From Escherichia coli (GTDB taxonomy: Bacteria; Pseudomonadota; Gammaproteobacteria; Enterobacterales; Enterobacteriaceae), in the NCBI GenBank assembly GCA_902500055.1, contig GCA_902500055.1_4131.1: a stretch of DNA of 64,000 nucleotides. The stretch is one strand, 5' to 3'. The translations under genes and the position numbers were made by a program. The notes under the pieces were generated by a model. The model saw nothing but the letters and a program-made list of their open reading frames with translations. It ran no database searches and had not been told where the DNA came from. This document shows, one piece after another, positions 1 through 64,000 of the stretch (position 1 is its first letter; each line of letters starts with the position of its first letter).

Positions 1-343
1 CAATGATTTCCATATCATATTCTTTTTCTGTAATAACTCCAATACTTAGTTTTGCATCAAGAACTTTAACATCATACTGTTCACGAGTAATTTTAGAATA
101 TTTTAGTTCAACATCAAGTACAGCAATTAGATATTCCAAATCTCCAATTACGCTATATTTCTTTTTAATATCCAATTGGGCCACTTCAACTTCATATGGA
201 GTTAGATATGTCAATTCAGCAACTTTCATATCAGCTTCATAATCATCATTGTAGTAATATGCTTTAGCTATCTCTTTTGCCTTTCCAGAAAGTCCCCAGT
301 GAGCAGGGACCATCCAAAATGGAATAAATTTCTTTTTAGCCAT
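1..343 (-). CDS. hypothetical protein, partial (C-terminus beyond window start); N-terminus MAKKKFIPFWMVPAHWGLSGKAKEIAKAYYYNDDYE
   Basis: Manual translation of the minus strand from ATG at 343-341 stays open to position 1; start overlaps the stop of the GroES-like gene (ATGGCTAA). Absent from ORF track because it has no stop in the window. Confidence 0.5.
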   Translation of the reverse strand, partial: MAKKKFIPFWMVPAHWGLSGKAKEIAKAYYYNDDYEADMKVAELTYLTPYEVEVAQLDIKKKYSVIGDLEYLIAVLDVELKYSKITREQYDVKVLDAKLSIGVITEKEYDMEII

Positions 344-635
344 TTTTCTTACCAAAAATCTCTTCGATTTTCATTACATAATATGTATCTTCGCCGCCAC
401 CAAGATCTTCAGTCAGTGGTGTGTTCAAAGATGAACGACCAAACACAACCATATCACCTTCTTTAATATTATGTTCTGCAAGTTGTCCGTTCGGAAGAAT
501 TTTACCTGGACCAACGGAAATTACCATCCCAATACATGGTGGTTCAACATTACCTAGAATAATACCACCAGTACTTTTATTCTGTGCTTCAATTTGTCGA
601 ACAAGAACGTAATCATTAATCATTTTAATTTTCAT
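336..635 (-). CDS. groES: GroES-like co-chaperonin (cpn10 family)
   Basis: Translation MKIKMINDYVLVRQIEAQNKSTGGIILGNVEPP...GDMVVFGRSS resembles bacterial GroES (VxV...K(S/T)xGGIxL mobile loop, ~99 aa). Start moved from track start 698 to ATG at 635, which has GGAGGT 5 nt upstream. Confidence 0.7.
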   Translation of the reverse strand: MKIKMINDYVLVRQIEAQNKSTGGIILGNVEPPCIGMVISVGPGKILPNGQLAEHNIKEGDMVVFGRSSLNTPLTEDLGGGEDTYYVMKIEEIFGKKNG

Positions 636-636
636 A

Positions 637-843
637 TTAGTAACCTCCAGTATTTGCAAACCATTTTCCACGGAAATAAAGATTAGCACCCTTATCACCT
701 GGAGTGAACACTTCCAACTTCATAGTTTTTTCACCATTACATTTAGGACAATCATGAGGTTCATCACGATTTGCAATTTTAACAATTTTTTCCATGCTAT
801 GTTTGCATTCTTCTTTTTCACAACGATATGTATATAATGGCAT
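637..843 (-). CDS. small zinc-ribbon protein (CxxC...CxxC, FmdB-like)
   Basis: 68-aa ORF with two Cys pairs (CEKEECKH ... CPKCNG). Confidence 0.45.
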   Translation of the reverse strand: MPLYTYRCEKEECKHSMEKIVKIANRDEPHDCPKCNGEKTMKLEVFTPGDKGANLYFRGKWFANTGGY

Positions 844-870
844 TTTGTATTCCTTTACTTTTTAAATCAA

Positions 871-889
871 ACTAATTTGGGGAACATAG
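871..889. other. perfect inverted repeat (GGGGAACA-tag-TGTTCCCC) between two minus-strand genes
   Basis: Hairpin seen directly; no strong T-run on the minus strand, so either a weak terminator or an RNA processing/regulatory hairpin. Confidence 0.3.
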
Positions 890-907
890 TGTTCCCCGTT
901 ATTTATA

Positions 908-1639
908 TTAGCAGCCTGTTACGTAAAATTTGTATACTGCAATTCCAGTATCTAGTGTTACATTTAGCATACCAGTTTTAGTAATACCAAGTGATACTGA
1001 TTCGGCATTAGATACGCGAGATAATGCTTGAAGTACGCGATCAATATTATAACCAAAACCAAGACCTAATTCACCTTCAGTTTTAGAAAAAGCTAGAGAA
1101 CCAACGTGGTTACTTTTGTTTTTCTCACCAACGTGAAAGTATAGGGTGTCGCCTTCAGTATACGGAGTTACAAGAGAACTAAAAGATTTAAATACACCAG
1201 AAAAACTCTTTAGTTCCTGAACTTTTGCTGCACTAGGAATAACCTGTACGTCATATGGTTGTTCATGAAAACGTGGTTGAACTGGAATAAGTTTTTCAGC
1301 TTGTACCATAAATGTAGTGCTTGCATCTTCAGATTTAAATGCCAGACTTTTAACTGAACCATCTTTAACATTTGATGTGATTGTGGTTCCTTCGGTACTG
1401 TATGTTTTTAGAGACATTAGACCCTGAAGAAGACCTAGATTACCTAAGCCAAAACGACCCTGAACTTCAGGAACATCTTCTTTAGTATATGCTCGCATTA
1501 CAAGAGTTCGGTCATCTGTGTACGCTTCTAGATATACACGTTGTCCTTCACCACGGTCTTCACTGCTTACTGCAATACAAGAGAAGTCAATACCACTGGT
1601 TGTGTTTACGAGGTCACGTAGTACGTTGCGTAGATCCAT
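908..1639 (-). CDS. putative sliding clamp (T4 gp45-like)
   Basis: 243 aa; N-terminus LRDLVNTTSGIDFS resembles T4 gp45 LKNFATINSGIMLKS, and the central GLGNLGLLQGLMSL segment resembles gp45 LNGFLGILSLV; size and position downstream of the polymerase fit. RBS GGAGA upstream of ATG. By-eye similarity only. Confidence 0.5.
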   Translation of the reverse strand: MDLRNVLRDLVNTTSGIDFSCIAVSSEDRGEGQRVYLEAYTDDRTLVMRAYTKEDVPEVQGRFGLGNLGLLQGLMSLKTYSTEGTTITSNVKDGSVKSLAFKSEDASTTFMVQAEKLIPVQPRFHEQPYDVQVIPSAAKVQELKSFSGVFKSFSSLVTPYTEGDTLYFHVGEKNKSNHVGSLAFSKTEGELGLGFGYNIDRVLQALSRVSNAESVSLGITKTGMLNVTLDTGIAVYKFYVTGC

Positions 1640-1740
1640 TATATAATTCTCCGTTTTATTTGTTAATCAAAAAATGTTTTTATGTAAGATTACTACAAGC
1701 ACCATTATATCTCAAAAATGATGCTTGTCTCAATTTTTTA

Positions 1741-2040
1741 TCAGTATTTTGTATTCCAACGTTGAAGATAAGGCTTATCAATTGTAGAACTCATGCCAAT
1801 TTTATCTCGTAATTTTTTCAAGTCTTTTAATGTATGTACATCATCGACAAAAACAACTTTACGCTTTTTCACAAGAGTGTAAACATCAGCAATCTCTCCG
1901 TCAACTTCCACTGAACCAGTGCGAGTAAAACCCGCACCAATTAGAACTACTTCTTCATCATTATCATATGCTAGTACAGAATTAATGATGCCATTACCTT
2001 CTAATACTTCACCAATACGCTTATATATATTACTCATCAT
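1741..2040 (-). CDS. hypothetical protein
   Basis: 99-aa ORF between polymerase and clamp-like gene; no recognisable motif. Confidence 0.4.
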   Translation of the reverse strand: MMSNIYKRIGEVLEGNGIINSVLAYDNDEEVVLIGAGFTRTGSVEVDGEIADVYTLVKKRKVVFVDDVHTLKDLKKLRDKIGMSSTIDKPYLQRWNTKY

Positions 2041-2190
2041 TTTTACCTTGTAATGAAGTCCATTCTACATATTTTTCCCATGCCTCATTTACACTTTCTT
2101 CAGTAAGATTCAACATCTCATTAGTGAAAGTATCGTTTACTTCGTCATAGTTTAGTTCAATTTCATTTACAATAACCATATTATTACTCC

Positions 2191-5100
2191 TTACCAAGTG
2201 AAGAATCCATTGTTTACTGACGCAGTACTTTTTTCATGAATACCAATATCCATATCCAAAATACCAAAAATATTCTCTAATTTTTTAGTTAGAACAATCT
2301 CTTCCATTTTTTCAGTATCAAATGGTAGTTCCAAGAACCATTCTGGAAGATACTCAACACAGTCAATTGGATAACCAACTGCTTTAATTCCCATAGGATT
2401 ATCTTTTAAGTTACAGACAATTACTTTTGTTCCATCTGTTACTTCTGGAACAGATTTATCATCATAAACTTCACGTAGACGGTTCCATTGGATACCAGCA
2501 AGAACGTGACCAACTTTACACTTACCAGTTAGCTGATATTCAGCCTCTAAATTAGTGTAGTTTTTTACAGTTTTTGGTGAACCTTTTTCATGTACAGGCA
2601 TATCCTTAAATACGTCCTTAAACTCACGTACACGCTGTTTTAGCTGTTGTTCACTCTCACCTACCAGTAATGCGATTAGAGTCTCTTCTAGGAAGTTCTG
2701 GATGTATTTTGGCGTGTCTGAGCGTTTAATTTCAAGACCCATCGCTTTGATTTCACCTGGTTTACCATCAATATCTTTACGGAACCCATCTTCCCAGTAC
2801 TTCAGAATTGCATAACGTTTTTTCTTCAAGAATAGGCCACGCGAACCAACCATCTCAAGGTCTGCACCAACAATCTTACCTTTTTCAATACCAGTGTTGA
2901 ACATCTCATGCATAAATGATGGGAAAGATTCACCAACTTCTTCACCAATTTTAATATACATATCAACAATCTCTTCTTTAGATAGATTATATGGAATACC
3001 TTGTTCTTTCAGATAATGAGTTACACTAAAGTAAACTGAGTCAGTATCACCATAAATTACTGAACCACCTTGGTGGTTATATACACCAGTAGTAATTTCA
3101 TTGATACGACTTGCCATATGTTTGGTCATAGAACGTCCAGTTAATGTTACGGATTGACCTAAACGTTTGTCAAAAAAACGAGAACCTTTGTTCAATAGTG
3201 CACCATATAGACTGTTTAGAAGAATCTTACGAATCTGTTGGTTCTGTTTCCAGAAAGCACTACGTTGTTTGAAGTAATCTTTTTCTTCTTTAGGACAGAA
3301 AATACGACCATCTTTTAGTACTAATCCGTTTTCTACAATCAACTTAGCAACTTCATCCCACTGTCCTTTACCAATTTCTTTACGAAGTAAGTATACAGGA
3401 TCATTATCATGAATATTAGTTCTAAACATTGTACCAGGGGTATAGTTTGATAGTAGTGGTTCGACTTTTTCATAGCCATTAAACTCCCAACCATCAGTAT
3501 ACATATGTTTGTAGTCAATGACCATTTTTTGCTGTGCTTTACGTTCAGAATACCATTGAGTTAGAATGTCAGGAATTACACCAGACTTAGACTTATCAAA
3601 AAGTGTTCCGTTTGCACTAAGTACAATAGTACTATCTTCTGCAAAAATAATATCATATAGCTCTTTGCCCGTTGCTTTAAAAGAACTCCCATCTTCTAAA
3701 TCAACAATCAATGTTTCTTCTGACTTTTCATGAACCATTGTAAATTCAACAGCAGCAAATAAACCATGCCATGCCGCAGTCCAATCTGGTTCAAATGATT
3801 TAGATTTAGATTTGTTCTTCTGTTCTTGGATTTTAGCTGCAAGATACGCATCGGTGTAATCTTGACGTAATTGACCAAGAATACATTCAGTACTCATACC
3901 CAAAGTACGTAGAACAGTAGGGTAAAGAGAGTTAAAGTCAGTACACCCAAGGTCACTTACAAGTCCTAGTACTGGATCTTGTACCCATGCACCTGCTGCT
4001 TTTGCACTAATTTTCTCATCTTCATCTTCACCATCTTCACCATAATATTCCATTTCTGGATCAAACTCAAGATCATCTTTCGGTGCTTTGTTGAAAACAA
4101 CTTCACCACGAGTATGTGCTAAGTTGATAATAGCAGTGTCGATTAGTGCTACTGAACCCATTGTTGTACTGATAAGTACACATTCTTTGTGTGCAAGTCG
4201 ATTGTGTAGGTTGATATAGTCACATTTAGCATCAATCTTTTTAAGAAGAATACTATCCTGTTTAGAATAACGCAAGAAAGTAATGTAATCCTCTCTGTAA
4301 AGTTTATCCAATGAACCTTCATATGATACTTTATTTTCTTTAGTTACTTTTTCAGCAATATAATCTAGTTTATAAGATTGTTCAACTTGACCAGCATGTT
4401 TCTTATACAAAGCCAAATAATCAAGATGGACGCGACCTACCAGATCATATGTTTGAACAGTTTTACCAAAGTTGTCTGCTTCACGTGAATTTGGTTTTTT
4501 ATTCCATAAACACCAACGAGCAGTTGTTGCTTCATTGAAGATTTTTTTAGTTCGATTGATCATATATGGAATATCAAAGAATTCACTATTCCATCCTGAA
4601 ATAACATCAGAATCATCAATTAAACTAAAGAATTCCATAAACATTTCCTTTTCGTCTGTATATAAAATTACAGTACTGTTAGGATCGTTTGTTTCTTCAT
4701 TTAGTTGGCGAACAATATCTTGTGCTTCATAAATTTCCATATCAGCAGGTGGTAAAGTAAGTACATAATCCTTTCCAGTCCATGATTGATATAGAGAAAT
4801 AGCGGTTACTCGGTTAAACGGGTCTGATGGTGGAGCATAACCAAATTTCTTATGGAAATCAGTCTCGATATCGAAGAACACGATGTTCAAATCGGGTGAA
4901 CCTTTTCCCATATATTCTTTAGCTAATGTTTTAAATGTAATGTTACAATCACTTTCAAAAATACGTAGACCTTCACTTTTGTGTTGCTCTACACTTTTAT
5001 TCATTTGAGCTTGAGTTTGAAACTCAAAATGTTTAGCCATTGTACCATAAACAGTTTTATGTGTTCCTTGTGGGGATTCAACATAATATTCATATACTGG

Positions 5101-5196
5101 TTCTAATTCGCGTAGAATACGTTTACCATTCTTACGTTCAACTACATGAAGAATATCACCAGTACGTTTACGTTCCATATAAGCATCGATATACAT
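2191..5196 (-). CDS. 43: DNA polymerase, family B (T4 gp43-like)
   Basis: 1001 aa; exonuclease motif FFDIETD, polymerase motif A (DxxSLYPT) and motif C YGDTDS all present; RBS AAGGGA upstream of ATG at 5196. Confidence 0.95.
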   Translation of the reverse strand: MYIDAYMERKRTGDILHVVERKNGKRILRELEPVYEYYVESPQGTHKTVYGTMAKHFEFQTQAQMNKSVEQHKSEGLRIFESDCNITFKTLAKEYMGKGSPDLNIVFFDIETDFHKKFGYAPPSDPFNRVTAISLYQSWTGKDYVLTLPPADMEIYEAQDIVRQLNEETNDPNSTVILYTDEKEMFMEFFSLIDDSDVISGWNSEFFDIPYMINRTKKIFNEATTARWCLWNKKPNSREADNFGKTVQTYDLVGRVHLDYLALYKKHAGQVEQSYKLDYIAEKVTKENKVSYEGSLDKLYREDYITFLRYSKQDSILLKKIDAKCDYINLHNRLAHKECVLISTTMGSVALIDTAIINLAHTRGEVVFNKAPKDDLEFDPEMEYYGEDGEDEDEKISAKAAGAWVQDPVLGLVSDLGCTDFNSLYPTVLRTLGMSTECILGQLRQDYTDAYLAAKIQEQKNKSKSKSFEPDWTAAWHGLFAAVEFTMVHEKSEETLIVDLEDGSSFKATGKELYDIIFAEDSTIVLSANGTLFDKSKSGVIPDILTQWYSERKAQQKMVIDYKHMYTDGWEFNGYEKVEPLLSNYTPGTMFRTNIHDNDPVYLLRKEIGKGQWDEVAKLIVENGLVLKDGRIFCPKEEKDYFKQRSAFWKQNQQIRKILLNSLYGALLNKGSRFFDKRLGQSVTLTGRSMTKHMASRINEITTGVYNHQGGSVIYGDTDSVYFSVTHYLKEQGIPYNLSKEEIVDMYIKIGEEVGESFPSFMHEMFNTGIEKGKIVGADLEMVGSRGLFLKKKRYAILKYWEDGFRKDIDGKPGEIKAMGLEIKRSDTPKYIQNFLEETLIALLVGESEQQLKQRVREFKDVFKDMPVHEKGSPKTVKNYTNLEAEYQLTGKCKVGHVLAGIQWNRLREVYDDKSVPEVTDGTKVIVCNLKDNPMGIKAVGYPIDCVEYLPEWFLELPFDTEKMEEIVLTKKLENIFGILDMDIGIHEKSTASVNNGFFTW

Positions 5197-5233
5197 CGTT
5201 TGTATTCCCTTACGTTTATTAAGTTAAAAAGAA

Positions 5234-5253
5234 AGCCTCCGTCATTGGAGGCT
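5234..5253 (-). terminator. rho-independent terminator (stem AGCCTCC / GGAGGCT, T-run on minus strand)
   Basis: Hairpin followed on the minus strand by TTCTTTTT, immediately downstream of the 5276-5578 gene and upstream of the polymerase start. Confidence 0.5.
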
Positions 5254-5275
5254 ATTTAATATATTTTAGTACTAA

Positions 5276-5578
5276 TTAGTAATCATCTGCTTGTGGAAGA
5301 TTATTAGTAACACTAAGAATAGTTTCGATATTATCGAGTTTATTTTGTTTGTCAAAGTAATCACCTTTGTACATACGTTGTGCAGCTTGTTTGATATCAG
5401 ATGCATCGATACCAAGTTCATCAGAAACACTAGAAACAAAATCAGATAAGGATGCTTTGGTATCATCAATGAAAGTTAGTTGTACAACAATGTTGTTAAG
5501 TGCGTCACCGAGACGTTTACGTTGTTCATCGTTTAGATCACGAATTTCAACTTTAACTTCTTTTTTAGATTTAGCCAT
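5276..5578 (-). CDS. hypothetical protein
   Basis: ORF track 5276..5605; start moved to ATG at 5578 (MAKSKKEVKVEIRDL...) which has GGAGA 8-9 nt upstream. Confidence 0.4.
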   Translation of the reverse strand: MAKSKKEVKVEIRDLNDEQRKRLGDALNNIVVQLTFIDDTKASLSDFVSSVSDELGIDASDIKQAAQRMYKGDYFDKQNKLDNIETILSVTNNLPQADDY

Positions 5579-5668
5579 TTTGTATTTCTCCATGTGTGTT
5601 TTCAAAAAAATGTCACCTCACCACAATCGGTGAGATGACTTAATTGTATCACGTCTTTACGTGTTGTC

Positions 5669-6184
5669 TCATTTTTTTTCCGGTTTAACTGGAAATGAAA
5701 ATGTTTTCTTGATCATGTCTGCTGGTTTGATTGAATTCAATTGCGTTACATAATCTTTCAATTTTACAAACAATACAGCTTCTTCATCAGTTGCTAACTC
5801 AAGATCCATAGCAGTTTTTAAGTGTCCAAGTTCTTGAATTGCAATGTATTTCAAATTAGATAATTCATTTTTTAGGCGTTCAATTTTTTCTTCTTTAGTT
5901 TCAATATAGTCATGAATAGTATTTCCATCGTAAACCATACCATAAAGTTTGTTAATATCACCATCATATTCAATTTCAGAAACACTAAAACCTAAAGGTA
6001 CTAGATCATAAATGTTATATGATGCTGAAACAATTAAACCGTTAATATCATACATAAATTTTGCTTTATTAATGTCAAACAATTCACGAGATTCATACCA
6101 ATCCATACCTTCATCGGACATCATATACAAAGAATTAGGATTACCACCTTCTTTTTCATACATCTTAAAATTTGTTAGTTGCAT
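5669..6184 (-). CDS. putative tail fibre assembly chaperone (Tfa/gp38-like)
   Basis: Immediately downstream of the tail-fibre gene; size and position typical of fibre chaperones. Start at ATG 6184 (MQLTNFKMYEKEGG...) with AAGGA upstream, avoiding overlap with the fibre gene. Functional call is positional. Confidence 0.4.
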   Translation of the reverse strand: MQLTNFKMYEKEGGNPNSLYMMSDEGMDWYESRELFDINKAKFMYDINGLIVSASYNIYDLVPLGFSVSEIEYDGDINKLYGMVYDGNTIHDYIETKEEKIERLKNELSNLKYIAIQELGHLKTAMDLELATDEEAVLFVKLKDYVTQLNSIKPADMIKKTFSFPVKPEKK

Positions 6185-6194
6185 TACACATTCC

Positions 6195-7805
6195 TTATTG
6201 TTGACGTACTGTTTCCCAGTTACCATTTATTTGCATTTGAACATAGCGATAACTAATTCGTTCTAAGTGAGTGCCTGAACTACCATTAACAGAAATCCAT
6301 ACGCCATCCATAAATGCACCTTCTGGTGTATATGTCCATGAAGAATCAGGTATTTTACGTGTTTCAATACGTGCACTCAAACGAATACTTTGTACGTTAT
6401 TAGTACTAATTTGCAAAGTAACGTTGCCACTAGCATCAGCAGCAGTACCGTTAATTGAACGAACAATATTTTTACCACCAACAGTAGCTGAGTTGTTAGA
6501 AACAGTTAATGATGGAGCAGCTAAAGTACCAGAAGAGTTTACAGTAACTTCTGCTCCACCGGAACGCAATCTCAATGTATTATTTGAAGAGTTATGATAC
6601 ACTGCCGCACGCTCACCACCGCTTGCGTTACGGAAATATAGAACTAATGATGTATCATTTGACTTAATTGACGCACTGTTTGCAATAGTCAATGAACCAG
6701 TCATTGTATCACCAGTTTTTAGTACATAACGAGTGTTTGCAACTTTTTCACTCAATGCAACGTTAGATTCAGCAATGTTATATAGATATGCAACGTTAAA
6801 GTGTTCCACATCAATGTTACTAATACCATGATAGTGTGGTTGGTTTCCACCAAGTGTGTTAGTGTTTCCACTAAATGAGTGAATGTGGTCTGGTGCTTCG
6901 TTAATGTTATTGATTACAGTTGGTATACCGTTATCATTACTTGAAGTTATCGCATTTAGACCACTACGGTCCATACCTTTTAGTGCTTGACTATGACCAT
7001 GACGACCAGCAGCCCCTGTGGTCCCACTAAAACTAAATGAGTGTGATGGTAATTGGGCAACACTTAATACTGTGCCGCTAATATTACCGCTACTACCAAT
7101 AACACTATCAGTTTTAGTTACACCAGATGTAGATATACCTTTTAAGTACGCTTTTTGGTTAAGGTTTGGTACTTGTTTAGTAATTGTACCATTTTCCCCC
7201 TCCCATTGCCACCACATACCATCAGCAAAACACCAACCGTCAGACGTTTTCCACGGAGCACCTTGTGAACCGTTTCTCCCACTTTGTCCATTCGATTGTC
7301 CTGACATTTGTTCACGTATACTAGCAACAGATTGACCAGAAGTCAATGAATATTGTGTAATAGCACCAGGTTTAAGTGAAGTGTAAAGACCAGTTGGACC
7401 AGAACCACCACTAGAAGCAGTAGGGAATACAATGTTTAAGGTTGTTCCACTAATACTTGCACTAGGAACAGTACTACTACTGTATGTTACACTTTCTACT
7501 TTTAAATTTAATTTTCGGTTTACTTCATCTAATGAAATTCTAATTGGTTCCAAAATAGTATCAGTATCATATACTGCAACCCAACTTGTACCGTTATGAT
7601 ACTTCAAAACTAATTCGCTTCGATCAAAAACCATTGCACCTTGTTCACCAGTAGGTAAAGTTTGTACTGGTATAATAACTGATGACGAATTAAAACGAAT
7701 AGGTCTTGGGTTAGTTGGTGTACCACCAAGCACTATTAGTTCTAAAGATCCATTAGCACCAGTACTGGTCATTGTATCCAATGGGTTATTAAAACTTATG
7801 CTCAT
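6195..7805 (-). CDS. tail fibre / receptor-binding protein (gp37/gp12-like distal fibre)
   Basis: 536 aa, Ser/Gly/Thr-rich, with His-x-His motifs (RHGHSQ, PDHIHSF, PHYHGISNIDVEH) characteristic of T-even fibre tips; followed by a chaperone-like gene. Confidence 0.6.
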   Translation of the reverse strand: MSISFNNPLDTMTSTGANGSLELIVLGGTPTNPRPIRFNSSSVIIPVQTLPTGEQGAMVFDRSELVLKYHNGTSWVAVYDTDTILEPIRISLDEVNRKLNLKVESVTYSSSTVPSASISGTTLNIVFPTASSGGSGPTGLYTSLKPGAITQYSLTSGQSVASIREQMSGQSNGQSGRNGSQGAPWKTSDGWCFADGMWWQWEGENGTITKQVPNLNQKAYLKGISTSGVTKTDSVIGSSGNISGTVLSVAQLPSHSFSFSGTTGAAGRHGHSQALKGMDRSGLNAITSSNDNGIPTVINNINEAPDHIHSFSGNTNTLGGNQPHYHGISNIDVEHFNVAYLYNIAESNVALSEKVANTRYVLKTGDTMTGSLTIANSASIKSNDTSLVLYFRNASGGERAAVYHNSSNNTLRLRSGGAEVTVNSSGTLAAPSLTVSNNSATVGGKNIVRSINGTAADASGNVTLQISTNNVQSIRLSARIETRKIPDSSWTYTPEGAFMDGVWISVNGSSGTHLERISYRYVQMQINGNWETVRQQ

Positions 7806-7845
7806 GTATAAATCCCTTTATGATTAATATATACTATATTTATTC

Positions 7846-8172
7846 CTATAGCAAGTCGTTATCCATATCATCCCACACAGAATCAATGATGTTTGCTGCT
7901 ATCTTTTTAGACATTTTAAACCACTCCGTGTTTGGTTGTCTAGTTGCATTCATTTGTTTAAGCCTTTTATGTATCTCTTTTTCAGCTAAACGTGCGTCTT
8001 CAAAGTGAACTTCATGATAAACTTCAAAATCACGAAACGGGGTAGCTGTCTGATACGTTCTCAAACGCTCTGTCATTTCAGATTTAGAAGTGAAACCAAT
8101 CTTAACATAGTCAGGCCATGCAGAGTTTATTATAACATAACATATCTGTGACATAGATTCAATCTCCATCAT
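7846..8172 (-). CDS. T5orf172 (GIY-YIG-like) domain protein
   Basis: Motif CYVIINSAWPDYVKIGFT...RLRTYQTATPFRDFEVYHEVHFEDARLAEKEIHKRL...EWF matches the T5orf172/MUG113 signature. Confidence 0.55.
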   Translation of the reverse strand: MMEIESMSQICYVIINSAWPDYVKIGFTSKSEMTERLRTYQTATPFRDFEVYHEVHFEDARLAEKEIHKRLKQMNATRQPNTEWFKMSKKIAANIIDSVWDDMDNDLL

Positions 8173-8193
8173 TAATATGGAGATATTTATCTA

Positions 8194-8553
8194 TCAATTA
8201 ATAGTGAATTTTAAACCAATATCAATTAAACGTTGAAAAGGATTATGTGGCTGAAATTCCGAGGGTTCTTGTGCAATGTTTAGCACAGGAGCATCAGAAT
8301 GCAGCAGCGACATACGTTCTCTATAATGATCGATGTATTCTTCATACAACATATCTTCAGTATGTGTATTAAGTATATCTTCTATGAAAGAATCTAAACT
8401 ATAATCTAATCTATCATCATTATAATACAATGTTTCAGTGGCTTCATCGTATCCAACTAACGTACCATAAGGAACATTTATTTCTATATTTGAGTACTGG
8501 CTCTTTAAGTACTCTTCTCTTTTAAATTTGTATACAGTTAACATCCGTGTCAA
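8194..8553 (-). CDS. hypothetical protein
   Basis: 119-aa ORF; no motif recognised. Confidence 0.4.
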   Translation of the reverse strand: MTRMLTVYKFKREEYLKSQYSNIEINVPYGTLVGYDEATETLYYNDDRLDYSLDSFIEDILNTHTEDMLYEEYIDHYRERMSLLHSDAPVLNIAQEPSEFQPHNPFQRLIDIGLKFTIN

Positions 8554-8567
8554 CTCCTTTAGATTGT

Positions 8568-9722
8568 TTACTTAAAGGTATTTACAATTTCCAGTACAGA
8601 TTTTAGATACTTTTCATCAAACGTTTCAGTAAATCCTGACGGCAACTCTTCAGTACTTACTACTCCACTTTCAATGTACTGCTTGATAAACTTTTCCAGT
8701 AAGAGGGGTTTATTACCATCTTCGAAGAAACGTTCTACTAGTACTTCATGGACGAATTCAGAATCACGACTCTGTTCGTTCACTCTACGTTTCATATCAC
8801 CAGTGATTCCATATTTGTAAACGGTTTTATCTTTATTAGTTAGTTTCTGTACATAAAAATATCCAGGCTTGGAAGTCTGATAACCATACTTACCGCATTT
8901 TGGACAACCACGACCTGTCAAATGTGCTTTAGGTTGCTGATGAAAAATATTTTTACAATTGTTGCATTTTATCTCGACCATTTTTTCACTATGCTCATAC
9001 ATAACAGATGAGTAATCATAATTATTGTTATGAACTTTTACAGCTTCTGCAATAAATTGCTCGGTTGTTCTCCCACCTTTACCTGAACATATACCACATC
9101 CTGACTTCCCAAGTATCAATGTTTTTGGATCAACTTCCCAATCATGATTTCCTTCATTGCAATGCACTGTGACTTTTGTTGTTCTGTTAATATAGTTGGT
9201 TTTTTGGAAACTAAATTTATCACCATAATTACGTTTAACAATTTTTATAAATTCATTATTCGTATGCACTACATTAATATTACAAACGTTACATCCAGCA
9301 CCAGTTAATAACTTATTTGGTGTTATGTGAAAATAACCATTATGTTTAGTGCAGAATATTGTAACTGGAGTTTTTGCATTAACATAAACCAATTTATCAA
9401 ATTTAAATTTTTCAGTCCCGAATTTCTTTTCAACTTTTAAAATGAAATCATCATTATTGGAACGCTGGGACATGTTACTATAACAGTTAGAGCAAGTACA
9501 TGAGATATGACGAATTGCAGACTTTGTATTTTCAATACCACATTTGTTACATTTCAAGGTAGTTTTGCTAGATTTAAAAATCATCGAATTAAAATCAAAC
9601 TCACCATACATTCCATATTTTTCATTCATTTTCTTTTTGAAATTTTCAATTAACATTTTCAATTTACTCAACTTGGTTTCGATTTGATAATTATATATAA
9701 TTAAAAATATTCTGTCAAGCAT
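8568..9722 (-). CDS. homing-endonuclease-like protein: tandem zinc-ribbon repeats plus C-terminal GIY-YIG-like module
   Basis: At least three repeats of the type VTIFCTKHNGYFHITPNKLLTGAGCNVC / VTVHCNEGNHDWEVDPKTLILGKSGCGIC / VEIKCNNCKNIFHQQPKAHLTGRGCPKCG (DUF4379-like ribbons); C-terminus GYFYVQKL...VYKYGITGDMKRR resembles GIY-YIG. Start set to ATG 9722, downstream of the terminator hairpin; track start 9863 would overlap the capsid gene. Confidence 0.5.
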   Translation of the reverse strand: MLDRIFLIIYNYQIETKLSKLKMLIENFKKKMNEKYGMYGEFDFNSMIFKSSKTTLKCNKCGIENTKSAIRHISCTCSNCYSNMSQRSNNDDFILKVEKKFGTEKFKFDKLVYVNAKTPVTIFCTKHNGYFHITPNKLLTGAGCNVCNINVVHTNNEFIKIVKRNYGDKFSFQKTNYINRTTKVTVHCNEGNHDWEVDPKTLILGKSGCGICSGKGGRTTEQFIAEAVKVHNNNYDYSSVMYEHSEKMVEIKCNNCKNIFHQQPKAHLTGRGCPKCGKYGYQTSKPGYFYVQKLTNKDKTVYKYGITGDMKRRVNEQSRDSEFVHEVLVERFFEDGNKPLLLEKFIKQYIESGVVSTEELPSGFTETFDEKYLKSVLEIVNTFK

Positions 9723-9743
9723 TTTTTTAACACAAAAGAAAAG

Positions 9744-9760
9744 GGACTCCGAAGAGTCCC
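9744..9760 (-). terminator. rho-independent terminator hairpin (GGGACTC-cgaa-GAGTCCC) downstream of capsid gene
   Basis: Perfect 7-bp stem; A-run on plus side (T-run on minus) and T-run on plus, so potentially bidirectional. Confidence 0.55.
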
Positions 9761-9804
9761 TATTGTTTTTATATTCTTGATTAAATCTTTTAAATCGTTT
9801 ATAA

Positions 9805-10980
9805 TTACATGAAAGTAACGTTTTTGATAGCGATTTTGCTGTAGTAGTCAGCAGCGTTACCAAGAGATGAAGTACTGTCGGTTAGCTGAACGTAGCCATA
9901 GCGTGTTAAAAATGTGGTCACGAGTTCACCAGTGTTAGGGTCCATTACAGTACCAGAAGCCATTAGTGGGATGTATGGGCAATAGAATACACCAGCATCA
10001 GTTTCCGCATTACCTTTATAACCAATTAGAATATCTTCTGCATCACTAGCATAGGTATCAACGAAAATACGCATAGTGCTGTTTAGAGTACCTACAAACT
10101 TAACGTTAGTTGGTGCTTCAAAAGTACCTTCAGTGGTACGTGCAAAGCTAGAAGTAGTAGCAGATTGTAGAATGGTTAGTGCAGTTGGGGAAACAACAGC
10201 CCAGTTTGCAGCACCACGCTTAGTACGACGAGCAACTTCGTTTGCTTGACGGTTAATTAGAGTAGCTAGAGCAGCGTGCTCATCACCAACGAAGGTTGCA
10301 ACACCAGTAACTTTAGATTGGTCATAAGTTACAGCAGCAGCACCAGGTAGTGCACGTAGACGGCTTAGTAGCTCTTGGTCGATTTCTACAGTAACTTCTT
10401 GAGCGATTGCAGCCATTAGTTCTGCTTCAACGTCAACACCATGTTGGGATTGAGCATCTTGTGCAGATTCAACAGTCCAACGTGCAGATAGACGACGAGA
10501 TTTCGCTTCAACAGTTTCACGTAGAATACGGATGTTAACGCGACGACCCATAGTACCTTCTAGTTGGCTAGTAGGAGCAGCTTGTGGGTTGCTATTATCC
10601 GCATTTAGATCACCAGAGTAGGATTTAGCGATTTTGTATGGAGAAAGCATTTCTTCACCAGCGATTACACCAGGTGCGTTATCAGCATATTGTACACGTA
10701 GGGTGTGGATCTGACCAACTGGACCAGTCATAGGTTGAACACCGATGATTTCGTTAGCAATAACGGTTGGCATTACACGACGCATAATTGGTAGAATCAC
10801 TTTGTTTAGAGTAGCGATGTTACCAGCGGTAGTTGCACCAGAAGTTGCGGATTCAGTTAGCATAACTTTACGATGGTTATCAAGAACAGTTTCCATTACA
10901 GACTTACGAGTACCCTGTAGACCTTCAACTAGTTTCTCTTTTACTGCTACCCATTTGGATTCATTTAGTAGTTGTGACAT
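9805..10980 (-). CDS. 23: major capsid protein (T4 gp23-like; gp24-like vertex paralog not excluded)
   Basis: IIGVQPMTGPVGQIHTLRVQY matches T4 gp23 ICGVQPMNSPTGQVFALRAVY; EAKSRRLSARWTVESAQDAQSQHGVDVEAEL matches EAKSRQLKAAYSIELAQDLRAVHGMDADAEL; lies after the scaffold gene as in T4. RBS AAGGAG. Confidence 0.8.
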   Translation of the reverse strand: MSQLLNESKWVAVKEKLVEGLQGTRKSVMETVLDNHRKVMLTESATSGATTAGNIATLNKVILPIMRRVMPTVIANEIIGVQPMTGPVGQIHTLRVQYADNAPGVIAGEEMLSPYKIAKSYSGDLNADNSNPQAAPTSQLEGTMGRRVNIRILRETVEAKSRRLSARWTVESAQDAQSQHGVDVEAELMAAIAQEVTVEIDQELLSRLRALPGAAAVTYDQSKVTGVATFVGDEHAALATLINRQANEVARRTKRGAANWAVVSPTALTILQSATTSSFARTTEGTFEAPTNVKFVGTLNSTMRIFVDTYASDAEDILIGYKGNAETDAGVFYCPYIPLMASGTVMDPNTGELVTTFLTRYGYVQLTDSTSSLGNAADYYSKIAIKNVTFM

Positions 10981-11026
10981 TATATATCTCCTTAAAGATG
11001 TTATATTCGTTTTTCAGTATGATATT

Positions 11027-11034
11027 ATTTATAG
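11027..11034 (-). promoter_or_regulatory. T4-type late promoter TATAAATA (minus strand) upstream of capsid gene
   Basis: Exact TATAAATA on the minus strand ~47 nt upstream of the capsid ATG; a gp55-like sigma factor is encoded in the window. Confidence 0.5.
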
Positions 11035-11071
11035 AACTGAAAAATTTGATTATTAAAATGCTTTAAAATGT

Positions 11072-12187
11072 TTATTTTTTATTGATACCTGAAAGAACAT
11101 CGAGTTCTTTTAGGAATGCCATATCGTCAGCGGTCATTTCTTCGCTTTCAACAATAGCCTGACGGTTGCCAGTGATTACTTTACCTTCTGCAAGAGTTTT
11201 CTTAGCGGAAGACTGAACTGCTTGACGAGTGGTAGCAGATTCATTTACTTTAGTACCGTTAAGTACTGACTTATGGTACTTGCTGAAATCTTCTTTAAGC
11301 TTTTCAGTAGGTGAAGTAGCTAGAAGAGATTCCATAATTTGTTTTTGCTGTGCAGTTAGTGGTTTTACTAGTTCAGACATAATCGCATTACGTGCTTGTG
11401 CATCTTCCATAATACGTAGTTTGGTTTTAGCAGCTTTAACCGCATTAGCAGTTTCATGTAGTTCTTGCTTAACTTGAGCAATTTCATCTTCTTTAGATTT
11501 AATTGATTCAGTTAGGGAACGTAGCAATGAGTTTTCATTAAATTGTTTGACATTAAACTCTTGAGCAAATGCTTCAAAGATTTTACGACCAAACATATTT
11601 TGTTTTGCTTCCACTAGATCTTGTTTCAACGCATATAGATTCTTCTGAGTGGTTTCTGCAATATATTTAGCAGCACTTTCAGATGTACGTTTGATGAAGT
11701 TATTACGAGCTTCAGCAATTTGACGTGAACCTTCAGCAAGTAGTTTAACGCGAGTTTCAACTAGTTGACGTTTTTCAGTGTGGAATTCTTTTAGCTCTTC
11801 TGCTAGGATACCGTTAGAAAAATTAACGAATTTACCCATGCATTCATGAAGATGCTTACGTTCTTTACGCATTTGTTTAACTTCTTCAGCCAAAACAGAG
11901 TTTGAAAACGCAGAGAAATTGCTTAGTGTTTTACGTAGAGTTACACGATCTTCAACAAGACGTTTTTTCTCTTCATATACAGCACCCATTTCTTCAGCAA
12001 TGACTTGAGTAACCATAGTGTTCAAACCTTCGGTTAGTTCAGCCAAATCTTGCTGATAACGGCCTTTCATTTCTTCACGCATCTCTGCGGCTAGTGTGTT
12101 CTTTTCTTCATTCCATGCTTCCTGAATTAGCTGTTTTGCCTCATCAGAAAGAGATGATTCTTTTAGAAGCTTTTCTAATTTAGACAT
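11072..12187 (-). CDS. 22: prohead core scaffold protein (gp22-like)
   Basis: 371 aa, Glu/Lys/Ala/Gln-rich with coiled-coil character; positioned between protease and capsid genes as in T4; RBS AAAGGAGAG. Confidence 0.6.
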   Translation of the reverse strand: MSKLEKLLKESSLSDEAKQLIQEAWNEEKNTLAAEMREEMKGRYQQDLAELTEGLNTMVTQVIAEEMGAVYEEKKRLVEDRVTLRKTLSNFSAFSNSVLAEEVKQMRKERKHLHECMGKFVNFSNGILAEELKEFHTEKRQLVETRVKLLAEGSRQIAEARNNFIKRTSESAAKYIAETTQKNLYALKQDLVEAKQNMFGRKIFEAFAQEFNVKQFNENSLLRSLTESIKSKEDEIAQVKQELHETANAVKAAKTKLRIMEDAQARNAIMSELVKPLTAQQKQIMESLLATSPTEKLKEDFSKYHKSVLNGTKVNESATTRQAVQSSAKKTLAEGKVITGNRQAIVESEEMTADDMAFLKELDVLSGINKK

Positions 12188-12234
12188 TCGTTCTCTCCTT
12201 TAAGTACTGAAATATCTGTACTTCAACATACAGA

Positions 12235-12242
12235 TATTTATA
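12235..12242 (-). promoter_or_regulatory. T4-type late promoter TATAAATA (minus strand) upstream of scaffold gene
   Basis: Exact TATAAATA on the minus strand ~45 nt upstream of ATG at 12187. Confidence 0.45.
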
Positions 12243-12253
12243 TTTTTAAAATG

Positions 12254-12877
12254 TTAACCTTTTAATTTCTTGAAAAAATCGTATATTTCAGAATCTAAAT
12301 TATTTACTTTTTTAGATTCAGTGATTTTTTTAGAACTATTACAAGGTGATCCGTACTTACTCATCAGAGATTCAAATACCGCTGTTGGGTATGCTTCTGG
12401 AGCACTAGGTTGAGCAACAATATCAATAGTGATAATTTCAAAATCAGAAACTATTCCATTATAATCAACGTTACCGGAACCGCGAGAACTTACACCAAGT
12501 TTTACACCAGCCTCTAGCATTTTACGGATATTTTGACCATGTGCAGTATCAAGTAGTTTGATTTCTGCCATACCATTAGCACCTTCCATCCAAACCTTAG
12601 TAATCATTGCTGCTACTCGGTCTAGGTTAATAGTTAGTGTTTCTGGATGGTCACATTCAACAAGAATGCTTTCACCTTTAGCTAAACGCTGGTTCATGTT
12701 ATTTACTGCCCTTGTAATTTCAGATAAAGGGTAAATTCTCTCGTTCAAATTTCGTTGGTCGGCTTGAATAGCAATACCACGAAGATAGCAGTCACGCCCA
12801 CCAAATCCATTATCACGATGTTCCAAAACAACTTTAGAATCATTGAATGAAGACCATTCACGAATCATACTACTCAT
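12254..12877 (-). CDS. 21: prohead core protease (gp21-like)
   Basis: RNLNERIYPLSEITRAVNN ... ECDHPE ... GVKLGVSSRGSGNV parallels T4 gp21 NRNKRLYPKRILEKAV ... LNHPP ... GWIPGVSSRGLGSL; RBS GGAGA. Confidence 0.8.
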   Translation of the reverse strand: MSSMIREWSSFNDSKVVLEHRDNGFGGRDCYLRGIAIQADQRNLNERIYPLSEITRAVNNMNQRLAKGESILVECDHPETLTINLDRVAAMITKVWMEGANGMAEIKLLDTAHGQNIRKMLEAGVKLGVSSRGSGNVDYNGIVSDFEIITIDIVAQPSAPEAYPTAVFESLMSKYGSPCNSSKKITESKKVNNLDSEIYDFFKKLKG

Positions 12878-12897
12878 AATGATCTCCTTTCAGATAT

Positions 12898-13722
12898 TTA
12901 TTTTAGTTTAGGTTGTGCTTTGCTTAGTGGTGATTTAGAATTAGATGCAGTAGTTTTTGGTGCTTTAACATCTTTCATTTCACCGCGAGCATTTTTACCA
13001 AGATCTAGACTATCTTTTGGTAGAACAGATTTATCATCTAGGTCTAGTAGTGGTGCTTGGTCAGTTTTCTTAGCGAATTTAACTGGCTCTGCTCCTGCTA
13101 CTGGAGATTTAGCTTCTGGTGCTACTGGAGATTTGGAATGAGTGCCAGCTTTTTCTTTCTTATCAACTGGAGCAACTTTTTCTAGTTTGAAGGATTCACC
13201 GAATTTTTCATCACCGAATTCAACATCAGCAAATTCGTCGTCACCGTCAACGCCAACTTCTTCTTCGCTATCTTCTACTTCTTCTTCAGAATCTAGATCA
13301 ACTTCACCGTCACCGATTTCATCAAACATTTGTTGTAGGCCACGGAAAGCATCTTGGATTGATTCCCATTGGTCTTCGGAAGGAACATCAGCATCAGCTT
13401 TCACTTCAACGTCAACATCGTCTTCACCGTCACCATCTTCATCAGCAGAGAATTCAACTTCTTCTTCTGCACTTTCATCTTCTTCACCAAGGGTGTATTC
13501 GATTTCAGCATTTAGACCTTCGTCTGGTTGTACATCAAAATCTTCGTCAAGCTTTTCTTCATCTTTGACTTCACAATCTTCATCTTCCATGCTTTCTTCT
13601 AGTTGTTTGTTAATTTCTTGAGCTTGCTCAACGAAATACTTACGCATTTTTTTATCAGCAATATCTTGTTCGCCATTTGCAAACGCCGCAATTGCTTCTT
13701 GTAGTAGTTTTAAATTCGCCAT
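12898..13722 (-). CDS. highly acidic prohead core / internal protein (gp68-like)
   Basis: Extremely Asp/Glu-rich low-complexity protein between portal and protease genes; start moved to ATG 13722 (MANLKLLQEA...) which has GGAGGA 5 nt upstream. Functional call is positional. Confidence 0.4.
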   Translation of the reverse strand: MANLKLLQEAIAAFANGEQDIADKKMRKYFVEQAQEINKQLEESMEDEDCEVKDEEKLDEDFDVQPDEGLNAEIEYTLGEEDESAEEEVEFSADEDGDGEDDVDVEVKADADVPSEDQWESIQDAFRGLQQMFDEIGDGEVDLDSEEEVEDSEEEVGVDGDDEFADVEFGDEKFGESFKLEKVAPVDKKEKAGTHSKSPVAPEAKSPVAGAEPVKFAKKTDQAPLLDLDDKSVLPKDSLDLGKNARGEMKDVKAPKTTASNSKSPLSKAQPKLK

Positions 13723-13823
13723 TATATCCTCCATAGATATATTACATTCGTATAAAGTATGATATTATTTAGTACTGAATAAAATCGCCTTTTTTAAAAG
13801 CTTTAAAAAGTGCGATTTTTGAT

Positions 13824-14051
13824 TTACATTAACCCAGAACCGTCACCTGTTGGTGCAGCGGCATAAACAACTGCAACCACATTTTTGCGGCGTTGTTCTT
13901 CATGTGCTTTAAATTCACGGTACTTTCTTAAGTTGTTTAATACTTGTAATGTTAGTTTCGGTTTTCTGGAATCAGTAATTTTATATACGTTCTGATCATC
14001 TTCAGGGTCGTACATTGAATCACTGCTAGATTCAAAGATGTCCTTTAACAT
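13824..14051 (-). CDS. small prohead core protein (gp67-like, positional)
   Basis: 75-aa ORF immediately downstream of the portal gene, as gp67 is in T4. Confidence 0.35.
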   Translation of the reverse strand: MLKDIFESSSDSMYDPEDDQNVYKITDSRKPKLTLQVLNNLRKYREFKAHEEQRRKNVVAVVYAAAPTGDGSGLM

Positions 14052-14123
14052 TTGATCTCCTTGAAATATGCATTATAAATGAGGGTAAAATAAACCCTCA
14101 TTCTTATACACTGTTATTTATGT

Positions 14124-15863
14124 TTAAAAAGAATTGCCTAAATTATTAGGGTCAAAACCACCACTTCCACTCTGTTGCTCTTGATATTCGGCATCAGCAC
14201 TTTCCAAATTACCTTCTCCATCAATACCAAGATCCATTCCAGGATCATTTGGAGCATCAATACCAACAGACTGCAATCCTGCGGAATCTTCTTCACCACC
14301 AGAAGGTTGGGAACCATCTTGTGGATTCTCTTGTAACCACATTTGTTCATTCTTAACAATATCAGCTTTAGAAAAGCCCATTTTTTCAAGAATTGTTTGT
14401 TTCGCCATATAAGGCAAGTCATTAAGAGGAAGATATGTATTAATTAGTTTAGCATCTAGTTCAGCTTTACGATAAGAAGCTAAGTTAATAGGTGGATTCA
14501 TAATAACTTCAAAAGATGAAGTACTAATGTTATATCCATTTTTAACCATAAATCTTTTGAATTCAGCATCAAAATGTTTTGCAACTAAACGTTGATAACG
14601 CATACATTGATTATTGAATCGCAATTCACTTGCCATAGCTTGTGTAGCACCATCACCAAATAATGAAACACCACCATCATCTGGACCTTGTGGTAGATAT
14701 GAAGCTGGTATTTGAAGACCACGAATCAATTTATTATTGAAATAACGTAAGTCATCAATTTGTCCTAAGTTATCACCGCCTGGTAATGTTTGAACATCTG
14801 AACCACGACCTTCAGAAGTTTGTGGGAAAAAGTAGTCTTCTAAAATGCTTAATGGATTATACGCTGCATCCATTAGTGAAGTACTTCCACCTTTGTTTGA
14901 AGGTATTCTACGCTGGTGGATTTCATTTTTAAATCTTTCAACATATGCCATTGCTTGGTGAGCTTGCATATCACCGACATCGATTTTAAATACGCGACGT
15001 TCCGGTGCACGTTGAACACGATAGATAATAATACTATCTTCCAGAAGTTCTTTTTGTTTATAGACTTTAAATACGTCCTCAAGTATACTAGTACCAAAGG
15101 GCCATACTCCATCTTGTCCTGTATTTAGTGTCAGGTGAATAACGTGTTCTGCACCTACTGGGATAACATCTAGTTGACCGTTAGTACTGAATGGATCAGC
15201 AGTATTTCCTTGACTTGTAAAACCAGATGCACCACCCGCAGCTACTGAACCACCACCACCCATTGTTGTCGGAATAGCTCCTGGATAAGCGGTTTTATCA
15301 AATCCTACTTGAAGGTTACTAAAAACTTTATCTTTCAAATTTAATGATACGTCACGTATATAATAAATTACTGGTGTTTTACCAGTGGCTTCGTTAACAA
15401 ATACTTGCTCAACATTTTTGGGACTTACCCAATACCAATCGAATGTTTCTGGATCTCGAATGAAAAATTGATCACCATATTTCAGAAGACCACGCACAAT
15501 TTCATACATTCGTGTTTTAAAATCATTTTGTTCAGTCCATGCATCTAAACGATCTTCAATAGTCGTTACTTCAGTATCACCAATATCATCTTTATATTTG
15601 ATTTTATATGGTAAACCAAAATCTTCAGTACTTTGGGTACAAAAGTCAGCAATTATATTCAATGCAGTTCTAATTTCAGGATCTTGGTCCATTTGCTCAT
15701 ACTGACTATAACGCTCAGTACGGTTTGCCAATCCATTATATACAACAGGAAGATAGGAAGCGAAATTTGTTTTCGTTCCTGTTGATTTATTGCTATTACT
15801 GGACTGATTTGGGATGGTCGATAGTTTAGACCTTCCCACTGTCATATGTCGTTTCCAACTCAT
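14124..15863 (-). CDS. 20: portal vertex protein (gp20-like)
   Basis: EDSIIIYRVQRAPERRVFKIDVGDM ... TLPGGDNLGQIDDLRYF matches T4 gp20 [25 protein letters not shown] ... TLPGADNTGNMEDIRWF; RBS AAGGA. Confidence 0.85.
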   Translation of the reverse strand: MSWKRHMTVGRSKLSTIPNQSSNSNKSTGTKTNFASYLPVVYNGLANRTERYSQYEQMDQDPEIRTALNIIADFCTQSTEDFGLPYKIKYKDDIGDTEVTTIEDRLDAWTEQNDFKTRMYEIVRGLLKYGDQFFIRDPETFDWYWVSPKNVEQVFVNEATGKTPVIYYIRDVSLNLKDKVFSNLQVGFDKTAYPGAIPTTMGGGGSVAAGGASGFTSQGNTADPFSTNGQLDVIPVGAEHVIHLTLNTGQDGVWPFGTSILEDVFKVYKQKELLEDSIIIYRVQRAPERRVFKIDVGDMQAHQAMAYVERFKNEIHQRRIPSNKGGSTSLMDAAYNPLSILEDYFFPQTSEGRGSDVQTLPGGDNLGQIDDLRYFNNKLIRGLQIPASYLPQGPDDGGVSLFGDGATQAMASELRFNNQCMRYQRLVAKHFDAEFKRFMVKNGYNISTSSFEVIMNPPINLASYRKAELDAKLINTYLPLNDLPYMAKQTILEKMGFSKADIVKNEQMWLQENPQDGSQPSGGEEDSAGLQSVGIDAPNDPGMDLGIDGEGNLESADAEYQEQQSGSGGFDPNNLGNSF

Positions 15864-15874
15864 TATTTTCGTCC

Positions 15875-18079
15875 TTAACTGTTTCTCTCACCTTGAGTGT
15901 TTTCAGAGATAGTTCTTAGATAGTTATTTGTCTGTTGCACAGCAGATAGAGATTGCTCATTAACATCAGCAAGTTTTTTAAGTAACTCTTTCATGTCTTC
16001 TGATATTGTGGCATTATTATTAGCATTTGCCATACTACTACCACTATTTATCATCGCTTTCATGGCCTCATAATCGTCCGGTTCAGCTTGAATTGGTGGT
16101 TCATTTGGACCCCATGCTGATTTATCAAAAGTTTTTGGAGTTATGGTAACATATGGTGCAACATGTTCAGATTTTTCGATTCTCGCAGTTGCTCTTGGCT
16201 TATTTTCAAGACCACTACTAATAAGTTTTTCAGCAACTGATTCATCAAGGGGTTTTGGTTGTTTAAAGTTTCTACTTGAATTCCATTTTAAAAAACCATC
16301 AAATGAACTAGAAATATAATCACCAAATGAATTCATTTTTTCTTCAAAATAATTATTAACTTTTTCTGCACCATCGGTAACAGAATTGTTTTCTACTTTT
16401 ACTTTGTCGTCTGATCCACCAAACCAACCTTTAACAGAATCCCAAAGTTTACCAGGAAGATCCATTAGGTTATTCATAAAGCTATCAAATGCTTCTGAAA
16501 CTTTATTATATCCACTACCAAAAATTTCAGTACCTAACCCTTCTAACCACTGCTCAAACTCACCACCAATCCTATCCAAATACGCAACTGCATCTTTCGC
16601 AATAGGAACCAAACCAAAACCATCAAGTGCTAACTCTCCGATGAATTCCCATGCACCATCAGTACGGTCTGCAATATCAGTAAGGTAATCCGCAATAGAA
16701 TTTTGTGTATCTGCATACATTTTATTAAATGGTTCAGTAAATTCTTTACTAATCCATCTATTGAATCTATCAGTGAATTGTGTTAGTTTATCTGCTGGTT
16801 GACTCTTAGGATCATTAATCGCAGCTTCCATATCAAGTAGTTGTTGGTTGAAGGTTGCTGCCGTAGTGTTTCCTAATTGTATTTGATTTAATAAATCTTG
16901 CTTTATTAGTTCTTTGTTCTTTTTAACAAATTCCAATTGTTGACGGCGAATTTCTTGTGAATCAGTAACACCACTACGTACCAAGTTCTCACCTAAATCA
17001 GCAAATTGGTTCAGTACTGGAGTCAATAAATCATCTGGTACTCCACCAATAGTTAAACGATGTGAAATTAAACGTAGAAAATCTGCACCAGCATCACCCA
17101 TACTGGCAGCAGCTTCGTTAAATGCTTTTGATGTTGCAACTGCTGCTTTACTAGATAATCCAGAATAGTTTTGTAATGCGATTTGCATTGAACGTGTGTC
17201 TAATGATTTATCTAAGTTTTGTGTTTTATTTAATAGTGCATCAACTGACTCACCCATACTTTTACTGAACTTAGTCATGCTCATGATAAACTGTTCAGTA
17301 CTTTTTGCTTGATCCATACTACGTAACATTTCTCTTCCACCAAATTGCTTTTGGAATTTAATATTACGTGCAGTTAAATCAGTTAATGTTTTTTGAGAAA
17401 CACCATATAAACCTAATTGATTTTGTGCTTGTTGCACAGTACCCAATAATTTACCAAATGTAGAAACACCATCACCATATGCACCATCTAATTGTGCAAC
17501 AACGGCACTATGAGTTTGTAATGCTTCACCAAATGCATCAATACTCATCATTGATGCACCAGCACCTTTTAATATGGAGCCGTAACCTTCAGATAGAGCG
17601 ACACCAGCACTGTTTATTCTATTATAAACTTCAAGCTGTGCATTTAACACATTATAAACTGCTAAACCAGCGTCAGCAACCAATTTGAATGCAGATGCTG
17701 CTGCACCAACTGGACCTGGGATCATTGCTAATGAACCAGCAAATGAAGATGCACTCATTCCTAGTGAGTTTACAACATTGCTAACGTTTGCAGACGTACT
17801 CATCATAGTTTTGCCGACATTCGATACTTCAGATGATAATGATTTGAATATTTTTCCAAATTCTTTACCATCATCAGCTTTGTTATTTGTTCGAGAGCCA
17901 CGGTTTCCAGTACTTGATGAATTACTTCCATTACGTTTTCCACTTTTAGAACCGGATTTCTTTCTATCATTTTTTATATTTTCAGCCAATAACTCACGTA
18001 TAGCACTCAAACTATCGTTGTTATCTTTAGTTTGATTAACCAACTGCTGGAGTAGGTAATCACTTGTATTTCCAGCCAT
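15875..18079 (-). CDS. tape-measure-like / internal virion protein (uncertain)
   Basis: 734 aa; low-complexity Ser/Asn/Gly/Lys-rich N-terminus, Gly/Ala-rich hydrophobic segment (MIPGPVGAAASAFKLVADAGLAV), long Gln/Leu-rich helical stretches. Sits directly upstream of the portal gene where T4 has the tail tube gene. Confidence 0.3.
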   Translation of the reverse strand: MAGNTSDYLLQQLVNQTKDNNDSLSAIRELLAENIKNDRKKSGSKSGKRNGSNSSSTGNRGSRTNNKADDGKEFGKIFKSLSSEVSNVGKTMMSTSANVSNVVNSLGMSASSFAGSLAMIPGPVGAAASAFKLVADAGLAVYNVLNAQLEVYNRINSAGVALSEGYGSILKGAGASMMSIDAFGEALQTHSAVVAQLDGAYGDGVSTFGKLLGTVQQAQNQLGLYGVSQKTLTDLTARNIKFQKQFGGREMLRSMDQAKSTEQFIMSMTKFSKSMGESVDALLNKTQNLDKSLDTRSMQIALQNYSGLSSKAAVATSKAFNEAAASMGDAGADFLRLISHRLTIGGVPDDLLTPVLNQFADLGENLVRSGVTDSQEIRRQQLEFVKKNKELIKQDLLNQIQLGNTTAATFNQQLLDMEAAINDPKSQPADKLTQFTDRFNRWISKEFTEPFNKMYADTQNSIADYLTDIADRTDGAWEFIGELALDGFGLVPIAKDAVAYLDRIGGEFEQWLEGLGTEIFGSGYNKVSEAFDSFMNNLMDLPGKLWDSVKGWFGGSDDKVKVENNSVTDGAEKVNNYFEEKMNSFGDYISSSFDGFLKWNSSRNFKQPKPLDESVAEKLISSGLENKPRATARIEKSEHVAPYVTITPKTFDKSAWGPNEPPIQAEPDDYEAMKAMINSGSSMANANNNATISEDMKELLKKLADVNEQSLSAVQQTNNYLRTISENTQGERNS

Positions 18080-18167
18080 AACATTCCCTTTTAATAGATG
18101 TATTATAGAAATATTTATGAAACTATAGAGAATATAAAAATTAGTTTAATTTAATCTTTTTTAGTCT

Positions 18168-18175
18168 TATAAATA
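18168..18175 (+). promoter_or_regulatory. T4-type late promoter TATAAATA (plus strand)
   Basis: Exact TATAAATA ~35 nt upstream of ATG 18210 in a divergent intergenic region. Confidence 0.5.
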
Positions 18176-18209
18176 CTAAAACACATTTATTACATGGAGA
18201 TTTAATAAA

Positions 18210-19046
18210 ATGGCTATGAATCCACTTGCTAAGTACACTAAAATTGAAGAGATCAGTACTAAGTTAGTTACAAACGGCGTTATTCCTTATAAAGAAGGAG
18301 TTCTAGGTCCAAAAGGTGTCAAATGTGGAGTTTGTGCACGTAGTGCACGTGATGAAATGACACTTAATACCCCCGATATGTTACTAAACGGAGATGCAGT
18401 ATCCCGTGTTATTGAAAACTGTGTTCCTAATGTAATTGACGCTGATGAGTTGTATGTAAATGACGTTGAAATGCTTCTTATTGCTATTAAAGTTGCTTCT
18501 AAAGAAGAAACATATGATATTAACGTTGTATGTCCTGAATGTGAAAAAGAAGGTCGATTTGAACGTAATCTATCATATCTTCTTGAAACTGCACAAGCAT
18601 TTGAAGAAATCCCATCAATTGATTTAGATAATGGACTCCGTTTAGAATTTAGACCACTGACATGGAAAGAATATTCATCGTTTGCTGAACGCATGTTCAG
18701 TGAGCAGCAGAAGACTAAGTTTCTTGAAACTGCTGATATTGATAAAGATGAAAAAGTAAAAATATTTTCTGAAGTATTTGAAAACATGGCTCAACTTAAC
18801 TTCGATATGATTGGTGGAGTTATTGCAAAAATTATAACACCAGATGGTGATGAAGTAGTTGAAAAAGAATTTATTAATGAATGGCTTGGACAACAATCGA
18901 AGGGAGTACTTAAACTAATTCGTGAAAAAATGGATGAAGTACTTGAAATTGGTGTATCTCATAGTATGGAAGTAGAATGTGATGGATGTAATCATCAATG
19001 GGAAATTGATGGACTAAAATATGATCCTAGTCATTTTTTCGAGTAA
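18210..19046 (+). CDS. zinc-binding hypothetical protein (three Cys pairs), likely late/structural
   Basis: 278 aa with CGVC, CPEC and CDGC motifs; late promoter and RBS GGAG upstream. Confidence 0.45.
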   Translation: MAMNPLAKYTKIEEISTKLVTNGVIPYKEGVLGPKGVKCGVCARSARDEMTLNTPDMLLNGDAVSRVIENCVPNVIDADELYVNDVEMLLIAIKVASKEETYDINVVCPECEKEGRFERNLSYLLETAQAFEEIPSIDLDNGLRLEFRPLTWKEYSSFAERMFSEQQKTKFLETADIDKDEKVKIFSEVFENMAQLNFDMIGGVIAKIITPDGDEVVEKEFINEWLGQQSKGVLKLIREKMDEVLEIGVSHSMEVECDGCNHQWEIDGLKYDPSHFFE

Positions 19047-19255
19047 TGCTTCTCCAGTCATCTCCTGAAGAAATACAAGAAGTACTGAAGGAGATAGAAC
19101 TGAATAAGTCAGAAATCAAAAATGCACTAATGGAATGTTCTGTATATATGGATAACATTGACTATGGAACACTCCTTAATATGCCATTAATAGATAGAGA
19201 CTTATTAGTTAAGTCTTTTAATAAAAAAATTAAAAAACAAAACGAGAAGCACTAA
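19046..19255 (+). CDS. hypothetical protein
   Basis: 69-aa ORF whose ATG overlaps the upstream stop (TAATG). Confidence 0.4.
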   Translation: MLLQSSPEEIQEVLKEIELNKSEIKNALMECSVYMDNIDYGTLLNMPLIDRDLLVKSFNKKIKKQNEKH

Positions 19256-19266
19256 TTTTCATATAG

Positions 19267-19292
19267 CCAGCACATTGTTGCTGGTTTTTTTT
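19267..19292 (+). terminator. rho-independent terminator (CCAGCA-cattgt-TGCTGG + T8)
   Basis: Perfect 6-bp stem followed by eight T immediately after the 19046-19255 gene. Confidence 0.65.
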
Positions 19293-19440
19293 GGTTTTAA
19301 ACTACAGAATTATTTGAATTGAATTATGAAAGGATTAATTTTAATATTATTGGATTCATCTAACTCATTTCATTCGTTAGCTGAAGAATATTCGTTACTA
19401 CGTAACTCATATTCATTTAATTAAATTAATTATAAAGAAC

Positions 19441-19920
19441 TTTAAAAGATTTAATACTTGACGGGATTTGTTGAGGACATTTTCATCCCCCCGCAGGGGA
19501 ATGAAGACAATAAAAAAGAGACAATGAAGTCTCTATTTCTTGACGCTGATGGTTTCAGCATTTATTGTATTGCGAATTTCTTAAAAATATATTAAGAACG
19601 AAAGCGGGTTGCTCTGTTTCTCTCTATCGCAGTCATGTGCAACGGTCGTCAGTCTTAATCATCCTGACACTCACCTGAAAGTCTATACAATCAAACTTCA
19701 GGCTGTTTATTAAAATCACTTAATAAACTCCCTTAGCAAATCTGGTAAGGTGCGATCCTTATATGTCTATCTAGGAACTCTCTGTATGCTTATCGGAGTT
19801 CTTTATTGAGCCGCATTGCCGTGAGGGGTTCAAACTATGCCCACATCTAACGGGTTTCTTTTGCTCATCGCACTGTTGAACTGCTCATCTGCCATCTACA
19901 TTTTCGATAGGATCAGGTTC
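19441..19920. ncRNA. candidate large structured non-coding RNA in an ORF-free region (strand and ends undetermined)
   Basis: ~840 bp (19256-20092) without any ORF of 60 aa or more in six frames; the core is visibly more GC-rich than flanks and contains multiple hairpins (TCATCCCC/GGGGAATGA, AGAGAC/GTCTCT, TAAGG/CCTTA, AGGAACTC/GAGTTCTT, GCTGA/TCAGC). No canonical tRNA T-loop found. Confidence 0.25.
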
Positions 19921-20092
19921 TAATTTATATGCATTTCTGCATTCAACAGGATTGTCATTACTACAACAAACATTATAGCACTATTTTTAAAATCTTCCCA
20001 CTAATATCATAAAAAAATAAAAAAGTACTTAGTACATTTTTGAAGTATAAAAAAACCAAGTAACAAAACATTACTTGGTTCATAAAAACTAT

Positions 20093-20644
20093 TCAATAAT
20101 TTATATTTTTTGATATGAAGTCTTTTATAATTTTAATGTGGTCATCTGAATACTTTATTCTAAGTAAAGTAATATTATTATCATAACAATACTTATTCTT
20201 AATTTCATCATTTCGTTGTTGTTCAGCTAAACCTTCTTCTCCACCGAAGTATTCTATTGGTTTGAAGTGTTGGATACCATCATATTCTATTAGTAGATTA
20301 AGTTCAGGAATATAAAAATCAAATGGTAAATGATTGATGTTTTTACAACTATCAAATTTCTTTTCCATTTCAAACATTATATCACACGTTTTTAAAAAAT
20401 TCTGAATTTCAATAACAGGTTTTGATTTTAGTTCTTGGTCTGAACAAACTGGACACCCTTGTTTTGCAGAAATGTGTTTATTAGGAACTACTGTGAAGTC
20501 ACCGTGAATGTTACACGTAACAGTTATTGGATGGTGTGCATTGACATATATTGTTTTATTGTATGTGTAAATACTACCATGAATATTCATTGATTTATCT
20601 ATGAATTGTTGTTGTGTAATTTTAGCTATTCTTGTGTACCTCAC
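20093..20644 (-). CDS. zinc-ribbon + PD-(D/E)xK (Vsr/DUF559-like) nuclease, homing-endonuclease-like
   Basis: N-terminus HHPITVTCNIHGDFTVVPNKHISAKQGCPVCS is the same ribbon type as in 8568-9722; C-terminus LPFDFYIPELNLLIEYDGIQHF...RDxxK fits the DUF559/Vsr-like PD-(D/E)xK core. Confidence 0.5.
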   Translation of the reverse strand: MRYTRIAKITQQQFIDKSMNIHGSIYTYNKTIYVNAHHPITVTCNIHGDFTVVPNKHISAKQGCPVCSDQELKSKPVIEIQNFLKTCDIMFEMEKKFDSCKNINHLPFDFYIPELNLLIEYDGIQHFKPIEYFGGEEGLAEQQRNDEIKNKYCYDNNITLLRIKYSDDHIKIIKDFISKNINY

Positions 20645-20689
20645 AAAACTTTTTAATATACATTATTTACAGAAACAGGACAAAACGCT

Positions 20690-21181
20690 ATGAAAAAGAG
20701 ATTGAAAAATCCCAATGAAGCAGCAGCTTACAGAAAAGAACTACTAAAAAAACAAAATGGTATTGACCCCATTATAGGAATAAAAATAACTAAACCAGTA
20801 CTTGACCACTATCATGGTGGAAATCAACATTGTAGACAGGTTCTTCAAAATGAGGTGAATGGATGGGAAGGAAGGGTCGCAAATTCATTTAAACGCTGTC
20901 TGGGCCATTTAACTGATAAACCTCTTCATGAAGTACTAAGAAATCTGGCAGATTATCTTGAAAAGAACAATAACATTCCACCTGAAGAGCAAGTCATACA
21001 TCACACAGCACTAACTGTGGATGTTAATAAGTTTAAAAGGCTTCCAGCAACACAGCAAAACGCGATTCTGGAAGGGTTAGGAGTTGTCCCTGGTAGTAAC
21101 ACTACTGCTCGTGTAAAGCAAGCTAGAAAGCTGATTAAGGACGGTAAATTAAATATGGTTGATATAAAAAAAGGGAGCTAA
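20690..21181 (+). CDS. endonuclease VII-like / His-Me finger nuclease (uncertain)
   Basis: PVLDHYHGGNQHCRQVLQNEVNGWEGRV loosely resembles T4 endonuclease VII HLDHDHELNGPKAGKVRGLLCNLCNAAEG; 163 aa versus 157 aa. Confidence 0.35.
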   Translation: MKKRLKNPNEAAAYRKELLKKQNGIDPIIGIKITKPVLDHYHGGNQHCRQVLQNEVNGWEGRVANSFKRCLGHLTDKPLHEVLRNLADYLEKNNNIPPEEQVIHHTALTVDVNKFKRLPATQQNAILEGLGVVPGSNTTARVKQARKLIKDGKLNMVDIKKGS

Positions 21182-21192
21182 GGCTCCCTTTA
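21174..21192. terminator. bidirectional terminator hairpin (GGGAGC...GCTCCC) between convergent genes
   Basis: Stem-loop with flanking A-run and T-run, between 20690-21181 (+) and 21200-23347 (-). Confidence 0.5.
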
Positions 21193-21199
21193 TCTTTAA

Positions 21200-23347
21200 T
21201 TAGAAAACATCGTCAAGGGTTGCATATTCAACAGTACTGAAACCGTCCTCTTTAACAACTTTGAGGATTTTTTCAGTCTTAGATAGTAACTCTTCTCTGT
21301 GGGAAATAGCATAAACGTTCTTACCACGTACAGCAGCCATATCTTGGAAGATAGACCACACACGTAGAACACCACTTGAGTCAAGACCTTGGTCAATCAT
21401 CTCATCAATGATAAGAATATTAATACTTTGGTATAATGACTCATATGTATCACGGAAAGCACAAGATAATGCGATGTTTACCCTTGTACGCTCACCTCTA
21501 CTAAGCTGTTTATAGTCAAAGTACTGTCCACTCTTCTCAATTTCAACACTCAAATCATTCAAAAACACAACATTATGCTCAGAACCGCACATATCGATAT
21601 AGTACTGAAGTCGTGTATTCAAATATGAGATATTTTGCTCAATAATACGTTTACGGACATAAGAATCCTTGTTTAAAAGTAATTTAACCAAGAAATCTTG
21701 GTGATTTGACATTTTATCAAGATTATTATAGTCGCTATAATCGATTGGTACTAAAGAATCAGTCTTCAGGGTATTAATTTGGCTAATAAATGTGTTAGTA
21801 GTCTTCAATTCACGATCTAATTGCTGTGATAATGAATTTACAGTCATTTCTAACTCTTTAACTTCATATTTGTTTAATGTATCTGGAACTTCCATTAGTT
21901 CATATGAGTTAAGTTCATCATATGATGACATAAGTTCATTTGCATAGATGTTTATTTGTTCTTCTTCACTCTTTCTGACCAATTCTTGAAGCTTATGTTC
22001 ATGCATTTGTGCTTCTGAAAGTGTATTATAATATGTCACAGGCTTAGGTGGCATATCAAAAATCTCAATACTATCAATTTCTTGAAGTAATGTTTCAATT
22101 TCCGAAGAAGAACTATCAATTTTAGCTTGAAGATCATTAATAGTACTTTGGATTTTGTCTTTAATTGAAGAAGTATGTTCGTTATGTTCTAATTCAGACA
22201 TACAAAGTGGACATTTGCTGTTTTCAACTGTTGATAATTTGTCAATTTCAGCATTAATTGAACATTCATATCCTTTTAAAGCTATTTTTAGTGAGTTTAG
22301 TTTTTGTTCTTTGAAACGTTTTTGGTTATTATTCTCTTTTAGAATACCCTCTAACTGTTTCCATATCTCCAACTCATTATGATTTTCCAATTCTGCACTA
22401 ATATCAATAGTTTTTAGCTTATCAATGCTTAGATTTAATGCTCTTTTAGATCTTTCAAGTTCACGGTCATATGCATCAAATTTTAAAGCCAACTCTTGTA
22501 CACGGCGTTCGATTTCACCACGCTTTGCGTTATGAATAAGAGCTTTCTCTTTTATGTCAGCAGCTTCATAGAGGTCATTAAAGTCTAAAGTTTTATATAT
22601 ATTCAACTCTTCATTTAACTTAGATACTCTATTATTTTTATCAATTTCAAACTGGTTTGCCTGTTCTTGTAGTGCCTCAATACTTTTTTGAATACGTTCA
22701 TTACTTGCAGCTACAGTTTCATTTTTGAACTTTTCTTGTTCGGCTAAACGTTTAGTATCCTTATACATCTCCTTTAGCATTTCAGCTTTTTCCGTCAACT
22801 GTGTTATTCCAAGAAGTTCTTCTATCATATCACGTTGTTTTTGTGTGGATAAAGCTAAGAAAGGTTCAACGTTAGCATTCAGTACTACAATATGTTCAAA
22901 TAATAATTGAGATATACCAAGAATTTCATTCAAATCTTCTTGTGTGTCTTTCTTTTCTCCCCTTGATTCATCTTCAATTTTATTATCTTTCCCTAAAGTA
23001 ACAAAATTGAAATACGTGGGACTTCTCCCACGTTCAACCAAATATTGTACACCATCTTTTTCAAACTCTACAACTACTTCACAATTTTTTCCATTAGTTT
23101 TATTGACTAGGTTAGGAATTTTAATATCGTTACCAATACTTTTACCAAATAATCCAAAAACTAATCCTTGAATAATAGCACTTTTCCCTACACCATTTCG
23201 ACGTCCGGTACTGTCACCACCTTCAATAACTGCATCATTATTTTGACCCAGTACTAATGAAATGTCGGAACCATTTAAATCAATTGATTGTGGTGCATTA
23301 CCAAATGAAAAGAAGTTCCTCATAGATATACGTGTAATGTTTAGCAT
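21200..23347 (-). CDS. 46: recombination endonuclease subunit gp46 (SbcC/Rad50-like ATPase)
   Basis: P-loop GRRNGVGKSAIIQGLVFGLFGK at N-terminus, long coiled-coil middle, C-terminus LSRGERTRVNIALSCAFRD...ILIIDE matching T4 gp46 FSEGEKARIDIALLFTWRD...LILDE. Confidence 0.85.
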   Translation of the reverse strand: MLNITRISMRNFFSFGNAPQSIDLNGSDISLVLGQNNDAVIEGGDSTGRRNGVGKSAIIQGLVFGLFGKSIGNDIKIPNLVNKTNGKNCEVVVEFEKDGVQYLVERGRSPTYFNFVTLGKDNKIEDESRGEKKDTQEDLNEILGISQLLFEHIVVLNANVEPFLALSTQKQRDMIEELLGITQLTEKAEMLKEMYKDTKRLAEQEKFKNETVAASNERIQKSIEALQEQANQFEIDKNNRVSKLNEELNIYKTLDFNDLYEAADIKEKALIHNAKRGEIERRVQELALKFDAYDRELERSKRALNLSIDKLKTIDISAELENHNELEIWKQLEGILKENNNQKRFKEQKLNSLKIALKGYECSINAEIDKLSTVENSKCPLCMSELEHNEHTSSIKDKIQSTINDLQAKIDSSSSEIETLLQEIDSIEIFDMPPKPVTYYNTLSEAQMHEHKLQELVRKSEEEQINIYANELMSSYDELNSYELMEVPDTLNKYEVKELEMTVNSLSQQLDRELKTTNTFISQINTLKTDSLVPIDYSDYNNLDKMSNHQDFLVKLLLNKDSYVRKRIIEQNISYLNTRLQYYIDMCGSEHNVVFLNDLSVEIEKSGQYFDYKQLSRGERTRVNIALSCAFRDTYESLYQSINILIIDEMIDQGLDSSGVLRVWSIFQDMAAVRGKNVYAISHREELLSKTEKILKVVKEDGFSTVEYATLDDVF

Positions 23348-23355
23348 ATAGTCCC

Positions 23356-24393
23356 TTATAACGATCTGTAAATTTGGATTAGAAGATTTTTATCAAACAT
23401 TGGTGAATCAATTTCCATAATTTGCTGTAAAACTATCTCATCAACTGATTCAGTACTTTCAAAACTAACACCATCTTCGATTAATTCTGAAATACTTTGC
23501 TTGCTAGTTACAACATTAAACTCCCTAATGTTATAAAGTTTAGTAAATGTATCACGAATAAAACTAATCTCATCAGTTGTTATTGATATATCAACTTGAA
23601 CTTTTGATATTGTGTTATCTTGTAGATAATAGCTTGGATCAGTCAACAATTCAGAAAGTGTGAATGTTCTATATTTTGGTGCATTATCCCATGACTTGAA
23701 AATAGGTTCTTTACCATGTTCAAGAATCATCACACCTCTTGCATCATCCCATGTATCGGAAAAATTATGTGGAAAACAATTACCAGTATAAACTACACGA
23801 GTTCCTTTTGAAGTTGTTTTTGACTGCCTTTTATGAAAATGCCCACTAAAAACATACTCACAACCACCAAAAGAACCTTCTGTTTCTTTTCCATGATCAG
23901 GCATTTCTACCATCTTGTTAAGCAAGTAACCTGGTAACTCTAAGTGACCAAAAACATACTTACTTTTTAGTTGAGGTAACAACTTATATTCATCTTCAAT
24001 CATAAATGGAATGAAAGTACAATCATCAAATGTTGTAATTTCATTAATGAATTCTATATTTTCATAAACTTGAGCCATATTGATACTTGTTATATCACGT
24101 TTGTTTTTATGATACATATCATGGTTGCCTACTAAAAAATATACTTTTTCAAAATTATCATTTAATAATTGAAGAATTTGTAAACCATAGTTTAGTGTTT
24201 GGATATTGATATTACTTCTATTATGAAAATAATCTCCCATAAAAACACAAACTTTGATATTATTTTTTTTAGCTACATCAATCATGAATTTAATGAAGTT
24301 TAAACAATCTTCATTGTGTTGCTTGCTGTTATTCTTTAAACCTAAGTGAATATCAGTGAATGTAATTGCTTTATCAAACAGAGCCATCTTCAT
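23356..24393 (-). CDS. 47: recombination endonuclease subunit gp47 (SbcD/Mre11-like metallophosphatase)
   Basis: Calcineurin-like motifs FTDIHLG, FMGDYFH, VGNHD, FGHLE, FSGHFH. Start chosen at ATG 24393 (MKMALFDK...) with AAAGGA upstream; track start 24405 is TTG. Confidence 0.85.
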   Translation of the reverse strand: MKMALFDKAITFTDIHLGLKNNSKQHNEDCLNFIKFMIDVAKKNNIKVCVFMGDYFHNRSNINIQTLNYGLQILQLLNDNFEKVYFLVGNHDMYHKNKRDITSINMAQVYENIEFINEITTFDDCTFIPFMIEDEYKLLPQLKSKYVFGHLELPGYLLNKMVEMPDHGKETEGSFGGCEYVFSGHFHKRQSKTTSKGTRVVYTGNCFPHNFSDTWDDARGVMILEHGKEPIFKSWDNAPKYRTFTLSELLTDPSYYLQDNTISKVQVDISITTDEISFIRDTFTKLYNIREFNVVTSKQSISELIEDGVSFESTESVDEIVLQQIMEIDSPMFDKNLLIQIYRSL

Positions 24394-25213
24394 TTTTCCT
24401 TTCAATCATGTTCAATTCAATTTCAATTTGACGTGTATGTGATGGCGTAAAGCCATGCATTTCAAGTAAATCATCACGTATATTTCGAACATTTTTCTCA
24501 CTATTCAATATAGAACGAAAACTATTGTTTACGAATGATGTATAGTAAGAGAAAGGATTTAGCTGAACTGCTGGTTTATCTTTTTTATAAAGAATGCTCT
24601 CTTTAAAGAGAAGTGCGTTTTTAACTAATTGTATTCTTGCATCACCCATCATTTCATCTAAGTATGTATAGTTTCTGTAATTAGATTTGTGTGAGATTTC
24701 CTCTGCAAGTTTAATGAACATCTTCCCAAGTTCATTTGTAATTTTACCATGAACAGTACTGAATTCACCAGTTTCAAGGTCGCCTTTCCAGTGAGAACGA
24801 CAAACTTCATAGAGAATACCTTCATTATCTACAATATAATGCTTGAATGGTTCAAAGTTAACTCTAGTATCTGGTGGAATATGTTCATCTGTAATAACAC
24901 GAATAACAACTTCATCAATTGGAACGTCAGTGATAACTAAATTGTGTTCATCTGCATATTCTTTAGCTTTTTTAGCACTCATATTTTCCTTTTCACGAAT
25001 ACTATCAAGCATTTCATTGTTCAGTCGTTTAATTCGGGCTGCCTTAGCTTTTTCTAGTAACTCAGCAGTAATTTCTGACTCATGAAAAACAATATAATCA
25101 TACATACTATATGATTTGTCTAATAACCAGCAATATGAAATTTTACTTTTTTGTATTTCACGCAGTAAATCAGCATTATTGAGATACTTTTTACGCTTTG
25201 GTCTATTTGTCAT
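24374..25213 (-). CDS. 55: putative late-transcription sigma factor (gp55-like)
   Basis: N-terminus KYLNNADLLREIQKSK resembles T4 gp55 KYNYVNNKELLQAIIDWK; adjacent to gene 47 as in T4; late TATAAATA promoters present. The protein is longer (279 aa) than T4 gp55. Confidence 0.5.
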   Translation of the reverse strand: MTNRPKRKKYLNNADLLREIQKSKISYCWLLDKSYSMYDYIVFHESEITAELLEKAKAARIKRLNNEMLDSIREKENMSAKKAKEYADEHNLVITDVPIDEVVIRVITDEHIPPDTRVNFEPFKHYIVDNEGILYEVCRSHWKGDLETGEFSTVHGKITNELGKMFIKLAEEISHKSNYRNYTYLDEMMGDARIQLVKNALLFKESILYKKDKPAVQLNPFSYYTSFVNNSFRSILNSEKNVRNIRDDLLEMHGFTPSHTRQIEIELNMIERKNEDGSV

Positions 25214-25301
25214 TGTATTTTACTCTCCATGTTTAAATCCAATAGGTACAATCCTTGTACCATCAATGTTATTATAGCACCAAAAAGCAGTTTGTCCCAC
25301 G

Positions 25302-25309
25302 TATAAATA
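25302..25309 (+). promoter_or_regulatory. T4-type late promoter TATAAATA (plus strand)
   Basis: Exact TATAAATA ~36 nt upstream of ATG 25345, with RBS GGAG in between. Confidence 0.5.
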
Positions 25310-25344
25310 CATCAAATGTTCCCTTATTATGGAGAATCAAAAAG

Positions 25345-26076
25345 ATGATTGATCGTAGAATTCGATTACGACCTAAAGCCGCAGGTGCTAACTATGTATA
25401 TGGTGATTTTGGAGATAGCTCCGAACCAACTCTACTTTCGTTTCTGCGTCCAACTAATGGGTTGGTTTGGACTGTAACACCAACAATTACTGAACAAAGG
25501 TCAATTCAGTATGAAACACAGTCCCCTATACATACTAACAGTAACTATAACAACTATAAGAACACTACTAATACAGTTTTCACGATTCAGGGTGAATTTT
25601 ATGCGAATACAGCAGCAGAAGCTATGTATGCGTTGGCATGTGTTCATTTTATACGTTCTGTTTCGTTGATGGATTTTGGTAGACAAGCTGCTTCGGCTAA
25701 TAACCCCGAACTCGCAATTGCAGGTGCACCACCACCAATCTTACTTCTAAGTGGATATGGTCGTTATACATATAATGATATTCCTGTTATTTTAAAATCT
25801 TATAATTTTACTTACCCAAATGATGTTTCTTATATTCAAGTTCCGTTGAATAGTAGCGATAGTACTTTTAATTTATCCGACATGGATAGTAGAAAATTCT
25901 TCGAACAACTTAGAAGTACTGGATATATGAACCCACAAGATGAAGTTTGGGTTCCACAAAAAATCTCAGTTATGTTACAACTTGAAGAACAACCAACATC
26001 GGATTATATGACTAAAACGTTCAACCTCAATGCATTCAAACGTGGTGAACTATTACGTAAAGGAGGATTCATTTAA
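25345..26076 (+). CDS. hypothetical baseplate/tail-associated structural protein
   Basis: ORF track 25255..26076; real start taken as ATG 25345 (MIDRRIRLRPK...) downstream of the late promoter and RBS. First gene of the long plus-strand structural operon. Confidence 0.4.
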   Translation: MIDRRIRLRPKAAGANYVYGDFGDSSEPTLLSFLRPTNGLVWTVTPTITEQRSIQYETQSPIHTNSNYNNYKNTTNTVFTIQGEFYANTAAEAMYALACVHFIRSVSLMDFGRQAASANNPELAIAGAPPPILLLSGYGRYTYNDIPVILKSYNFTYPNDVSYIQVPLNSSDSTFNLSDMDSRKFFEQLRSTGYMNPQDEVWVPQKISVMLQLEEQPTSDYMTKTFNLNAFKRGELLRKGGFI

Positions 26077-26390
26077 TGTCCAACTATAGTCAATACTCAC
26101 CTTACGCTAAGGTGAAACAAACATGGTATCTTGGGTATAATTTACCACGTGATATTGTTCCGGCTGATACTGATGATTTTTATGAGATCCCATTGAAATA
26201 TGAATATCAACCTTGGCGTTTAGCATACGAAATGTATGGTAATGAACGCTTATATTATATTTTCGCATTGTTAAATCCAGACATACTAGGAGAAGATCCT
26301 ATATATAATTTTAAAAGTGGAGTAACAATTAGAATACCAGCAAATCAAAGAGTACAAAATTATCTTAATGGTACTCGAAACATAGGCTAA
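26076..26390 (+). CDS. baseplate wedge protein, gp53-like
   Basis: LAYEMYGNERLYYIFALLNPDILGEDPIYNF resembles T4 gp53 ELANAIYGNPQLYWVLLMCNDNYDPYYGW; RBS GGAGG; start overlaps upstream stop. Confidence 0.45.
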   Translation: MSNYSQYSPYAKVKQTWYLGYNLPRDIVPADTDDFYEIPLKYEYQPWRLAYEMYGNERLYYIFALLNPDILGEDPIYNFKSGVTIRIPANQRVQNYLNGTRNIG

Positions 26391-26401
26391 TGGAGTAACG
26401 T

Positions 26402-28651
26402 ATGGCAGATTTACGAAGTACAGTTGATAATTTTCAAAATGATATTACAAGTATTACTGGTAAGGCTAAAACCACCACATCTAATGCACTTGATAGTTTG
26501 AAAGCTACAGCAAATACATTACAAAATGATGTGAAAACTATTACAAAAAATAATTACAAAGCAAATGTAAGTAATGTAGTATCATTACCAAAACAAAGTG
26601 CTAGTGTTGATCAAGTTTATGAAGATCTAGATTTAAGTCAGTTTGTAATACCGTATGACAATAAATTATTGAAATATGATAATCCAACATGGCACTTTTG
26701 TTTATTTGCCTTAGATAAAGATGATTTTAAAAACTTTTGGCTTTACCCAGATGCAGAAGTGCAACGACATGTGATATCAGAAAGTGGTGTTACTGGCAAA
26801 TATAATATCACTAGTGTACAAATGACACAAGCTGGACCTTCAACACCAGGAATGACAACAAACTATTGTTTTAATACAGCAGTACTTAATATGTCTGAAA
26901 ATAATAGTATGAGTCTTTATGATGAATTAATTTCGTTAAGTAACAAACTTAGATATCATAAATTTATGGACTTGCCATTGATCTTGGAATTAAAGTTTAT
27001 TGGCTTTAATAAAAATGGAATACCTGAAATTATCCCAGAAACAACAAGACGCTGGTCAGTTAAAATTAATAGTGTTACTGCAAGTGCTTCACAAAGTGGT
27101 AGTACTATGATGTATACTATGAACTTAGTTCATAATAGAGCAGCTTTAGTTGATAACATTGAATGGACCTTAAAAGAACCATTCAATTGTACTGCTGAAA
27201 ACTTTGGTGACTTCTGCTTTGATTTAGAAGATAAATTAAATCAGATGGCTGACCAACAATATGGTTATCTTAGATATAAATTTGGTGAATTATCCGAAGG
27301 TAAATTTTTCGAATTTAAAGTAGCACCTGATTTGCAAGATTTGTTTATAAACTATGATTCTAAACAAATGGCAGAGGCCGGAACAACTAAAAGTGGTGCA
27401 CAAGGTTCTAAAAACTTTTCATGGAACCCAAGTACTCCTATATCTCGAATTATTGATGACGTTATTGATACATGTACTGTACAAGCCGATGATAGTACTA
27501 GTGTGCGTCAATTTGTAAACATTATACCAGTTAAACAATACGTTGGTTTTGATAATTATCGTAATACTTCTGTTTATAAAGTAATTTTTTATATTGTTAG
27601 ATTTAAAATAGGTGATATTGTTCATGAATCGGATTTACAACCTGAAAATTTCACATTTGAGTACTTTTTCGAGAACGCAGAAAAATACGTAGATCCTAAT
27701 GATCAAAAACCAAAAATAAACATGAAAACTTATAATTATCAATTTAGTGGGCTTAATAGTGAGATACTTGATTTGGATTTGAAATTCGATCAGCAATTTT
27801 TCGTAGCCACTACACGTAACCCTGGTCCGATACAAGATGTAGCGAACCATGCAGGTACACATACATCCCAAGAACTCAATATTCAAGGTGTACAATACAA
27901 TAGTATACCAGACGCATGGGCAAAAACAAGTGATTTACGTGTAACTCGTGATTTAGGAGGGATGTTAACACAAGCCCAACAACAATTGTTAACTGAAGTT
28001 GAAACTTTAGCAAAAAATCAAATGCAGGTTGGTAACGCAGAAGAACAAGACCGTTATAATAACTATCAAGTCAATGTTTTACCTCAATATATTGAGGATT
28101 ATGTAACCACTTATGAAGAAAACGATGGCGGTACTGATGGTGTTGGTCACCGTTATGGTGAAGTGTTCACAATGCCAACCGAAGCAACTAACAATGAAAC
28201 AACTTTATCCGCTTCGTTAAACGATAACAGCAGCACATATGAAATGGATAGACGTAAAATACGTGACAACTATTACAATAGACCTTTTTTGTGTAAACTC
28301 GATATGCGTGTAGTAGGCGACCCGTACTGGTTAGGGTGGAGTGATTACTCTTACTTACAATATCTAGAACAAGTAATTAATGGTGAAGATATGGAAATTA
28401 ACCCAGATGATTATCATGTAGCAAATTATATAACATCTGAAGCGTATCTATTACTGAAATTACAACCAGTAATATCAATAAATGATAACACTGGTGTTTT
28501 GGATATTAATACACCAACCACATTTAACCAAACAATTTATCGTGTTAATAAAATTGTTCATGATTTTGGTGCAGGTGGTTCTTTTACACAACAAATTCAA
28601 GCTGCAATTGTAATTCGTGCACTCAAACGTCACGATAGTATAGTTGATTAA
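26402..28651 (+). CDS. large baseplate protein (possible hub component)
   Basis: 749-aa ORF immediately upstream of the gp5-like spike gene; RBS GGAG; function is positional inference. Confidence 0.3.
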   Translation: MADLRSTVDNFQNDITSITGKAKTTTSNALDSLKATANTLQNDVKTITKNNYKANVSNVVSLPKQSASVDQVYEDLDLSQFVIPYDNKLLKYDNPTWHFCLFALDKDDFKNFWLYPDAEVQRHVISESGVTGKYNITSVQMTQAGPSTPGMTTNYCFNTAVLNMSENNSMSLYDELISLSNKLRYHKFMDLPLILELKFIGFNKNGIPEIIPETTRRWSVKINSVTASASQSGSTMMYTMNLVHNRAALVDNIEWTLKEPFNCTAENFGDFCFDLEDKLNQMADQQYGYLRYKFGELSEGKFFEFKVAPDLQDLFINYDSKQMAEAGTTKSGAQGSKNFSWNPSTPISRIIDDVIDTCTVQADDSTSVRQFVNIIPVKQYVGFDNYRNTSVYKVIFYIVRFKIGDIVHESDLQPENFTFEYFFENAEKYVDPNDQKPKINMKTYNYQFSGLNSEILDLDLKFDQQFFVATTRNPGPIQDVANHAGTHTSQELNIQGVQYNSIPDAWAKTSDLRVTRDLGGMLTQAQQQLLTEVETLAKNQMQVGNAEEQDRYNNYQVNVLPQYIEDYVTTYEENDGGTDGVGHRYGEVFTMPTEATNNETTLSASLNDNSSTYEMDRRKIRDNYYNRPFLCKLDMRVVGDPYWLGWSDYSYLQYLEQVINGEDMEINPDDYHVANYITSEAYLLLKLQPVISINDNTGVLDINTPTTFNQTIYRVNKIVHDFGAGGSFTQQIQAAIVIRALKRHDSIVD

Positions 28652-28664
28652 GGAATAAAATATT

Positions 28665-31328
28665 ATGGCAGATACAAGTAAAAAGTATGCACAACAGCAG
28701 TTGGGTCGTTTTGACCCATCTTATCCGCAGTTAGCAACTGTTATGGATAACAGAGATCCAACTAAATCAGGAAAACTGAAAGTTTGGATACAAGGTTCTC
28801 AAAGTGATAAAAACTCAAAAGAATCATGGATAGAAGCATCTTACATGTCTCCTTTTGCTGGCAAAACACCAGGTATTCCAAGTGCTGATGCATATGGTCA
28901 ATATCCAAAAGGATATGGTTTTTGGGCAGTACCACCAGATGTAGGGTGTACAGTTGTTGTAATTTTTGCACAAGCCCGTACATTCCAAGCATATTGGATT
29001 GGTTGTGTATATGACCAGCGTATGAATACTATGGTTCCTGGTATGGCAACTGAAGTAAGTAATTATGGTGGAACTGATATGCCACTTCCTGTTACTGACT
29101 ATGATCGTAACACTATCACTACCGATATGCAAGACAAATATGCTAACGTTCCAATTATCGCAGGTCTTAAAAAGCAAAACCTTTTATATGACGAAGAAGC
29201 TGGGTTGGCGAATCGTAGTAGTACTCGTCAAACCACCAGTACTGTATATGGTATGTCTTCGCCACGTGGTAATAGTTTTATTATTGATGATGGATATACT
29301 GAAGAGGAATTAACAGCACCAACGTGGGATCAAGACCCAGATGGATATCAAGATACACAATTTAATAACCCAGTAAACGATACACGTGTTGGTTCTCGTA
29401 AAAATGAAGGTGTCGTAATAAAAACACGTAGTGGTGCACAACTTCTTTTATCAGAAGCTACTGGTGATGTTCTTTTAATTAACCGTGATGGCACTGCACG
29501 TATAAAATTCACTGGTGAAGGTGATATTGACATGCACTGTGATAAGAATATTAATATTCGTGCTGGTCAAGATATTAATATTACTGCTGGACGTTCATAT
29601 AATATTGAAACCGGACAAGATTTCAATGCACGAGTTGGTGCAAATACTAAATTAGATCTAATTGGTGCTCTTGATGCAAAAGTTGGTGGTCAAGTTGTTG
29701 TTAATTCTGGGGCAGACCTTCGTTTAGTTACTGCTGCATCATTACGTATGCAAAGTGGTAGCAGTACTGATATTACGGCTGGTTCAAATGCTTCTATTTC
29801 TGCCGCAACATCTGCAAACCTAATTGGATCATCATCAGCAATTATTAGTGGTGGTGGTCAAACATTAACAGTTAATAGTGGTGGTAATAGCGGTACTGCT
29901 GAATTTACTGCACCAAACTTTAGAACACCATCTGCTGGTCTTAATGAACACATTCATGATATTGCTGCATGGGTTAACGCTGAAAATCATGGTAGTTATG
30001 TTGAACCACCAAGACAAGGTGGTGGAAGTGGTTCTAGTGAATCACCAGTACAACCACAACCAGCAAATGATGTATCACCAGAATTACCCGTAGCACAAGA
30101 CACTGAAGCTGTTCAGTTTGTTAACTATACATCAGAAACTGAACAAGTTCAATCACAAGATTTGATGACATCTGATCCTGGGATGACTGGATATAGTATT
30201 ACATATGAAGGTTTACATATGTTAATGCCATGTAGCGGTACTATTCGCCAATATGGTTATTGGGGGAAAGGTGTTCCAACACAAAGTGGTGGGAAGTCAG
30301 ATCGTTCTGGATGGGAAATACAATGTAAAGGTGATGTAGTTGCACCAGATGGTGGTGTGGTAGTAATTACTAATGGTGCTCTTTTAATACAACATAAGTC
30401 TGGATATAAATCTATTTTTTATAATATTCAATCTGATTTATTAAACAAAGATGTTGTTCAAAAAGGTCAAGTTGTTGGAAAAGCAAATGGTGTCATACAG
30501 TTTGAAATTCGTGTTACATCAGCAAATGTTCTTGGATTCAGTGGTTCTGTTGACCCAGGATTATTTTATGCTTCACAAACAGGAACAGGGTCTGATGCGG
30601 CGAATAAAACATTAATTGGTGGTCAAGCAACTAATCAATCTGCTCCAAAAGCAGTTGTACAACCTTCAGTTGATAGTGATGAATTGGTAGTTACAACAAA
30701 AATCAAAACGATAGGTACTGGATATTCTCAACGTGGTTCTCGTCATGTGCCTCGTAGGAGAAGAACACAGAGAAGTGGAGCTTCAACAACTCCGGTGGAG
30801 CAACCTACCTATAATATTGGAAATGTTGATAAAACTGCAATCGATTGGAAAGTTGTTCCAGGTGATGCACAGTTTATTTCTGAATTAAAAGAATATGAAG
30901 GTACATTACAATACCAACAAGCAAAAGGATATTATCGTAATGGTAAATTCTGGCGTTATTTGGATAGTCGTGGGTATCCAACTATTGGTTATGGTCACTT
31001 GATTATTAGTGGTGAAAACTTTTCAGATGGAATAACTGAACAGCAAGCCAACGATATGTTAGTTCGTGATAGTAGTAAAGCAATTTATGATGCCAAATCA
31101 ATTTATGCATCATATAACATGAAAACTCCTTATCTTGCTCAACAAGTACTATGCCAAATGGTATTTCAGATGGGTAAAGGTGGTGTATTGAAATTTAAAA
31201 CTATGTTATCAGAAATGGCAAAAGGTAATTACAAACAAGCAGCGGCACAAATCCGTAATTCTGCTTGGTATCGCCAAACTACACGCCGTGCGGAGTTAAT
31301 GGCTCGTCGTTTGGAGGCATGTCAATAA
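28665..31328 (+). CDS. 5: baseplate central spike protein (gp5-like) with C-terminal T4-type lysozyme (GH24) domain
   Basis: C-terminal ~150 aa (YEGTLQYQQAKGYYRNGKFWRYLDSRGYPTIGYGHLI ... MVFQMGKGGVLKFKTML ... SAWYRQTTRRAELM) parallels T4 lysozyme ([23 protein letters not shown] ... MVFQMGETGVAGF ... SRWYNQTPNRAKRV); central region has beta-helix-like repeats (NINIRAGQDINITAGRSYNIETGQDFNARVGA...). Confidence 0.75.
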   Translation: MADTSKKYAQQQLGRFDPSYPQLATVMDNRDPTKSGKLKVWIQGSQSDKNSKESWIEASYMSPFAGKTPGIPSADAYGQYPKGYGFWAVPPDVGCTVVVIFAQARTFQAYWIGCVYDQRMNTMVPGMATEVSNYGGTDMPLPVTDYDRNTITTDMQDKYANVPIIAGLKKQNLLYDEEAGLANRSSTRQTTSTVYGMSSPRGNSFIIDDGYTEEELTAPTWDQDPDGYQDTQFNNPVNDTRVGSRKNEGVVIKTRSGAQLLLSEATGDVLLINRDGTARIKFTGEGDIDMHCDKNINIRAGQDINITAGRSYNIETGQDFNARVGANTKLDLIGALDAKVGGQVVVNSGADLRLVTAASLRMQSGSSTDITAGSNASISAATSANLIGSSSAIISGGGQTLTVNSGGNSGTAEFTAPNFRTPSAGLNEHIHDIAAWVNAENHGSYVEPPRQGGGSGSSESPVQPQPANDVSPELPVAQDTEAVQFVNYTSETEQVQSQDLMTSDPGMTGYSITYEGLHMLMPCSGTIRQYGYWGKGVPTQSGGKSDRSGWEIQCKGDVVAPDGGVVVITNGALLIQHKSGYKSIFYNIQSDLLNKDVVQKGQVVGKANGVIQFEIRVTSANVLGFSGSVDPGLFYASQTGTGSDAANKTLIGGQATNQSAPKAVVQPSVDSDELVVTTKIKTIGTGYSQRGSRHVPRRRRTQRSGASTTPVEQPTYNIGNVDKTAIDWKVVPGDAQFISELKEYEGTLQYQQAKGYYRNGKFWRYLDSRGYPTIGYGHLIISGENFSDGITEQQANDMLVRDSSKAIYDAKSIYASYNMKTPYLAQQVLCQMVFQMGKGGVLKFKTMLSEMAKGNYKQAAAQIRNSAWYRQTTRRAELMARRLEACQ

Positions 31329-31340
31329 ATATTTTAGCAC

Positions 31341-31348
31341 TATAAATA
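31341..31348 (+). promoter_or_regulatory. T4-type late promoter TATAAATA upstream of lysozyme gene
   Basis: Exact TATAAATA 17 nt upstream of ATG 31365. Confidence 0.5.
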
Positions 31349-31364
31349 AAACGAGGATATCTTT

Positions 31365-31853
31365 ATGAGTAAATGGGAAATTAAAAATACAGATGAGCAA
31401 TTTTTTAAGGAAATTAAAGAATTTGAAGGAACTATTGCTTATCAGAAAAAACTTGGTTATTTTAAAAATGATAAGTTTTGGGTATATAAAGACAGTTTAG
31501 GTCTTGATACTATTGGTTATGGTCATCTAGTTCTTCCTGGTGAAAATTTCAAGAATGGTTTGACCGAAGCTCAAGCTGACCAACTTCTTCTCAAAGATGC
31601 TCAAACTGCGTACAATGATGCAAAATCAATTTATGAACAATTCGGTATGACTGCACCAGTACAGGTACAACGTGTATTATGGTTAATGGTATTCCAAATG
31701 GGAAAAACCAAAGTTTTGAAATTTAAAAAAGCAATGACCGCATTAGGTAAAGCTGATTACAAAACTGCTGGTAAAGAATTGCGTGATAGTACATGGTATA
31801 AACAAACCACTTCACGAGCGGAAAAGATGGCACGTATCGTTGAATCCGTATAA
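31365..31853 (+). CDS. e: T4-type lysozyme / endolysin (glycoside hydrolase family 24)
   Basis: 162 aa; EGTIAYQKKLGYFKNDKFWVYKDSLGLDTIGYGHLV, MVFQMGKTKVLKFKKAM and STWYKQTTSRAEKM match the T4 lysozyme catalytic and core motifs; RBS GAGGA. Confidence 0.85.
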   Translation: MSKWEIKNTDEQFFKEIKEFEGTIAYQKKLGYFKNDKFWVYKDSLGLDTIGYGHLVLPGENFKNGLTEAQADQLLLKDAQTAYNDAKSIYEQFGMTAPVQVQRVLWLMVFQMGKTKVLKFKKAMTALGKADYKTAGKELRDSTWYKQTTSRAEKMARIVESV

Positions 31854-31868
31854 TAAAGGAAATAGACA

Positions 31869-32264
31869 ATGGCAGTTGTTTTTAAAGGGTTTTCTACCCC
31901 TGTAGTTGGTAGAACTGAAACATTGTATGATAGTGAATTGGTTCGCCAAGATTTAATGAATCATTTCAATACAAAAAAAGGTGAACGAGCATTTGATGCT
32001 GACTATGGGTTTATTGCATGGGATTTGCTATTTGAATTGGAAGGTTATAATACTATCAACCTTTTAGAAGCAGATGCCCGTAGAATAATTAGCTTAGACC
32101 CACGTTTAAATCTTAAAAAATTACAAATTTCAAGAATAGAATATGGATACCAAATGAATATTGTATTACAGTACGTAGTATTGGACACATTAGAAGAACT
32201 TACTATAGTATTTGATGCAAGAAGTAATAATCGAATGGCAACATATTCAGTTTCGTCTTTATAA
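31869..32264 (+). CDS. 25: baseplate wedge protein gp25-like (GPW/gp25 family)
   Basis: KGERAFDADYGFIAWDLLFE resembles T4 gp25 KGSRPFDPEFGCDLSDQLFE; size 131 aa versus 132 aa. Confidence 0.6.
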   Translation: MAVVFKGFSTPVVGRTETLYDSELVRQDLMNHFNTKKGERAFDADYGFIAWDLLFELEGYNTINLLEADARRIISLDPRLNLKKLQISRIEYGYQMNIVLQYVVLDTLEELTIVFDARSNNRMATYSVSSL

Positions 32265-32270
32265 TTATAA

Positions 32271-32298
32271 AAGCACTCTTCGGAGTGCTTTTCTTTTT
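32271..32298 (+). terminator. rho-independent terminator (AAGCACTC-ttcg-GAGTGCTT + T-run)
   Basis: Perfect 8-bp stem with tetraloop followed by TTCTTTTT, just after the gp25-like gene. Confidence 0.65.
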
Positions 32299-32333
32299 GA
32301 ATAAATATTTCTATATAAATCATGGAGTGATGT

Positions 32334-33041
32334 ATGAAAAGATATTATGGTTTCATTTATCAATGGGAAGATTGTTCCAATGGTATAAAATATATAGGTT
32401 CTCATTATGGAACAACTGATGACAAGTACGTGTCTTCTAATATTATAGTTAATCGCATTTATAAGAGTAGACCCCTTGATTTATCAAGAGTCGTTTTGGA
32501 ATATATTATTGTTAATGATAAGAATTTTTTATTGGAAAGAGAACAAAAATACTTAGATTTAATACTTCCGTCTGAATTGTATACTAGTACCAATAGAAAA
32601 AACAAAACCGTAAAATATTACAACATGAAAAAGAATGCATGTGGTGGTAACGGTGGTATTGGAAGTAATGGTATATTGAAAAATAAAATAAAATATTTTA
32701 ATAAAAATACTTTAGAACAGAAATTCTTTCATTATAATGATGACATATCGGATGATTGGATTAAAGGTGTACCCCCATCTAAGGTTAGTTGTTCAGGTAG
32801 TATTTGGTATCTAAATATACATACTGGAGAAAATAAAAGATTTAGACATAACCCTGGTATAGATTGGATTGAAGGAAAACGCAATACTTCAACAACACCA
32901 AAAAAGGTAAGCACACCATATGGGATTTTCGAAAGTGCATCTGAATGTAGTAGACAAACTGGAATAAAACAAGGAACTGTATCATTTAGGTGTCGTTCCA
33001 AATCAACTAATATGACAAATTGGTTTTATATAGAGGAATAA
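32334..33041 (+). CDS. GIY-YIG homing endonuclease (Seg-like)
   Basis: N-terminal YYGFIYQWEDCSNGIKYIGSHYG is a GIY-YIG motif; basic C-terminal half resembles the DNA-binding region of Seg endonucleases; inserted between gp25-like and gp6-like genes. Confidence 0.6.
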   Translation: MKRYYGFIYQWEDCSNGIKYIGSHYGTTDDKYVSSNIIVNRIYKSRPLDLSRVVLEYIIVNDKNFLLEREQKYLDLILPSELYTSTNRKNKTVKYYNMKKNACGGNGGIGSNGILKNKIKYFNKNTLEQKFFHYNDDISDDWIKGVPPSKVSCSGSIWYLNIHTGENKRFRHNPGIDWIEGKRNTSTTPKKVSTPYGIFESASECSRQTGIKQGTVSFRCRSKSTNMTNWFYIEE

Positions 33042-33044
33042 ATT

Positions 33045-36000
33045 ATGTCACAACAAAAAAGACAGTCTAATTTATATAGTGGTGAGGATTGGACCCAGGT
33101 ATATGAAAGTTTTTATAAGATCAATCTCACTGCATTTGATTTTGACACTATTCGTCAAAGTATGATTGATTATCTACGTGCAACTTACCCAGATTCATTT
33201 AACGACTGGATCGAAAACGATCAGTTTATTTTTATTTTAGATACGATTTCTATGCTAGGACAGAACTTGGCATTTCGTATGGATTTGAACACGCGTGAAA
33301 ACTTTTTAGATACTGCAACTCGTCGTGCGTCAGTACTAAAACTAGCTAAAATGATTTCTTACTCACCACGCCGCTCATATCCAGGTCGTGCAGTTGCTAA
33401 ATTAACCGAAATTAAAACAAACCAAGATGTTCGTAATAGTTTTAATGAATCATTAAAAGATAAAATCATTCGTTGGAATGACCCGATGGATGCTAACTGG
33501 TATGAAAACTTTATTCTAGTAATGAACAGTTCATTTGTCAGTACTAACCAATTTGGTAATCCAGTCAAGCGTATTGATGTTAATGGTGTCTCCCGCCAAC
33601 TATATCGAATGAACACCATCCCAATGACAGCACCCAGTATTCCATTTGTTGCAACTGTCAATGGTGAATCTATGACATTTGAAGTAGTGAATCCTGATAT
33701 TACGTCTGTTGGTGTTGAAGAACGACATCCAGAACCACAAGAGCAAAAATATATTGTTTATCAAAATGATGGTAATGGATTTAGCTCACCAAATACTGGG
33801 TTTTTTGTATATTTCGTACAAGGTACATTGACATATCAAGATTATCAATATGCTATCCGTGAAGAGAACCGTATACAAGATATTAACGTTGATAATATCA
33901 ACGAAACTGATGTATGGGTTCAAGAAATAAATGAAGATGGTATTGTTCGTACCAAATGGACAAAAGTTCCATCAATGGAAAGTATTGCATATAACACTGT
34001 TAATCGTCAATTAAAAACAATTTTTGCTGTTACTACTCGTGATAAAGACCAAATAACAATTAAGTACCCAGACTCAAGAAGTGGTGTTGTTCCCCGTGGG
34101 ACGTTCCGTGTATGGTATCGTGTTAGTAATGGTAAAACATATAACATTAAAACTTCTGAAATTCAAAATAAAAGCGTAAAATATACATATCGTACAAAAA
34201 CACAGTCAAGTTATGAATCTAGTACATTGGATATACGTTTTTCATTACAATATGAGTCCGACCGTGCACAAAGTGCAGAGACTATTGAGCAGATTAAAGC
34301 ACGTGCACCACAAATGTACTATACACAAAACCGTTTTGTCAATGGTGAAGATTATAATATTGCACCACTTAGTTTAGGCAATACTGTACTTAAATCTAAA
34401 GCTATTAATAGAATTTATAGTGGACAATCAAGATTTATTGATATTAATGATCCTACTGGTAAGTATCAAAATACCGATGTTTTTAGTGATGATGGTGCAT
34501 TATATCAAGAAAACACACAATTTAATAGATCATTATTGCTACCAACTACAAAAACAAATGCTAGTATTGTTATTGACAATATTCAACCATTGATTGGTGA
34601 AAATGCGGTAATACAACGTTACCAAGCGTTTCCATCAAATACAATTGGTATTGAAATACAACAAGCATGGACTCCGGTATACAATTCAAATTATACAACT
34701 AACACATATGGTAGAATTTTGGGTTCATCTGGTACAGTTTATGGTTCATATCAGGTTGGTACTCTAATTAAATTTTCTAATTCTGGAACTACTATATGGG
34801 CTAGTGTAGTTAGTGTATTGGATAATGGATTTTATGTACTGAGTACATCGGTTCCAAGTGGAATGCAAGCCATAGAGTACATTTTACCATATAGAACTAG
34901 ATTTAACTCGGTTGAAGTTCAAGCAATTTCTGCTATGCTAGATAAAAAAACTGATTTTGTTATTGTACATGACAAAGAAACGACATCATGGGTTCCTATT
35001 GAAGTAAGTACCAATGATGATACTATTGTATATAATGGAAATGAAGTTTTAATTATAATTAATGTAAAATATACAGCAGAAACTTGGGAATTTGATGCTA
35101 ACGGTATTGAATATATTTTTGTGGGTGGAGAAAAAGTAAGATTTTACTTTGTATCATCTAAAAAAATTACTGATATTAGTACTGGTACAGTTCAAAGTGA
35201 TAAGATTGAAATTTTATCATCTAACACTACTAGTAGTAGTAATTCAGGATTGACAAGTAATATAGATTTTCAAATTTATGACACAATTCAACAAGAGAAT
35301 GGCTATCTAGATGGTTCTCGTGTTATTGTTACATCTAGGAAAGTAGATAGTAATGGTATACCATTGGAACCAAACCAATTTAAAGAAATTGTTCCTACTT
35401 GGACTGGAACCGATGCATTAAAATATGGTGGTATTTTGGTATTTCAGGAAAATAGTGATTTCACTATATCAGTACTGTCGTTACCAAATGATACCTTCAC
35501 ACTTCTTGATTCATCGTGGTCTTATACAATGGAACAAGCCTTGGCAGAGCCGAATGCATATAAAAGAACTGAATTTGTTAGAAATAACGCAATTCGTTCA
35601 ACCACATTGAGTGGATTATATAGTAAAGGTTCTGGATTTTTAGTTGGTTTTAACTATGATGGTAAATATTATTTTATTGAACAAACAGTTGGTAATAACA
35701 ATGATCGTTTAGGACAGCTAATTAGTAATTTAACTTATTCCGATGATACTGGCACTGTTAGTCCTGAATTGGCTTTTTATCGTGCAATTAATAACATGGG
35801 AACTAATGCTGACGAGAATCAGAAGCTAGATTATTATGGATACAAAGATGTTACTTCACAGTACACTGTTAAAACTAATGCACGTACTAGTATAGACTTC
35901 CATTGGAAACACTATGCACCTGACGACAATCGCATTGATCCTAGTAGAACAAACTTAATTGATATGTATGTATTAACCAATTCATATAAAACTGAAGTTG

Positions 36001-36506
36001 ACGTTTGGTTGAAAAATAATGCTGTTGGTAGTATTCCTAAACCACCAACATCGGTTGAATTAAAAGATATGTTCAAAGATGTTGAACAAAAAATAGTCAT
36101 TAGTGATAGTATCATTTGGCATAGTGCTGAGTACTTACCTTTATTTGGAAACAGTGCTGCTGAAGATTACAAAGCTGATTTTAAAGTAGTGAAATTACCA
36201 AACAGCACAATGAGTGATGATGAAATTCGTCAAAATGTCATAGCATTAACTAATGAATACTTCAATGTTGATAACTGGGATTTCGGTGAAAGTTTCTATT
36301 ATACTGATTTGTGTACTTACATACACTCACAGTTAGGTAGACATATTAGTACTATTGTTATAGTTGCACAAAATCCAAATTCAAAATTTGGTTCTCTATT
36401 TGAAATCCCTTCACGTTCAGACCAAATATTCTTGAGTACTGCATCTGTTGAAAATGTTCAAATTGTTAACTCACTAGCTAAAAGTAATATTAATATCGGT
36501 TCTTAA
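33045..36506 (+). CDS. 6: baseplate wedge protein, gp6-like (enlarged, 1153 aa)
   Basis: N-terminal region (IDYLRATYPDSFNDWIENDQFIFILDTISMLGQNLAFRMDLNTRENFLDTATRRASVLKLAKMISY) resembles T4 gp6 (IEWLNGQNEFLDYDFEGSRLNVLCDLLAYNTLYIQQFGNAAVYESFMRTANLRSSVVQAAQ). Confidence 0.5.
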   Translation: MSQQKRQSNLYSGEDWTQVYESFYKINLTAFDFDTIRQSMIDYLRATYPDSFNDWIENDQFIFILDTISMLGQNLAFRMDLNTRENFLDTATRRASVLKLAKMISYSPRRSYPGRAVAKLTEIKTNQDVRNSFNESLKDKIIRWNDPMDANWYENFILVMNSSFVSTNQFGNPVKRIDVNGVSRQLYRMNTIPMTAPSIPFVATVNGESMTFEVVNPDITSVGVEERHPEPQEQKYIVYQNDGNGFSSPNTGFFVYFVQGTLTYQDYQYAIREENRIQDINVDNINETDVWVQEINEDGIVRTKWTKVPSMESIAYNTVNRQLKTIFAVTTRDKDQITIKYPDSRSGVVPRGTFRVWYRVSNGKTYNIKTSEIQNKSVKYTYRTKTQSSYESSTLDIRFSLQYESDRAQSAETIEQIKARAPQMYYTQNRFVNGEDYNIAPLSLGNTVLKSKAINRIYSGQSRFIDINDPTGKYQNTDVFSDDGALYQENTQFNRSLLLPTTKTNASIVIDNIQPLIGENAVIQRYQAFPSNTIGIEIQQAWTPVYNSNYTTNTYGRILGSSGTVYGSYQVGTLIKFSNSGTTIWASVVSVLDNGFYVLSTSVPSGMQAIEYILPYRTRFNSVEVQAISAMLDKKTDFVIVHDKETTSWVPIEVSTNDDTIVYNGNEVLIIINVKYTAETWEFDANGIEYIFVGGEKVRFYFVSSKKITDISTGTVQSDKIEILSSNTTSSSNSGLTSNIDFQIYDTIQQENGYLDGSRVIVTSRKVDSNGIPLEPNQFKEIVPTWTGTDALKYGGILVFQENSDFTISVLSLPNDTFTLLDSSWSYTMEQALAEPNAYKRTEFVRNNAIRSTTLSGLYSKGSGFLVGFNYDGKYYFIEQTVGNNNDRLGQLISNLTYSDDTGTVSPELAFYRAINNMGTNADENQKLDYYGYKDVTSQYTVKTNARTSIDFHWKHYAPDDNRIDPSRTNLIDMYVLTNSYKTEVDVWLKNNAVGSIPKPPTSVELKDMFKDVEQKIVISDSIIWHSAEYLPLFGNSAAEDYKADFKVVKLPNSTMSDDEIRQNVIALTNEYFNVDNWDFGESFYYTDLCTYIHSQLGRHISTIVIVAQNPNSKFGSLFEIPSRSDQIFLSTASVENVQIVNSLAKSNINIGS

Positions 36507-36513
36507 TATAACG

Positions 36514-36537
36514 GGCGTTCTTCGGAACGCCTTTTTT
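36514..36537 (+). terminator. rho-independent terminator (GGCGTTC-ttcg-GAACGCC + T6)
   Basis: Perfect 7-bp stem with tetraloop followed by TTTTTT, after the gp6-like gene. Confidence 0.65.
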
Positions 36538-36585
36538 ATATCATAAATAAATCAAATGAATGAACGAATTATATGGAGTCCAAAA

Positions 36586-39500
36586 ATGACTAATAATTTT
36601 AAGTTTCAACCTACACAGATGGCTGAAGCAGTACAGAAGAAGCTTTTTATTAAAAGATTGCCTGAGTGGATGCAAGGCTTAGAAGATATTCAAAAAGTCA
36701 GTGATGATGTTATTCAACAATGGTTTAATCCGGCTGAAAACGAATTAGTTGACGGCTATATTGGTGATATGGGTTCTCCTGCCGCTGCTGGTAATATCTT
36801 CTTACATGAAAGTACTGTAGCACGTCAACTTTATCAGTTGTCCACTGCTTACGTCTCAAAAAATGATGATTCGACAATTCGTTCAATTCAATTTTATGAT
36901 GATCTAGTTGGATACATGAATCATTATGGAGCACTAACCGATAATGAAAGCCGTTTGTTCAACGGTAAGTTTTATGCATGGACTCCAGCTATTAACCCAA
37001 ATAAAATGAACAATTTTAGCTCATATCTTTGGGATACTAAAAACTCTTATAATATTACTTCACCTGATTACATTGTAATGGAACGTGGAGCACTTAATGG
37101 TAATACATGGTCACTACAAAACTTTTGGTATACTTTAGGTGAAACATTAGAAGATGGCTCAATATTAACTGAAGAATTAATGCAAGATTCACGTTTTATT
37201 CGTGCACGTGCACCAATTATTGAATATAATAAAAATATTGAGCTAATTAACTACGGTACAAAATTCCGTGGAACTGTTGATCTGTTCTCTGATATTATTA
37301 AACCTGAAGATATCGTTCAAAAAGATATTAATAGTGGTATACGTATTGATGGTATTATTCCGCAAGATGGAATGCGTATTCTATTCACCAGTATTGGTAA
37401 CAATGGTGAAAACAATAGAATTTATAATGTATATGTGAAAAAAATGCAAGATGGTACTCGTGTTTATGGTTTAGCACTAGATCCAGAAGAAGAAACCGAA
37501 TCACGCCCAAGTGGTGAACCACAAGATGGTGATGTTGTTCTAATCACTAAAGGTAATGAGTATGGTAATAGTTCTATGTACTGGAATGGATCTTTGTGGG
37601 TTCGTGCACAATCAAAAACTAGTGTTAACGTATTCCCTAAATTCCAACTTTATGATCGTAATGGTATCAAACTTGACAACAGTACTACATATCCATCAAG
37701 TAACTTTAAAGGTTCAGAGTTGTTTGGTTTTAAAATAAATTACAACTATGCAACTGATAGTGTATATGGATATAACATTGAACTTGGTGATTATAATTAT
37801 TACATTTATGAAAACTTTTTACAATCCCAACGTTATACCTATGACCATCTTGGAAAAGAAGTTGAAATTGATGGTTTATACTATTATAACATTATTGATG
37901 AAAATAATGAAATGAATCTTCAAACCGATTGGGTTCGTTCAGAAGAGTACTCTAAACAATTTGTAAAACAAACTCCACAAGTCAAACGTACTGATATGTA
38001 TCGTGTATTCAGTACTGTTTATGATATGGAAGTTTTTAAAGAACCAGTTGATGGTATGTATGCATATGTTATTGAAGTTGATAGAACCTATCAGTACTAT
38101 AAAGCAGACCGCGAAACTTATCTAGACTGGCATCCAATCACTGGTGATGGTGTTCAGATTGTAAAATATGACCATACATTCGAATTGGCACAAAAAGTTT
38201 TAGATAATGATTCTGATATTATTGAAGTTGTGGTTGATGGTGTTGATGTGTCCAAATATACCAAAAATGTTTCAAAAGGTCAAGTACAAAGCATCACTCT
38301 AGATAGTACTGTAGATTTGGATGAAGATTCTGTTATTCAAATCAGAACTTATAGCAGTACTGTAACTCCTAATAAAGAATTAGGTGCATATGAAGTTCCA
38401 ATCAACCTACAAAATAACCCATATAATTCTAATATTATATACATTAACCAAGGTGACTACACTTTACATTTTCAGGATATTATTCAAAAGAACATTACAC
38501 GTGGTTCTTCTGATGATTTCAATGACTATGAAGAACGTTTGGCTAAAGGATTGGTTAATAATGGCGTAGGTACTAAAATTATCCAAAATGAAGCATCTAT
38601 GCTTCCATTGATGGCACATACTGCAAATGAAGATATTGATTTGTTTGAAGCAACTATGTTTATGCAATCTGAATATTTTAGATTCATTAATAAATTTAAT
38701 ACACAAATGCTTCGTATGTATGATGAAAATCCATCAGACTTTTTACAAAATAGTGCTGCAAACATTGTTGATGCAATTTTAACTACTATTAATATGGGAC
38801 GTGATAGTTCATTCCCATTCTATTATGATAATGTTGGAAGTACTTCTGGATTCATTCGTGCATTTATACCACCAACACCACAGTTCTTAGGTATTCTTCA
38901 AGCATATGTACCAGAAAAAGCGACATTCCTCACTGCTGGTAGTAAACCAAGCTGTTATAACATCAGTCATACTGGTATTATTTCCAAAGCATACCGTGTT
39001 ATCAATGGTGTTGATAAAATGGATGATGTTGTATATGAATTAGAAAATAGAATTTTTAATAGTATTGATAATAAATTCAAAGATGTTGATTACGTACCAG
39101 TATTGAATAGTGATGACCTTTTCCCTACACCATATTTCACTAAAACTGAATATAGTGCTGAAGAGAAACAAACATTATTACTACGTGGATACATTAACTT
39201 CACCGCAACTAATGGTATCAGTAATAGTACACATGATTATGATCCTAACAATTGGAGAACTTGGAACTATACTGGCACTTATTATGTAGTTAATGGTCAA
39301 AGTACTGAAATTCCTGCTCGTGGTTCATGGCGTGCAATTTATACTGACCAATATGGTACATATCGCCCTGCAACACATCCGTGGGAAATGTTTGGCTTTT
39401 CACAGCGTCCAACTTGGTGGAACCAAGAATATGAACCAACTGCTGTTCAAGTTGGTGAGCGTGATAGTGATGTGGTATATGTATATGAAGCACTTGTTAT

Positions 39501-42500
39501 GAATGAACAAGGAGATTTAGTTCCTAGTGGTCTATGGGATATCGACGGCACTATCGGAGATAGTAGTACTGGTACTATTTTGTCTGGTGATCGCCGTGGA
39601 CAGTATGACAAATATAAAAGATTTGGTGTACAGCCATTTAAAATCACAAAAACTGGTAATAAAACATCTTCCGGTATTGATATTTGTGTTGTTGAATATA
39701 TTGCACCTGAAATTTTAGGTTTAGTGTCTGGTTCTTTAAATCATAGAGCAGAACCTTGGGCATATGGTGACATGGGTGACATGGAATTTACATACATGAA
39801 CACTACATTGTTTGCATATGACCAAATGCTACTTTTGTATAAAGCTAAACCTGCACAATTTGCTAACTATTTTTGGGATACCCGAAATGACAATTTAAAA
39901 GAAGTATTCACTGATGGTTCACAATTCCTTTATGGTGATACACGTAAGCGTATTAATTTTGATAAAAACACTGTAGTTCATGGTGAAAATAACACAAGAA
40001 CAATTGGTTATCAAATGTTTGTTAGTGATTATTTGATGTATCAAAATAAAAACATTACAACCAAATATGGGGATGTAGTTCGTTCTTCTTATATAAATGT
40101 TGGTCATAAAATTGGTGGTTTTACTAAAGCAGATCAGCTAACATTCAATGCTAAATCATTTGGTCTTATTTCACAAGAAAACCAAACTATTGGTCTTGTT
40201 CGCTCGAATAATATTCGTGATGAACAAATGAGTGCTATCAAAATTACTTGGAATGGTAGTGCATATCAGATTGATGGATATGATTTAGTTGGTGCTAAAT
40301 TCAAATATAAACTGCCAGTGAAAAATGGTAGAAAAGTAACTCTTAAATTAGAAAACCGCAATGTTGTTCATTATAACGAATGGAAATCTGAAGCTTCCAT
40401 TGAATATGGTAAAGTTTTTAATAGTTACCAAGAAGTTTATACTTTTATTTGTGGTTATGGTGAATATCTTAAAGAACATGGCTGGATTTTTGAAGATGTA
40501 AATGATAGTGGTGCTCAACAAGATTGGAACACTATTGCTAAAGATTTTGTGATCTGGAGTCAGAATTCTCTGGTAACGGGTGAATTTATTTCTTGTACAC
40601 CAAGTGCAGCAAATGCTAAATTTGGTGCAGACTTTGGTTCAGTTCAATCTATTACACAAAATAACGGTGGTGTGTGGTCATTACTTGATGATAACAACCA
40701 AGGTATACGTCAATATGAAATTGAAACTTCTCGTATTGGTAATATCTTTACTGTTAGAACTTTAGAATCCAATAAACGTATAGCATTAATTCGTTTAAGT
40801 TTGTGTTCATATGAACATGCTGTTATTTTTGATGATAAGACTATTTTTGGTGATTATATCTATCAGCCAACTTATGGTTCTATTCAAGAATTAATTAAAA
40901 TGTATGGCTACATTACTGGTTCATGGACTGGTCGTCTACAAGCTCCTGGATTTATTATCTTGGAAGCTGGAACACTACCATCATTTGAAAAATTAGTGTC
41001 GGATTTCCAACATTATTATGATAGTGAAACTCCAGTAAGTGATGTACAATTACAAGAGTTGTCAAACCATTTGATTGGTTATCAATCTCGTGATTATCTA
41101 CAGCGTATGATTAGTAGTGATGTTAGTCGTGTTGATTTCTATAAAGGATTCATTCATGATAAAGGTACTAACCAAGTTTTAGAACGTGTACTTCGTGTTT
41201 CTAAATCATATGACACAGATGAATATAAAGCATTACAAGAATGGGCATTTAAAATTGGTACATATGGTAATATTGATGGTAAGAAAAACCTTCAATTTAA
41301 ACTAATCAATGACCAATTTAAACAACAACCACAAATGGTATCTTTTGATGTAAACGCTACTTCAAATGGAAATGGAAACAATATTGTATACTTCGGCGAA
41401 CAAGGTAAAGATCCTCGTTGGATTACACGTCCAAATGGTAAGTTCTCATTCCCGATGCGTAGTGGAAGAAGTGAAAACATTCAACTTCCAGATATTGGTC
41501 CAGTAACATTGGATGAAGTATCTTACACTACAAAAGATTTCAGTACTGCATATAATGACCGTATAACTTACACTAATGGTAAAGGTGAAAACCCTGAATC
41601 TGTTTGGATGTTTAAAGACGGAAATGGTTTATGGAATATTTTTGAATTAGTTGATACTAATGTGCAAATGGTTTCTATAACACCTATTGAAAATACCGAT
41701 GTGTATGCTGAACAATTTTGTAAAGTAACTTTAACTGATAATGTGCCACTTGAAGATGGTGATTATTATTATTTTGTTGATGAAACTAACTTTATGCCAG
41801 ATACTTTAACAGTAGAAAGTCAATATTATACTGCTGGTTCTGATCCTAAAGTTATGGTAGTTCCATTTGACACTTCTATTGATATTGAATTTACTGATCC
41901 AGATACACGTCCACGTTTGTATCGTTATGTATCACGTTTTGCCAGTGCAGAAGAGCGTCAAGCATATATTGACAAAAAGTATAGTTACAAAGCACCACAA
42001 AGTACTTTTTTTGACCGTCCAACTACATATGATGAACGTACTAACATTACTGCATTATATCTAAATGTGTATGACCCTATCAATGGGGTTATTCCTGGTG
42101 CAGCAATGCAAAACGTAACTTATACGTCACCAATAGACCCAGCACAATATAATAGCAATGGTGAATTAATTCAGGCTTGGGGTGCTGATAAAGTTGGTCA
42201 AGTATGGTGGAACACTAGCACTGCATTTTATTTGGATTATACTCGTGCAATTTATGACGCAGACGGTAATGTTGACATTGATGCAACCAATGAATACAAA
42301 CGTTACAACTGGGGTCGTTTATTACCACATAGTACAATTGATGTGTTAGAGTGGGTTTGTTCACCAGTTGAGCCATATAACTGGGACAAATACTGTAAAG
42401 ATGTTGCTAAGAAAAACAAAAATAATACTATGTATCTACCAAGTGGAACTGCACTTGAAGATAATTATAGTACATTTTTGGAATATGATAGTTCAACTGA

Positions 42501-45500
42501 TAGTTATGTGACAAAATACTATTTCTGGGTACGTGATACAATTTATGTACCACCACTACATACCAGAACAAAATCATGTACTGACATTGCTCGTATTATT
42601 AAAGATCCAACACAGCTAAACATTCCTTGGTTCGCTCCAATCAATGAAAACTCGTTTATTCTTAGTAATATGCAATTTAAAGTGAATGATGATACCAGTA
42701 TTTTAACTGTTTCTTATTACATGGATAGTACTGAAGTTGTTAAACATGACCAGTATCAACTATGTAAAGAAGGTGACAGCTATAACTTTAACCCACTAAT
42801 TTGGGATTCAATGTGGAACTCACTAATTGGTCAAGAAACAACTGAATCAGGTTCTGTGATTAATTTATTATATCCAGATGTTGATAACGGTTTAGGTTCA
42901 AACAAAACTTGGTTCCAAAATGTTATAGAAGCTCGTAGAAACTTTGTAGAAAGTGCTAATAATTATTATAGGTCACAAAACATAACCACTAATAGTGTTG
43001 TTATGAAAGATGTGTTTAATGTTAAAACCACTGAAGTTAACCCTAATGAAGTTTCTTTCCGTGTCTTGTCTTACAATAATGAATTAGTTATTGCAGTTGA
43101 AAGTGATAAATTTAAAGAAAATGACGCTGTTATTTTAAGTACTAGTGGATATCTACCAAATCCATTAACTTCTAGTGCTGTTTATTTTATTCACTTCGAC
43201 GAAAATGGATATATTCAGTTAATGAATAGTCCAGCAAACGCGGGTAGTGTTGTTACTATAACGTTAGAGAACAAAGGTGAGGGACAACATAAAATGATTA
43301 AGCAATCTGATTATGTTGAATCACTAGGAACTTCATTAGACATGACTCAGTACTGGTCATATGCTGATTGGTATGATGTTGGGTATGATAGTAACACGAC
43401 TTATACACAAGAGTCAAGCTTAGAAGATGCTAATACTAAAAACTACCAAGTTGGCGATATTATCAGAGTTACCGATAGTGAAAACATTTGGACATTGTAT
43501 ATTAAATCACAATCACGCGATTCAATTTATTGGAAAGCGATTGGTCGTGAAAACAGTACAGTTGAACTCAATGATATGCTTTACGCAGATTATAGTGTTC
43601 ATAATGATAATGGTTCACTAAGCAATCGTGAAATCAACGTTCGTAAAGCACTAGCTTTACTCAAAAATTCTTTCGATTTACATCAAAGCGAAATTGTTTT
43701 TGATATGGTCAAATATGTACATGTTGAACAAAGTGTTGTGGATTGGGTATTTAAAACATCATATATCTATATTGTTGGTTTGGAACAATCATTAGTTCAA
43801 AACTATTCAAACGATAATTTGATTAATCAAATTGTTGAATATTTTGAAGAAGTTAAACCTTATAGAACTAAAATTCGTTCACAAATAGAGCAAAAGACAT
43901 CTGATGATGATTTAATAAAAGGTCTATGTAATGATTTAGATCCTAATGGATATATTTTCGTTGATGGTTCTTGGATCAAAACTGAAAAAGATATTTGGGA
44001 TTATGAGTACGCTCAATTTAATGAAATTACCCAAAAATGGGAACAGGTAGGTTCACTACCAAGTGATTTCGTTACACCAAATAGAAGATTCCAAGAAATT
44101 GATATTATTATGCATTATGATAATATTCAGTGTAAACCAAATGAAGATTTGGCAAGCATAAATGAATTAGTAAGTGTTAATAACAAATATCAATCCAATG
44201 AAAAGGATGCTGTTAGTAACTATGAATTACAACGTTATATATATTCTTTCCCAGAATATAGTGAAGAAACTTTCGATCTTCTTATTGCTTATCAAATGCA
44301 AATCTACTATCCAGAATTGGATGTAACACTAGGAACAGCATATGGCGTTAACCAGTGGTATAAAGACCATGCGGAAGATTTAGAAGCAACTGATGAATTC
44401 ACTGCTACATTGGAACGTGTTTATAAAGAATCAACGCATAACGATATGTTTACTGACCTTAGACAATATGTTCAGTATAACACATTGGCAAACCGTTTGA
44501 AACTTTATAAAGATATAAGTGATGAGAAAATTCACGATGAAGTTGGATGTGGATTTAGTGGACTTACTTATAATGACAATCCTAGTACTAGACTTCCATT
44601 AGGCTTTTCTTCTAGTAATGATTATAACTATGGATATTTTGAAATAAGCAGTGAATTGTATCAAAAATACATTTCATTAATTAAAGATAAAAATCCTGAC
44701 GCATCAGACTATGAAGTAAAAGTTAAACTTGAAGTTGAGTATGGTGTATATGTTTATCGTTATGATGAAGTAGGTGGTGATACCCGTTTCTATACTGATG
44801 CTATTCACGTATTAGCAGGTATGAGAGGGTTATTCGACAAAGACGCTACTGATAAGTACGAAAAAGCTGAAGAGATTCTTAGTAAGACCCCAATTGATAT
44901 CTATGCAATTACAATGATTCCACGAAAATATGTTTACTTAAATGTTAACGGTGTATATCAAAGTATACCTGATGAACAAAGTATTGATGATTTCATGGAA
45001 GATTATTTTATCACAAATGGTGAAATGGTTGAACTAGCTGAAATAAATCTTGATGATTTACCACTAGATCAAAATAATCCAATGTATTCTGATTATCAAT
45101 ATATACTTGATAGTATTACTGAAGCTAAGTACTTCAATGATATGAATGCATTTGATAACCTAGCATTAGAATCTCAAACTTCTTCAATAAAATGGGAAGT
45201 TAAAGATGATGAGGTTGATCCTTATATTGTGGATATATCTGACATAAACCCTTCTGGGCGTGATGTTGGTCAAATTAGATTTACAGTTGATGGATATGGG
45301 TTTGACAATGTATCTCTTGTACAATTACGTGATAACAGCAGATATCAAACTGAAGGTATGGCAATTATCAATCCATATAAACATACAGAAGCAATTGTTA
45401 GTATTCCTTCATATGCTAAGATTGAAAATGATATTAATAAAACAACATCGAAGTTTGATGAAAAATATTTCTATCGTGTGAGATCTATTAATAGCTTAAC

Positions 45501-46557
45501 TGAAGCAGAAATAGTTGACAATGACCTATCTGATGGTGATAAGGTGATGATTTTCACTCCTGATGGTGAAGATTTTGTGAGATATCAAAATCACACATGG
45601 GAAACAATCTTGCGTGTATCTAACATCAAAAACAATACAACTCCGATCCTATTCACTGTAAGAAATACAGGTAAGGAAACGATTGAATTGATTGATGAGA
45701 GTACTGGTGCAGTTCTCCGTTATGATAACATCACTCTTGCACAACAAAATGAGCCAGTACAGCCTCTAGCATTGAACATTGTTCGTGTTAGAACATTTGC
45801 TGACCCTGAATTTGTCAAGAATGGTATTAAATTGTATGAACAAAATAGAAATTACACCATTGATGTAATTAATTATGATGTTTTCTACGATACTACTTTA
45901 AATGGTGGTAAGTACAATGACGGAATAACACCAGATGACGTTGACGTTTGGATAATCTCTAATGAAATATTTGATGTTGATGGAATTACTATCGATAACG
46001 GTTATAACTTACCAATTACGGGTGCGGGAGTTCTTAGTGAATTGGCAAGAACTAAAATGACTGATAGTTTAGAAATCAACGTTATCGAATATGATTCAAG
46101 TGTTATTCAACCGTTTAGAAATAATGAAGGGATATGGGTTTATGGATTCCCAATGGTTGACGGTATGTATATCGGTGTTGTTGGTGGTACTGTTACTAAC
46201 ATCACAACCATTAGTGAAGAAAATACAACCTATGTTTCTCAACCTAAATCAATAAGTCCTTATAGTATTAGAAATAATGTTTTATCCGGTTCAGCCGCAA
46301 ACATGAATGATATTATATCGATTGGATATGAAAAAGTTGAAGTTAGAAATGCAAATAATTTACTCCGTGGTGTAATGTATAGTGCAGAACATGATTTTAA
46401 ACTTAATACTACATATTCTTTCAATGGAATTAATTTAGGTAATTATGATATGTTAAAACGTTACACACAAAATAGTTACACTATAGATCTTTCAGTATAC
46501 ACTGATAGTCTACAAGTTAGTGGTAATGATATTAAAAATATATTATTAGTTAAGTAA
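36586..46557 (+). CDS. giant virion structural protein (~3,320 aa), positional analogue of baseplate gp7
   Basis: Uninterrupted ~10-kb reading frame in the baseplate module; start set to ATG 36586 (GGAG 8 nt upstream) rather than track start 36556, which lacks an RBS. Non-repetitive, Asn/Tyr/Asp/Thr-rich. No catalytic motif recognised by eye. Confidence 0.6.
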   Translation: MTNNFKFQPTQMAEAVQKKLFIKRLPEWMQGLEDIQKVSDDVIQQWFNPAENELVDGYIGDMGSPAAAGNIFLHESTVARQLYQLSTAYVSKNDDSTIRSIQFYDDLVGYMNHYGALTDNESRLFNGKFYAWTPAINPNKMNNFSSYLWDTKNSYNITSPDYIVMERGALNGNTWSLQNFWYTLGETLEDGSILTEELMQDSRFIRARAPIIEYNKNIELINYGTKFRGTVDLFSDIIKPEDIVQKDINSGIRIDGIIPQDGMRILFTSIGNNGENNRIYNVYVKKMQDGTRVYGLALDPEEETESRPSGEPQDGDVVLITKGNEYGNSSMYWNGSLWVRAQSKTSVNVFPKFQLYDRNGIKLDNSTTYPSSNFKGSELFGFKINYNYATDSVYGYNIELGDYNYYIYENFLQSQRYTYDHLGKEVEIDGLYYYNIIDENNEMNLQTDWVRSEEYSKQFVKQTPQVKRTDMYRVFSTVYDMEVFKEPVDGMYAYVIEVDRTYQYYKADRETYLDWHPITGDGVQIVKYDHTFELAQKVLDNDSDIIEVVVDGVDVSKYTKNVSKGQVQSITLDSTVDLDEDSVIQIRTYSSTVTPNKELGAYEVPINLQNNPYNSNIIYINQGDYTLHFQDIIQKNITRGSSDDFNDYEERLAKGLVNNGVGTKIIQNEASMLPLMAHTANEDIDLFEATMFMQSEYFRFINKFNTQMLRMYDENPSDFLQNSAANIVDAILTTINMGRDSSFPFYYDNVGSTSGFIRAFIPPTPQFLGILQAYVPEKATFLTAGSKPSCYNISHTGIISKAYRVINGVDKMDDVVYELENRIFNSIDNKFKDVDYVPVLNSDDLFPTPYFTKTEYSAEEKQTLLLRGYINFTATNGISNSTHDYDPNNWRTWNYTGTYYVVNGQSTEIPARGSWRAIYTDQYGTYRPATHPWEMFGFSQRPTWWNQEYEPTAVQVGERDSDVVYVYEALVMNEQGDLVPSGLWDIDGTIGDSSTGTILSGDRRGQYDKYKRFGVQPFKITKTGNKTSSGIDICVVEYIAPEILGLVSGSLNHRAEPWAYGDMGDMEFTYMNTTLFAYDQMLLLYKAKPAQFANYFWDTRNDNLKEVFTDGSQFLYGDTRKRINFDKNTVVHGENNTRTIGYQMFVSDYLMYQNKNITTKYGDVVRSSYINVGHKIGGFTKADQLTFNAKSFGLISQENQTIGLVRSNNIRDEQMSAIKITWNGSAYQIDGYDLVGAKFKYKLPVKNGRKVTLKLENRNVVHYNEWKSEASIEYGKVFNSYQEVYTFICGYGEYLKEHGWIFEDVNDSGAQQDWNTIAKDFVIWSQNSLVTGEFISCTPSAANAKFGADFGSVQSITQNNGGVWSLLDDNNQGIRQYEIETSRIGNIFTVRTLESNKRIALIRLSLCSYEHAVIFDDKTIFGDYIYQPTYGSIQELIKMYGYITGSWTGRLQAPGFIILEAGTLPSFEKLVSDFQHYYDSETPVSDVQLQELSNHLIGYQSRDYLQRMISSDVSRVDFYKGFIHDKGTNQVLERVLRVSKSYDTDEYKALQEWAFKIGTYGNIDGKKNLQFKLINDQFKQQPQMVSFDVNATSNGNGNNIVYFGEQGKDPRWITRPNGKFSFPMRSGRSENIQLPDIGPVTLDEVSYTTKDFSTAYNDRITYTNGKGENPESVWMFKDGNGLWNIFELVDTNVQMVSITPIENTDVYAEQFCKVTLTDNVPLEDGDYYYFVDETNFMPDTLTVESQYYTAGSDPKVMVVPFDTSIDIEFTDPDTRPRLYRYVSRFASAEERQAYIDKKYSYKAPQSTFFDRPTTYDERTNITALYLNVYDPINGVIPGAAMQNVTYTSPIDPAQYNSNGELIQAWGADKVGQVWWNTSTAFYLDYTRAIYDADGNVDIDATNEYKRYNWGRLLPHSTIDVLEWVCSPVEPYNWDKYCKDVAKKNKNNTMYLPSGTALEDNYSTFLEYDSSTDSYVTKYYFWVRDTIYVPPLHTRTKSCTDIARIIKDPTQLNIPWFAPINENSFILSNMQFKVNDDTSILTVSYYMDSTEVVKHDQYQLCKEGDSYNFNPLIWDSMWNSLIGQETTESGSVINLLYPDVDNGLGSNKTWFQNVIEARRNFVESANNYYRSQNITTNSVVMKDVFNVKTTEVNPNEVSFRVLSYNNELVIAVESDKFKENDAVILSTSGYLPNPLTSSAVYFIHFDENGYIQLMNSPANAGSVVTITLENKGEGQHKMIKQSDYVESLGTSLDMTQYWSYADWYDVGYDSNTTYTQESSLEDANTKNYQVGDIIRVTDSENIWTLYIKSQSRDSIYWKAIGRENSTVELNDMLYADYSVHNDNGSLSNREINVRKALALLKNSFDLHQSEIVFDMVKYVHVEQSVVDWVFKTSYIYIVGLEQSLVQNYSNDNLINQIVEYFEEVKPYRTKIRSQIEQKTSDDDLIKGLCNDLDPNGYIFVDGSWIKTEKDIWDYEYAQFNEITQKWEQVGSLPSDFVTPNRRFQEIDIIMHYDNIQCKPNEDLASINELVSVNNKYQSNEKDAVSNYELQRYIYSFPEYSEETFDLLIAYQMQIYYPELDVTLGTAYGVNQWYKDHAEDLEATDEFTATLERVYKESTHNDMFTDLRQYVQYNTLANRLKLYKDISDEKIHDEVGCGFSGLTYNDNPSTRLPLGFSSSNDYNYGYFEISSELYQKYISLIKDKNPDASDYEVKVKLEVEYGVYVYRYDEVGGDTRFYTDAIHVLAGMRGLFDKDATDKYEKAEEILSKTPIDIYAITMIPRKYVYLNVNGVYQSIPDEQSIDDFMEDYFITNGEMVELAEINLDDLPLDQNNPMYSDYQYILDSITEAKYFNDMNAFDNLALESQTSSIKWEVKDDEVDPYIVDISDINPSGRDVGQIRFTVDGYGFDNVSLVQLRDNSRYQTEGMAIINPYKHTEAIVSIPSYAKIENDINKTTSKFDEKYFYRVRSINSLTEAEIVDNDLSDGDKVMIFTPDGEDFVRYQNHTWETILRVSNIKNNTTPILFTVRNTGKETIELIDESTGAVLRYDNITLAQQNEPVQPLALNIVRVRTFADPEFVKNGIKLYEQNRNYTIDVINYDVFYDTTLNGGKYNDGITPDDVDVWIISNEIFDVDGITIDNGYNLPITGAGVLSELARTKMTDSLEINVIEYDSSVIQPFRNNEGIWVYGFPMVDGMYIGVVGGTVTNITTISEENTTYVSQPKSISPYSIRNNVLSGSAANMNDIISIGYEKVEVRNANNLLRGVMYSAEHDFKLNTTYSFNGINLGNYDMLKRYTQNSYTIDLSVYTDSLQVSGNDIKNILLVK

Positions 46558-46565
46558 TAAAAAAA

Positions 46566-46597
46566 GGAGAGCATTATGCTCTCCTTTTCTTTTTTTA
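46566..46597. terminator. bidirectional terminator (GGAGAGCAT/ATGCTCTCC, A-run upstream, T-run downstream)
   Basis: Perfect hairpin between convergent giant structural gene (+) and ClpA-like gene (-). Confidence 0.65.
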
Positions 46598-48883
46598 TAC
46601 TAGTGCTTTATCTACAGCTTTGGTACGTTTCGGCTTAATACCGATTTTACCATCAATAACATCAAATGTAATGTTACCACCATTCACAAGTGAACCACAC
46701 AACATTTCTTTAGCTAGTGGTACACGAATGTTTTGTTCAATGGTACGTTTCATTGGACGTGCACCCATGCCAACTTTTACCCCATTTTTCGCAAGCCATT
46801 CACGTGCAGCTTTTGTTAATGTAACTTTAACATTACGGTCTTTGACTTGTTCATTCAAACCACCCATGAACTTATCAATGATGCTGTCAATAGCTTCACT
46901 GCTTAGGTCTTTAAACGTAACGATACTATCAATACGGTTAATAAACTCTGGTGGCAAGAATGCTTTAATTGCCTTGTCCTGTGCAGTGTCACTACCGCTC
47001 ATACCAATGCTACGCTTTGTTGAATCAGCCGCACCAAGGTTTGTAGTCATAATAACAGTTACGTTATTAAAATATACAGTTTTACCTTGAGAACCAGTCA
47101 GACGACCTTCATCCAAAACCTGTAGGAAGGTTAGTAGTACTTTACGATCTGCTTTTTCAATTTCATCAAGTAACAGTACTGCATTAGGGAACTGCTCAAT
47201 TTTATCCAACAGTAAACCGTTACCAGAATCATGACCAACATAACCTGGAGGTGAACCAATTAGTTTAGAAACAGTATGTTCTTGAGAAAATTCTGACATA
47301 TCAAAGCGAATCAGTTCCGCACCAGTTGCATCTGCTAATGCTTTGGTAATTTCTGTTTTACCAGTACCAGATGGTCCAACAAACATAAATGCACCCTGAA
47401 CACTAGATTTGTCACGCAGTCCTGCACGAGCTACCATCACGTTATCAACTAATTTTTGAATAGCTTCCTCTTGACCGTATACACGTGAGCGTAGTGCATC
47501 TGGTAGATTACGCATACGATCACTTTCAGTACATGCAACCACGTTGATATCCAAATTGGCAATACCAGCAACAACTTCTTGAATCAAATTGGCAGTAATA
47601 AGCTTACTATTGTTGTCACGTGAACGAACTTTTGCAGCGGCAGCGTCCATTAGATCAATTGCTTTATCTGGGAAGTGCTTATTCTTCAGGAATTTATCAC
47701 TGAGAGAAATTACAGCATCCATTGCATCAGTTGTGAACTCAACATTATGGAATTTTTCATAAGTTGGTTTCAAACCATTAACAATTGCACGAGTTTCATC
47801 AATTGACGGCTCAACTACATCAATTTTCATAAAACGACGAGTTAATGCACTATCTTTCTCGATATTTTTACGATATTCATCATATGTTGTTGCACCAATT
47901 ACACGAATCTCACCACGTGAAAGTGCTGGCTTAAGCATATTGCTCATGTCCATAGAACCATTACTTGCGGAACCAGCCCCAACCATAATATGAATTTCAT
48001 CAATGAAAACAATAGTATTTTCACGTTTCTTTAGTTCTTTTAGCAAATTGTCGATGCGTTCTTCAAACTCACCACGATACTTAGTACCAGCAGTCAATGC
48101 ACCAACATTTAGTGAAAGAATTTCAACGTCTTTCAGGTGTTCAGGTACGTTGCCGTCAGCAATAGCTTGTGCAAGACCGTCGATGATTTGTGTTTTACCT
48201 ACACCAGCTTCACCAGTAAGAATAGCATTCTTTTTGGTTTTGCGAGCAAGAGTCTCAATCAATGCAGACAATTCTTTCTGGCGACCAATCATAGGATCTA
48301 GTTTGCCTTCTTTTGCAAGAGCAGTTAGATTCGTTGTATAGTCTTCCAAACCTTTTTGTTTAGATGATTGCTGCTGTTGGGCCACTTTTTTATCTCCAAT
48401 CGGTTCGTCATTAATACTTTGTAAGTTGATACCCTTATCAAGTGACTCAACGTGTTTTTGCAATGCACGTGCAGCTTCAGTACAGCTAACACCTTCTTCT
48501 TTCAACGCAGCTTCTAGTGCTGTGTTAGGGAAAGACAGACATTCGAATAGAACAAAATATGCATCAATCGAAAAATCATCACTTTTTAGTTGTTCAATAA
48601 CTGATTTTTTAGAAAGCTCATGTACAACGCGATTCACTAGAAGTGAAGTGCGATTCGCGTCTTCATCTTTAACACTTTTTGGTGCATGTGGAACTGTTGT
48701 ATTTTTAAGATAGTTCATCAGGCGGTTGTGCAGTTTGTCTGCATCAATGTTCATATCTTCAAATACGTTCTTGATGCTATCAATAGTCAGTACTGTGGCA
48801 CTTACGTGGTCAATAGTCAAGAATGTATGACCTAGAGATGTTGCCAGTTCGTCGCTTTTTTTGAACAATTGAGTAAGATTCAT
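46595..48883 (-). CDS. clpA: ClpA-like double-ring AAA+ unfoldase (Clp/Hsp100 family)
   Basis: Two nucleotide-binding domains: Walker [10 protein letters not shown] and Walker B VFIDEIH; second Walker [10 protein letters not shown] and Walker [10 protein letters not shown]; KRSIGM loop and [12 protein letters not shown]-terminus closely parallel E. coli ClpA (RKSIGL ClpP-docking loop, AMGARPMARVI); no long ClpB-type middle domain. Start set to ATG 48883 with AGGAGA upstream (track start 48904 is GTG). Confidence 0.85.
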
Positions 48884-48993
48884 GTATTCTCCTATGTGAT
48901 TCACGTCACTCTAATTAATAAACATTATATCACATTCTTACGGTTTGTCTACAAGGTAAATAAAGATATACCCGATTTATTTTGGAGACAAAC

Positions 48994-50487
48994 ATGACAT
49001 ATAGAATGTGGAAAAAAGGTAGAACCAATGATTACAAGTTCATTGATTCTGCCATTGCTGAACAATACAACATTGGTGGAGTTGACATGTGGCTTTATGC
49101 ATATGTCGGTCCAAAACAAGTTGCTGACAACACTGACTTATCCTATGGAGGTGATTATACATCTTCAGGATCAGTTGTGTCAAGTATTGGCGATTTAATT
49201 TTTGGTGACACACCAAACAGAAACTACAACCTTGAAGCTATCACACTTAGTTGTGTCTATCAAGTTCAAGAAGCAACTCCAGACTTGAAAATCCCAGGAT
49301 TGTTCTTTAATTTCAACACTATGGACATCACAATCCATTATAATACAATGATGCAGCGTTTAGGTAGAAAAATCATGCCAGGGGATGTGATAGAACTACC
49401 AAATTTACGTGATTTTGATGTATTGGGTAAAGATACAGGTCTAAACCGCTTCTATGTCGTCCAAGATGCATTTCGTACATCTGAGGGATACTCGGTTACG
49501 TGGCAACATCACATTTATAAACTTAGAGTTAAACCGCTAACCGACTCACCTGAGTACTCCGATTTACTCGGTAACAATAATTATCCTGATAATCCAGATG
49601 ACCCTAATAATGGTAATGGAAATACCGATGATGGTTCGTCGGAAAACAGTAACTATGGCAATGAAATGGATATCATGAACCGTATCATCATGCAAGCTGA
49701 TGATGAAGTACCCTATATTCATTATACAAATGAACATTTGTATGATGATCGACCTGATACAGTAGATTTATCAAAATATATGCTTAACGGTTATGATTTT
49801 CCAGAAGAACCTGCCGATGGAATGTATTTTTTGAAAAAAACATACCCAGTACTCAAAGAGTTTGTTAATGATACATGGATTTCTGTGGAAGTCAAGCGTG
49901 GAACCATCTTTCCCAGAAAACCAATGGATGGTGACTTCTTCTTTAAAGAAAATGACGCAGATGTGACAGGTTATACGTTGTATCAATATGATAAAAGTGC
50001 TAAAAAATGGTTAAATTGTGATGTAGAATATACTACCAGTGATGTTCCACCAGAAGATGTGGAAGATTTTTGTATTTTTTATAAAGAACCACACATTTAT
50101 CAGTATAATGATGACAAGTGGGGGGAACCAAAGGTAACTTATGTCAATGAACCATTCACGTCCAATTGTGTATATGGTAATATTGATTCGCAACAAGATT
50201 ATCGTCCTAAAATTCCACCAGCACGAGGTACAGTCCCTGAAGGAAATATGTTCCCAACTGATGCAGTAGATGGTGACTATTTCTATCGCACCGATTATAC
50301 TCCAGTTACGTTATGGGAATTCAATGCAACTAAGAATTCATGGGTTATTTTTGATTATGGTGGAAGAAAACCGTGGGAAGGTGCAGACTTAGCACTTACA
50401 CAGTTTGTAAATAGTGATAACAAAGTTCCATTACATGACGCAGTTAAACCTAATACTGTTTATCGCATACATAAGGACACAGAATGA
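48994..50487 (+). CDS. hypothetical virion structural protein
   Basis: Track ORF starts at TTG 48982; ATG 48994 with GGAG upstream preferred. 498 aa; lies in the structural cluster; contains Asn/Asp/Gly-rich linker (NNYPDNPDDPNNGNGNTDDGSSENSNYG). Confidence 0.4.
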   Translation: MTYRMWKKGRTNDYKFIDSAIAEQYNIGGVDMWLYAYVGPKQVADNTDLSYGGDYTSSGSVVSSIGDLIFGDTPNRNYNLEAITLSCVYQVQEATPDLKIPGLFFNFNTMDITIHYNTMMQRLGRKIMPGDVIELPNLRDFDVLGKDTGLNRFYVVQDAFRTSEGYSVTWQHHIYKLRVKPLTDSPEYSDLLGNNNYPDNPDDPNNGNGNTDDGSSENSNYGNEMDIMNRIIMQADDEVPYIHYTNEHLYDDRPDTVDLSKYMLNGYDFPEEPADGMYFLKKTYPVLKEFVNDTWISVEVKRGTIFPRKPMDGDFFFKENDADVTGYTLYQYDKSAKKWLNCDVEYTTSDVPPEDVEDFCIFYKEPHIYQYNDDKWGEPKVTYVNEPFTSNCVYGNIDSQQDYRPKIPPARGTVPEGNMFPTDAVDGDYFYRTDYTPVTLWEFNATKNSWVIFDYGGRKPWEGADLALTQFVNSDNKVPLHDAVKPNTVYRIHKDTE

Positions 50488-51827
50488 AAATAGATTATTA
50501 TTATGACGGTCAATTTCGCAGAGTACTGAAACATCTTATCAGAGTTTTTGGTGAATTTCAAGTACAAAATGGTATTGATGCTAATGGAAACCCAAAATAC
50601 AAAAAGGTTCCATGTCGCTATGCCGATATTTCAAGAATGGCAGCAGCAATTATAAATGGGAATAGTGAAAATGTTCTCCCATCAGCACCTATAATGACCA
50701 TAAGTGTTAATCAACTAAAGTTGGATCGTAAAAATATTCGTTCTAATGCCAACGAAACTATAGTAATGGGGTCTAACAAGTCCCCTGCTATTAATGAGTA
50801 CACAAAAGATCTTGACACACAATACAAAATTGTAAGACATAACCCAGTACCTTGGACTTTTACGTTTGATTTGAATATTTGGGTAACTCAAACTCAAACT
50901 AAAATGGAATTATTCGAACAAATCTCAACTTTGTTTGCACCTAGTATACAACTTCAATTATCTGATAACCCGTTAGATTGGACATCGCTTAGTGATGTTG
51001 AACTAATAGATTGTCAGTTTTCTACTCGTGGTTTTCCACAAGGAACTGACCCAGATTTGGATATAATGGTTTTAACATTTGAAACGACAATATGGTTTTC
51101 TTTACCAGCTATTGTTGAAAAACCAAAATTAATCCAACAGATTACTACAAATATTAAAGGTGCTCGTGACGAATTTGATTTTGAAATGGGAAATTATTCA
51201 GATATAATAACAGATGTTTTTACACCCAAGAATTTATGCATTAAAGTTGAAGAAATTACTAATTCCAAGTATAATTTACCTGATACATACCAACTTACCT
51301 TGGTTAGCCAATCGCTATCTGCGGTTTCTCCCAACGGTGGAATATATTCATGGGAAAAATATCTTAAATATCTAGAACCAAATTTTGATGACAAAAAAGT
51401 AGGGATTAAATTTCAACAATCTATTGAAGAAGACAACCCACTAAAAGGTCATATAGCGTCGTATGGTGAAAATGAAGATGCCAACAAAATTATAGTACAG
51501 CTTGATAATACCAATTATACTGTTGATTACACTATACATGGGTTTGTGCAGAAAGATTCAGTACTTTCAAGTGCATTACCTGAACAATATTATGTAAATA
51601 ACAGTATACATAACATCATTTATAAAGAAACCGAAATCCCATCAAATTATTTGTTTAAAATTACAAATGATGGTGCACAATTAATTGATCCATCTACTGT
51701 ACGAAATTACATTTATAATAAAGAAGACAATGGTTATTATAGATATAATGACAAATTTAAATGGCATAAAAGTATCATGCCTGTGTATCGTCAGGGATAT
51801 TGGAAAATAACTTTCACTGACAAATAA
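50484..51827 (+). CDS. hypothetical structural protein (possible tail-tube-fold protein)
   Basis: 447 aa; start overlaps upstream stop (ATGA); functional call is weak positional inference. Confidence 0.3.
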   Translation: MKIDYYYDGQFRRVLKHLIRVFGEFQVQNGIDANGNPKYKKVPCRYADISRMAAAIINGNSENVLPSAPIMTISVNQLKLDRKNIRSNANETIVMGSNKSPAINEYTKDLDTQYKIVRHNPVPWTFTFDLNIWVTQTQTKMELFEQISTLFAPSIQLQLSDNPLDWTSLSDVELIDCQFSTRGFPQGTDPDLDIMVLTFETTIWFSLPAIVEKPKLIQQITTNIKGARDEFDFEMGNYSDIITDVFTPKNLCIKVEEITNSKYNLPDTYQLTLVSQSLSAVSPNGGIYSWEKYLKYLEPNFDDKKVGIKFQQSIEEDNPLKGHIASYGENEDANKIIVQLDNTNYTVDYTIHGFVQKDSVLSSALPEQYYVNNSIHNIIYKETEIPSNYLFKITNDGAQLIDPSTVRNYIYNKEDNGYYRYNDKFKWHKSIMPVYRQGYWKITFTDK

Positions 51828-51840
51828 AGGAGGTGTTGTT

Positions 51841-52305
51841 ATGAATGAAGCGGTTGGTGCTATATTTTTATCAAAAAGTACTGGACATATGATGTTAAAC
51901 TTGCGTTCTGAAAGAAGTACCTATTCTAACAACTGGGCATTTGTTGGTGGAAAGCTTGAACATAACGAAACACCACTACAAGGTCTGATGAGAGAAATTA
52001 AAGAAGAGTTGGGCAACTCAATACCTAACATTATTGATATTATACCGTTTGATGTATTTTGTACAAAAAATGGTAAATTTAAATATTATTCATTTGTTAT
52101 TGTAGTTGAGAATGAATTTGTACCAACTTTAAATCATGAAAGCTCTGGTTATGCTTGGGTTAGAATTGGTTCTTGGCCTAAACCATTACACCCTGGTGCT
52201 AAAAATACTTTACTTAACACAAACTTAATGAAAGATTTTTACTCACTATGGGAAAGTATACGTGAAGGTACACAGTTTGTCAACAGTTTACCATATAGAT
52301 ATTAA
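51841..52305 (+). CDS. Nudix hydrolase
   Basis: Nudix box GGKLEHNETPLQGLMREIKEELG (Gx5Ex7REUxEExGU). Confidence 0.8.
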   Translation: MNEAVGAIFLSKSTGHMMLNLRSERSTYSNNWAFVGGKLEHNETPLQGLMREIKEELGNSIPNIIDIIPFDVFCTKNGKFKYYSFVIVVENEFVPTLNHESSGYAWVRIGSWPKPLHPGAKNTLLNTNLMKDFYSLWESIREGTQFVNSLPYRY

Positions 52306-52313
52306 AACAAAAA

Positions 52314-52336
52314 GGAGCCGTGTGGCTCCTTTTTTT
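52314..52336. terminator. bidirectional terminator (GGAGCC-gtgt-GGCTCC + T7)
   Basis: Perfect 6-bp stem followed by TTTTTTT, between convergent Nudix (+) and 52335-53435 (-) genes. Confidence 0.65.
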
Positions 52337-53435
52337 ATACTCCAATAATCGGAATACCTGTAATATTTAACAACACGGATGCTTGTAGTTTAACGGATTC
52401 ACCAGCAGTTAGATTACTAATGCTACCATCAACTCGAAAACCTAAATTTTTATTTGAGTTTAGAGAATTGATAACCCAATTTTCATAATCAGCTTTAGAT
52501 GTTCCATTAGGATTTGGGATAGATGGATCTACACCATTAATAACAATATTTACGTCCCAGTTTGGGCGACTACTGGTAATAACATCTTTTATGGATTCTA
52601 ATTGTGTAATCCTACGTGGGTCTGGCATTTGACTTGCCCCCACCGAACCAGGAACAAAAGTTCCTTGATTATCTACATAAAATTGCCCTTTTATAAAAAA
52701 GGTTTTTGAATTGTATGGAAGAGAAACTATCTCACCAGAAGAATCATTTACTTCTCTAATCATAATTTTTAATTCATAGAAATAGTTGCTACCAAATTCA
52801 AAGACACCAGTACCATTAGTTAATGTTGTCCAGTTATTTGTATCTACTTGTGAAGTACCACCTAAGTTAAAATACGCAATTGGTTTAGTACTGTTACTTT
52901 GTGTGAACTCTATATATTTTTTACCATTATCATAGTTAATATCTAATAATGATGAATACTCTTTGTTTTCTGGTCTAGATGTTTGAATTTCACGCCATTC
53001 TTTGTTTTTCATTAACACACGAAGAGAATCACCGTTACTAGTTAATACCATACGACCCATAACACTATTTTCACCATCAGGTACTGTGTTAAAAACAGTA
53101 ATCATAGGGATAGCCGCCCATTCAGCTTCACTTACCATATCAGCAGGTTGTCTAGCATTATCAACTAATGATATCAATAACTCACCAGTACTACCAGTGT
53201 TTCTATACCAAAGTTGACCATTGACGTTGCCACGTGGTGCAGATGCTGAACTGAAATTTTCAACTAAATGTAAAAAGTTTTCGTTCCATGCTTGACCGTA
53301 ACTTACTTTATTTCTACCAACTAAATTTAACGGAACTGGGTTACTTCCGGGCTGGTTTGGTCCTAAAATAACATTATTTGGAATGGTAGCATAAACACTA
53401 CCATTACTTCTATAAATTGTATAATTAACACTCAT
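52335..53435 (-). CDS. hypothetical protein, probably tail/fibre-associated
   Basis: 366 aa, Asn/Gly/Ser/Thr-rich; last gene of an inverted three-gene block; RBS GGGGA. Confidence 0.35.
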   Translation of the reverse strand: MSVNYTIYRSNGSVYATIPNNVILGPNQPGSNPVPLNLVGRNKVSYGQAWNENFLHLVENFSSASAPRGNVNGQLWYRNTGSTGELLISLVDNARQPADMVSEAEWAAIPMITVFNTVPDGENSVMGRMVLTSNGDSLRVLMKNKEWREIQTSRPENKEYSSLLDINYDNGKKYIEFTQSNSTKPIAYFNLGGTSQVDTNNWTTLTNGTGVFEFGSNYFYELKIMIREVNDSSGEIVSLPYNSKTFFIKGQFYVDNQGTFVPGSVGASQMPDPRRITQLESIKDVITSSRPNWDVNIVINGVDPSIPNPNGTSKADYENWVINSLNSNKNLGFRVDGSISNLTAGESVKLQASVLLNITGIPIIGV

Positions 53436-53447
53436 TATATGTCCCCA

Positions 53448-54056
53448 TTATTGTAATTGTACACGAACTGTGTATTTAATTTGTAAGACACGGTTTGCAC
53501 TTTTCTCAACTGGGTGAAAAATGATATGGGTTAAAGGAATACCACTATCGCCATCCGTGTATAATCCCAATTCATCAAACACATAAGTTCCATCCATGCT
53601 TGTCCCTGAGCTTACACCTTGGTCGGATGGTTCACCTAACCCTAGAGTACAAATACATACAATATCAGTATAGGACTGTCCTGGTATATGTACAGTTGTA
53701 ATATTATTGTATTGTGAATCAATACCTGCCGTAATTCGTGGGTTGATTTTTTTCAAATATGTTTGTGAATACAAACCACCAAATGATGTAACACGTGGTT
53801 TTTTATAAGTAACACGACCAGTACTTAAAACTACTGTACCACCATTACCAAAACGCATCTCGCTAATAGAACCAATAGGAATACCAGTACTGTCTTGATT
53901 ATATGCTAACGCATTAGCAATGGCAGTACTCATATTTTCAGGGTGAATAGCGTTAGATTTATCTAAAACGATTTTTTGATTTGATGGATCAGTAACGTCA
54001 GTAATTAGGACATGACCTTTAACAAATAGTTTTGGTTGTTCTGTTTCTAATTTCAT
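53448..54056 (-). CDS. hypothetical protein, probably tail/fibre-associated
   Basis: 202-aa ORF with RBS AAGGA; middle gene of the inverted block. Confidence 0.35.
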   Translation of the reverse strand: MKLETEQPKLFVKGHVLITDVTDPSNQKIVLDKSNAIHPENMSTAIANALAYNQDSTGIPIGSISEMRFGNGGTVVLSTGRVTYKKPRVTSFGGLYSQTYLKKINPRITAGIDSQYNNITTVHIPGQSYTDIVCICTLGLGEPSDQGVSSGTSMDGTYVFDELGLYTDGDSGIPLTHIIFHPVEKSANRVLQIKYTVRVQLQ

Positions 54057-54065
54057 TTCTAATCC

Positions 54066-54563
54066 TTAGTAGTTAATTAAAATTTGTTCTAACTTCCCAG
54101 CTAAACTTTTTTGGACATCTGATGGATACTTACTAATATAATCACGGTCTATACCAACTTTAAGGTAAGTAAAATTACCAGTTACTGTTTCAGCAAATGT
54201 TCCGGTAGTTCCTTGTTGTCTAATTAAATCTCCACCATTTGGATTTAAAATAACCATATCAGTAAATTCAAGATAATAATTACAACTTTCAGTGAATTTA
54301 ATTGGAAACCAATCATCATCAGTAGGATTACTAGCTAATGTAGCTAACACATAAATTCTACCAATAAAATTACGTAGTGTAAATGAAATCGTATGTAAAC
54401 CTGTAGTACAGCCATAGTAGCCACCACTTGCTAGTGGTAACGTTTGTTCATTCCAGTGATAATCCAAGTTAGCTGGATACCAGCTATCAGATTCAGGAAA
54501 ATCTTGCCATGAACCATCTTTTGTTTTTCTTCTGAAGAGAAAGTCTTTTGATCTTAATGCCAT
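54066..54563 (-). CDS. hypothetical protein
   Basis: 165-aa ORF with RBS AAGGG; first gene of the inverted block. Confidence 0.35.
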   Translation of the reverse strand: MALRSKDFLFRRKTKDGSWQDFPESDSWYPANLDYHWNEQTLPLASGGYYGCTTGLHTISFTLRNFIGRIYVLATLASNPTDDDWFPIKFTESCNYYLEFTDMVILNPNGGDLIRQQGTTGTFAETVTGNFTYLKVGIDRDYISKYPSDVQKSLAGKLEQILINY

Positions 54564-54673
54564 TGTTTAAGCCCTTTTAGTAGTGAACTTTCATTTATTT
54601 ATTAATGATAACGAAATGTATTTTGTACTGATAAATATTGGTATATGACATTAACTCATACAAGGGAAATATT

Positions 54674-55801
54674 ATGACAATTTCATTTAACAATGGGTCC
54701 AGTGGTTCATGTAATAACTCCGGCATCAAAAGTCTAGTTATTAATGGTGCTGGGCATTTAATTGTAACCTATGCAGATAACACAATTCAAGATTTAGGTC
54801 TTGTTGTAGGACAGAATGGCGAGAATGGTAAAAACTTTTATCCTAATGAGATTGGTTTTGAAATTCCTTCCGAACAATTTAAAGTTGGTGAACCACTTGG
54901 GTGGTGCTACTTAAGCTTGGCTAACAACACCAGTACTCTATACTTTAAATCAAACGATGCACAAGATCCGACAAGTACATGGATTAGTGTTGAGTTTGGT
55001 AAAGGTGATACTGGTGAAGCGGGTAAGCCGTTCCACATTGATAGTGCTGGGACTACTTTCCCAACAACTGGTCTTTTTAATAACTATACATTTTATAATA
55101 CTCAAGATGGTAAGCTTTATTTCTATCAAAGTGTAACTGCCACTTGGAGTGATGGTATCCCTTTCCGTGGTGAACAAGGTCCGCGTGGTCGTTTCCATAT
55201 TGATAGTAGTGGTGATCAATTTCCAAGTATTGAAAATCTTCCAGTTGATTATTGTTTTTATAACAACACTGATGGAAAACTATATTATGTTGATGAAGTA
55301 ACTACAACTACCCCTCCTTCAAAAGAGTGGAGTGATGGTATTCTATTCCGTGGTAAAGAAGGTCAGCAAGGTATTCAAGGTATACAAGGCGAACCAGGTG
55401 CACCAGGTAAAGATACAATTTCTATTAGAAATACAATAGATAGCTCATGGACTAACGCACTATTAGTTATTGGTACGTGTCCTGCTGGATATGTAGTTTC
55501 TAATATTGATGTAAACGTTATACAACCTTATTCTCTTCCTGTAACTGATATGTTTGTACGTTTTGGTGGTGAAGCACAAGAAGATATTGGTGGGACTGTA
55601 ATTGCACCAACTTCCTACTTTGATATCAATCGTCAGATGCGTTTTATTGTTAATGAAACTAATCATGCAGCATCCGATGTTGATGAAATTATTTCATGTG
55701 TATTCAACGATTCTGTTAACAACAGTCCTTATGGAAAAATGGAAATTATTTGTACTCTTTCATGGCAAGCTCCTATCCAACCGATTCAAGATAATATTTA
55801 A
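54674..55801 (+). CDS. collagen-like repeat tail fibre protein
   Basis: Three copies of a ~45-aa motif (G-x-x-G-x-P-F-H-I-D-S-x-G-x-x-F-P ... Y-x-F-Y-N-x-x-D-G-K-L-Y-(F/Y)) each preceded by Gly-X-Y collagen-like tracts (GEQGPRGR; GKEGQQGIQGIQGEPGAPGKD). Start set to ATG 54674 (track start 54638 is TTG). Confidence 0.55.
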   Translation: MTISFNNGSSGSCNNSGIKSLVINGAGHLIVTYADNTIQDLGLVVGQNGENGKNFYPNEIGFEIPSEQFKVGEPLGWCYLSLANNTSTLYFKSNDAQDPTSTWISVEFGKGDTGEAGKPFHIDSAGTTFPTTGLFNNYTFYNTQDGKLYFYQSVTATWSDGIPFRGEQGPRGRFHIDSSGDQFPSIENLPVDYCFYNNTDGKLYYVDEVTTTTPPSKEWSDGILFRGKEGQQGIQGIQGEPGAPGKDTISIRNTIDSSWTNALLVIGTCPAGYVVSNIDVNVIQPYSLPVTDMFVRFGGEAQEDIGGTVIAPTSYFDINRQMRFIVNETNHAASDVDEIISCVFNDSVNNSPYGKMEIICTLSWQAPIQPIQDNI

Positions 55802-55815
55802 GGGAGGATGTCATA

Positions 55816-57957
55816 ATGGCAGTATTTTCTAATTTTGAAGGAACTATGCAGCCCAAATTCATATTGGGGAAAAAAGGTGCTTCAATAAATTTTATCAATG
55901 ATTCAGTTTCTATAAAAGATTATCTAGGAGAACAGTTCCTACCACTGAAGGTAGGAACTTCATCTGATCCTAATTCAGCAGTTAACGTAAAATATCTTGA
56001 AGATAACCCTAATGCATTATTTGGTGTTGTACCACCTACCGATGATATAGGAAAGAACAATAATACGTATTTTCAAATTGATGAAGATGGTATTGTTGAT
56101 ATTTTTGCAAAAAGCAATGGTACATGGGTAAAATCATTATACATTAATAAAAAAGTTCTATCCAGTAAAAATGGTGGAGATTTCATCGGACTTATTACTG
56201 GAGGTACAGTTCAACAGGCACAGTTTTATATAACACCAGAAGAATTTGGTGCTAAAGGTGATGGCGAAACTGATGACACTGCTGCTGTAAATTTATGTGC
56301 TGCTTATGCTAAAGAAAATAAAATCCAAATTCAGGCTGGTGGTAATTACCGTATCAAAACTGCAATATATCTGGAAGATGTAACTTGGTTTGGGGGAACT
56401 ATTACTGGTAACGGTGGTACTATGGTATCCGTTATTAATTCCCAAATACAATTTGCAACACTTACTGGATGTTATTTAAAATTCTTCGGCGGCGATGGTA
56501 AGTTTTATTTTAATAAATTTATAAACATCACAAGTACTGCTGCATTTTTAATGCAAGGTATGACACAACCAGGTACAATAGATTTTTGCTTTAATGAAAT
56601 GACCCAATGTAAGTATGGCGTTCTTCAACAAGGTACTGGTGAGAAAATGAAGGTTGGTAGATATTCATATAACCACATACATGATATATATGGTGATGCA
56701 ATTGAACTAAACGTAATTAACTCACACTATCCTGATGGTTTTGTTATTGAAGGGAACATAATTGAAAACGTTGATGGTTCTAACGCTCCAATCCCACTTT
56801 CAAACTGGGGTATTGGTATTGGAGTTGCTGGTTCTGGACCTTATGGTTTAGATGCACCAGACACACAATATGTAAGAAACTTTGTTATTAAAAATAACAG
56901 ACTATATAATGTTAGACAATGTATCCACGTTGAATTAGGCATGGACTTTAAAATACTTAATAATGAAGTTTATCCATCATCTTTAGTTTCTGTCGGTACT
57001 GGATTAACCACTGCTGGTGTTATAACTTATGGTTCTAAAGAATTCATTATTGATGGGTTGACTGGTCATTTGCTTAATGATCCTTCTATCACAAATAGAA
57101 TGGTTTCAATAAACTGGGGTGTAACTTCTGGTCGTTTTGCTGGACCACCTAGAAACTTTAAAATTTCTAATCTCTATATTCCAGAGTCTTCTATACTTGT
57201 TTATACTTCCGGTTCTGATAATTGGTTAAATAATACAGAATTGAGCAATATCACCTGTTCTAAAATTCTTTGGCGTGGTTTGCCATCATCATCTAAATTT
57301 AGTGATATTAGAACTAAAGAATTAGATGTAATTGGTCAACACCTCTCTACAGAAGGCGAAGGTGGTGGTATATATACTCGCTCTAAATATACTTATACTA
57401 ATTGGACTAACTGTGTTGTTCAAGATGATTGTAATGTTTCAAAATATAGTTTTTCTAAAATGTATGTAGACAGAATAGACCAATCATCTAATAACTTTAA
57501 AGTTACAACTGCAATCGATGGTACAGGTCACCGTGGCCCAGTACTGATACCTGTAGTTGAACAATATTATATTCCATATGATACTTTTCCAGGGGGACGC
57601 TATTTCTCTGAAGGCACGATTATTCATAAACAATCGGGTGGAAAATATATTGTAACTGTTGGTGGTTCTTTTTTCGGAAAATATGACACAATTAGACAAA
57701 CGGTAGCAGGACAAACATACATAGAAGCATTGGGTGTGTCATGGGGTGAAAACCAATATGCAAAAGCTGCTGGTACTGAGATTATTATATCTGGTGCTGG
57801 TGAAAATGGTGGTGATTTGAGAACGTATATAACTCGTGCAGTGTATGTTGTAAACAACGTATATAGAATTGATATTGCAGATCCTATCATAACAGCAACT
57901 GCCGCTGGTGCAGCATTAAAAGCCGCCCAACCCGTAACTTACATAACCCTACCATAA
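55816..57957 (+). CDS. tailspike with pectate-lyase-fold (right-handed beta-helix) polysaccharide depolymerase domain
   Basis: Signature ITPEEFGAKGDGETDDTAAVNLCAAYA typical of the pectate lyase superfamily N-terminal cap in phage depolymerases; N-terminal ~55 aa shared with the next gene; RBS GGGAGG. Confidence 0.7.
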   Translation: MAVFSNFEGTMQPKFILGKKGASINFINDSVSIKDYLGEQFLPLKVGTSSDPNSAVNVKYLEDNPNALFGVVPPTDDIGKNNNTYFQIDEDGIVDIFAKSNGTWVKSLYINKKVLSSKNGGDFIGLITGGTVQQAQFYITPEEFGAKGDGETDDTAAVNLCAAYAKENKIQIQAGGNYRIKTAIYLEDVTWFGGTITGNGGTMVSVINSQIQFATLTGCYLKFFGGDGKFYFNKFINITSTAAFLMQGMTQPGTIDFCFNEMTQCKYGVLQQGTGEKMKVGRYSYNHIHDIYGDAIELNVINSHYPDGFVIEGNIIENVDGSNAPIPLSNWGIGIGVAGSGPYGLDAPDTQYVRNFVIKNNRLYNVRQCIHVELGMDFKILNNEVYPSSLVSVGTGLTTAGVITYGSKEFIIDGLTGHLLNDPSITNRMVSINWGVTSGRFAGPPRNFKISNLYIPESSILVYTSGSDNWLNNTELSNITCSKILWRGLPSSSKFSDIRTKELDVIGQHLSTEGEGGGIYTRSKYTYTNWTNCVVQDDCNVSKYSFSKMYVDRIDQSSNNFKVTTAIDGTGHRGPVLIPVVEQYYIPYDTFPGGRYFSEGTIIHKQSGGKYIVTVGGSFFGKYDTIRQTVAGQTYIEALGVSWGENQYAKAAGTEIIISGAGENGGDLRTYITRAVYVVNNVYRIDIADPIITATAAGAALKAAQPVTYITLP

Positions 57958-57973
57958 AGGAGATTATATTAAA

Positions 57974-58870
57974 ATGGCAGTTTTTTCTAATTTAGAAGGA
58001 ACCATGAAGAAGTCCTTCATTCTTGGGAAGAATGGTGCACAGATTACCACAAATGGTAGTGTTGTGCAAATTCAAAACTACTCAGGAACACAACTTCTTC
58101 CAATTTCAGCAGGTGAACCAACTGCAAACACACACTTGGTTACATTGGGATATTTAAACGCACACAGTGGTGGTGGTAGTTCTGGTATCTTACGTGGAAC
58201 AACAGCACCATCCGATTCTATTGGTCTAGATGGTGACGTTTACTTTTTGGTTGATAGTACTAATGTTCTTCAAATTTATATTAAAGATCTTGGTATTTGG
58301 AAACCATTTAAAGGTAGCTCACCGGGAACTGATAGCTCATATGTAACTACTGAAATAGTTCCTGTTTCTGCATTTACATTAGTACCAGATACTACTGATC
58401 ATTATACTTACACACTACCAGAATCAGTTCATGGTAGAGGTTCTGATATTATGATTCAACTACAAGGTGACCCAGGTAATGTTGCATTGGAATCAGTATT
58501 CCAAACCACAGTAACAGTTAGTGGTATTGGGGATATAACAATTGATGTGATTGGTCAAATCACAGATTATGCAAGTGTTAAAGTAAACATTATAGGAGCA
58601 ACAACAATGACAGTACCTTATAGTAAATTAGTAAACCAAGCCGATTGGGTTTCTAGTGCTGGTGATTTCACAATCACTATTCCAGCATCCGAACACAATC
58701 AAACCCCAGATAATTTGTATATTTCAATTTATGCAAATAAAACACCTGGAAGTGTTGCGTCATCTCCATTCGAGTTGGTAGTGACTGATACACAAATTAG
58801 TAGTACTGGTGATGTAATCTTCACTTCTGATATTTCTTTCAGTGGTAAGATTGTCATCTCCGGTAAGTAA
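57974..58870 (+). CDS. tail fibre / receptor-binding protein paralog sharing the tailspike N-terminal anchor
   Basis: N-terminus MAVFSNLEGTMKKSFILGKNGAQI... parallels MAVFSNFEGTMQPKFILGKKGASI... of the preceding gene; C-terminal region diverges. Confidence 0.55.
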   Translation: MAVFSNLEGTMKKSFILGKNGAQITTNGSVVQIQNYSGTQLLPISAGEPTANTHLVTLGYLNAHSGGGSSGILRGTTAPSDSIGLDGDVYFLVDSTNVLQIYIKDLGIWKPFKGSSPGTDSSYVTTEIVPVSAFTLVPDTTDHYTYTLPESVHGRGSDIMIQLQGDPGNVALESVFQTTVTVSGIGDITIDVIGQITDYASVKVNIIGATTMTVPYSKLVNQADWVSSAGDFTITIPASEHNQTPDNLYISIYANKTPGSVASSPFELVVTDTQISSTGDVIFTSDISFSGKIVISGK

Positions 58871-58878
58871 CAAATTAA

Positions 58879-58909
58879 CCAGGCTTGTTCTAAATAAGTC
58901 TGGTTTTTT
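58879..58909 (+). terminator. rho-independent terminator (CCAGGCTT...AAGTCTGG + T6)
   Basis: 8-bp stem with one G-U pair, followed by TTTTTT, after the 57974-58870 gene. Confidence 0.5.
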
Positions 58910-59007
58910 ATTATATTTGCTTTTGTCAAATAATGTATTAATTGTTGGATAACAGCATAATAAAACTAAATATATACATATTAACAAGGTTATAATGGAG
59001 GGTATAA

Positions 59008-62000
59008 ATGTACTCAATAAAAACTGACTTAGATATTACTGGTGCTGGTACGGTTGGTAAGGATCTTTTAGTCAAAGGAAATGCTGTTTTCAATAATAAC
59101 CTAACTGTAAATGGTACTGTAACTTTTGCAAATGCAACTTTTACTGCCATTGAATCATCAACTGCCAATATTACATCTACTTTAGATGTAGGTGGCAAAG
59201 CAACACTTTCTGGTGGTCTTGGTGTTGAGGGTAATACTACAATCGGTAGTGCAGTGGTCGGGTCTGATACAGCAACAATTAATTCAAACGCTACCTTTAA
59301 CGGTACTGTATCAGTTGGTTCTGATTTTACACAAACTGCTGGTACAACCACTCTACAAGCAACTAAAGTTAAAAACTTAGAAGTTGCTGAAACAACAGCA
59401 TTTAAAGGTAATATTACTGCTGATGTTGGTACTACTGCTGCATTTGATAAAATTACTGCTAATACCGCAGAAATTACTAATGTAAGTACAACCGATATTA
59501 GTAGTACTGGTACTGCTACATTTAAAGATGTGACAATTAGTGGTACACTTGGTGGTGAGTTTAATCTATCTGACTTAAATGCAGTAACATTGAACGTTAC
59601 TGGTGCATCTAACCAACAAGGTGCAGTAACTTTCGGTGCTAACGTAACTGGTATTAACAGTACTGCTACTTTTAAAGACATTCGTATTGGTTCTAACTCT
59701 GAATCTCAAACCTTCAGATTAAGCTTCCCTTACACTGCTCCTGGTAAACGCCCAACTGTTATTCTACAAAACGAAATTCAGTCCGAGTTAATGTCACCTG
59801 CAAACTTAACAGTTTTGACATCTGCTTCTTTTGGTAATGCGTCATTATCTTCTTATGGTATTACTGGTAATGGTCTAAACAAATTAGATTATCTAACAGT
59901 TTCTGGTAACAATACACAATCACCAGACACCCCACTATTAGAAGTTCAAAAAGGAAAAACCAAAGTTGCCGATTTTGAAGTTACAGGAACCGCAACTATA
60001 CCAAATATTGAAAGTACTGGAACTGCTAATTTTAATAATATTAATATTTCTGGTGTTCTTGGTGGAACATTCCAACTAGATGATATTAATGCAGTAACAT
60101 TGAACGTTACTGGGGCCACTTCGTTAGTTGGTGGTGTTACTCTTGGTTCTAATATTACTGGTTATAATAGTACTGCTACCTTTAAAGCTATTAGCTTAGG
60201 TCAAAATAGTCAAGATGCAGCAGTGAAACTAGGTTTTGGATATACTGCACCCGGTCAACGCCCAACAGTTATTCTACCTAATGAAGTTCAATCAGAAGTA
60301 GTTTCTCCTTCTACATTGAACGTTCTTAAAACTGCAACTTTTGGTAATGCGTCATTATCGTCTTATGGCATTACTGGTAATGGCCTAAACAAATTAGATT
60401 ATCTAACAGTTTCTGGTAACGAAACACAAGCTCCAGATACACCACTATTAGAAGTTCAAAAAGGAAAAACCAAAGTTGCTGACTTTGAAGTCACCGGAAC
60501 TGCAACTATACCAAATATTGAAAGTACTGGAACTGCTAATTTTAATAATATTAATATTTCTGGTGTTCTTGGTGGAACATTCCAATTAGACGATATTAAT
60601 GCAGCATCTTTGAACGTTACTGGTGCAACTTCATTAGTTGGTGGTGTTACTCTTGGTTCTAATATTACTGGTTATAACAGTACTGCATCATTTAAAGCTA
60701 TCAGCTTAGGCCAAAGTAGTCAAGATTCTGCTGTAAAACTTGGATTTGGATATACTGCACCAAGTCAACGTCCAACCGTGATTTTACCTAACGAAGTTCA
60801 ATCAGAATTAGTTTCTCCTTCAACACTGAACGTTCTAAAAACGGCAACTTTTGGTAATGCTGCACTTTCTACGTATGGTATTACTGGTAATGGCCTAAAC
60901 AAATTAGATTACCTAACCATTACAGGTAACGCAACACAAGACCCTAGTACACCATTCCTACAAGTTGGTGGTAAAGCAATTCTTAATGATGTTGAATTTA
61001 CTGGAACAGTAACTGGGTTAACTGTTGATGTAAGTGGTCAGGATCTAACACCAAACTCAGTTGTTGCTGCGACAAATATTAAAGGTGCAACCCTTGAAAG
61101 TACTGGTAACACTACTGTGGGTGCTAAACTAACTGTTACTGGTGATATTGCTGGTACAACTGCAACTCTTTCTGGTGCATTATCTGCTGGTTCAATAAGT
61201 TCTGGTGTTATTACTGGTACAACTTCAGTTTCAGCACCAACAATTAGTGCATCTACTGAAGTAACTGCTCCTACTATCACTGCTAGTGGGACTTTAAGTG
61301 GTCAAACTATTAACGGAACTAATATTAGTGCAACAACTCTTACTGCACCAACTATTAGTGGTAATACAAACTTTACAGAAAATGTTGATATTACTGGCAA
61401 CCTAACCGTTACTGGCACAGTAACGCCAGGTACGATTGATTTGAGCACAACTGATGTAAGTGCGAAATCTATTACTACTACCGCTGGTGCAAATATTGGT
61501 GGTGATCTTGTGGTTCAAGGTTCTTTTGATTTATCATCAGCAGACATTAGCGTTAAATCACTAACTGCTTCTGGTATTGTTAAAAGTAATGATCTTGTTA
61601 ATGCTAACGTACTTCCAGTACTTAATAGTACTACTGCAACAATTAATACTGTTAATGCAACTGAACTTGCGGTAACAGGTCCATCCAATCTAGCATCTGT
61701 TCGTACAAGTGCTGATGTTGTAGTCGGAACAACTTTAAATGTAAGTGGTGAAACAACAACTGCATCTCTAGTTACTCCATCTATTTCCAATGCAACTGGT
61801 GTTACAATTGGTAATAATACTTCTATCACTGGTGACTTAACTGTTAGTGGTGCTGTGATTCCTGGATCTATCGACCTAGCATCAACTGATGTTAACGCTA
61901 AATCAATCACAACAACTGCTGGTGCAACAATTGGTGGAAACTTAACCGTTAACGGTACAGTAGACCTAACTGCTGCTGATGTAACAGTTAAATCTCTAAC

Positions 62001-64000
62001 CAGTACTGGTGCAATCATTAGTAATGAATCAACTATTAGTAGTGTTCTACCTAAACTACAAAGTACTGATGCGACAATTGCAACTCTAGGTTCTACTACT
62101 GCGAATATTACTAATTTGAATGTAACTGGTGCAACTTCTGTTGCTGATGTAACATCTTCTGGTAAAGTTACAGCAGTTTCTATTGAAGTTCCAACCATTG
62201 GTAATACTGCGGGTGTATCTATTGCTAATAATACATCTATTACTGGTGACCTAACAGTTTCTGGTACAGTGACACCAGGTGCTATTGATTTAACAACAAC
62301 TGATGTTAATGCTAAATCAATCACAACAACTGCTGGTGCGACTATTGGTGGTGATCTTGTTGTTTCTGGTACAGTTGATTTAAGTGGTTCTGATGTATCT
62401 GTTAAATCTCTAACAAGTACTGGTATTATTACAGTTAGTAGTGCAGAAGGTATTAACGTTCTACCTAAAGTTCAAAGTACTGAAGTTACAGTGTCTGCTC
62501 TAAATGCAACAAATGCAGTAGTTTCTGGTGATGTTTCAGCAGCAACAGCTTCAATCTCAGGTGCAGTTACTGGTGGTTCAGCAACGCTATCTGGTGCTGG
62601 AACTGCTCTAAATGTAACTAATAATGCAACTGTCGGCGGTACACTTACTGTTGGTTCTATTACTTCAGCGGCAGAAAATGTATCCATTACTAAAAATACC
62701 GCTGTCACTGGTAATTTAGCAGTATCTGGAACTCTAACTGCTGGTGTTATTGATTTGAGCACAACTGATGTGTCTGTGAAGACATTAACTTCTCTAGGTG
62801 ATGCAACCGTTCAAGGTAACTTAACTGTTGATGGTTCTATTGACCTAAGTTCTGCAAACATCGTCGGTGTAACACTAGAAAGTACTGGCTCTACCACTGT
62901 AGGTACTGATTTGATTCTAACTACAGGTAACATTACAGGTAGTCCATCTATTTCTGGTAACTTGGGTGTTACTGGAACCACAACGTTAACTGGTGCAACT
63001 ACAGTTTCAAACACATTGTCAACTGGTGGTAAACTAACAGTTAATACTGGTGGTATTCAAGTAGTTGATGGTGGTATTCAAGTTGATGCAGGAACTATTA
63101 CCGCACCAAGTGCTAATATTTCTGGTGACTCTACCCTTAATAGTGCAACTGTAACTACTACCCTTGGTGTTACTGGTGCAGCTAGTATGAATGGTGGCCT
63201 TACAGCATCTACTCTAGATGTAACTGGTGACAGTACTGTACAAAAACTAACTGTTAAGGGTGCATTTATTCCTGAAGGTGGTTTGGACCTATCCGGTGCT
63301 GATCTTAACGTGAATAGCGTAACTGCTGCAACCACATTAAGTGTTACTGGTGCAAGTACTCTAACTGGTGGTGTTTCCACTTCAACTGTTACTGCATCCG
63401 GTAAGGTAACCTCACAAGAACTAAGTACTGGTACATTGGCAGTAACCACAAATGGAACAGTTGGTGGTACTTTAGATGTAACTGGAAAGGCAACAGTCGG
63501 TTCACTAGATTCAGGTGCAATATCTGCAACTTCTGGTACATTTAGTACTACACTAGGTGTAACAGGTGCAGCAACATTTGGTAACAATGTTAATATTACT
63601 GGCACGTTAACCCCAGGTGCATTGGATTTATCTAGTACTGATGTAGATGCTAACAGTCTTTCTGTTGCAACAACCCTACATTCAAACGGCAATGCAACAA
63701 TCGGTGGTACACTAGGTGTAACTGGTGCAGCAACTGCTCCATCAATCGCTCTTAATGGTGAAGGAACTGCATTAGCAGTTACTAACAATGCAACAATTGG
63801 TGGTACACTAGGTGTAACTGGAAAGGCAACTGTCGGTTCACTAGATTCAGGTGCAATATCTGCCACATCTGGTACATTTAGTACTACACTGGATGTAACT
63901 GGAGCAGCAACATTTGGTAACAATGTTAACATTACTGGCACATTAACACCAGGTGCATTGGATTTAACTAGTACTGATGTAGTTGCTAACAGTCTTTCTG
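59008..64000 (+). CDS. giant repetitive Thr/Gly/Ser/Asn-rich fibre-like protein, partial (at least 1,660 aa, continues past window end)
   Basis: Manual codon-by-codon translation from ATG 59008 (RBS GGAGGG at 58997-59002) shows no stop up to 64000: MYSIKTDLDITGAGTVGKDLLVKGNAVFNNNLTVNGTVTFANATFTAIESS... Contains three tandem ~170-aa repeats and many copies of motifs such as TPG(A/T)IDL(S/T)TTDV(N/S)AKSITTTAGA(T/N)IGG. Missing from ORF track because no stop lies in the window. Confidence 0.75.
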   Translation, partial: MYSIKTDLDITGAGTVGKDLLVKGNAVFNNNLTVNGTVTFANATFTAIESSTANITSTLDVGGKATLSGGLGVEGNTTIGSAVVGSDTATINSNATFNGTVSVGSDFTQTAGTTTLQATKVKNLEVAETTAFKGNITADVGTTAAFDKITANTAEITNVSTTDISSTGTATFKDVTISGTLGGEFNLSDLNAVTLNVTGASNQQGAVTFGANVTGINSTATFKDIRIGSNSESQTFRLSFPYTAPGKRPTVILQNEIQSELMSPANLTVLTSASFGNASLSSYGITGNGLNKLDYLTVSGNNTQSPDTPLLEVQKGKTKVADFEVTGTATIPNIESTGTANFNNINISGVLGGTFQLDDINAVTLNVTGATSLVGGVTLGSNITGYNSTATFKAISLGQNSQDAAVKLGFGYTAPGQRPTVILPNEVQSEVVSPSTLNVLKTATFGNASLSSYGITGNGLNKLDYLTVSGNETQAPDTPLLEVQKGKTKVADFEVTGTATIPNIESTGTANFNNINISGVLGGTFQLDDINAASLNVTGATSLVGGVTLGSNITGYNSTASFKAISLGQSSQDSAVKLGFGYTAPSQRPTVILPNEVQSELVSPSTLNVLKTATFGNAALSTYGITGNGLNKLDYLTITGNATQDPSTPFLQVGGKAILNDVEFTGTVTGLTVDVSGQDLTPNSVVAATNIKGATLESTGNTTVGAKLTVTGDIAGTTATLSGALSAGSISSGVITGTTSVSAPTISASTEVTAPTITASGTLSGQTINGTNISATTLTAPTISGNTNFTENVDITGNLTVTGTVTPGTIDLSTTDVSAKSITTTAGANIGGDLVVQGSFDLSSADISVKSLTASGIVKSNDLVNANVLPVLNSTTATINTVNATELAVTGPSNLASVRTSADVVVGTTLNVSGETTTASLVTPSISNATGVTIGNNTSITGDLTVSGAVIPGSIDLASTDVNAKSITTTAGATIGGNLTVNGTVDLTAADVTVKSLTSTGAIISNESTISSVLPKLQSTDATIATLGSTTANITNLNVTGATSVADVTSSGKVTAVSIEVPTIGNTAGVSIANNTSITGDLTVSGTVTPGAIDLTTTDVNAKSITTTAGATIGGDLVVSGTVDLSGSDVSVKSLTSTGIITVSSAEGINVLPKVQSTEVTVSALNATNAVVSGDVSAATASISGAVTGGSATLSGAGTALNVTNNATVGGTLTVGSITSAAENVSITKNTAVTGNLAVSGTLTAGVIDLSTTDVSVKTLTSLGDATVQGNLTVDGSIDLSSANIVGVTLESTGSTTVGTDLILTTGNITGSPSISGNLGVTGTTTLTGATTVSNTLSTGGKLTVNTGGIQVVDGGIQVDAGTITAPSANISGDSTLNSATVTTTLGVTGAASMNGGLTASTLDVTGDSTVQKLTVKGAFIPEGGLDLSGADLNVNSVTAATTLSVTGASTLTGGVSTSTVTASGKVTSQELSTGTLAVTTNGTVGGTLDVTGKATVGSLDSGAISATSGTFSTTLGVTGAATFGNNVNITGTLTPGALDLSSTDVDANSLSVATTLHSNGNATIGGTLGVTGAATAPSIALNGEGTALAVTNNATIGGTLGVTGKATVGSLDSGAISATSGTFSTTLDVTGAATFGNNVNITGTLTPGALDLTSTDVVANSLS
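59581..60960 (+). repeat. direct tandem repeat, period 510 bp (170 codons), about 2.7 copies, inside the giant fibre gene
   Basis: Copies begin at 59581, 60091 and 60601 (each starts GCAG(T/C)A...TTGAACGTTACTGG); copies 2 and 3 are near-identical over long stretches. Confidence 0.8.
63481..64000 (+). repeat. direct repeat, period ~340 bp, within the giant fibre gene
   Basis: ACTGGAAAGGCAAC(A/T)GTCGGTTCACTAGATTCAGGTGCAATATCTGC...GGTACATTTAGTACTACACT... occurs at 63481 and again at 63821 with few substitutions. Confidence 0.7.

Follow-up and report, generated by a model that had tools for sequence, protein, structure and literature searches.

Why should a phage carry two T4-type lysozymes side by side, one at the end of its baseplate spike and the other as a gene of its own, and is the segment between the spike and its lysozyme an enzyme as well? 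These questions are raised by two neighboring open reading frames, hereafter ORF A and ORF B, in a window of 64,000 nucleotides, that is, the whole stretch of DNA that was analysed. The source phage is an Asteriusvirus jumbo coliphage sharing 98% nucleotide identity with phAPEC6, PBECO4 and 121Q; we take it to be a member of the Rak2-like jumbo myophage group with a genome of about 350 kb. The pairing of the two lysozymes is not new and is already present in the literature and in GenBank: a spike lysozyme and a free lysozyme were discussed for phage CBB in 2017 (PMC5259590), and existing GenBank annotations describe the pair too.

Results

ORF A has orthologs in phAPEC6 (Gp241), 121Q (gp587) and CBB (CBB_240), and PHROG 13211 spans it end to end. 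Two of these orthologs have been found in virions by mass spectrometry, Gp241 with 7 peptides and 9.9% coverage, counts that come without peptide positions (PMC7247149), and CBB_240 with 3 peptides (PMC5259590); Gp241 was entered by its predicted mass only, 95.9 kDa (PMC7247149). ORF B follows ORF A after a spacer of 36 nt (31329-31364); in nearly all lineages it is enclosed by the spike and gp25 genes of the late baseplate operon. No third GH24 copy was found within the window. The features of the locus are collected in Table 1.

Table 1. Features of the spike and lysozyme locus, in window coordinates.
Feature	Position (nt)	Strand	Residues	Remarks
TATAAATA ahead of the first baseplate-block gene (25345-26076)	25302..25309	+		motif
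ORF A, central baseplate spike with C-terminal enzyme extension	28665..31328	+	887 aa
OB fold	28731..29012	+	23-116	Pfam PF04717 Phage_base_V; docks the spike to the tube/hub
Triple-stranded beta-helix, VgrG/DUF2345 type	29472..29930	+	about 270-422
Apex-like segment, L-x-x-H-x-H	29931..30011	+	423-449	directly after the beta-helix
Linker 1	30012..30179	+	450-505	Gly/Ser/Pro/Gln-rich, acidic; from alignment
Degenerate LytM / peptidase-M23-fold domain	30180..30584	+	506-640
Linker 2, basic	30585..30836	+	641-724	from alignment
Spike GH24 (T4-type) lysozyme domain	30837..31328	+	725-887	PF00959; penultimate residue Cys886
TATAAATA, T4-type late-promoter-like element	31341..31348	+		16 nt before the ORF B start codon
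ORF B, free-standing GH24 lysozyme	31365..31853	+	162 aa

ORF A is built, in this order, of an OB fold, a VgrG-type beta-helix, an internal HxH, a linker, a LytM/M23-fold domain, a second linker and a GH24 domain. The OB fold is matched by PF04717 (E 5.4e-8, 33.5 bits against a cutoff of 23.8) and the beta-helix by Pfam PF10106 DUF2345 over residues 278-329 (E 1.3e-9). When the ortholog profile was compared with the PDB, the top matches were T6SS VgrG spikes, 4uhv (E 5e-6) and then 8gra and 4mtk. The segment right after the helix carries H429 and H431 (H429-I-H431), then N-H442, and was judged against the apex described in bioRxiv 10.1101/2023.02.25.529910; in spikes of the P2 gpV/gp138 type this Apex is formed by the last ~20 residues and holds an octahedral Fe in a six-His cage on the threefold axis (bioRxiv 10.1101/2023.02.25.529910). 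The pattern and its position correspond to the P2 gpV Apex LHTHKH, a match at motif level only (BLAST E 8.6). L..HxH is kept in all 20 extended spikes, every Rak2-like one as well as the six deep homologs, and PA5oct lacks it. By analogy with P2 gpV, the segment probably clamps or caps the spike trimer. Here it is internal, and 456 residues of ORF A come after it. No PAAR protein was present among the 10 small ORFs checked in the window. The spike core is acidic whereas the LytM and GH24 modules are basic, and neither ORF A nor ORF B contains a transmembrane segment.

The two linkers differ in character. Linker 1 (pI 4.05) contains an invariant QPANDV at residues 465-470 and has a dN/dS of 0.17-0.20, relaxed in comparison with the domains. 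Linker 2 (pI 10.35, dN/dS 0.04-0.12) contains the conserved motif S..ELVV.T...IG..YSQRGS.HVPRR (residues 668-698, nt 30666-30758).

The first-pass annotation had pointed to a Cys/His-containing middle segment, through strings that sit at residues 521 and 575 of ORF A, as a possible additional peptidase-like domain. A fold is indeed recognised here and it is of the peptidase type: five lines of evidence agree on LytM/M23, at the level of both fold and family, with the score of the window's own domain, 21.3 bits, lying below the Pfam M23 cutoff of 28.7. With the window paralog as the only extra row, AF2 gave the LytM region a pLDDT of 20-35; five database rows gave a usable LytM core, and since this alignment included M23 proteins, the structural fold match is corroborative only. 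The catalytic part of the proposal did not stand. The zinc ligands (HxxxD, HxH) and the catalytic His (YxHL) of M23 are missing in 20/20 homologs; the window has R-S-G-W-E, F-Y-N-I-Q and V-I-Q-F-E at these positions, and no homolog restores them. A catalytic site made of the Cys and His residues was ruled out, these residues not being conserved: in relatives, position 523 holds Val, Thr, Ser or Ile instead of Cys, and C554 and H518 are variable. H577 is invariant and matches a structural His of the M23 fold that does not serve as a ligand; its counterpart in LasA is H71, whereas the catalytic His there is H81. The domain combines the M23 fold and a conserved sequence with the loss of the catalytic site, and its dN/dS of 0.03-0.05 points to strong purifying selection. 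Its nearest neighbors in structure and sequence include the inactive LytM domains of EnvC, DipM and SpoIIQ. Judged from these residues, the middle domain almost certainly lacks peptidase activity, and it is most likely a module that binds peptidoglycan or a partner.

Our homolog survey was based on IMG/VR loci and on an exhaustive HMMER search. Among 1.84 billion proteins, the LytM-linker module occurred only in spikes of 872-984 aa with the same layout, and one of these spikes belongs to a jumbo phage of a marine Vibrio. A search with the middle segment gave practically no matches in a database of 5.8 billion proteins, from which the fused orthologs are apparently missing.

That the spike ends in a GH24 lysozyme domain placed after the OB fold and the beta-helix, unlike in T4 gp5, and that a separate 162-aa lysozyme with the same motifs begins 36 nt downstream, both asserted at first pass, is borne out by the coordinates and by PF00959. 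Phage_lysozyme (PF00959) matches residues 765-882 of ORF A (E 2.7e-11, 44.3 bits) and residues 40-147 of ORF B (E 5e-9, 37.0 bits), each against a cutoff of 22.3, and residues 728-885 of ORF A align with residues 4-161 of ORF B without a gap at 52% identity (E 5e-57), which chance does not remotely explain. Neither copy has lost its catalytic Glu or Asp, a loss that had been named as an argument against the pair: in the alignment to T4 lysozyme (T4L), the equivalents of Glu11/Asp20/Thr26 are E745/D767/T773 in ORF A and E21/D43/T49 in ORF B. The triad of ORF B is unchanged across 20 loci, and the Thr of ORF A is replaced in some relatives (T->D in L007, L008, L010 and L013; T->S in L019). The fused domain was modelled by AF2 with a pLDDT of 80-93 in the two-lobed T4L fold; its top 50 Foldseek matches are all T4 lysozyme, with TM 0.68-0.74 (on target), and by sequence it is matched best, within the PDB, by T4L and by the lysozyme domain of T4 gp5. 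Strong purifying selection acts on the fused GH24 (dN/dS 0.02-0.05) and on ORF B (0.05-0.06). Between the catalytic Glu and Asp, GH24 carries an insertion of 13 residues, and T4L residues ~35-50 are missing; the insertion is not a jumbo-phage novelty, being common to enterobacterial prophage lysozymes of ~150 aa. The fused GH24 is predicted, from sequence and model, to be an intact muramidase. For the free enzyme, LysUE1, an ortholog of ORF B with 96% identity, has been cloned and is muralytic, lysing EDTA-treated cells (PMC12805682).

In trees, the GH24 domains of ORF A and ORF B are each other's closest relatives with respect to the nearest outside lysozymes, within the Rak2-like phages (88% bootstrap), and the two copies are paralogs. 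The spike architecture is shared by phages of E. coli, Klebsiella and Erwinia through to Vibrio phage 2.275.O, and the fused lysozyme is present throughout. The free copy is patchy: among the deep lineages, it stands beside the spike in P0128, P0129 and P0130 but not in P0131, P0132 and P0133. PA5oct has a spike of 477 aa without the extension and lacks the free lysozyme too, and in Alcyoneusvirus two reverse-strand genes separate the ORF B equivalent from the spike gene. Recent gene conversion between the copies was rejected, given a uniform ~59% nucleotide identity, a longest identical run of 17 nt and saturated dS. The duplication proposed at first pass, followed by fusion or fission, is upheld as far as the paralogy goes, and the step after it may have been either fusion or fission: the GH24 tree that includes the deep lineages gives no resolution, and ORF B is patchily distributed over the tree of the spike core. 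The scenario in which a second copy of the free gene arose and was joined to the spike was withdrawn, as three deep lineages (P0131, P0132 and P0133) carry the fused copy only; its initial support had come from the 88% clade of the two copies, the position of ORF B nearer to prophage lysozymes and the lack of both in PA5oct.

With regard to expression, the TATAAATA ahead of the first baseplate-block gene is likely, from its sequence, to be the late promoter of an operon including ORF A and ORF B. Each of the 6 copies of TATAAATA in the window precedes, at a distance of 16-56 nt and in the correct orientation, an ATG that has a Shine-Dalgarno sequence, and the motif is rarer there than chance predicts (6 found, 10.4 expected). 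A gp55-like late sigma gene is located at 24374-25213, and no terminator-like site was found on the + strand in the part scanned between 25302 and 32269. ORF B has its own Shine-Dalgarno GAGGA (31353-31357). The TATAAATA before ORF B is kept only in Asteriusvirus and Alcyoneusvirus, and was dismissed as a universal feature.

ORF B does not look like a canonical endolysin: it has no signal peptide or hydrophobic segment (maximum KD 0.89), and neither a lysis cassette with holin/spanin nor a SAR or signal sequence. Its nearest non-jumbo relatives occupy prophage lysis-cassette-like positions. The predicted endolysin of this phage group is a separate TM-LysM-lysozyme of the CBB_187 / 121Q gp532 type, with SAR (PMC5259590). 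Orthologs of ORF B are not listed in the virion proteomes of phAPEC6 and CBB, in which the gp25-like protein was also undetected (PMC7247149; PMC5259590).

Discussion

Most likely, ORF A provides the entry enzyme of the phage and ORF B a soluble late muramidase, and ORF B is probably not the main endolysin. The best overall explanation, which we hold with moderate confidence, is a tethered entry enzyme on the spike together with a soluble, late, paralogous muramidase. The first 450 residues of ORF A (OB fold, VgrG-type triple beta-helix and HxH segment) would form the piercing device, and each chain would run past the end of the helix and, by way of a linker that is flexible and acidic, on to two globular modules of basic character, a LytM/M23-fold domain whose zinc site is lost and a GH24 muramidase. 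Upon tail contraction, the spike would take three tethered LytM-GH24 pairs across the outer membrane, and its muramidase might make a local opening in the peptidoglycan through which the tail tube could pass, an idea drawn from T4 gp5 and phi29 gp13. ORF B, an old paralog of the spike lysozyme domain, would be transcribed late, by read-through of the baseplate operon and, in Asteriusvirus, from its own TATAAATA promoter. Its product would be a soluble, active muramidase, not stoichiometric in the virion, that probably adds muralytic capacity at lysis beside the separate membrane-anchored endolysin. It would be dispensable, since the free copy is patchy and several related lineages lost it. An internal apex followed by three tails of 440 residues sits badly with the idea of a narrow tip (bioRxiv 10.1101/2023.02.25.529910) and counts against this explanation; the location of ORF B in the baseplate operon and the lack of a lysis cassette count against its being soluble.

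ORF B might instead be a component of the baseplate or virion, either a second tail-associated lysozyme or a docking partner of the spike extension, which we regard as rather unlikely. Its place between the spike and gp25 genes, kept in nearly all lineages, would be explained in this way, as would the existence of a separate predicted endolysin in the phage group. Its absence from two independent virion proteomes (PMC7247149; PMC5259590) speaks against virion incorporation, but is weak evidence since the same proteomes missed the structural gp25-like protein; small proteins of low copy number, such as the gp25-like one, are easily overlooked in virion mass spectrometry. In three lineages, ORF B is not found beside the spike although the same spike and gp25 are retained, so that ORF B is not required to build this baseplate. 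Moreover, it is uncoupled from the spike gene in Alcyoneusvirus, and the nearest outside relatives are lysis-cassette lysozymes of prophages.

The tethering of the modules to the spike can also be questioned. The C-terminal extension (linker, LytM and GH24) could be cut off or detached during spike maturation, leaving the HxH apex as the mature tip, with the lysozyme staying non-covalently bound or acting solely inside the producing cell; T4 gp5 cleavage and the intramolecular chaperones found at the C-termini of tail fibres and spikes would be the models. HxH is normally the C-terminal Apex of a spike, and here it is followed by a long extension whose modules are flanked by flexible, fast-evolving linkers, in which QPANDV and ...YSQRGS.HVPRR could serve processing or docking. 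On the other hand, purifying selection on the two domains of the extension is as strong as on the spike core and the lysozyme retains its catalytic residues, so that a working enzyme fits better than a discarded chaperone, and no protease site could be identified in the sequence. The mass entered for Gp241, being a predicted one, speaks neither for nor against cleavage. We consider such a detachment unlikely.

For the middle domain, one reading goes further than a binding module. The dead LytM could be a phage-borne mimic of EnvC/NlpD, with the modules folded back on the beta-helix, which seems to us quite improbable. At the spike tip, LytM would reach the periplasm and turn on the host amidases AmiA/B/C, or hold the tethered GH24 in place at the sacculus, and in the virion the basic LytM-GH24 would lie on the acidic beta-helix. 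If the mimicry were true, phage muramidase and host amidase would act together in entry; if the folding back were true, a permuted chain with an internal Fe-HxH apex would recreate the spatial layout of T4 gp5. The known degenerate LytM factors (EnvC, NlpD, DipM and SpoIIQ) are cellular proteins that either bind amidases or lytic transglycosylases and switch them on, or build a channel used in sporulation, whereas the LytM domain here is fused to a phage spike. That the middle domain would be an active peptidase with non-canonical residues (e.g. Cys/His), giving the spike two enzymes like phi29 gp13, is highly improbable, as the three zinc-ligand and both catalytic His positions are occupied by residues other than His or Asp in 20/20 homologs, C523, C554 and H518 are not conserved, H577 aligns with a structural, non-catalytic His, and the nearest neighbors include the inactive LytM of EnvC, DipM and SpoIIQ.

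A tethered spike enzyme with a soluble paralog recalls T4, in which gp5 and gene e likewise give a GH24 on the virion spike and a paralogous free GH24 in the same genome, and ORF A shares with gp5 the N-terminal OB fold and the trimeric beta-helix. The order of the parts is different (OB, GH24, helix in gp5; OB, helix, HxH, LytM, GH24 in ORF A), the helix is of the VgrG/DUF2345 type and not Gp5_trimer_C, and the helix that ends the gp5 chain is capped by the PAAR protein gp5.4, whereas HxH follows it here. In addition, T4 genes 5 and e are apart whereas the spike and free lysozyme genes are adjacent, and the Glu-Asp insertion and the missing stretch set this GH24 apart from T4L. With P2 gpV and phi92 gp138, ORF A shares the OB fold, the intertwined beta-helix and an L-x-x-HxH(xH) right after the helix; in those spikes HxH lies 10-14 residues from the C-terminus, whereas ~456 residues with two folded domains lie beyond it in ORF A.

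Evolved T6SS VgrG proteins carry C-terminal effectors, one example being V. cholerae VgrG-3 with its extension that degrades peptidoglycan, and ORF A is comparable in that its VgrG-type beta-helix is extended C-terminally by a putative cell-wall-degrading module. In contrast to evolved VgrG, its chain contains no gp27-like N-terminal module, its extension is a dead LytM plus GH24, and it is a structural protein of a phage rather than a secretion effector. The tail-tip hydrolase phi29 gp13 (PDB 3csq) also combines a lysozyme-like domain with an M23 endopeptidase, but its M23 is active, its glycosidase comes before M23 and it is not borne on a beta-helical spike.

In conclusion, the free enzyme represented by LysUE1 is under antibacterial development although it is probably not the main endolysin of the phage. 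Our analysis defines a spike architecture common to an entire deep family of jumbo phages: a conserved dead LytM and a muramidase predicted to be live, ~450 residues in all, lie beyond an HxH that elsewhere marks the extreme tip. Such cargo behind an internal HxH questions the view that a narrow, hard tip decides membrane piercing, and offers a natural case of a phage spike that carries cargo as an evolved VgrG does.

Coordinates of the gene pair, spike segments, promoter-like sites and neighboring genes (nt of the window unless stated)
Feature	Position	Strand	Remarks
ORF A, central spike (fused copy)	28665-31328	+	887 aa
ORF B, lysozyme (free copy)	31365-31853	+	162 aa
Phage_base_V OB fold	ORF A residues 23-116		Pfam
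DUF2345 beta-helix	ORF A residues 278-329		Pfam
Linker 1	ORF A residues 450-505		
QPANDV (linker 1)	30057-30074		
LytM/peptidase-M23-fold domain (predicted)	ORF A residues ~506-640		
Linker 2	ORF A residues 641-724		
S..ELVV.T...IG..YSQRGS.HVPRR (linker 2)	30666-30758		
Phage_lysozyme	ORF A residues 765-882		Pfam
Cys886 of ORF A	31320-31322		penultimate residue
TATAAATA	900, 11026, 12235	-	T4-type late-promoter-like
TATAAATA	18168, 25302, 31341	+	T4-type late-promoter-like
gp55-like late sigma gene	24374-25213		
I-TevI-like homing endonuclease	32334-33041	+	235 aa; Pfam I-TevI_DNA-bd, PHROG homing endonuclease
Giant ORF	36556-46557	+	3333 aa
Two genes between spike and ORF B ortholog	6447-7339 of L002 (Klebsiella phage KP13-7)	-	152 and 140 aa

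Gene pair and spike architecture

The first-pass annotation had described a spike ending in a GH24 lysozyme, unlike the order in T4 gp5, and a free lysozyme just downstream. The ORF coordinates bear out both genes and the 36 nt between them, and Pfam places the OB fold and beta-helix of ORF A N-terminal to Phage_lysozyme, which is the sole domain of ORF B. A third GH24 copy was not found within the window. The pair is previously known, and this core observation is correct, not new. The region shares 98% nucleotide identity with Escherichia phage phAPEC6, in whose virions Gp241 (ORF A) was detected by mass spectrometry, gp242 (ORF B) being unlisted (PMC7247149). Phage CBB has the same trio. CBB_240 combines an OB N-terminus with a C-terminal lysozyme, and its "architecture differs" from that of gp5; the free T4-type lysozyme is CBB_239, and gp25 is CBB_238. 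CBB_240 alone of the three was detected in virions, and the probable endolysin is another protein, a TM-LysM-lysozyme (PMC5259590). LysUE1, the UE-S1 ortholog of ORF B, lysed EDTA-permeabilised cells when expressed (PMC12805682); it is 96% identical to ORF B.

We are highly confident of the overall spike layout (OB fold, beta-helix, HxH, LytM, GH24). The best matches of a profile of residues 1-480 are T6SS VgrG beta-helices (4uhv, E 5e-6, then 8gra and 4mtk); the tail of the 4uhv alignment was ignored, as it overlaps the His-tag of that construct. Immediately past the helix lies L-x-x-H-x-H (H429, H431), kept in all extended spikes examined and missing in PA5oct; the P2 gpV Apex has LHTHKH at the equivalent place. 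An HxH near the C-terminus is the Apex signature, and Apex-less spikes are capped by PAAR (bioRxiv 10.1101/2023.02.25.529910). In contrast, the HxH of ORF A is internal, with 456 residues beyond it. No PAAR turned up when ten of the window's small ORFs were checked. The HxH segment might tentatively be regarded as an "apex/trimer clamp". Linker 1 is acidic, rich in Gly/Ser/Pro and quick to evolve, although its QPANDV is invariant; linker 2 is basic and also carries a conserved motif. Both motifs, short and strongly conserved within linkers that otherwise evolve fast, could be docking or processing sites. An acidic pI of 4.9 for the spike core contrasts with basic values for LytM (8.6) and GH24 (9.35), so that these two modules could fold back onto the helix.

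The middle segment

The annotation had suspected a peptidase-like middle domain with Cys/His residues. A recognisable fold was indeed found, very probably that of LytM/peptidase M23. Five lines of evidence in all bear on the assignment; as M23 proteins were among the sequences of the small MSA, the last does not count as independent. In the window itself the M23 Pfam match is weak, at 21.3 bits (E 3e-4) against a cutoff of 28.7. It recurs in 13 of 14 orthologs, with E 1.4e-5 at best, and passes the cutoff in two divergent homologs, P0128 (30.1 bits) and P0132 (33.4 bits). In the PDB, a 10-sequence profile matched best to LasA (E 0.0018) and pseudoalterin (E 0.006), with TagE, SpoIIQ and DipM also among the top matches, and all non-orthologous matches in a 5.8-billion-protein database belong to PF01551 (E 2e-3 to 9e-2).

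The catalytic part of the suggestion did not hold. For the M23 motifs HxxxD, YxHL and HxH, which supply the zinc ligands and catalytic His, the window has RSGWE, FYNIQ and VIQFE, and these residues are restored in none of the homologs aligned. The Cys/His residues are ruled out as catalytic: C523, C554 and H518 vary among relatives, and H577 is a structural non-ligand His that pairs with LasA H71, not with catalytic H81. The domain is thus likely catalytically dead, judging from sequence. Its dN/dS (0.03-0.05) indicates constraint equal to that on the enzymes; an active peptidase of a non-canonical type is improbable given these residues, and we read the domain as a functional, non-catalytic "degenerate LytM" domain.

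The two GH24 lysozymes

Residues 728-885 of ORF A and 4-161 of ORF B align gap-free at 52% identity (E 5e-57), in agreement with the shared motifs first described. By alignment with T4 lysozyme, Glu11/Asp20/Thr26 correspond to E745/D767/T773 and E21/D43/T49, so that neither copy has lost the catalytic Glu or Asp. The fused domain gave a confident AF2 model (pLDDT 80-93), whose 50 best Foldseek hits are all T4 lysozyme (TM 0.68-0.74). Across 20 loci, all three residues are unchanged in the free copy; the fused copy keeps Glu and Asp throughout, and its Thr, kept in the window, is Asp in four loci (L007, L008, L010, L013) and Ser in L019. This hints that the spike-borne enzyme may be eroding unevenly in some relatives. 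If the database proteins P0129 and P0133 are counted in, Ile and Val join Asp and Ser as replacements of this Thr, and P0133 has possibly lost the Glu too; in relatives with such a fused lysozyme, the free copy, where there is one, is intact.

The copies have diverged evenly (59% nucleotide identity, dS saturated), and gene-conversion tracts between them were not found. Purifying selection on each is strong, with dN/dS at 0.02-0.05 in the fused copy and 0.05-0.06 in the free one. Between their catalytic Glu and Asp, both copies carry an insertion of 13 residues. It was rejected as a jumbo-phage peculiarity: it also occurs in ~150-aa lysozymes from Serratia, Pantoea, Erwinia and E. coli genomes, those of Serratia lying inside prophages at lysis-cassette-like positions, and is therefore a marker of a GH24 subfamily. 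Cys886 belongs to an ending, ...EAC[QE] or ...ESCQ, found in all Rak2-like fused copies and P0128, and missing in free copies (except that of L019, ending ...ESC) and in the deepest lineages.

Distribution and origin

Asteriusvirus, Eneladusvirus and 17 jumbo-phage loci from IMG/VR have the order spike, 162-aa lysozyme, gp25. Two reverse-strand genes separate the spike from the ORF B ortholog in Alcyoneusvirus (L002; likewise RaK2, L020). The PA5oct spike (477 aa) stops right at the start of linker 1, with no lysozyme gene adjoining; its wall-degrading proteins are encoded separately (PMC7318152). An exhaustive HMMER search of residues 506-724 against 1.84 billion representatives returned only eight proteins: one fragment, and otherwise spikes of 872-984 aa in which the module keeps its place and the domain order does not vary. 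By genomic context, the free lysozyme adjoins the spike in P0128, P0129 and P0130; it was not found beside the spike in P0131 (Vibrio phage 2.275.O, 349 kb), P0132 and P0133, where gp25 directly follows. A ~700-aa hub-like gene is missing before the spike in 2.275.O (L035/L037) and the P0133 contig (L036), where a gp53-like gene abuts it; all other lineages have the hub-like gene there. P0070 (236 aa, JGI metagenome, 4191 bp), which joins a 43-residue gp25-like N-terminus to a spike linker-2/GH24 C-terminus, is probably an assembly artefact or deletion variant.

In the Rak2-like tree the two lysozymes group against prophage lysozymes (88% bootstrap), which supports paralogy. Of the proposed duplication followed by fusion or fission, the duplication is supported within the Rak2-like group, whereas these trees do not give the direction; with deep lineages added (155 columns), the lysozyme tree has no resolution. 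In the spike-core tree, lineages with and without ORF B are interleaved. Given this and its presence by lineage, the free copy is dispensable, its loss or gain having happened on more than one occasion, and the fused copy is universal.

Expression and neighboring genes

With 10.4 copies expected in the window by chance and 6 present, TATAAATA, the T4 late-promoter consensus, is under-represented. Each of the six points the right way and precedes an ATG with SD by 16-56 nt. The copy at 25302 heads the baseplate block; that at 31341 lies 16 nt ahead of ORF B. In keeping with the gp55-like sigma gene, just upstream of this block on the opposite strand, the six appear to behave as T4-type late promoters. 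No terminator-like site was found between the two ORFs. The predicted promoter of ORF B is conserved in Asteriusvirus and Alcyoneusvirus only (36 nt upstream of the gene in L002); elsewhere the spacer of 31-36 nt with SD suggests co-transcription with the spike.

The homing endonuclease gene occupies the junction of two baseplate genes, the gp25-like and the gp6-like one. This junction is without a gene in phAPEC6 and holds an unrelated HNH endonuclease in 121Q, and thus looks like a homing-endonuclease hotspot. The gp6-like wedge gene is directly followed by the giant ORF, whose phAPEC6 ortholog, gp245, is a virion protein of 382 kDa.

Proposed roles

We read ORF A as the virion central spike, with two tethered modules past the helix: a non-catalytic LytM domain and a predicted active muramidase that may digest the wall locally at entry. 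Anatomy, the MS data on virions and the precedents of T4 gp5 and phi29 gp13 lead us to favor somewhat a C-terminal extension retained and used at entry; its being cleaved off is the less probable course. ORF B might instead be a baseplate component, as its place between spike and gp25 would allow, but its dispensability and absence from the virion lists make a non-structural protein rather the better reading. ORF B would then be a late, soluble, active paralog not needed to build the baseplate, most likely providing extra muralytic capacity at lysis.

To conclude, what is new here, and of moderate interest, is the full spike architecture, with its internal HxH, probably dead LytM domain and terminal GH24, kept across a deep jumbo-phage family.

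Follow-up and report, generated by a model that had tools for sequence, protein, structure and literature searches.

Phage T4 encodes the wedge proteins gp6 (660 aa) and gp7 (1,032 aa), and its gp7 gene directly follows the gp6 gene. The corresponding proteins P2 gpI, Mu gp48, Pam3 gp23 and T6SS TssG are roughly 180-350 aa long, and P2-like tails have the gene order J-I-H. [quoted passage not shown] Afp12, Pvc12 and Alg12 have such a laterally exposed and plastic wedge part, described as an “evolutionary hotspot”, which serves for fibre binding or for superstructures (PMC8894135). For Rak2-like or PA5oct-like phages no high-resolution baseplate structure was found in the literature. The tail map of phAPEC6 is at about 25 Å and no density is assigned to gp245, the orthologue of the protein described here (PMC7247149). 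The long fibres of RaK2 are anchored via the N-terminus of gp528 to an unidentified baseplate partner (PMC10253068).

The window, which is the whole stretch of 64 kb analysed here, is an Asteriusvirus sequence (PBECO4/121Q/phAPEC6-like) with ~98% nucleotide identity to this group. It encodes a giant protein right after a gp6-like gene, which is the gp7 position that the first-pass annotation had assigned to it, and this order is kept in every distant relative examined. With a probability of about 0.6, the giant makes up the outer, peripheral part of the baseplate wedge in a Rak2-like jumbo myophage and is the counterpart of T4 gp7, P2 gpI and Mu gp48. It is a positional and probably a functional analogue of gp7, to which homology is not demonstrable, and we infer its location in the baseplate. 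The features of the locus are collected in Table 1.

Table 1. Features of the giant gene, its product and the neighbouring baseplate genes (positions in the window)
Feature	Position	Strand	Description or basis
Central spike	28665..31328	+	gp5/VgrG-like OB domain and C-terminal lysozyme; PF04717, PF10106, PF00959; phrog_13211
gp25/gpW-like sheath-initiator wedge protein	31869..32264	+	PF04965, E 1.2e-8; phrog_43
Enlarged gp6/gpJ-like baseplate wedge protein	33045..36506	+	1,153 aa; phrog_10646; phrog_219, E 1.4e-20
Terminator-like hairpin, gp6-like/giant intergenic	36513..36532	+	8-bp stem with 5 G-C pairs, then T-run TTTTTATATC
T4-late-promoter-like motif CATAAATA	36542..36549	+	7/8 positions match the T4 late-promoter consensus TATAAATA
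GGAG ribosome-binding site	36575..36578	+	7 nt 5' of ATG 36586; direct sequence reading
Giant virion protein gene	36586..46557	+	3,323 aa plus stop; uninterrupted frame; ATG 36586
N-terminal family-defining domain, aa 1-150	36586..37035	+	Conserved at the very start of every homologue
Conserved core, aa 1-2450	36586..43935	+	Common to the whole family; BLAST block map against 67 homologues
Helical hairpin region, aa 672-735	38599..38790	+	Helices 672-680, 686-714, 716-721 and 724-735; pLDDT >90
Most conserved segment, aa 1411-1545	40816..41220	+	Top identity window in all three divergence groups (0.91, 0.70, 0.54)
Variable region / second insertion hot-spot, aa ~1600-1815	41383..42030	+	BLAST block map
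Clade-specific C-terminal region, aa 2451-3323 (873 aa)	43936..46554	+	Rak2-like clade; faster evolving
Strong terminator-like hairpin	46562..46588	+	12-bp stem and T-run; 5 nt past the giant stop codon

The giant gene is a single frame of about 10 kb, as had been described from the outset, and its translation contains no internal stops. The listed ORF (36556..46557, plus strand) would encode 3,333 aa if counted from its first ATG. The ATG at 36586, already taken as start in the first-pass annotation, is the better one, because it has the GGAG upstream and a promoter-like spacing, alignment places the N-termini of distant homologues at the Met encoded there, and a database protein identical to the giant (P0001) also has 3,323 aa. 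The CATAAATA motif lies 44 nt from this ATG, a spacing as at other genes of the window. Only nine [CT]ATAAATA sites occur in the 64 kb, six of which sit 24-55 nt 5' of listed gene starts, and a seventh falls in the same range with the start that phAPEC6 uses for gp238. In phAPEC6 the corresponding region has an annotated gp55-like late sigma factor. The motif may act as promoter of the giant gene, which is predicted to form its own transcription unit from this motif and from the terminator-like hairpins that flank the gene.

The giant ORF is a real gene and not a frameshift artefact. A sequencing error that splits it into several genes had been considered in the first-pass annotation, and no such frameshift was found: most of the 35 phage records that cover at least 80% of the ORF have a single annotated CDS, and diverged relatives with 82% nucleotide identity show ~90% amino acid identity over the core, so that amino acid identity exceeds nucleotide identity. 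Dozens of independent genomes carry the gene in intact form.

The order spike, gp25 (PF04965), gp6-like protein and giant is kept in the window, phAPEC6, RaK2 and PA5oct, and also in every contig examined, which are four distant metagenomic contigs and one fragment contig. The gp6-like protein is enlarged in comparison with T4 gp6, as previously remarked, and this is a trait of the family: its length is 1,123-1,176 aa in the four metagenomic contigs and 1,319 aa in PA5oct. Its N-terminus is co-linear with residues 21-110 of T4 gp6 (E 0.0016), and the phAPEC6 orthologue, gp244, is present in the virion (21 peptides). The orthologues of 1,123-1,176 aa bear DUF8360 and are encoded upstream of the giant in 4/4 metagenomic contigs. 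No similarity is detected by hhalign between the giant and the gp6-like family, so there is no sign of a T4-style pseudo-threefold paralogy. Fibre genes usually come after the giant in the contigs examined: fibre-type genes (Peptidase_S74, Gp34_trimer, Collar, “T4-like gp10”) are found 1-3 genes 3' of the giant in L002, L003, L006 and PA5oct, matching the J-I-H arrangement of P2-like tails. In the window, the next gene 3' of the giant is a convergent gene for a Clp-like ATPase; a function as dedicated chaperone of the giant was set aside, as the ATPase gene is not adjacent in distant relatives.

The giant belongs to PHROG 10938, whose annotation gives nothing functional beyond “structural”, with a full-length match of 5,789 bits (positions 1-3324 of a 3,324-position profile). 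Its orthologues include phAPEC6 gp245, RaK2 ORF070, CBB_236 and 121Q 582, and its protein identity to the PBECO4, 121Q and phAPEC6 orthologues is 99-100%. The structural assignment made at first is supported by published mass spectrometry: phAPEC6 gp245 (381.9 kDa) was detected in virions by ESI-MS/MS with 17 unique peptides (PMC7247149) and CBB_236 with 21 unique peptides (PMC5259590), and the RefSeq record of the PA5oct homologue, which has 29% identity to the giant, carries an ESI-MS/MS note. Absence from virion proteomes, which had been named as an argument against this assignment, does not apply to these orthologues. The data concern orthologues of the giant, in phAPEC6, CBB and PA5oct, rather than the present isolate, and they show presence in the virion only, not location. 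Both phages carry unusual fibres, along the tail as well as on the capsid, that have not been assigned to proteins (PMC7247149, PMC5259590), so the giant could be located elsewhere in the virion, as an anchor of these sheath or capsid “hairs” or as an ejected protein, in which case the position of its gene among the baseplate genes would be incidental. This is quite improbable, as the order spike, gp25, gp6-like, giant persists in relatives at only 22-30% identity and the family reaches PA5oct and Atu_ph07, phages that are not reported as hairy.

From sequence comparison, the giant is a member of a very large uncharacterised family of giant jumbo-phage proteins. Its N-terminal domain is found in at least 1,359 representative proteins (clusters at 50% identity; E<=1e-3). 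Among the best 150 of these 1,359, most have 2,000-6,362 aa, and in all 150 the domain is confined to roughly residues 1-175. The domain ends at the invariant Y147-x-W149, and the first of the two insertion hot-spots of the core starts right after it. The conserved blocks of the core (aa 1-149, 149-460, 575-1590, 1815-2135 and 2250-2450) are co-linear in 67 homologues. At the second hot-spot, distant relatives carry inserts of up to ~1,700 aa (P0094 jumps from s1985 to s3698), and FG-GAP_2 is found inside the gap in P0092 (2743-2791) and P0120 (2373-2411). FG-GAP, CBM5/12 and YHYH modules map to this hot-spot and to the C-terminal extension in two relatives, while LamG and TIG domains are recorded in other family members at unmapped positions. 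The C-terminal region has tblastn matches only inside giants of Rak2-like phages and is absent or replaced in distant homologues, according to the block map against the 67 homologues. Among close relatives, the identity in 100-aa windows is 54-77% from aa 2501 onward and 73-92% within the core. The exposure of the hot-spots and of the C-terminal region at the surface is suggested by the modules they harbour (FG-GAP, CBM5/12, YHYH) and by the faster divergence of the C-terminal region.

Structure prediction was performed with AlphaFold on single-chain tiles of aa 1-1200 and aa 1201-2400, using 22 sequences. The first tile is modelled as a compact, multi-domain, mixed alpha/beta body with pLDDT 83 and pTM 0.77, and the second tile has pLDDT 75. 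The secondary structure in these tiles is mixed and beta-rich, and independently predicted relatives superpose on the core models with TM 0.6-0.8. Fold searches with the giant models give no informative match outside its own family, the best E against the PDB being 0.033 for aa 1201-2400 (Foldseek). No relatives are detectable among solved structures by PDB sequence searches with the single protein and with a 23-sequence profile. The giant is non-repetitive, as already noticed in the first reading, with no tandem repeats according to Tandem Repeats Finder and only the identity match in a BLASTP of the protein against itself (E<=10). The lack of repeats and the compact model of aa 1-1200 point to a globular body, not a fibre or a tape measure. 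A tape measure identity was rejected, since a tape measure is largely alpha-helical and encoded upstream of the hub and spike, whereas the giant is mixed or beta-rich and its gene is downstream of the wedge genes. A 749-aa protein encoded at 26402-28651, upstream of the spike, may be a better-placed tape measure candidate.

The carbohydrate-binding and adhesion modules of distant relatives, together with tail-fibre proteins among the weak BFVD matches, would also fit a receptor-binding fibre or spike, such as a giant side fibre, instead of a baseplate scaffold. We regard this as improbable, because the BFVD fibre matches are at TM ~0.08, the giant has no repeats, coiled coils, beta-helix or fibre Pfam domains, its first 1,200 residues are modelled as compact, and separate fibre genes are present. 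Moreover, the core is strongly conserved across phages of Escherichia, Pseudomonas, Agrobacterium and Salicola, unlike receptor-binding proteins. The first view that the giant is not a simple fibre is thus upheld.

The same annotation had also suggested a fusion of several baseplate or fibre-network proteins, or the presence of enzymatic domains, and neither suggestion is supported by the searches. T4 gp7, gp8, gp9, gp10 and gp11 together have 2,475 aa, a size comparable to that of the giant, no gp8-gp11 homologues are found beside the wedge genes in the window or in phAPEC6, and the GenBank record of phage EJP2 names the orthologue “D-alanyl-D-alanine carboxypeptidase”. Nevertheless, a fusion of T4-type peripheral proteins (gp7 to gp11) or an enzyme such as a depolymerase or peptidase is highly improbable. 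A family HMM built from 46 sequences and run with filters off scores <=4.4 bits on every T4 protein from gp5 to gp14. Pfam gives no match for the full-length giant (E<=0.01) or for five overlapping 800-aa tiles (E<=5), NCBIfam gives none for the giant, and Pfam, NCBIfam and PDB-sequence matches are likewise absent for the family profile. The invariant residues of the core are mostly W, G, P, Y, F and N, which is a structural rather than a catalytic pattern.

It is rather unlikely, in our estimate, that the giant is a true, extremely diverged gp7 homologue, in which a small gp7/gpI-like core, composed of a helical hairpin and a trifurcation domain, is buried and the rest was accreted. The shared gene slot after a gp6 homologue speaks for it, and so does the helical region. 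When aa 590-790 are aligned by hhalign to the whole gp7 profile, the top local alignment pairs aa 670-712 with gp7 646-694 (P=0.28, probability 0.2%), and this non-significant match falls exactly on the helical core-bundle domain of gp7, spanned by Pfam Gp7_helical at T4 gp7 643-689. The motif “LLPLM...EY.RF” (aa 672-698), within this top local match, resembles gp7 “LRPLL...EYYLQF” by eye and is a lead only. A second visual likeness, of “FY..KGT” (aa 1518-1530) to T4 gp7 733-741, was discarded, as hhalign does not align these regions with a 134-sequence sub-alignment. The two segments with the highest conservation (aa 1-80 and 1411-1545) are poorly modelled as monomers, as would be expected of assembly interfaces: aa 1-80 are conserved, yet their pLDDT is below ~50, and aa 1411-1545 (residues 211-345 of the second tile) are modelled at pLDDT <50. 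The latter segment is a candidate inter-subunit interface.

All other profile tests of gp7 homology are negative, and the fold searches give no informative gp7 match. The Pfam gp7 domains (PF21428 helical, PF21427 domain V, PF21456 domain VI) are absent from the giant, while T4 gp7, used as positive control, matches all three with E 5e-30 to 2e-47. The hhalign probability is 0.5% for the 23-sequence giant-family profile against T4 gp7, 0.4% and 0.2% for deep sub-alignments of the family, and 0.1% against a 19-sequence gp7 profile that spans only 46-97% identity, so that a very remote homology may escape it. Tail_P2_I and gp7 models have no match at E<=10 in divergent members of the family: for five members the N-terminal 250-400 aa give no Pfam match of any kind, and for six the central conserved segment gives only two unrelated chance matches.

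As a peripheral wedge protein, the giant would be transcribed late and as its own unit, from the late-type promoter motif and flanked by terminators. Each wedge would contain a single copy, and the six copies of a virion would amount to ~2.3 MDa in total. Around the hub and spike, each copy would join two of the enlarged gp6-like subunits, with gp25 as their cap, which implies a putative 1:2 stoichiometry of giant to gp6-like protein. The conserved core would form the bulk of the baseplate periphery, with the two insertion hot-spots and the fast-evolving C-terminal region exposed on the surface, where they may dock the fibres of each lineage and/or contact the host surface. The attachment signal could then be relayed through the giant to the gp6/gp25 ring and trigger sheath contraction; both fibre docking and signal relay are functions that the giant may be expected to have as the gp7 counterpart.

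A broader proposal, which we put forward tentatively, is that the giant family represents a previously unrecognised single-chain “outer baseplate” that replaces the gp7-gp11 periphery of T4 in the Rak2/PA5oct/Atu_ph07 supergroup. It would be made of folds without solved relatives, and its two hot-spots and C-terminal extension would serve as a platform on which modules for host binding and fibre docking are displayed. If this is true, part of the evolution of host range happens in the baseplate scaffold and not in the fibres alone. The supergroup includes therapy candidates (PA5oct, RaK2 and the Asteriusviruses of E. coli), and the 380-kDa protein in the gp7 slot is the probable scaffold on which their elaborate fibre systems are mounted on the tail. 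The giant is a concrete target for structural biologists and offers engineers candidate swap sites for host-binding modules. The family that it defines ranks among the largest made up of giant virion proteins, and its regions of conservation, variation and insertion are now mapped. The case indicates that, for a core component of the tail, gene order can stay conserved after every detectable similarity of sequence and fold has been lost.

Among described groups, the giant is a full member, with no difference, of the “virion structural protein” family PHROG 10938 of Rak2-like, PA5oct-like and Atu_ph07-like jumbo phages. Like T4 gp7, it is a large multi-domain virion protein encoded right after a gp6 homologue, and the expected role of both is that of a peripheral wedge subunit between the gp6 ring and the fibre-bearing periphery; however, it is 3.2 times longer and has no detected sequence or profile similarity to gp7 and no informative fold match, and T4 needs separate gp8, gp9, gp10 and gp11 proteins, whose genes do not flank the giant. 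With P2 gpI, Mu gp48, Pam3 gp23 and TssG it shares the order W (gp25), J (gp6), I and, in its distant relatives, the fibre genes 1-3 genes further on, although those proteins are minimal gp7-like wedge subunits and the giant has 3,323 aa. In Afp12, Pvc12 and Alg12 the gp6-like part is fused to the gp7-like part, while a separate gp6-like protein exists here, but in both cases a conserved core is combined with variable insertions, which in the giant are probably exposed.

The giant virion protein of 3,323 aa is best read as a peripheral wedge subunit of the baseplate, which would act in the functional slot of gp7 in T4 (probability of roughly 0.6). This reading builds on the virion presence of orthologues down to 29% identity, the invariant position of the gene in the baseplate block, a conserved partner gene for an enlarged gp6-like protein, a core that is compact and not fibrous, variable exposed insertions in which relatives bear carbohydrate-binding modules, and fibre genes that lie a few genes downstream.

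The 10-kb gene stretch is 97.7-98.2% identical at the nucleotide level to Asteriusvirus jumbo phages of E. coli (PBECO4, 121Q, phAPEC6, G17, slurp01 and others), and of the 35 records with coverage of 80% or more, almost all annotate a single CDS. The orthologue is broken into 3-9 pieces called hypothetical proteins in a few records, namely those of Salmonella phages SD-1, SD-2 and SD-6 (OR699181-3) and of CMSTMSU (MH494197); since their alignments are themselves fragmented, these splits are probably assembly indels and not biology. Relatives at 82% nucleotide identity keep about 90% amino-acid identity in the core protein, and this excess indicates purifying selection. Mass spectrometry of virions detected the orthologues gp245 of phAPEC6 (381.9 kDa, 17 unique peptides, 7.6% coverage; PMC7247149) and CBB_236 of Pectobacterium phage CBB (21 peptides; PMC5259590), and the RefSeq record of the homologue in Pseudomonas phage PA5oct (3,857 aa, 29% identity) carries an ESI-MS/MS note. 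The first-pass annotation had named a sequencing error that splits the gene and absence from virion proteomes as the findings that would count against it; both checks came out in its favour, and the giant is therefore a real virion protein.

The gene lies in a single open frame on the + strand (36556-46557), which has no internal stop by ORF listing and translation. Read from the sequence, ATG 36586 is the biologically sensible start, as called before: a ribosome-binding-type GGAG is found 7 nt 5' of it, homologues at only 22-32% identity align their N-termini to its Met, and the identical database protein has 3,323 aa. The motif CATAAATA, which matches 7/8 positions of the T4 late-promoter consensus, stands 44 nt 5' of this ATG (position 36542), so that ATG 36556 is hardly usable. 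T4-late-promoter-like [CT]ATAAATA motifs occur nine times in the 64 kb, and for six or seven of them a gene start follows 24-55 nt downstream. With this motif and hairpins on both sides, the giant gene looks like a late transcription unit of its own. The motif set agrees with the annotation of a gp55-like late sigma factor in phAPEC6, whose counterpart in position is the window ORF 24374-25213. The ORF at 25255-26076 (+) is called from TTG 25255, and the phAPEC6 gene is shorter (732 nt); because TATAAATA at 25302 falls within the longer ORF, translation probably starts near 25345. The base composition of the giant gene is the same as that of its neighbours, and its description as non-repetitive holds, with no tandem repeats found and no internal protein repeats at E<=10.

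Features around the giant gene, in window positions
Feature	Position	Strand	Match or remark
273-aa virion protein			first in the upstream block, 5' of the 104-aa gene
104-aa 'baseplate wedge subunit'			phrog_7145; after the 273-aa virion protein gene
749-aa virion protein	26402-28651	+	immediately 5' of the spike; matches PHROG 11190, its own family, and no other
Spike, gp5/VgrG-like with lysozyme domain	28665-31328		followed by the stand-alone lysozyme
Stand-alone lysozyme, 162 aa	31365-31853	+	matches C-terminal lysozyme domain of the spike family (phrog_13211 positions 727-885)
gp25	31869-32264	+	PF04965; between stand-alone lysozyme and homing endonuclease
Free-standing homing endonuclease	32334-33041	+	I-TevI-type DNA-binding domain PF20987; phrog_314; in the gp25/gp6-like intergenic space
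gp6-like protein	33045-36506	+	directly upstream of the giant gene
Terminator-like hairpin	36513-36532		between gp6-like and giant genes
Giant protein	36586-46557	+	PHROG 10938
12-bp hairpin and T-run	46562-46588		3' of the giant's stop codon
ClpA/ClpB-like double-AAA ATPase, 769 aa	46595-48904	-	phrog_4871; convergent, right after the giant gene
[CT]ATAAATA motifs	907, 11033, 12242, 14122, 18119, 18168, 25302, 31341, 36542		T4-late-promoter-like

The gp6-like protein of 1,153 aa owes its assignment to a phrog_219 match (E 1.4e-20) and to residues 28-118, which are co-linear with residues 21-110 of T4 gp6 (E 0.0016). The contigs of four distant homologues of the giant (2,780, 3,826, 4,890 and 5,638 aa; 24-28% identity) were inspected, and all four encode proteins of ~270 aa, ~100 aa and 700-890 aa, the spike, gp25, the gp6-like protein and the giant in that order, in agreement with PA5oct and RaK2. 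The gp6-like proteins of these four contigs contain DUF8360 and have 1,123-1,176 aa, so that both the gp7 position of the giant and the enlargement of its neighbour, proposed earlier, extend to the relatives. On three of the four contigs, genes with fibre-type domains (Peptidase_S74, Gp34_trimer, Collar) come after the giant.

Other genes of the block deserve mention. The 749-aa virion protein suits, in position and approximate length, a tape measure for a ~120 nm tail. The stand-alone lysozyme, directly 3' of the spike gene and with its own TATAAATA motif at 31341, seems to have arisen by duplication of the lysozyme domain of the spike. The homing endonuclease insert is shared only with phage TH47 (86% identity); 121Q and JP4 have a different HNH endonuclease at this site, which is empty in most relatives. 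Its flanks reach an identity of only ~94%, compared with 98% in the giant gene, a drop that would be compatible with co-conversion linked to homing. The Clp-like ATPase has the same place in RaK2 (ORF069) and phAPEC6 (gp246c) and is not next to the giant in distant relatives; a role as chaperone for virion proteins of such size is purely speculative.

No homology to gp7 can be demonstrated with the tools applied. The three Pfam gp7 models match T4 gp7, used as positive control, and not the giant, and hhalign gives the giant family a probability of 0.5% against T4 gp7, 0.1% against a 19-sequence gp7 profile and 0.2% against the gp6-like family. The best local pairing of aa 590-790 with the whole gp7 profile joins aa 670-712 to gp7 646-694, the Gp7_helical core-bundle domain; at a P-value of 0.28 this sequence pairing may serve as a lead and is not evidence. 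The first-pass annotation had also proposed a fusion of several baseplate or fibre-network proteins, or enzymatic domains. The fusion finds no support, as a family HMM of 46 sequences, run with its filters disabled, gives at most 4.4 bits on T4 gp53, gp5, gp6-gp14 and wac. Pfam at E<=10 matches no family in N-terminal segments of five divergent members, and central segments of six yield just two unrelated chance hits. The enzymatic idea is likewise unsupported, with no such domain detectable by any method applied. The label 'D-alanyl-D-alanine carboxypeptidase' of the orthologue in phage EJP2 (GenBank OQ411014) is probably an annotation error, because Pfam, NCBIfam and PDB searches of the window protein show no peptidase domain.

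A word-indexed search retrieves 196 homologues, and all 120 listed have 2,779-5,638 aa. The profile of the N-terminal 165 aa, searched against 1.84 billion representative proteins, matches 1,359 at E<=1e-3, of which 572 also reach E<=1e-30; each of the 150 top-ranked proteins has the domain inside its first ~175 residues, and the majority of them are 2,000-6,362 aa long. Two short matches inspected come from short contigs and represent fragments or split genes; one lies downstream of gp25 and a 1,164-aa gp6-like gene. Cultured members include Rak2-like phages of Escherichia, Klebsiella, Salmonella, Erwinia, Yersinia, Cronobacter, Serratia and Pectobacterium, a Vibrio phage, the PA5oct group, Atu_ph07, Sinorhizobium phage Phosso and Salicola phage SCTP-2, with partial matches in Xoo-sp13, XacN1 and CM1. 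By BLAST block map the conserved core is co-linear (aa 1-149, 149-460, 575-1590, 1815-2135 and 2250-2450), large lineage-specific insertions lie after aa 149 and between ~aa 1600 and 1815, and the C-terminal extensions are unrelated from clade to clade. Accessory domains mapped in two relatives are FG-GAP repeats in the second insertion hot-spot and CBM5/12 and YHYH in the C-terminal extension; LamG and TIG domains are on record for other members. The C-terminal 873 aa of the giant, found only inside giants of Rak2-like phages, evolve faster than the core (54-77% identity to close relatives per 100-aa window from aa 2501 on, versus 73-92%).

AlphaFold2 models from 22-sequence alignments show a compact mixed alpha/beta multi-domain body for aa 1-1200 (mean pLDDT 83, pTM 0.77), in which aa 606-735 form a confidently modelled helical region, and reach mean pLDDT 75 and pTM 0.46 for aa 1201-2400. 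Two segments, aa 1-80 and aa 1411-1545, the latter the most conserved window of the entire giant, are strongly conserved yet have pLDDT <50, and are read as likely assembly interfaces. Foldseek of aa 1201-2400 against the PDB is uninformative (best E only 0.033). A Foldseek search of BFVD yields nothing but family pieces, among them the 'structural protein' of Atu_ph07, down to 13% identity, weaker matches being noise; the closest have TM 0.6-0.8, which supports the model independently.

The raw observation is known: dozens of records already name the product a 'virion structural protein', and its virion presence is published. Seemingly undescribed in the literature searched are the assignment of a family of over 1,300 clusters to the gp7 slot, the layout of conserved core, insertion hot-spots and C-terminal extension, the lack of any relative among solved structures, and the rejection of the fusion and of the enzymatic proposal. 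In solved systems the peripheral wedge subunit supplies the fibre-docking sites (PMC9942802) and is an 'evolutionary hotspot' (PMC8894135). The long-fibre complex of RaK2 attaches to the baseplate via the N-terminal anchor of gp528 (PMC10253068), for which the giant would be the obvious candidate partner. Six copies per virion would amount to ~2.3 MDa. Function and membership are separate matters: the giant would act where gp7 acts, with no demonstrable homology to it. The same functional slot is held by T4 gp7, gpI, gp48 and Pam3 gp23. The gp6-gp7 order of T4 equals the gp6-like-giant order of the window and its relatives, and gpW-gpJ-gpI-fibre, the gene order of P2/Mu-type tails, equals the order gp25, gp6-like, giant and fibre of the relatives.

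Follow-up and report, generated by a model that had tools for sequence, protein, structure and literature searches.

A ClpA-type unfoldase gene within the tail gene block of Rak2-like jumbo phages and its probable part in a phage-encoded protease

The ClpA-like gene of jumbo coliphages related to 121Q and PBECO4 is already known, catalogued and annotated. The name 'ClpA-like' has been given to it in 121Q, phAPEC6, G17, RaK2, GAP32 and CBB, and the proteins 121Q gp581, phAPEC6 gp246c, RaK2 ORF069, GAP32_229 and CBB_235 are members of PHROG 4871, a phage 'ATP-dependent protease' family. Conservation of the gene has been discussed as well (PMC6102473; PMC7824862), and the novelty suggested by an earlier reading of this DNA, made from the sequence only, is thereby lost. 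For the multi-gene Clp sets of other jumbo phages, possible roles in assembly, replication or the clearance of aggregates have been considered (PMC6102473). A search of the literature revealed no experimental work on phage-encoded ClpA or ClpP and no transcriptomes for Asteriusvirus, Alcyoneusvirus or Mimasvirus, and Clp is not mentioned in the RNA-seq paper on phage PA5oct.

The window, i.e. the whole stretch of 64,000 nucleotides that was analysed, is about 99% identical to the Asteriusvirus jumbo phages 121Q, PBECO4 and phAPEC6. An open reading frame on its minus strand (46595..48883) encodes a protein of 762 amino acids followed by a stop codon, and corresponds to 121Q gp581 and phAPEC6 gp246c. 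The Shine-Dalgarno sequence GGAGA (48888..48892, minus strand), for which the relatives have AGGAG as an equivalent, lies 4 nt upstream of the ATG at 48883; a longer product starting with GTG at 48904 is possible, without a Shine-Dalgarno sequence. The protein is 99.7% identical to its counterparts in 121Q, PBECO4 and phAPEC6, and 61–75% identical to those of other Rak2-like members, which share the same synteny, promoter and terminator. As described in the sequence-only reading, the gene is inverted within the baseplate/tail block: its strand is opposite to that of a gene for a 3333-aa protein (36556-46557) and to that of the structural genes from 48994 onward. The same synteny is found in six relatives; all seven phages have clpA in between the giant gene and tail genes, and this placement is ancient. 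The GC content of the gene is 38.6%, compared to 52.6% for E. coli clpA, and together with the synteny in the six relatives this points to an ancient, ameliorated gene. Homologues of ClpA occur in 196 phage records. The 33 records from Escherichia all belong to jumbo phages with a size of about 350 kb, and no T4-type phage is present among the 196, in agreement with the earlier statement that T4 has no such gene.

The assignment to a two-ring, ClpA-like unfoldase is borne out by profile and structure comparisons. A Pfam search with the reading frame returned AAA_2 (2e-49), AAA (1e-29), AAA_lid_9, ClpB_D2-small and Clp_N, and thus all four families named in the sequence-only reading (Clp_N, AAA, AAA_2 and ClpB_D2-small). 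The NCBIfam ClpA model TIGR02639 matched with E=1e-226 and aligns continuously (3-740 against 5-732), as do E. coli ClpA structures (E=1e-180, a single alignment of residues 17-741 on 20-734), with an overall identity to E. coli ClpA of 44%. The match to PHROG 4871 extends over the full length, with E=0 and 1035.6 bits, residues 2-756 being aligned to positions 11-761 of a profile of 764. Matches in two separate stretches only were obtained with the models for ClpB, ClpV, ClpK and ClpG and with the structures of ClpC and ClpB; ClpB/ClpC-type profiles are split in this way since the coiled-coil middle domain is missing from the phage protein. The absence of an M-domain insertion relative to ClpA places the protein outside the ClpB/Hsp104 group. 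Its TIGR02639 score of 754.4 bits is below the equivalog cut-off of 993.15, and the PRK11034 score of 655.7 compares with a cut-off of 1350; to judge from these scores it is a divergent ClpA-type protein and not a curated equivalog. PADLOC gave only generic matches to the AAA_2 domain (DolB, PDC-M37B), and thus no evidence for membership of a defence or anti-defence family.

Both AAA+ modules carry the Walker A and B motifs, arginine fingers and pore-1 loop found in E. coli ClpA. The D1 module (aa 179-445, 47549..48349; this and all following coordinates of the protein are on the minus strand) matches Pfam AAA and AAA_lid_9, is 51.5% identical to E. coli D1, and contains the Walker A motif GEAGVGKT (48191-48214), the pore-1 loop KYRG (48071-48082), the Walker B motif VFIDEIH (47990-48010) and the arginine fingers LTRRF (47831-47845), all of them invariant in an alignment of seven phages and E. 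coli. The D2 module (aa 446-745, 46649..47548), with matches to AAA_2 and ClpB_D2-small and 45% identity to E. coli D2, has the Walker A motif GPSGTGKT (47354-47377), the pore-1 loop GYVG (47234-47245), the Walker B motif LLLDEIEKA (47150-47176), the arginine finger FINRID (46928-46945) and the sensor-2 motif GARPM (46751-46765), which are likewise conserved when the phage proteins are aligned with E. coli ClpA. At the sequence level it can thus be considered confirmed that the gene encodes a ClpA-type double-ring AAA+ unfoldase with intact ATPase and pore-loop motifs.

The N-domain (aa 1-150, 48434..48883) is strongly conserved inside the clade; of its Clp_N repeats only the first can be recognised, and its second half is clade-specific. 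Pfam places this repeat at residues 11-59, above the gathering score, and Clp_N scores 21.7-24.6 bits (cut-off 20.7) in seven of seven clade members; hhalign (96.6%) aligns phage residues 14-79 on E. coli ClpA 17-81 only, and the second repeat was detected by neither method. Only two fragments came out of a homologue search with the N-domain by itself, and a single-sequence AlphaFold2 model of it, with a pLDDT of 53, is too poor for judging the fold. Between the N-domain and D1 lies a Gln/Lys-rich linker (aa 151-178, 48350..48433) with a column conservation of 0.50, compared to 0.77 overall. The most variable segments of the protein include this linker, the extreme C-terminal tail and the D1-D2 junction.

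In Clp unfoldases the tripeptide that docks on ClpP has the form [LIV]-G-[FL]. At this position, as noted earlier, the phage protein possesses a loop: SIGMS (aa 625-629, 46997..47011, with IGM at 47000-47008) aligns residue by residue, and with equal loop length, on S616-I617-G618-L619 in the segment RKSIGLIHQD of E. coli ClpA, where SIGLI is the corresponding stretch. The first hydrophobic residue is kept, and the third is Met instead of Leu or Phe. Across the clade the tripeptide reads IGM, IGV, IGG, MNM, LGM or MGM, with IGG in EJP2 and MNM in Munch and 7t3, three phages that still keep ClpP. Since IGM is non-canonical and the tripeptide is unconstrained in the clade, docking on ClpP is not assured in every member, and because of this variation the partnership between ClpA and ClpP is a presumed one. 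Conservation of the docking loop is 0.68, against 0.83 for D2. The idea that it might be the least conserved part of the protein was dismissed, as lower values were obtained for three segments, among them the D1-D2 junction (aa 421-432).

The regulatory signals around the gene suggest that it is a transcription unit of its own. Upstream of it, on the minus strand at 48924..48951, a sigma-70-type promoter is predicted (TAGACA, a 16-nt spacer and the extended -10 element TGnTATAAT; 11/12 plus TG in a consensus scan), of which the -10 element ends 37 nt before the ATG. It is conserved in seven phages from several genera, occurring at the same place in RaK2, Munch, EJP2, CBB, GAP32 and XbC2, and it is the sole site of its type in the structural block at 280-320 kb of 121Q. 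Promoters of the TGnTATAAT type avoid structural clusters, and another one precedes the gene for the late sigma factor. The case for the promoter rests on its conservation in the seven phages and on this genome-wide distribution; the count inside the window alone (three observed, against 1.3 in shuffles) is not significant. Exact T4-type late motifs (TATAAATA) occur six times in the window, of which five are situated 20-60 nt upstream of structural genes and the sixth at 907, and the scan for this motif found no T4-type late promoter upstream of clpA. The promoter class fits genes that would be expressed before the late phase, and a sigma-70 extended -10 promoter implies that clpA may be transcribed ahead of the late structural genes or independently from them. 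At the 3' end, a bidirectional intrinsic terminator hairpin (46562..46588, both strands), consisting of an A-run, a 12-bp stem and a T-run, folds at -17.3 and -20.0 kcal/mol on its two strands and is common to clpA and the converging 3333-aa gene. It is conserved in seven phages, and was annotated with ARNold in phage G17. The earlier suggestion that bidirectional terminators flank the gene on both sides is therefore correct for the 3' end but not for the 5' side, where the terminator scan of 48884-48993 found none and where a divergent promoter region is located instead.

The proposal that the phage protein hijacks host ClpP had been made because no phage ClpP was seen in the window. A phmmer search indeed found no open reading frame matching ClpP or ClpS inside it, but 121Q, to which the window is 99% identical, encodes a bona fide ClpP and a ClpS-like protein at least about 15 kb beyond the window ends in 121Q coordinates. 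The genes for ClpA, ClpP and the ClpS-like protein are 84-264 kb apart in 121Q, with clpP at about 84 kb from clpA, and they do not form an operon. Protein gp464 matches Pfam CLP_protease (PF00574) with 4.2e-41 over profile positions 2-179 of 182, and scores 155 bits against the cellular ClpP subfamily compared to 51 bits against ClpP-related head-maturation proteases; cellular ClpP structures match it at around 1e-36. Its catalytic triad Ser113/His139/Asp188 is intact, aligning on S97, H122 and D171 of the E. coli enzyme, and the triad is also kept in RaK2, 7t3, EJP2 and GAP32. The protein is 35% identical to E. coli ClpP, is of a non-enterobacterial type, and is distinct from the T4 gp21-like capsid protease, which 121Q possesses separately as gp601. 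The clpP promoter is built like that of clpA, with TAGACA or TGGACA separated by 16 nt from TGnTATAAT and a distance of about 35-37 nt to the ATG. Two further 121Q proteins, gp473 ('ClpP-like') and gp475 ('ClpYQ-like'), were rejected as confident Clp components: their Pfam and NCBIfam matches are below threshold, there is no PDB match, and a phmmer query with E. coli ClpP did not match either of them. The N-terminus of gp473 resembles a signal peptide.

The third component, gp48, matches Pfam ClpS (PF02617) with 24.7 bits, just above the cut-off of 23, and ClpS structures match it weakly, with E of about 0.2. The N-degron pocket residues of E. coli ClpS are N34, D35, D36, T38, M40 and H66; gp48 has D, D, P, T, A and N at these positions, so that four of the six are changed. 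It is possibly a very divergent ClpS-like protein and a candidate adaptor. Record counts for ClpA, ClpP and the ClpS-like protein run in parallel in phages of Escherichia (33/34/34), Klebsiella (11/10/10), Salmonella (10/8/8) and Erwinia (8/8/8). All three genes are also present in phage records from Yersinia, Pectobacterium, Cronobacter and Xanthomonas, and Serratia phage records have only ClpP and the ClpS-like gene. By this distribution the three genes are co-inherited across Rak2-like phages. In the virion mass spectrometry of phAPEC6 and CBB, the products of both genes that neighbour clpA were detected and ClpA was not; according to these two proteomes, phage ClpA is not a virion protein. 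A single ClpP peptide was detected in the CBB virion, a possible hint that ClpP takes part in morphogenesis.

We consider it probable that the clpA product is the unfoldase subunit of a phage-encoded ClpAP(S) protease expressed before the late genes. In 121Q, this system would comprise ClpA gp581, ClpP gp464 and the divergent ClpS-like adaptor gp48, and it would have been passed down vertically throughout the Rak2-like jumbo phages. As a separate transcription unit inside the late tail/baseplate block, clpA would be read by host sigma-70 RNA polymerase from the conserved extended -10 promoter, with transcription ending at the hairpin common to the converging giant gene, and the protein would stay out of the virions. 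ClpA hexamers may bind substrates via the clade-specific N-domain, possibly with help of the ClpS-like protein, after which the KYRG and GYVG pore loops would unfold and thread them in an ATP-driven manner. The IGM loop would then dock ClpA on a ClpP tetradecamer, most likely that of the phage, with host ClpP as a possible alternative, and the outcome would be ATP-dependent degradation of selected host or phage proteins in infection. The timing of expression, the identity of the ClpP partner and the substrates are what we infer here.

That phage ClpA docks on host ClpP instead, competing with host ClpA and ClpX and redirecting proteolysis against host or defence proteins, is rather unlikely. 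No phage peptidase would be needed in that case, host ClpP is available as soon as infection begins, the predicted early-type promoter suits a role in takeover, D2 resembles that of E. coli ClpA (45% identity), and IGM, a conservative variant of the E. coli IGL, aligns exactly on it in a loop of equal length. However, theft of host ClpP is not required in a phage that carries its own ClpP and ClpS-like adaptor, and the phage ClpP is catalytically intact, has the same type of promoter and is co-inherited with ClpA in every lineage checked. The drift of the tripeptide to IGG and MNM in phages of the same enterobacterial hosts is, moreover, difficult to explain if the pocket of host ClpP is fixed. 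Use of both phage and host ClpP is possible. A more specific proposal, which we regard as tentative, is that Rak2-like phages carry an orthogonal, self-contained ClpAP(S) protease of which the ClpA-ClpP interface has co-diverged and is insulated from the host network, the ClpS-like protein retargeting it to host or defence proteins before the late phase. The docking pocket of the phage ClpP is remodelled (Y60T, L114G and a variable F82 position), and its C-terminal tail RRGGVEEWV is conserved. The two sides of such an interface would be the variable IGM/IGV/IGG/MNM loop of ClpA and the remodelled pocket plus this tail of ClpP, and retargeting would proceed via the altered N-degron pocket of the ClpS-like protein.

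E. coli ClpA can act as a chaperone without ClpP, as in the remodelling of P1 RepA. By this precedent, phage ClpA alone might unfold, hold or remodel the 3333-aa protein or tail and baseplate components, as a ClpP-independent chaperone or disassembly factor. A role as unfoldase for giant proteins in assembly was also part of the sequence-only reading, and a translocase or assembly role was proposed by others (PMC7824862). In favour of this, all seven phages keep clpA with the giant gene on one side and tail genes on the other, and the relaxed tripeptide suggests that docking on ClpP is dispensable in some members. Yet clpA is a separate, oppositely oriented unit with a sigma-70-type and not a late-type promoter, the protein is absent from virions, and the gene is co-inherited with those for ClpP and the ClpS-like protein; in a genome whose gene order is only loosely tied to function, being neighbours on opposite strands counts for little as evidence of a shared role. 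Such a function is thus quite unlikely to be the correct explanation. Finally, the gene could be a decaying or recently captured host gene without a role for the phage, for which nothing but its cellular ancestry can be brought forward. With an intact reading frame, every catalytic motif kept across phages that are only 61-75% identical, fixed synteny, promoter and terminator, and a GC content ameliorated to phage level, this is hardly credible.

As a catalogued core gene of a well-sampled clade of jumbo phages, clpA is by itself an ordinary finding. What could matter is its function, since these phages seem to come with a complete ATP-dependent protease, i.e. unfoldase, peptidase and adaptor-like protein, which looks to be switched on by host RNA polymerase ahead of the structural genes. 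Selective degradation of host or defence proteins, or removal of the defective products of a genome with genes for 3000-aa proteins, would make this protease a virus-encoded machine for takeover or proteostasis. As an orthogonal degradation module the system might find use in synthetic biology, and it is relevant to the phage-therapy candidates phAPEC6, JP4, Sharanji and EJP2.

It is useful to compare the phage protein with the Clp systems that are known. With the ClpA-like genes of Rak2-like phages (PHROG 4871) there is no substantive difference; it is the same gene. E. coli ClpA, the unfoldase of ClpAP (TIGR02639; PDB 1KSF, 6W1Z), has the same order of N-domain, D1, D2 and D2-small without a middle domain, and the same Walker A/B motifs, KYRG and GYVG loops, arginine fingers and sensor-2. 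In contrast to it, the phage protein has an N-domain that is 29% identical and of which the second repeat is not recognisable by sequence, a tripeptide IGM instead of IGL, no Met at the position of the internal start (Met169), a Gln/Lys-rich linker and a TIGR02639 score below the equivalog cut-off, and its gene is viral and accompanied by one for a ClpP with 35% identity to that of E. coli. ClpB/Hsp104 and ClpC/ClpE share the two AAA+ rings and Clp_N with the phage protein (profile scores 460-630 bits) but have a coiled-coil middle domain that is absent from it, and ClpB and Hsp104 lack the ClpP-docking loop for which the phage protein has a loop at the corresponding position. Multi-gene Clp sets are also found in other jumbo phages, namely the PA5oct-like phages and Agrobacterium phage Atu_ph07, which has ClpX, ClpA, ClpB, ClpP and ClpS. 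The Asteriusvirus set is smaller, as phmmer found neither ClpX nor ClpB over 343 kb of 121Q, and its ClpP is 33-40% identical to those of Atu_ph07 and PA5oct, but it shares with these sets the combination of a virus-encoded ClpA, ClpP and ClpS or ClpS-like protein.

The minus-strand ORF at 46595-48883 (clpA; 762 aa counted from its ATG) is, as far as its sequence tells, a gene for a protein of the ClpA type, which is predicted to work like ClpA. The ATG is preceded by a ribosome-binding site, GGAGA (48888-48892, minus strand), which an alternative GTG start seven codons further upstream lacks. The Pfam domains follow the order of ClpA (Clp_N, AAA, AAA_lid_9, AAA_2, ClpB_D2-small), the top NCBIfam model is ClpA itself (TIGR02639, E=1e-226), aligned as a single stretch (residues 3-740 against model positions 5-732), and the top solved structures, 1KSF and 6W1Z of E. 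coli ClpA, also match in a single stretch (E=1e-180). In profile and structure searches ClpB, ClpV, ClpK, ClpG and ClpC align in two pieces only, because the phage protein has no middle domain. The protein retains both Walker A/B pairs, the arginine fingers, sensor-2 and the pore-1 loops KYRG and GYVG, and the E. coli ClpA segment RKSIGLIHQD, which carries the IGL loop, pairs residue for residue with a ten-residue phage segment. A double ring, the lack of an M-domain and a loop at the docking position were each looked for and found, so that the sequence-only reading was right in proposing a ClpA-like unfoldase with both Walker pairs and a loop where ClpA docks on ClpP. Aligned globally with ClpA of E. 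coli K-12, the protein is 44% identical overall, with 29% in the N-domain and 51.5% and 45% in D1 and D2, the two AAA+ modules. Since the score (754 bits) falls below the NCBI equivalog cut-off for ClpA (993 bits), its second Clp_N repeat is not recognisable and the docking tripeptide is non-canonical, divergent viral ClpA-family member is the accurate label.

Reading the whole genome of the annotated reference phage 121Q for Clp genes beyond the window revealed potential partners. The product of gp464 (121Q 214364-215059) is a true ClpP, with a full-length Pfam CLP_protease match (4e-41), 155 bits on the cellular ClpP subfamily versus 51 bits on the ClpP-related head-maturation proteases, and matches to cellular ClpP structures at around 1e-36. 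With E. coli ClpP it shares 35% identity, the catalytic triad being matched by its Ser113, His139 and Asp188, and the capsid protease of 121Q is a separate, T4 gp21-like gene (gp601). The ClpS domain of gp48 (121Q 34461-35006) lies just over the Pfam cut-off; compared with bacterial ClpS the protein has extra extensions of 65 aa at the N-terminus and 30 aa at the C-terminus, and four of the six residues which we take to form the N-degron pocket of E. coli ClpS are altered. Its gene has an IF3-like neighbour on one side and, on the other, a KTSC-domain gene that carries the note 'DnaJ-like' (gp48-gp49, 34461-35623 in the numbering of 121Q segment L003). Two further GenBank annotations are not well supported: gp473 ('ClpP-like'; 22420-23028 of segment L007), with a signal-peptide-like N-terminus, stays below the Pfam threshold and has a weak ClpP/S49-like motif (ITSPGGDFDAG), and gp475 ('ClpYQ-like'; 23356-23952 of L007) has only a faint HslV match. 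When ClpP, ClpS, ClpX and ClpA of E. coli served as phmmer queries on every reading frame of 121Q, gp464, gp48 and gp581 (ClpA) were the only matches, and within the window clpA alone, which agrees with the earlier remark that no ClpP or ClpS gene is seen there; the ClpP gene and the ClpS-like gene are elsewhere in the 121Q genome.

By tblastn, ClpA, ClpP and the ClpS-like gene occur in the same set of phage genomes, with counts (in that order) of 33/34/34 for Escherichia, 11/10/10 for Klebsiella, 10/8/8 for Salmonella and 8/8/8 for Erwinia phages. Phages of Yersinia, Pectobacterium, Cronobacter and Xanthomonas are listed for all three genes, those of Serratia for ClpP and ClpS-like only. The docking tripeptide varies among these phages: IGM here, IGV in RaK2, MNM in Munch and 7t3, IGG in EJP2, LGM in CBB and GAP32, and MGM in XbC2. 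Conservation of the docking loop is 0.68 as compared to 0.83 for the whole of D2, and the loop is not the least conserved stretch. At Y60, L114, T32 and F82, presumably pocket positions of E. coli ClpP, the phage ClpPs have T or V for Y60, G for L114 (5/5), D for T32 (5/5), and S, Y, C or N for F82. They also share, at the C-terminus, a conserved stretch of about 18 extra aa (NE.G..LV.RRGGVEEWV; GAP32, EJP2, 7t3 and RaK2 included), which has no counterpart in E. coli ClpP. These five ClpP sequences are compatible with a co-diverged phage ClpA-ClpP pair and equally allow that docking may have been relaxed in some lineages.

The transcriptional setting of clpA is distinct. The stop codons of clpA and of the 3333-aa giant gene that converges on it are separated by a GC-rich hairpin with a 12-bp stem (46562-46588), which is bordered by an A-run and a T-run and folds at -17 to -20 kcal/mol whichever strand is taken; this bidirectional terminator is annotated in G17 and Munch and kept in seven phages. 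The earlier description of clpA as flanked by bidirectional terminators thus holds at the 3' end, whereas the 5' side is a 110-nt divergent intergenic region without a terminator. There, 37 nt before the ATG, lies a promoter of the form TAGACA, 16-nt spacer, TGnTATAAT (48951-48924, minus strand); the extended -10 and a -35-like hexamer recur at the equivalent place in all six distant relatives, with the rest of the spacer diverged. The clpP promoter has the same architecture (TGGACA, 16-nt spacer, TGnTATAAT, about 35 nt before the ATG). In the 343 kb of 121Q, sites with TGnTATAAT and a -35 match of at least 4/6 number 47 on the strand with most non-structural genes and one on the other, where roughly 7 are expected for both strands together, as extrapolated by scaling window shuffles. 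The structural clusters contain none of them, and at 280-320 kb there is no other than that of clpA. The only other TGnTATAAT promoter on this strand of the window (25271-25276, minus strand), with GGGACA as its -35, precedes by about 60 nt the gene for a late sigma factor resembling T4 gp55 (24374-25213, minus strand; 121Q gp591). It belongs to the class seen before clpA, as expected because the sigma factor is needed before late transcription. The relative PA5oct relies on host RNA polymerase, with TTGAC/TATAAT promoters (PMC7318152); a literature search found no transcriptome of this phage clade. We infer that clpA may be a pre-late, host sigma-70-driven unit inside a late block.

The exact T4-type late motif TATAAATA is under-represented in the window, with 6 copies where shuffles give about 16.6; these are at 18168, 25302 and 31341 on the plus strand and 907, 11033 and 12242 on the minus strand. 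For five of the six copies a structural gene begins 20-60 nt downstream (those for the baseplate hub, a gp590-like virion protein, the tail lysozyme, the major capsid protein and the scaffold), no gene having been assigned to the copy at 907; the pattern suggests that this jumbo phage has late promoters of the T4 kind. The exact-motif scan of the window detected none before clpA.

The order NUDIX gene, sheath-completion protein, 500-aa structural protein, inverted clpA and giant gene is the same in RaK2, Munch, EJP2, CBB, GAP32 and XbC2; the inverted position beside the giant and structural genes, already recognised from the sequence, is therefore old and did not arise by a recent insertion. 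The GC content of clpA is 38.6%, that of the window 34.5% and that of E. coli clpA 52.6%. The giant ORF (36556-46557, plus strand; 3333 aa, 382 kDa; about 3340 aa in all relatives) encodes a virion protein according to mass spectrometry (phAPEC6 gp245, CBB_236); the EJP2 record names it 'D-alanyl-D-alanine carboxypeptidase'. Virion proteomes of two phages registered the neighbours on both sides of clpA without detecting ClpA: in phAPEC6 gp245 and gp248 were found but not gp246c, and in CBB CBB_233, 234, 236 and 237 but not CBB_235. One ClpP peptide (CBB_104) was detected in CBB virions. The MutT/NUDIX hydrolase gene (51841-52305, plus strand), which closes the tail-gene operon and keeps its position in six distant relatives, is an odd conserved enzymatic passenger among structural genes. 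An HNH endonuclease ORF (32334-33041, plus strand) between the gp25-like and gp6-like baseplate genes is tied to a group I intron in the 121Q record (gp584), and so looks like a mobile element in the baseplate operon.

We consider it probable that ClpA supplies the unfoldase for a ClpAP(S) protease encoded by the phage itself, which would be made ahead of the late genes and would degrade particular proteins of the host or the phage. By analogy, its substrates might include defence proteins, regulators of the host, or truncated and misfolded chains made from very long genes, all of them speculative candidates. Exclusive use of host ClpP, in line with the hijacking idea of the sequence-only reading, is unlikely, being unnecessary given gp464 and hard to square with the drift of the tripeptide in phages of the same hosts. 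It is quite unlikely that ClpA works without ClpP, as a chaperone in the assembly of the giant protein encoded next to it: the conserved position of clpA and the relaxed docking loop would fit such a role, but the promoter class, the separate transcription unit, the absence of ClpA from virions and the co-inheritance with ClpP speak against it. That clpA is a non-functional relic is exceedingly improbable.

Public records already contain and annotate this gene. The window DNA is 99.2-99.3% identical to Escherichia phages 121Q, PBECO4, phAPEC6, G17, Sharanji, JP4 and others, which are jumbo myoviruses of the genus Asteriusvirus with genomes of about 350 kb, and the protein is 99.6-99.7% identical to 121Q gp581 ('ClpA-like protein'), phAPEC6 gp246c ('ATP-dependent Clp protease') and similar entries, and matches PHROG 4871 over its full length. 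Homologues with 61-75% identity occur in RaK2, K64-1, 7t3/Munch, EJP2, CBB, GAP32, XbC2 and fHe-Yen9-04. All 33 Escherichia phage records with a ClpA match are jumbo phages, and no T4-type phage is among the phage records with a homologue, in keeping with the earlier statement that T4 has no such gene. Phage ClpA-like genes are taken up by Attai et al. and Iyer et al.; our literature search found no experimental study of a phage-encoded ClpA. To a specialist the finding will be unsurprising, yet it points to a tractable candidate for a viral protease system. The new elements, which are the conserved early-type promoter common to clpA and clpP, the co-inheritance of ClpA, ClpP and the ClpS-like protein, and the variability of the docking tripeptide, add detail to the existing picture and do not amount to a novel type of system.

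Follow-up and report, generated by a model that had tools for sequence, protein, structure and literature searches.

Colanic acid is a common stress-induced exopolysaccharide of enterobacteria. A phage enzyme that acts on this polymer and has a counterpart in the present locus is Phi92 gp150, a colanic-acid hydrolase that has been crystallised and enzymatically characterised, and that is reported to hydrolyse the β-1,4 Glc-Fuc bond (PMC13450770). Other phages carry branched or multiple sets of receptor-binding proteins (RBPs) mounted on conserved N-terminal anchors, a principle that has been described previously (PMC10253068, PMC9700779). Little of the receptor-binding apparatus of Rak2-like jumbo coliphages has been mapped, and publications on phAPEC6, 121Q and relatives call the corresponding proteins "hypothetical" or "structural", or even assign them to "colanic acid biosynthesis".

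The DNA analysed here, a stretch of 64,000 nucleotides (the window), comes from an Asteriusvirus, a Rak2-like jumbo coliphage, and is 99.5% identical to phage vB_Eco_slurp01. The initial annotation described three consecutive genes in this region, here called g1, g2 and g3, and their order, strand and positions were confirmed. The features of the locus are the following:

54674-55801, plus strand: g1, a 375-aa conserved virion "tail protein" with an N-terminal domain, short Gly-X-Y linkers, tandem beta repeats and a jelly-roll head.
55816-57957, plus strand: g2, a predicted 713-aa colanidase tailspike of chimeric build, in which a Phi92 gp150-like beta-helix head is joined to the local N-module.
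55816-56007, plus strand: Na sub-module of g2 (aa 1-64), candidate virion-docking domain (Na HMM E 1.3e-26).
56008-56145, plus strand: Nb unit of g2 (aa 65-110), one copy of a widespread fibre repeat (Nb HMM E 1.7e-16).
57974-58870, plus strand: g3, a 298-aa conserved virion structural protein in which the N-module, Na (aa 1-64, 57974-58165) and Nb (aa 65-112, 58166-58309), is followed by C-terminal beta-sandwich domains (58310-58867).
58877-58915, plus strand: terminator-like hairpin and T-run located 3' of g3, which closes the g1-g2-g3 unit.
59008-64000, plus strand: 5' part of the next gene, coding for a giant repetitive tail fibre and truncated by the end of the window.

The intergenic gaps are short (14 nt between g1 and g2, 16 nt between g2 and g3) and the three genes look like a single operon closed by the terminator. 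Three virion proteins are encoded divergently on the other side of g1, at 52335-54563 on the minus strand. The hairpin itself (58877-58905) has a stem of 13 pairs followed by TTTTATTATA, and in phage G17 a "terminator" feature is annotated beneath the region matching it. The giant fibre is 1841 aa long in slurp01 (CDS 16409-21934 of record L001 maps from window position 59008 onward), is annotated in 121Q as "long tail fiber proximal subunit" and is homologous to GAP32_220 (E 7e-70). Its phAPEC6 counterpart, gp256, has been seen by mass spectrometry (MS). The order g1, g3, giant fibre is kept across Rak2-like phages. The locus is a cluster of tail genes already known from a giant E. coli phage and an ordinary case of modular phage receptor-binding proteins.

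The C-terminal part of g2 is closely related to Phi92 gp150. Residues 96-712 match PDB 6E0V/6E0W (Phi92 gp150; chain residues 11-623) with 57% identity (phmmer, E 1.8e-235), and the phrog_6117 profile matches at E 4.5e-264 over aa 90-711 only, the first ~90 residues lying outside the profile. A WcaM-like core is present at aa 262-459, and the Pfam family Pect-lyase_RHGA_epim scores 23.9 bits, under its cut-off of 27. The identity to a solved structure points to a right-handed parallel beta-helix (pectate-lyase-like) fold, which agrees with the pectate-lyase-fold tailspike proposed in the initial annotation. Related records label g2 homologues "colanic acid degradation" or colanidase tailspike, and the predicted substrate of g2 is colanic acid and not a serotype-specific capsule. 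The initial annotation suggested a capsulated or polysaccharide-coated host; a polysaccharide-degrading beta-helix tailspike is supported, but the probable target is not a serotype capsule. The recurring label of biosynthesis protein would be a mis-annotation, g2 being more probably a degradative tailspike. Heads of the g2 type are found in 255 phage records from many genera. Among the cultured Asteriusvirus records listed, every g2-type anchor is paired with the same colanidase head. A word-indexed search with g2 aa 1-125 returned two matches from seven candidates, too few to speak for or against head swapping at this locus.

The N-terminus of g2 resembles that of g3. The two N-termini match each other at E 9e-20 in BLASTP and at 38.5% identity over 109 aa (E 1e-20) in tblastn. 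The likeness extends over some 110 residues, of which 37-39% are identical (43/115 overall); identity reaches 75% (15/20) in the first 20 residues and, by hand count, ~47% over the first 60. The first ~55 residues had been regarded as nearly the same; pairwise alignment supports a homology far beyond chance, extending to about residue 110, but the two sequences are close only in the first 20 residues. In g2 the junction to the gp150-like neck is situated at approximately aa 96-110, since the gp150 alignment starts at aa 96 and the likeness to g3 ends at about aa 110. Residues M1, A2, F4, S5, N6, G9, T10, M11, G18, K19 and G21 are invariant in both paralogues, and aa 1-22 of the N-module show 89% identity in distant genera. 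At the DNA level g2 and g3 align over the first 65 nt only, with 77% identity, indicating an old duplication and ruling out a recent gene conversion between the two genes. The N-module matches no family in Pfam or NCBIfam. In its AF2 monomer model aa 11-50 and 71-110 are of moderate confidence, and a structural search returned no informative neighbours, so that neither fold nor partner was identified. Each Asteriusvirus record listed has exactly two copies of the N-module, and the remaining Rak2-like genera have a single copy each; there is no third copy within the 64-kb window.

The other two proteins do not behave as exchangeable receptor binders. The g3 product had been taken for a second fibre, but in its AF2 model (pLDDT 80) the N-module leads into beta-sandwich domains of compact shape, for which fold matches are weak and non-specific. 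This protein is kept at full length as a core virion protein across Rak2-like genera with different hosts, and we infer for it a conserved role as accessory protein or adaptor instead of a swappable receptor binder. Full-length g1 orthologues are likewise conserved core virion proteins across Rak2-like genera with different hosts, and the g1 start codon (ATG at 54674, MTISF...) agrees with these homologues. The description of g1 as a collagen-like repeat fibre applies to short Gly-X-Y runs of 3, 3, 3 and 7 triplets (16 in total, the longest being 7), but Pfam Collagen (PF01391) scores only 16.3 bits, under its gathering cut-off of 27.2, and most of the protein is beta-rich, with two ~55-aa repeats in tandem (z = 26). 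The C-terminus of g1 is a jelly-roll resembling trimeric cement proteins. Orthologues of g1 and g3 have been detected by MS, CBB_228 and CBB_227 being MS-verified virion components.

The explanation that we favour, and consider fairly probable, is that the conserved Rak2-like g1-g3-giant fibre cluster gained g2 in Asteriusvirus, the 5' end of g3 having been duplicated and fused to a colanidase head. The 5' end of g3 (~110 residues) would have been duplicated long ago and joined to a horizontally acquired colanidase beta-helix, a cassette common among coliphages, and the resulting g2 would have been placed immediately upstream of g3. A common virion anchor for g2 and g3 is plausible, judging from their sequences. 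Na plus one Nb stalk unit may form a short trimeric plug through which g3 docks to the virion, and g2, by mimicking g3, would use a site of the same kind. The partner at this site could be g1, the giant fibre or the periphery of the baseplate. Trimers of g2 carried on the virion would then cut colanic acid, allowing the fibres and the baseplate to reach an outer-membrane/LPS receptor. The hypothesis for the mounting of the enzyme is thus that its anchor was borrowed from the neighbouring core protein g3.

It is somewhat unlikely, though worth considering, that g3 is an adaptor joining the giant downstream fibre to the virion and that g2 is mounted next to g3 or in its place, in which case the fibre would be branched and g2 would not be a separate baseplate spike. 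The conserved order of g1, g3 and the giant fibre is consistent with this arrangement, as is the conservation of g3 along its full length across hosts, which is adaptor-like. Moreover, the giant fibre is missing from RaK2 together with the C-terminal domains of g3 (PMC5259590). However, this co-loss concerns a single lineage and may be due to one deletion, and the weak, non-specific fold matches of the g3 beta-sandwich domains do not favour an adaptor in particular. The favoured explanation, for its part, is supported by an ORF kept in Alcyoneusvirus that consists of the N-module only, the RaK2 g3 orthologue being cut to 115 aa, but this ORF could be a deletion remnant, since RaK2 has neither the g3 C-terminus nor the giant fibre.

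Another explanation, which we regard as unlikely, is that g2 is not part of the virion but a soluble enzyme freed at lysis, or a "moron", its N-module being an inherited trimerisation or folding nucleus. The PHROG category of the colanidase family is indeed "moron, auxiliary metabolic gene and host takeover", and docking gains no structural support from the search for a fold or partner. In 121Q, 572 and 574 are labelled "structural protein" whereas 573, the g2 counterpart, is not, and g2 and g3 are both absent from the phAPEC6 virion MS list. However, this absence is weak evidence because the phAPEC6 GenBank record does not list the two CDSs either, even though their ORFs are intact. The literature on Sharanji, JP4 and fEgEco12, and Hua et al., yielded no proteomic evidence for g2 in virions. 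On the other hand, the N-module of g2 is paralogous to that of g3, whose orthologue CBB_227 has been seen in virions, and in many phages the annotation of homologous heads is tailspike. In addition, the strict N-terminal placement of the module and its identity over the first 22 residues exceed what trimerisation needs.

The N-terminal likeness was shown not to be a matter of low complexity: it is a genuine module, and in each of the 22 representative clusters with Na this unit is located at residue 1. Nb (aa 65-112), which makes up half of the common stretch, is by contrast a generic repeat present in hundreds of collagen-like fibre proteins. That the whole likeness merely reflects generic shaft repeats of trimeric fibres, with no specific common docking site, is very improbable, for although Nb recurs in 122/150 top representative matches (median 5 copies, up to 14), collagen matches occur in 6/11 proteins scanned (some under the Pfam cut-off) and the g1 repeats are faintly alike (pairwise z ~3, for one repeat only), Na is never internal or repeated, both conservation and g2/g3 similarity are highest within it, tblastn with the g2 N-module (E ≤ 1e-3) found Rak2-like jumbo phages only among cultured phages, and the Nb HMM has no significant match in g1. 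An identity of the g1 repeat with Nb was dropped for this last reason and because the pairwise likeness is limited to one repeat at z ~3.

Na also stands at the head of proteins of uncultured phages, of which at least one is Rak2-like, and combines with several carbohydrate-active heads. In 11 of the 22 clusters Na is followed by a different body, without an adjacent Nb unit. One of the bodies identified to date is a KP32gp37-like depolymerase bearing a Peptidase_S74 chaperone; the others are a Beta_helix protein and propellers of the BNR/sialidase-like type, some of which have weak CBM5/12 matches. For instance, an uncultured Rak2-like phage (L009, contig SRR18476386_53, 120 kb) carries two Na-bearing depolymerase-like proteins side by side just after nrdD/nrdG, where RaK2 has its tail-fibre island. 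The g2 Na is 42-48% identical to the N-termini of both, and their neighbour is a 919-aa protein 58% identical to a CBB structural protein. A point against the docking role is that in RaK2 Na was not matched in the experimentally mapped tail-fibre proteins gp525-534, and therefore the gp528 anchor (PMC10253068) appears to be a different domain. The initial annotation saw in the common N-terminus the mark of interchangeable RBPs docking onto one baseplate site; in relatives Na does precede different bodies, but g1 and g3 are conserved core proteins and not interchangeable RBPs, and a baseplate site is no more than a candidate.

These observations raise the possibility, still tentative, that Na, with its ~64 residues (MAxFSNxxGTM...GKxG...), acts throughout the lineage of Rak2-like jumbo phages as a "plug" not described before, and that a conserved socket of the virion could accept any trimeric head carrying Na. 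If this were the case, it would explain the uptake of depolymerases such as the colanidase, the KP32gp37-like lyase and the sialidase-like propellers, and would provide a defined handle for retargeting jumbo phages, Na being a portable N-terminal domain and a candidate for phage engineering. Since modular RBPs on conserved anchors are well established, the gain is incremental and adds a modest detail to what is known of such systems.

With respect to Phi92 gp150 (PHROG 6117), g2 aligns end to end over aa 96-712, the WcaM-like core is common to both, and colanic acid is presumably also the g2 substrate (PMC13450770). However, the first ~95-110 aa of g2 are unrelated to the family profile and are a copy of the N-terminus of the neighbouring jumbo-phage protein; Phi92 gp150 comes from a 148-kb Justusliebigvirus and g2 from a 350-kb Rak2-like phage. 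As in CBA120 TSP1-4, G7C, KP32 RBP1/RBP2, RaK2 gp526-534 and phiKp24, two proteins per genome share an N-module and differ in their C-terminal parts, and in at least one related phage the N-module precedes other depolymerase-type heads. In contrast to the CBA120/G7C type, the search for T4 gp10-like XD branching domains and for TSP D1/D2 head domains found none; of the two partners only g2 is predicted to be enzymatic, and the mapped RaK2 fibre proteins differ by lacking Na. The g1 protein shares Gly-X-Y stretches, beta repeats and a C-terminal jelly-roll with collagen-like fibres of phages and bacteria bearing C1q/TNF-like or cement-like jelly-roll heads, but its collagen part is minimal. Finally, GAP32_222/221, CBB_228/227, 121Q gp574/572 and RaK2 ORF062w/061w are g1/g3 orthologues in the same order, whereas g2 is inserted between g1 and g3 in the E. 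coli lineage only.

The 54600-58900 region has matches in 56 phage records. Escherichia phage vB_Eco_slurp01 comes first (99.5% over 100% of the query), followed at 98% by PBECO4, 121Q, phAPEC6, G17, SHEFM2K and others. These phages belong to Asteriusvirus, the E. coli lineage within the Rak2-like jumbo myophages (about 350 kb). The initial annotation had placed three consecutive receptor-binding genes here, and three plus-strand ORFs, called g1, g2 and g3, are confirmed, with gaps of 14 nt (g1-g2) and 16 nt (g2-g3):

54674-55801, plus strand, g1, ORF of 375 aa
55816-57957, plus strand, g2, ORF of 713 aa
57974-58870, plus strand, g3, ORF of 298 aa
58877-58905, 3' of g3, hairpin of 13 pairs with a T-run
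59008 onward, plus strand, giant repetitive fibre gene, the next after g3, extending beyond the end of the window

Because of these short gaps, the hairpin with its T-run and the separate start of the next gene, g1-g2-g3 looks like one transcription unit within the tail/baseplate module. The genes upstream of g1 encode a tail completion protein resembling T4 gp15, a NUDIX hydrolase and, in divergent orientation, three virion proteins. The NUDIX gene (51841-52305, Pfam E 2.6e-15), amid the tail structural module and flanked by the gp15-like and virion protein genes, keeps its position in RaK2, GAP32 and CBB. Long minus-strand ORFs rich in V/T/A/P at 58938-63941, inside the giant fibre gene (for instance, 58938-59681, 61515-62324 and 63078-63941), are in all likelihood shadow ORFs produced by the repeats of that gene.

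The matched records annotate g1 as "tail protein", g3 as "virion structural protein" and g2 as "colanic acid degradation protein / colanidase tailspike", but at times, in error, as "colanic acid biosynthesis protein". The latter label, found in several records, arises because residues 262-459 of g2 resemble the host protein WcaM (E 5e-26, 91 bits versus an equivalog cut-off of 795 bits). Judged by its sequence, g2 is a degradative tailspike and not a biosynthesis protein. Residues 96-712 align without large gaps with Phi92 gp150 (crystal structures PDB 6E0V and 6E0W; E 1.8e-235), and the identity of 57% (352/617) bears out the beta-helix tailspike proposed initially. According to Xu et al. 2025, as cited in PMC13450770, Phi92 gp150 degrades colanic acid by cutting the beta-1,4 glucose-fucose bond. 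The g2 tailspike belongs to a known, structurally solved family, and the locus itself was already known and annotated. Since the PHROG colanidase profile covers g2 from residue 90 onward only, and g2-type heads occur in 255 phage records of many genera (Justusliebigvirus, small podophages and phAPEC8-like myophages among them), the head is a widespread cassette carried on differing N-termini. In phage JNE01, a 1-nt insertion at the anchor/head junction (about 5355-5365, corresponding to about 56170-56180 of the window) divides g2 into two ORFs, one of 141 aa with the N-module and one of 588 aa with the head. The 141-aa product is recorded on 28 contigs, and the split may be a genuine trait of the lineage and not an artefact of sequencing.

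The g1 product, described at first as a collagen-like repeat fibre, does contain four short Gly-X-Y runs (3, 3, 3 and 7 triplets), but its Pfam Collagen score (16.3 bits) is below the threshold of 27.2 and the runs are separated by beta-rich units. Two of these units, at about aa 113-170 and 169-232, form an evident tandem repeat (z = 26). The g1 protein is conserved over its full length across all Rak2-like genera (45-92% identity). Mass spectrometry of virions has detected its orthologues phAPEC6 gp253 (65.6% coverage) and CBB_228 (44%); the RaK2 orthologue, gp062, was not detected in virions by this technique.

The g3 product had been taken for a second fibre with an interchangeable head, a view not borne out by its 73 homologues. 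Nearly all of these are 284-300 aa long and align with 100% of the query; their sources are metagenomes as well as phages of Escherichia, Cronobacter, Erwinia, Yersinia and Salmonella. In the AF2 model of g3 (pLDDT 80), short strands at the N-terminus are followed by a Gly-rich, disordered linker (aa 51-70), a confidently predicted beta unit (aa 71-111) and compact beta-sandwich domains, and the g3 orthologue CBB_227 is detected by mass spectrometry (32% coverage). For these reasons g3 is a conserved core virion protein and not a swappable-head fibre. Identity to distant orthologues falls from the N- to the C-terminus, with values of 89% (aa 1-22), 63% (aa 1-64), 60% (aa 65-112) and 39-46% (aa 113-298).

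The common N-terminal module is present in no protein of the window other than g2 and g3. The two are genuinely similar there (BLASTP E 9e-20; tblastn 38.5% over 109 aa), but, contrary to what had been stated, the first ~55 residues are not nearly the same: the sequences agree at 15/20 of the first residues and 8/20 of the following ones, and then at 20-33% up to about residue 110 (43/115 over the whole aligned stretch). A profile built from the 114 positions of the module gave 469 matches among 1.84 billion representative proteins and divides the module into Na (positions 1-64) and Nb (positions 65-112). Among the top 150 matches, Na is present in 22, always starting at residue 1-6, never internal and never repeated, and 11 of these 22 carry it on other bodies without an adjacent Nb. 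Nb repeats occur in 122 of the 150, with a median of 5 copies and up to 14; six of 11 such proteins scanned gave Pfam Collagen matches, some below the Pfam cut-off, and one also has an LPXTG anchor. From its sequence distribution, Nb is a generic stalk unit. The objection that the similarity is ubiquitous low complexity thus applies in part to the Nb half and not to Na. In the 501-aa virion structural protein at 48982-50487 (phrog_11591), motifs like "P..DGDYF....W" recall Nb by eye; the Nb HMM gave no significant match to this protein (E 1.6).

The bodies joined to Na are diverse. Five Na proteins of 1204-1366 aa show BNR/sialidase-like propeller signatures, two of them with weak CBM5/12 matches. 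Two others, both depolymerase-like, are encoded about 6 kb apart on the 120-kb contig SRR18476386_53 (region 1431-12118): P0163 (780 aa), which resembles the KP32 gp37 tail fibre (33% identity over aa 162-715) and has a C-terminal Peptidase_S74 chaperone, and P0171 (705 aa), with a Beta_helix match. Both follow nrdD/nrdG directly, the position of the RaK2 tail-fibre island. A neighbouring 919-aa protein shares 58% identity with a CBB structural protein, and the contig is therefore that of an uncultured Rak2-like phage. P0163 and P0171 flank a 902-aa protein whose N-terminus marginally matches a minus-strand 536-aa ORF of the window (6195-7805; 31% over 90 aa, E 8e-4); the two regions may be syntenic.

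The reading that we favour, with moderate confidence, is that Na plus one Nb unit would form a short trimeric plug and stalk fixing g3 to the virion, and that g2, having borrowed this plug, would carry on the particle a colanidase that clears colanic acid, so that fibres and baseplate could reach the receptor. The homologies, the architecture of the domains, their distribution across the phylogeny and the occurrence of g1 and g3 orthologues in virions are demonstrated, whereas the trimeric state, the docking and its site, and the presence of g2 in virions are what we infer here. Against this reading, neither g2 nor g3 is in the phAPEC6 virion proteome list, a weak result because the GenBank record (MK817115, 9196-12268) skips from gp253 to gp256 and has no CDS feature for the colanidase and g3 ORFs, although both are intact. 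Also against it, the experimentally mapped fibre proteins of RaK2 gave no match to Na. The single baseplate site of the initial annotation is an assumption, since the fibres of phAPEC6 are found on its capsid and, along the sheath, at three rings. A variant of the favoured reading, in which g3 is an adaptor for the giant fibre, also fits, being consistent with the conserved gene order and with the joint loss of the g3 C-terminus and the giant fibre in RaK2. In that phage the g3 orthologue, ORF061w (9001-9348), is a 115-aa N-module alone, as in other Alcyoneusvirus records, and the locus lacks both the g3 C-terminal domains and the giant fibre. This ORF could be an autonomous plug or, as both are absent together, a deletion remnant.

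As for the origin of the plug on g2, cultured phages have two N-module copies per genome in Asteriusvirus and one in every other Rak2-like genus, located in the g3 orthologue. In the simplest history, an Asteriusvirus ancestor would have duplicated the 5' part of g3, this copy would have been fused, near residue 96-110, with a colanidase head acquired from elsewhere, and the chimeric g2 would have been inserted just upstream of g3. The DNA likeness of g2 and g3, limited to the first 65 nt at 77%, indicates an old duplication and rules out recent gene conversion.

With respect to the host, a capsulated or polysaccharide-coated cell had been suggested. Sequence homology of the g2 enzyme points to colanic acid, an exopolysaccharide that E. 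coli and its relatives share and whose production is induced by stress, but not to a K-type capsule. The related jumbo coliphage EJP2 is reported to use LPS, and SHEFM2K, according to a citing paper, possibly uses flagellar structures.

Altogether, the initial observation is partly confirmed and its interpretation partly supported. Shared N-terminal anchors are an established principle, known from CBA120, G7C, KP32, RaK2 and phiKp24. The literature searched gave no description of the particular anchor Na in Rak2-like phages, or of how it recurs on several different heads.
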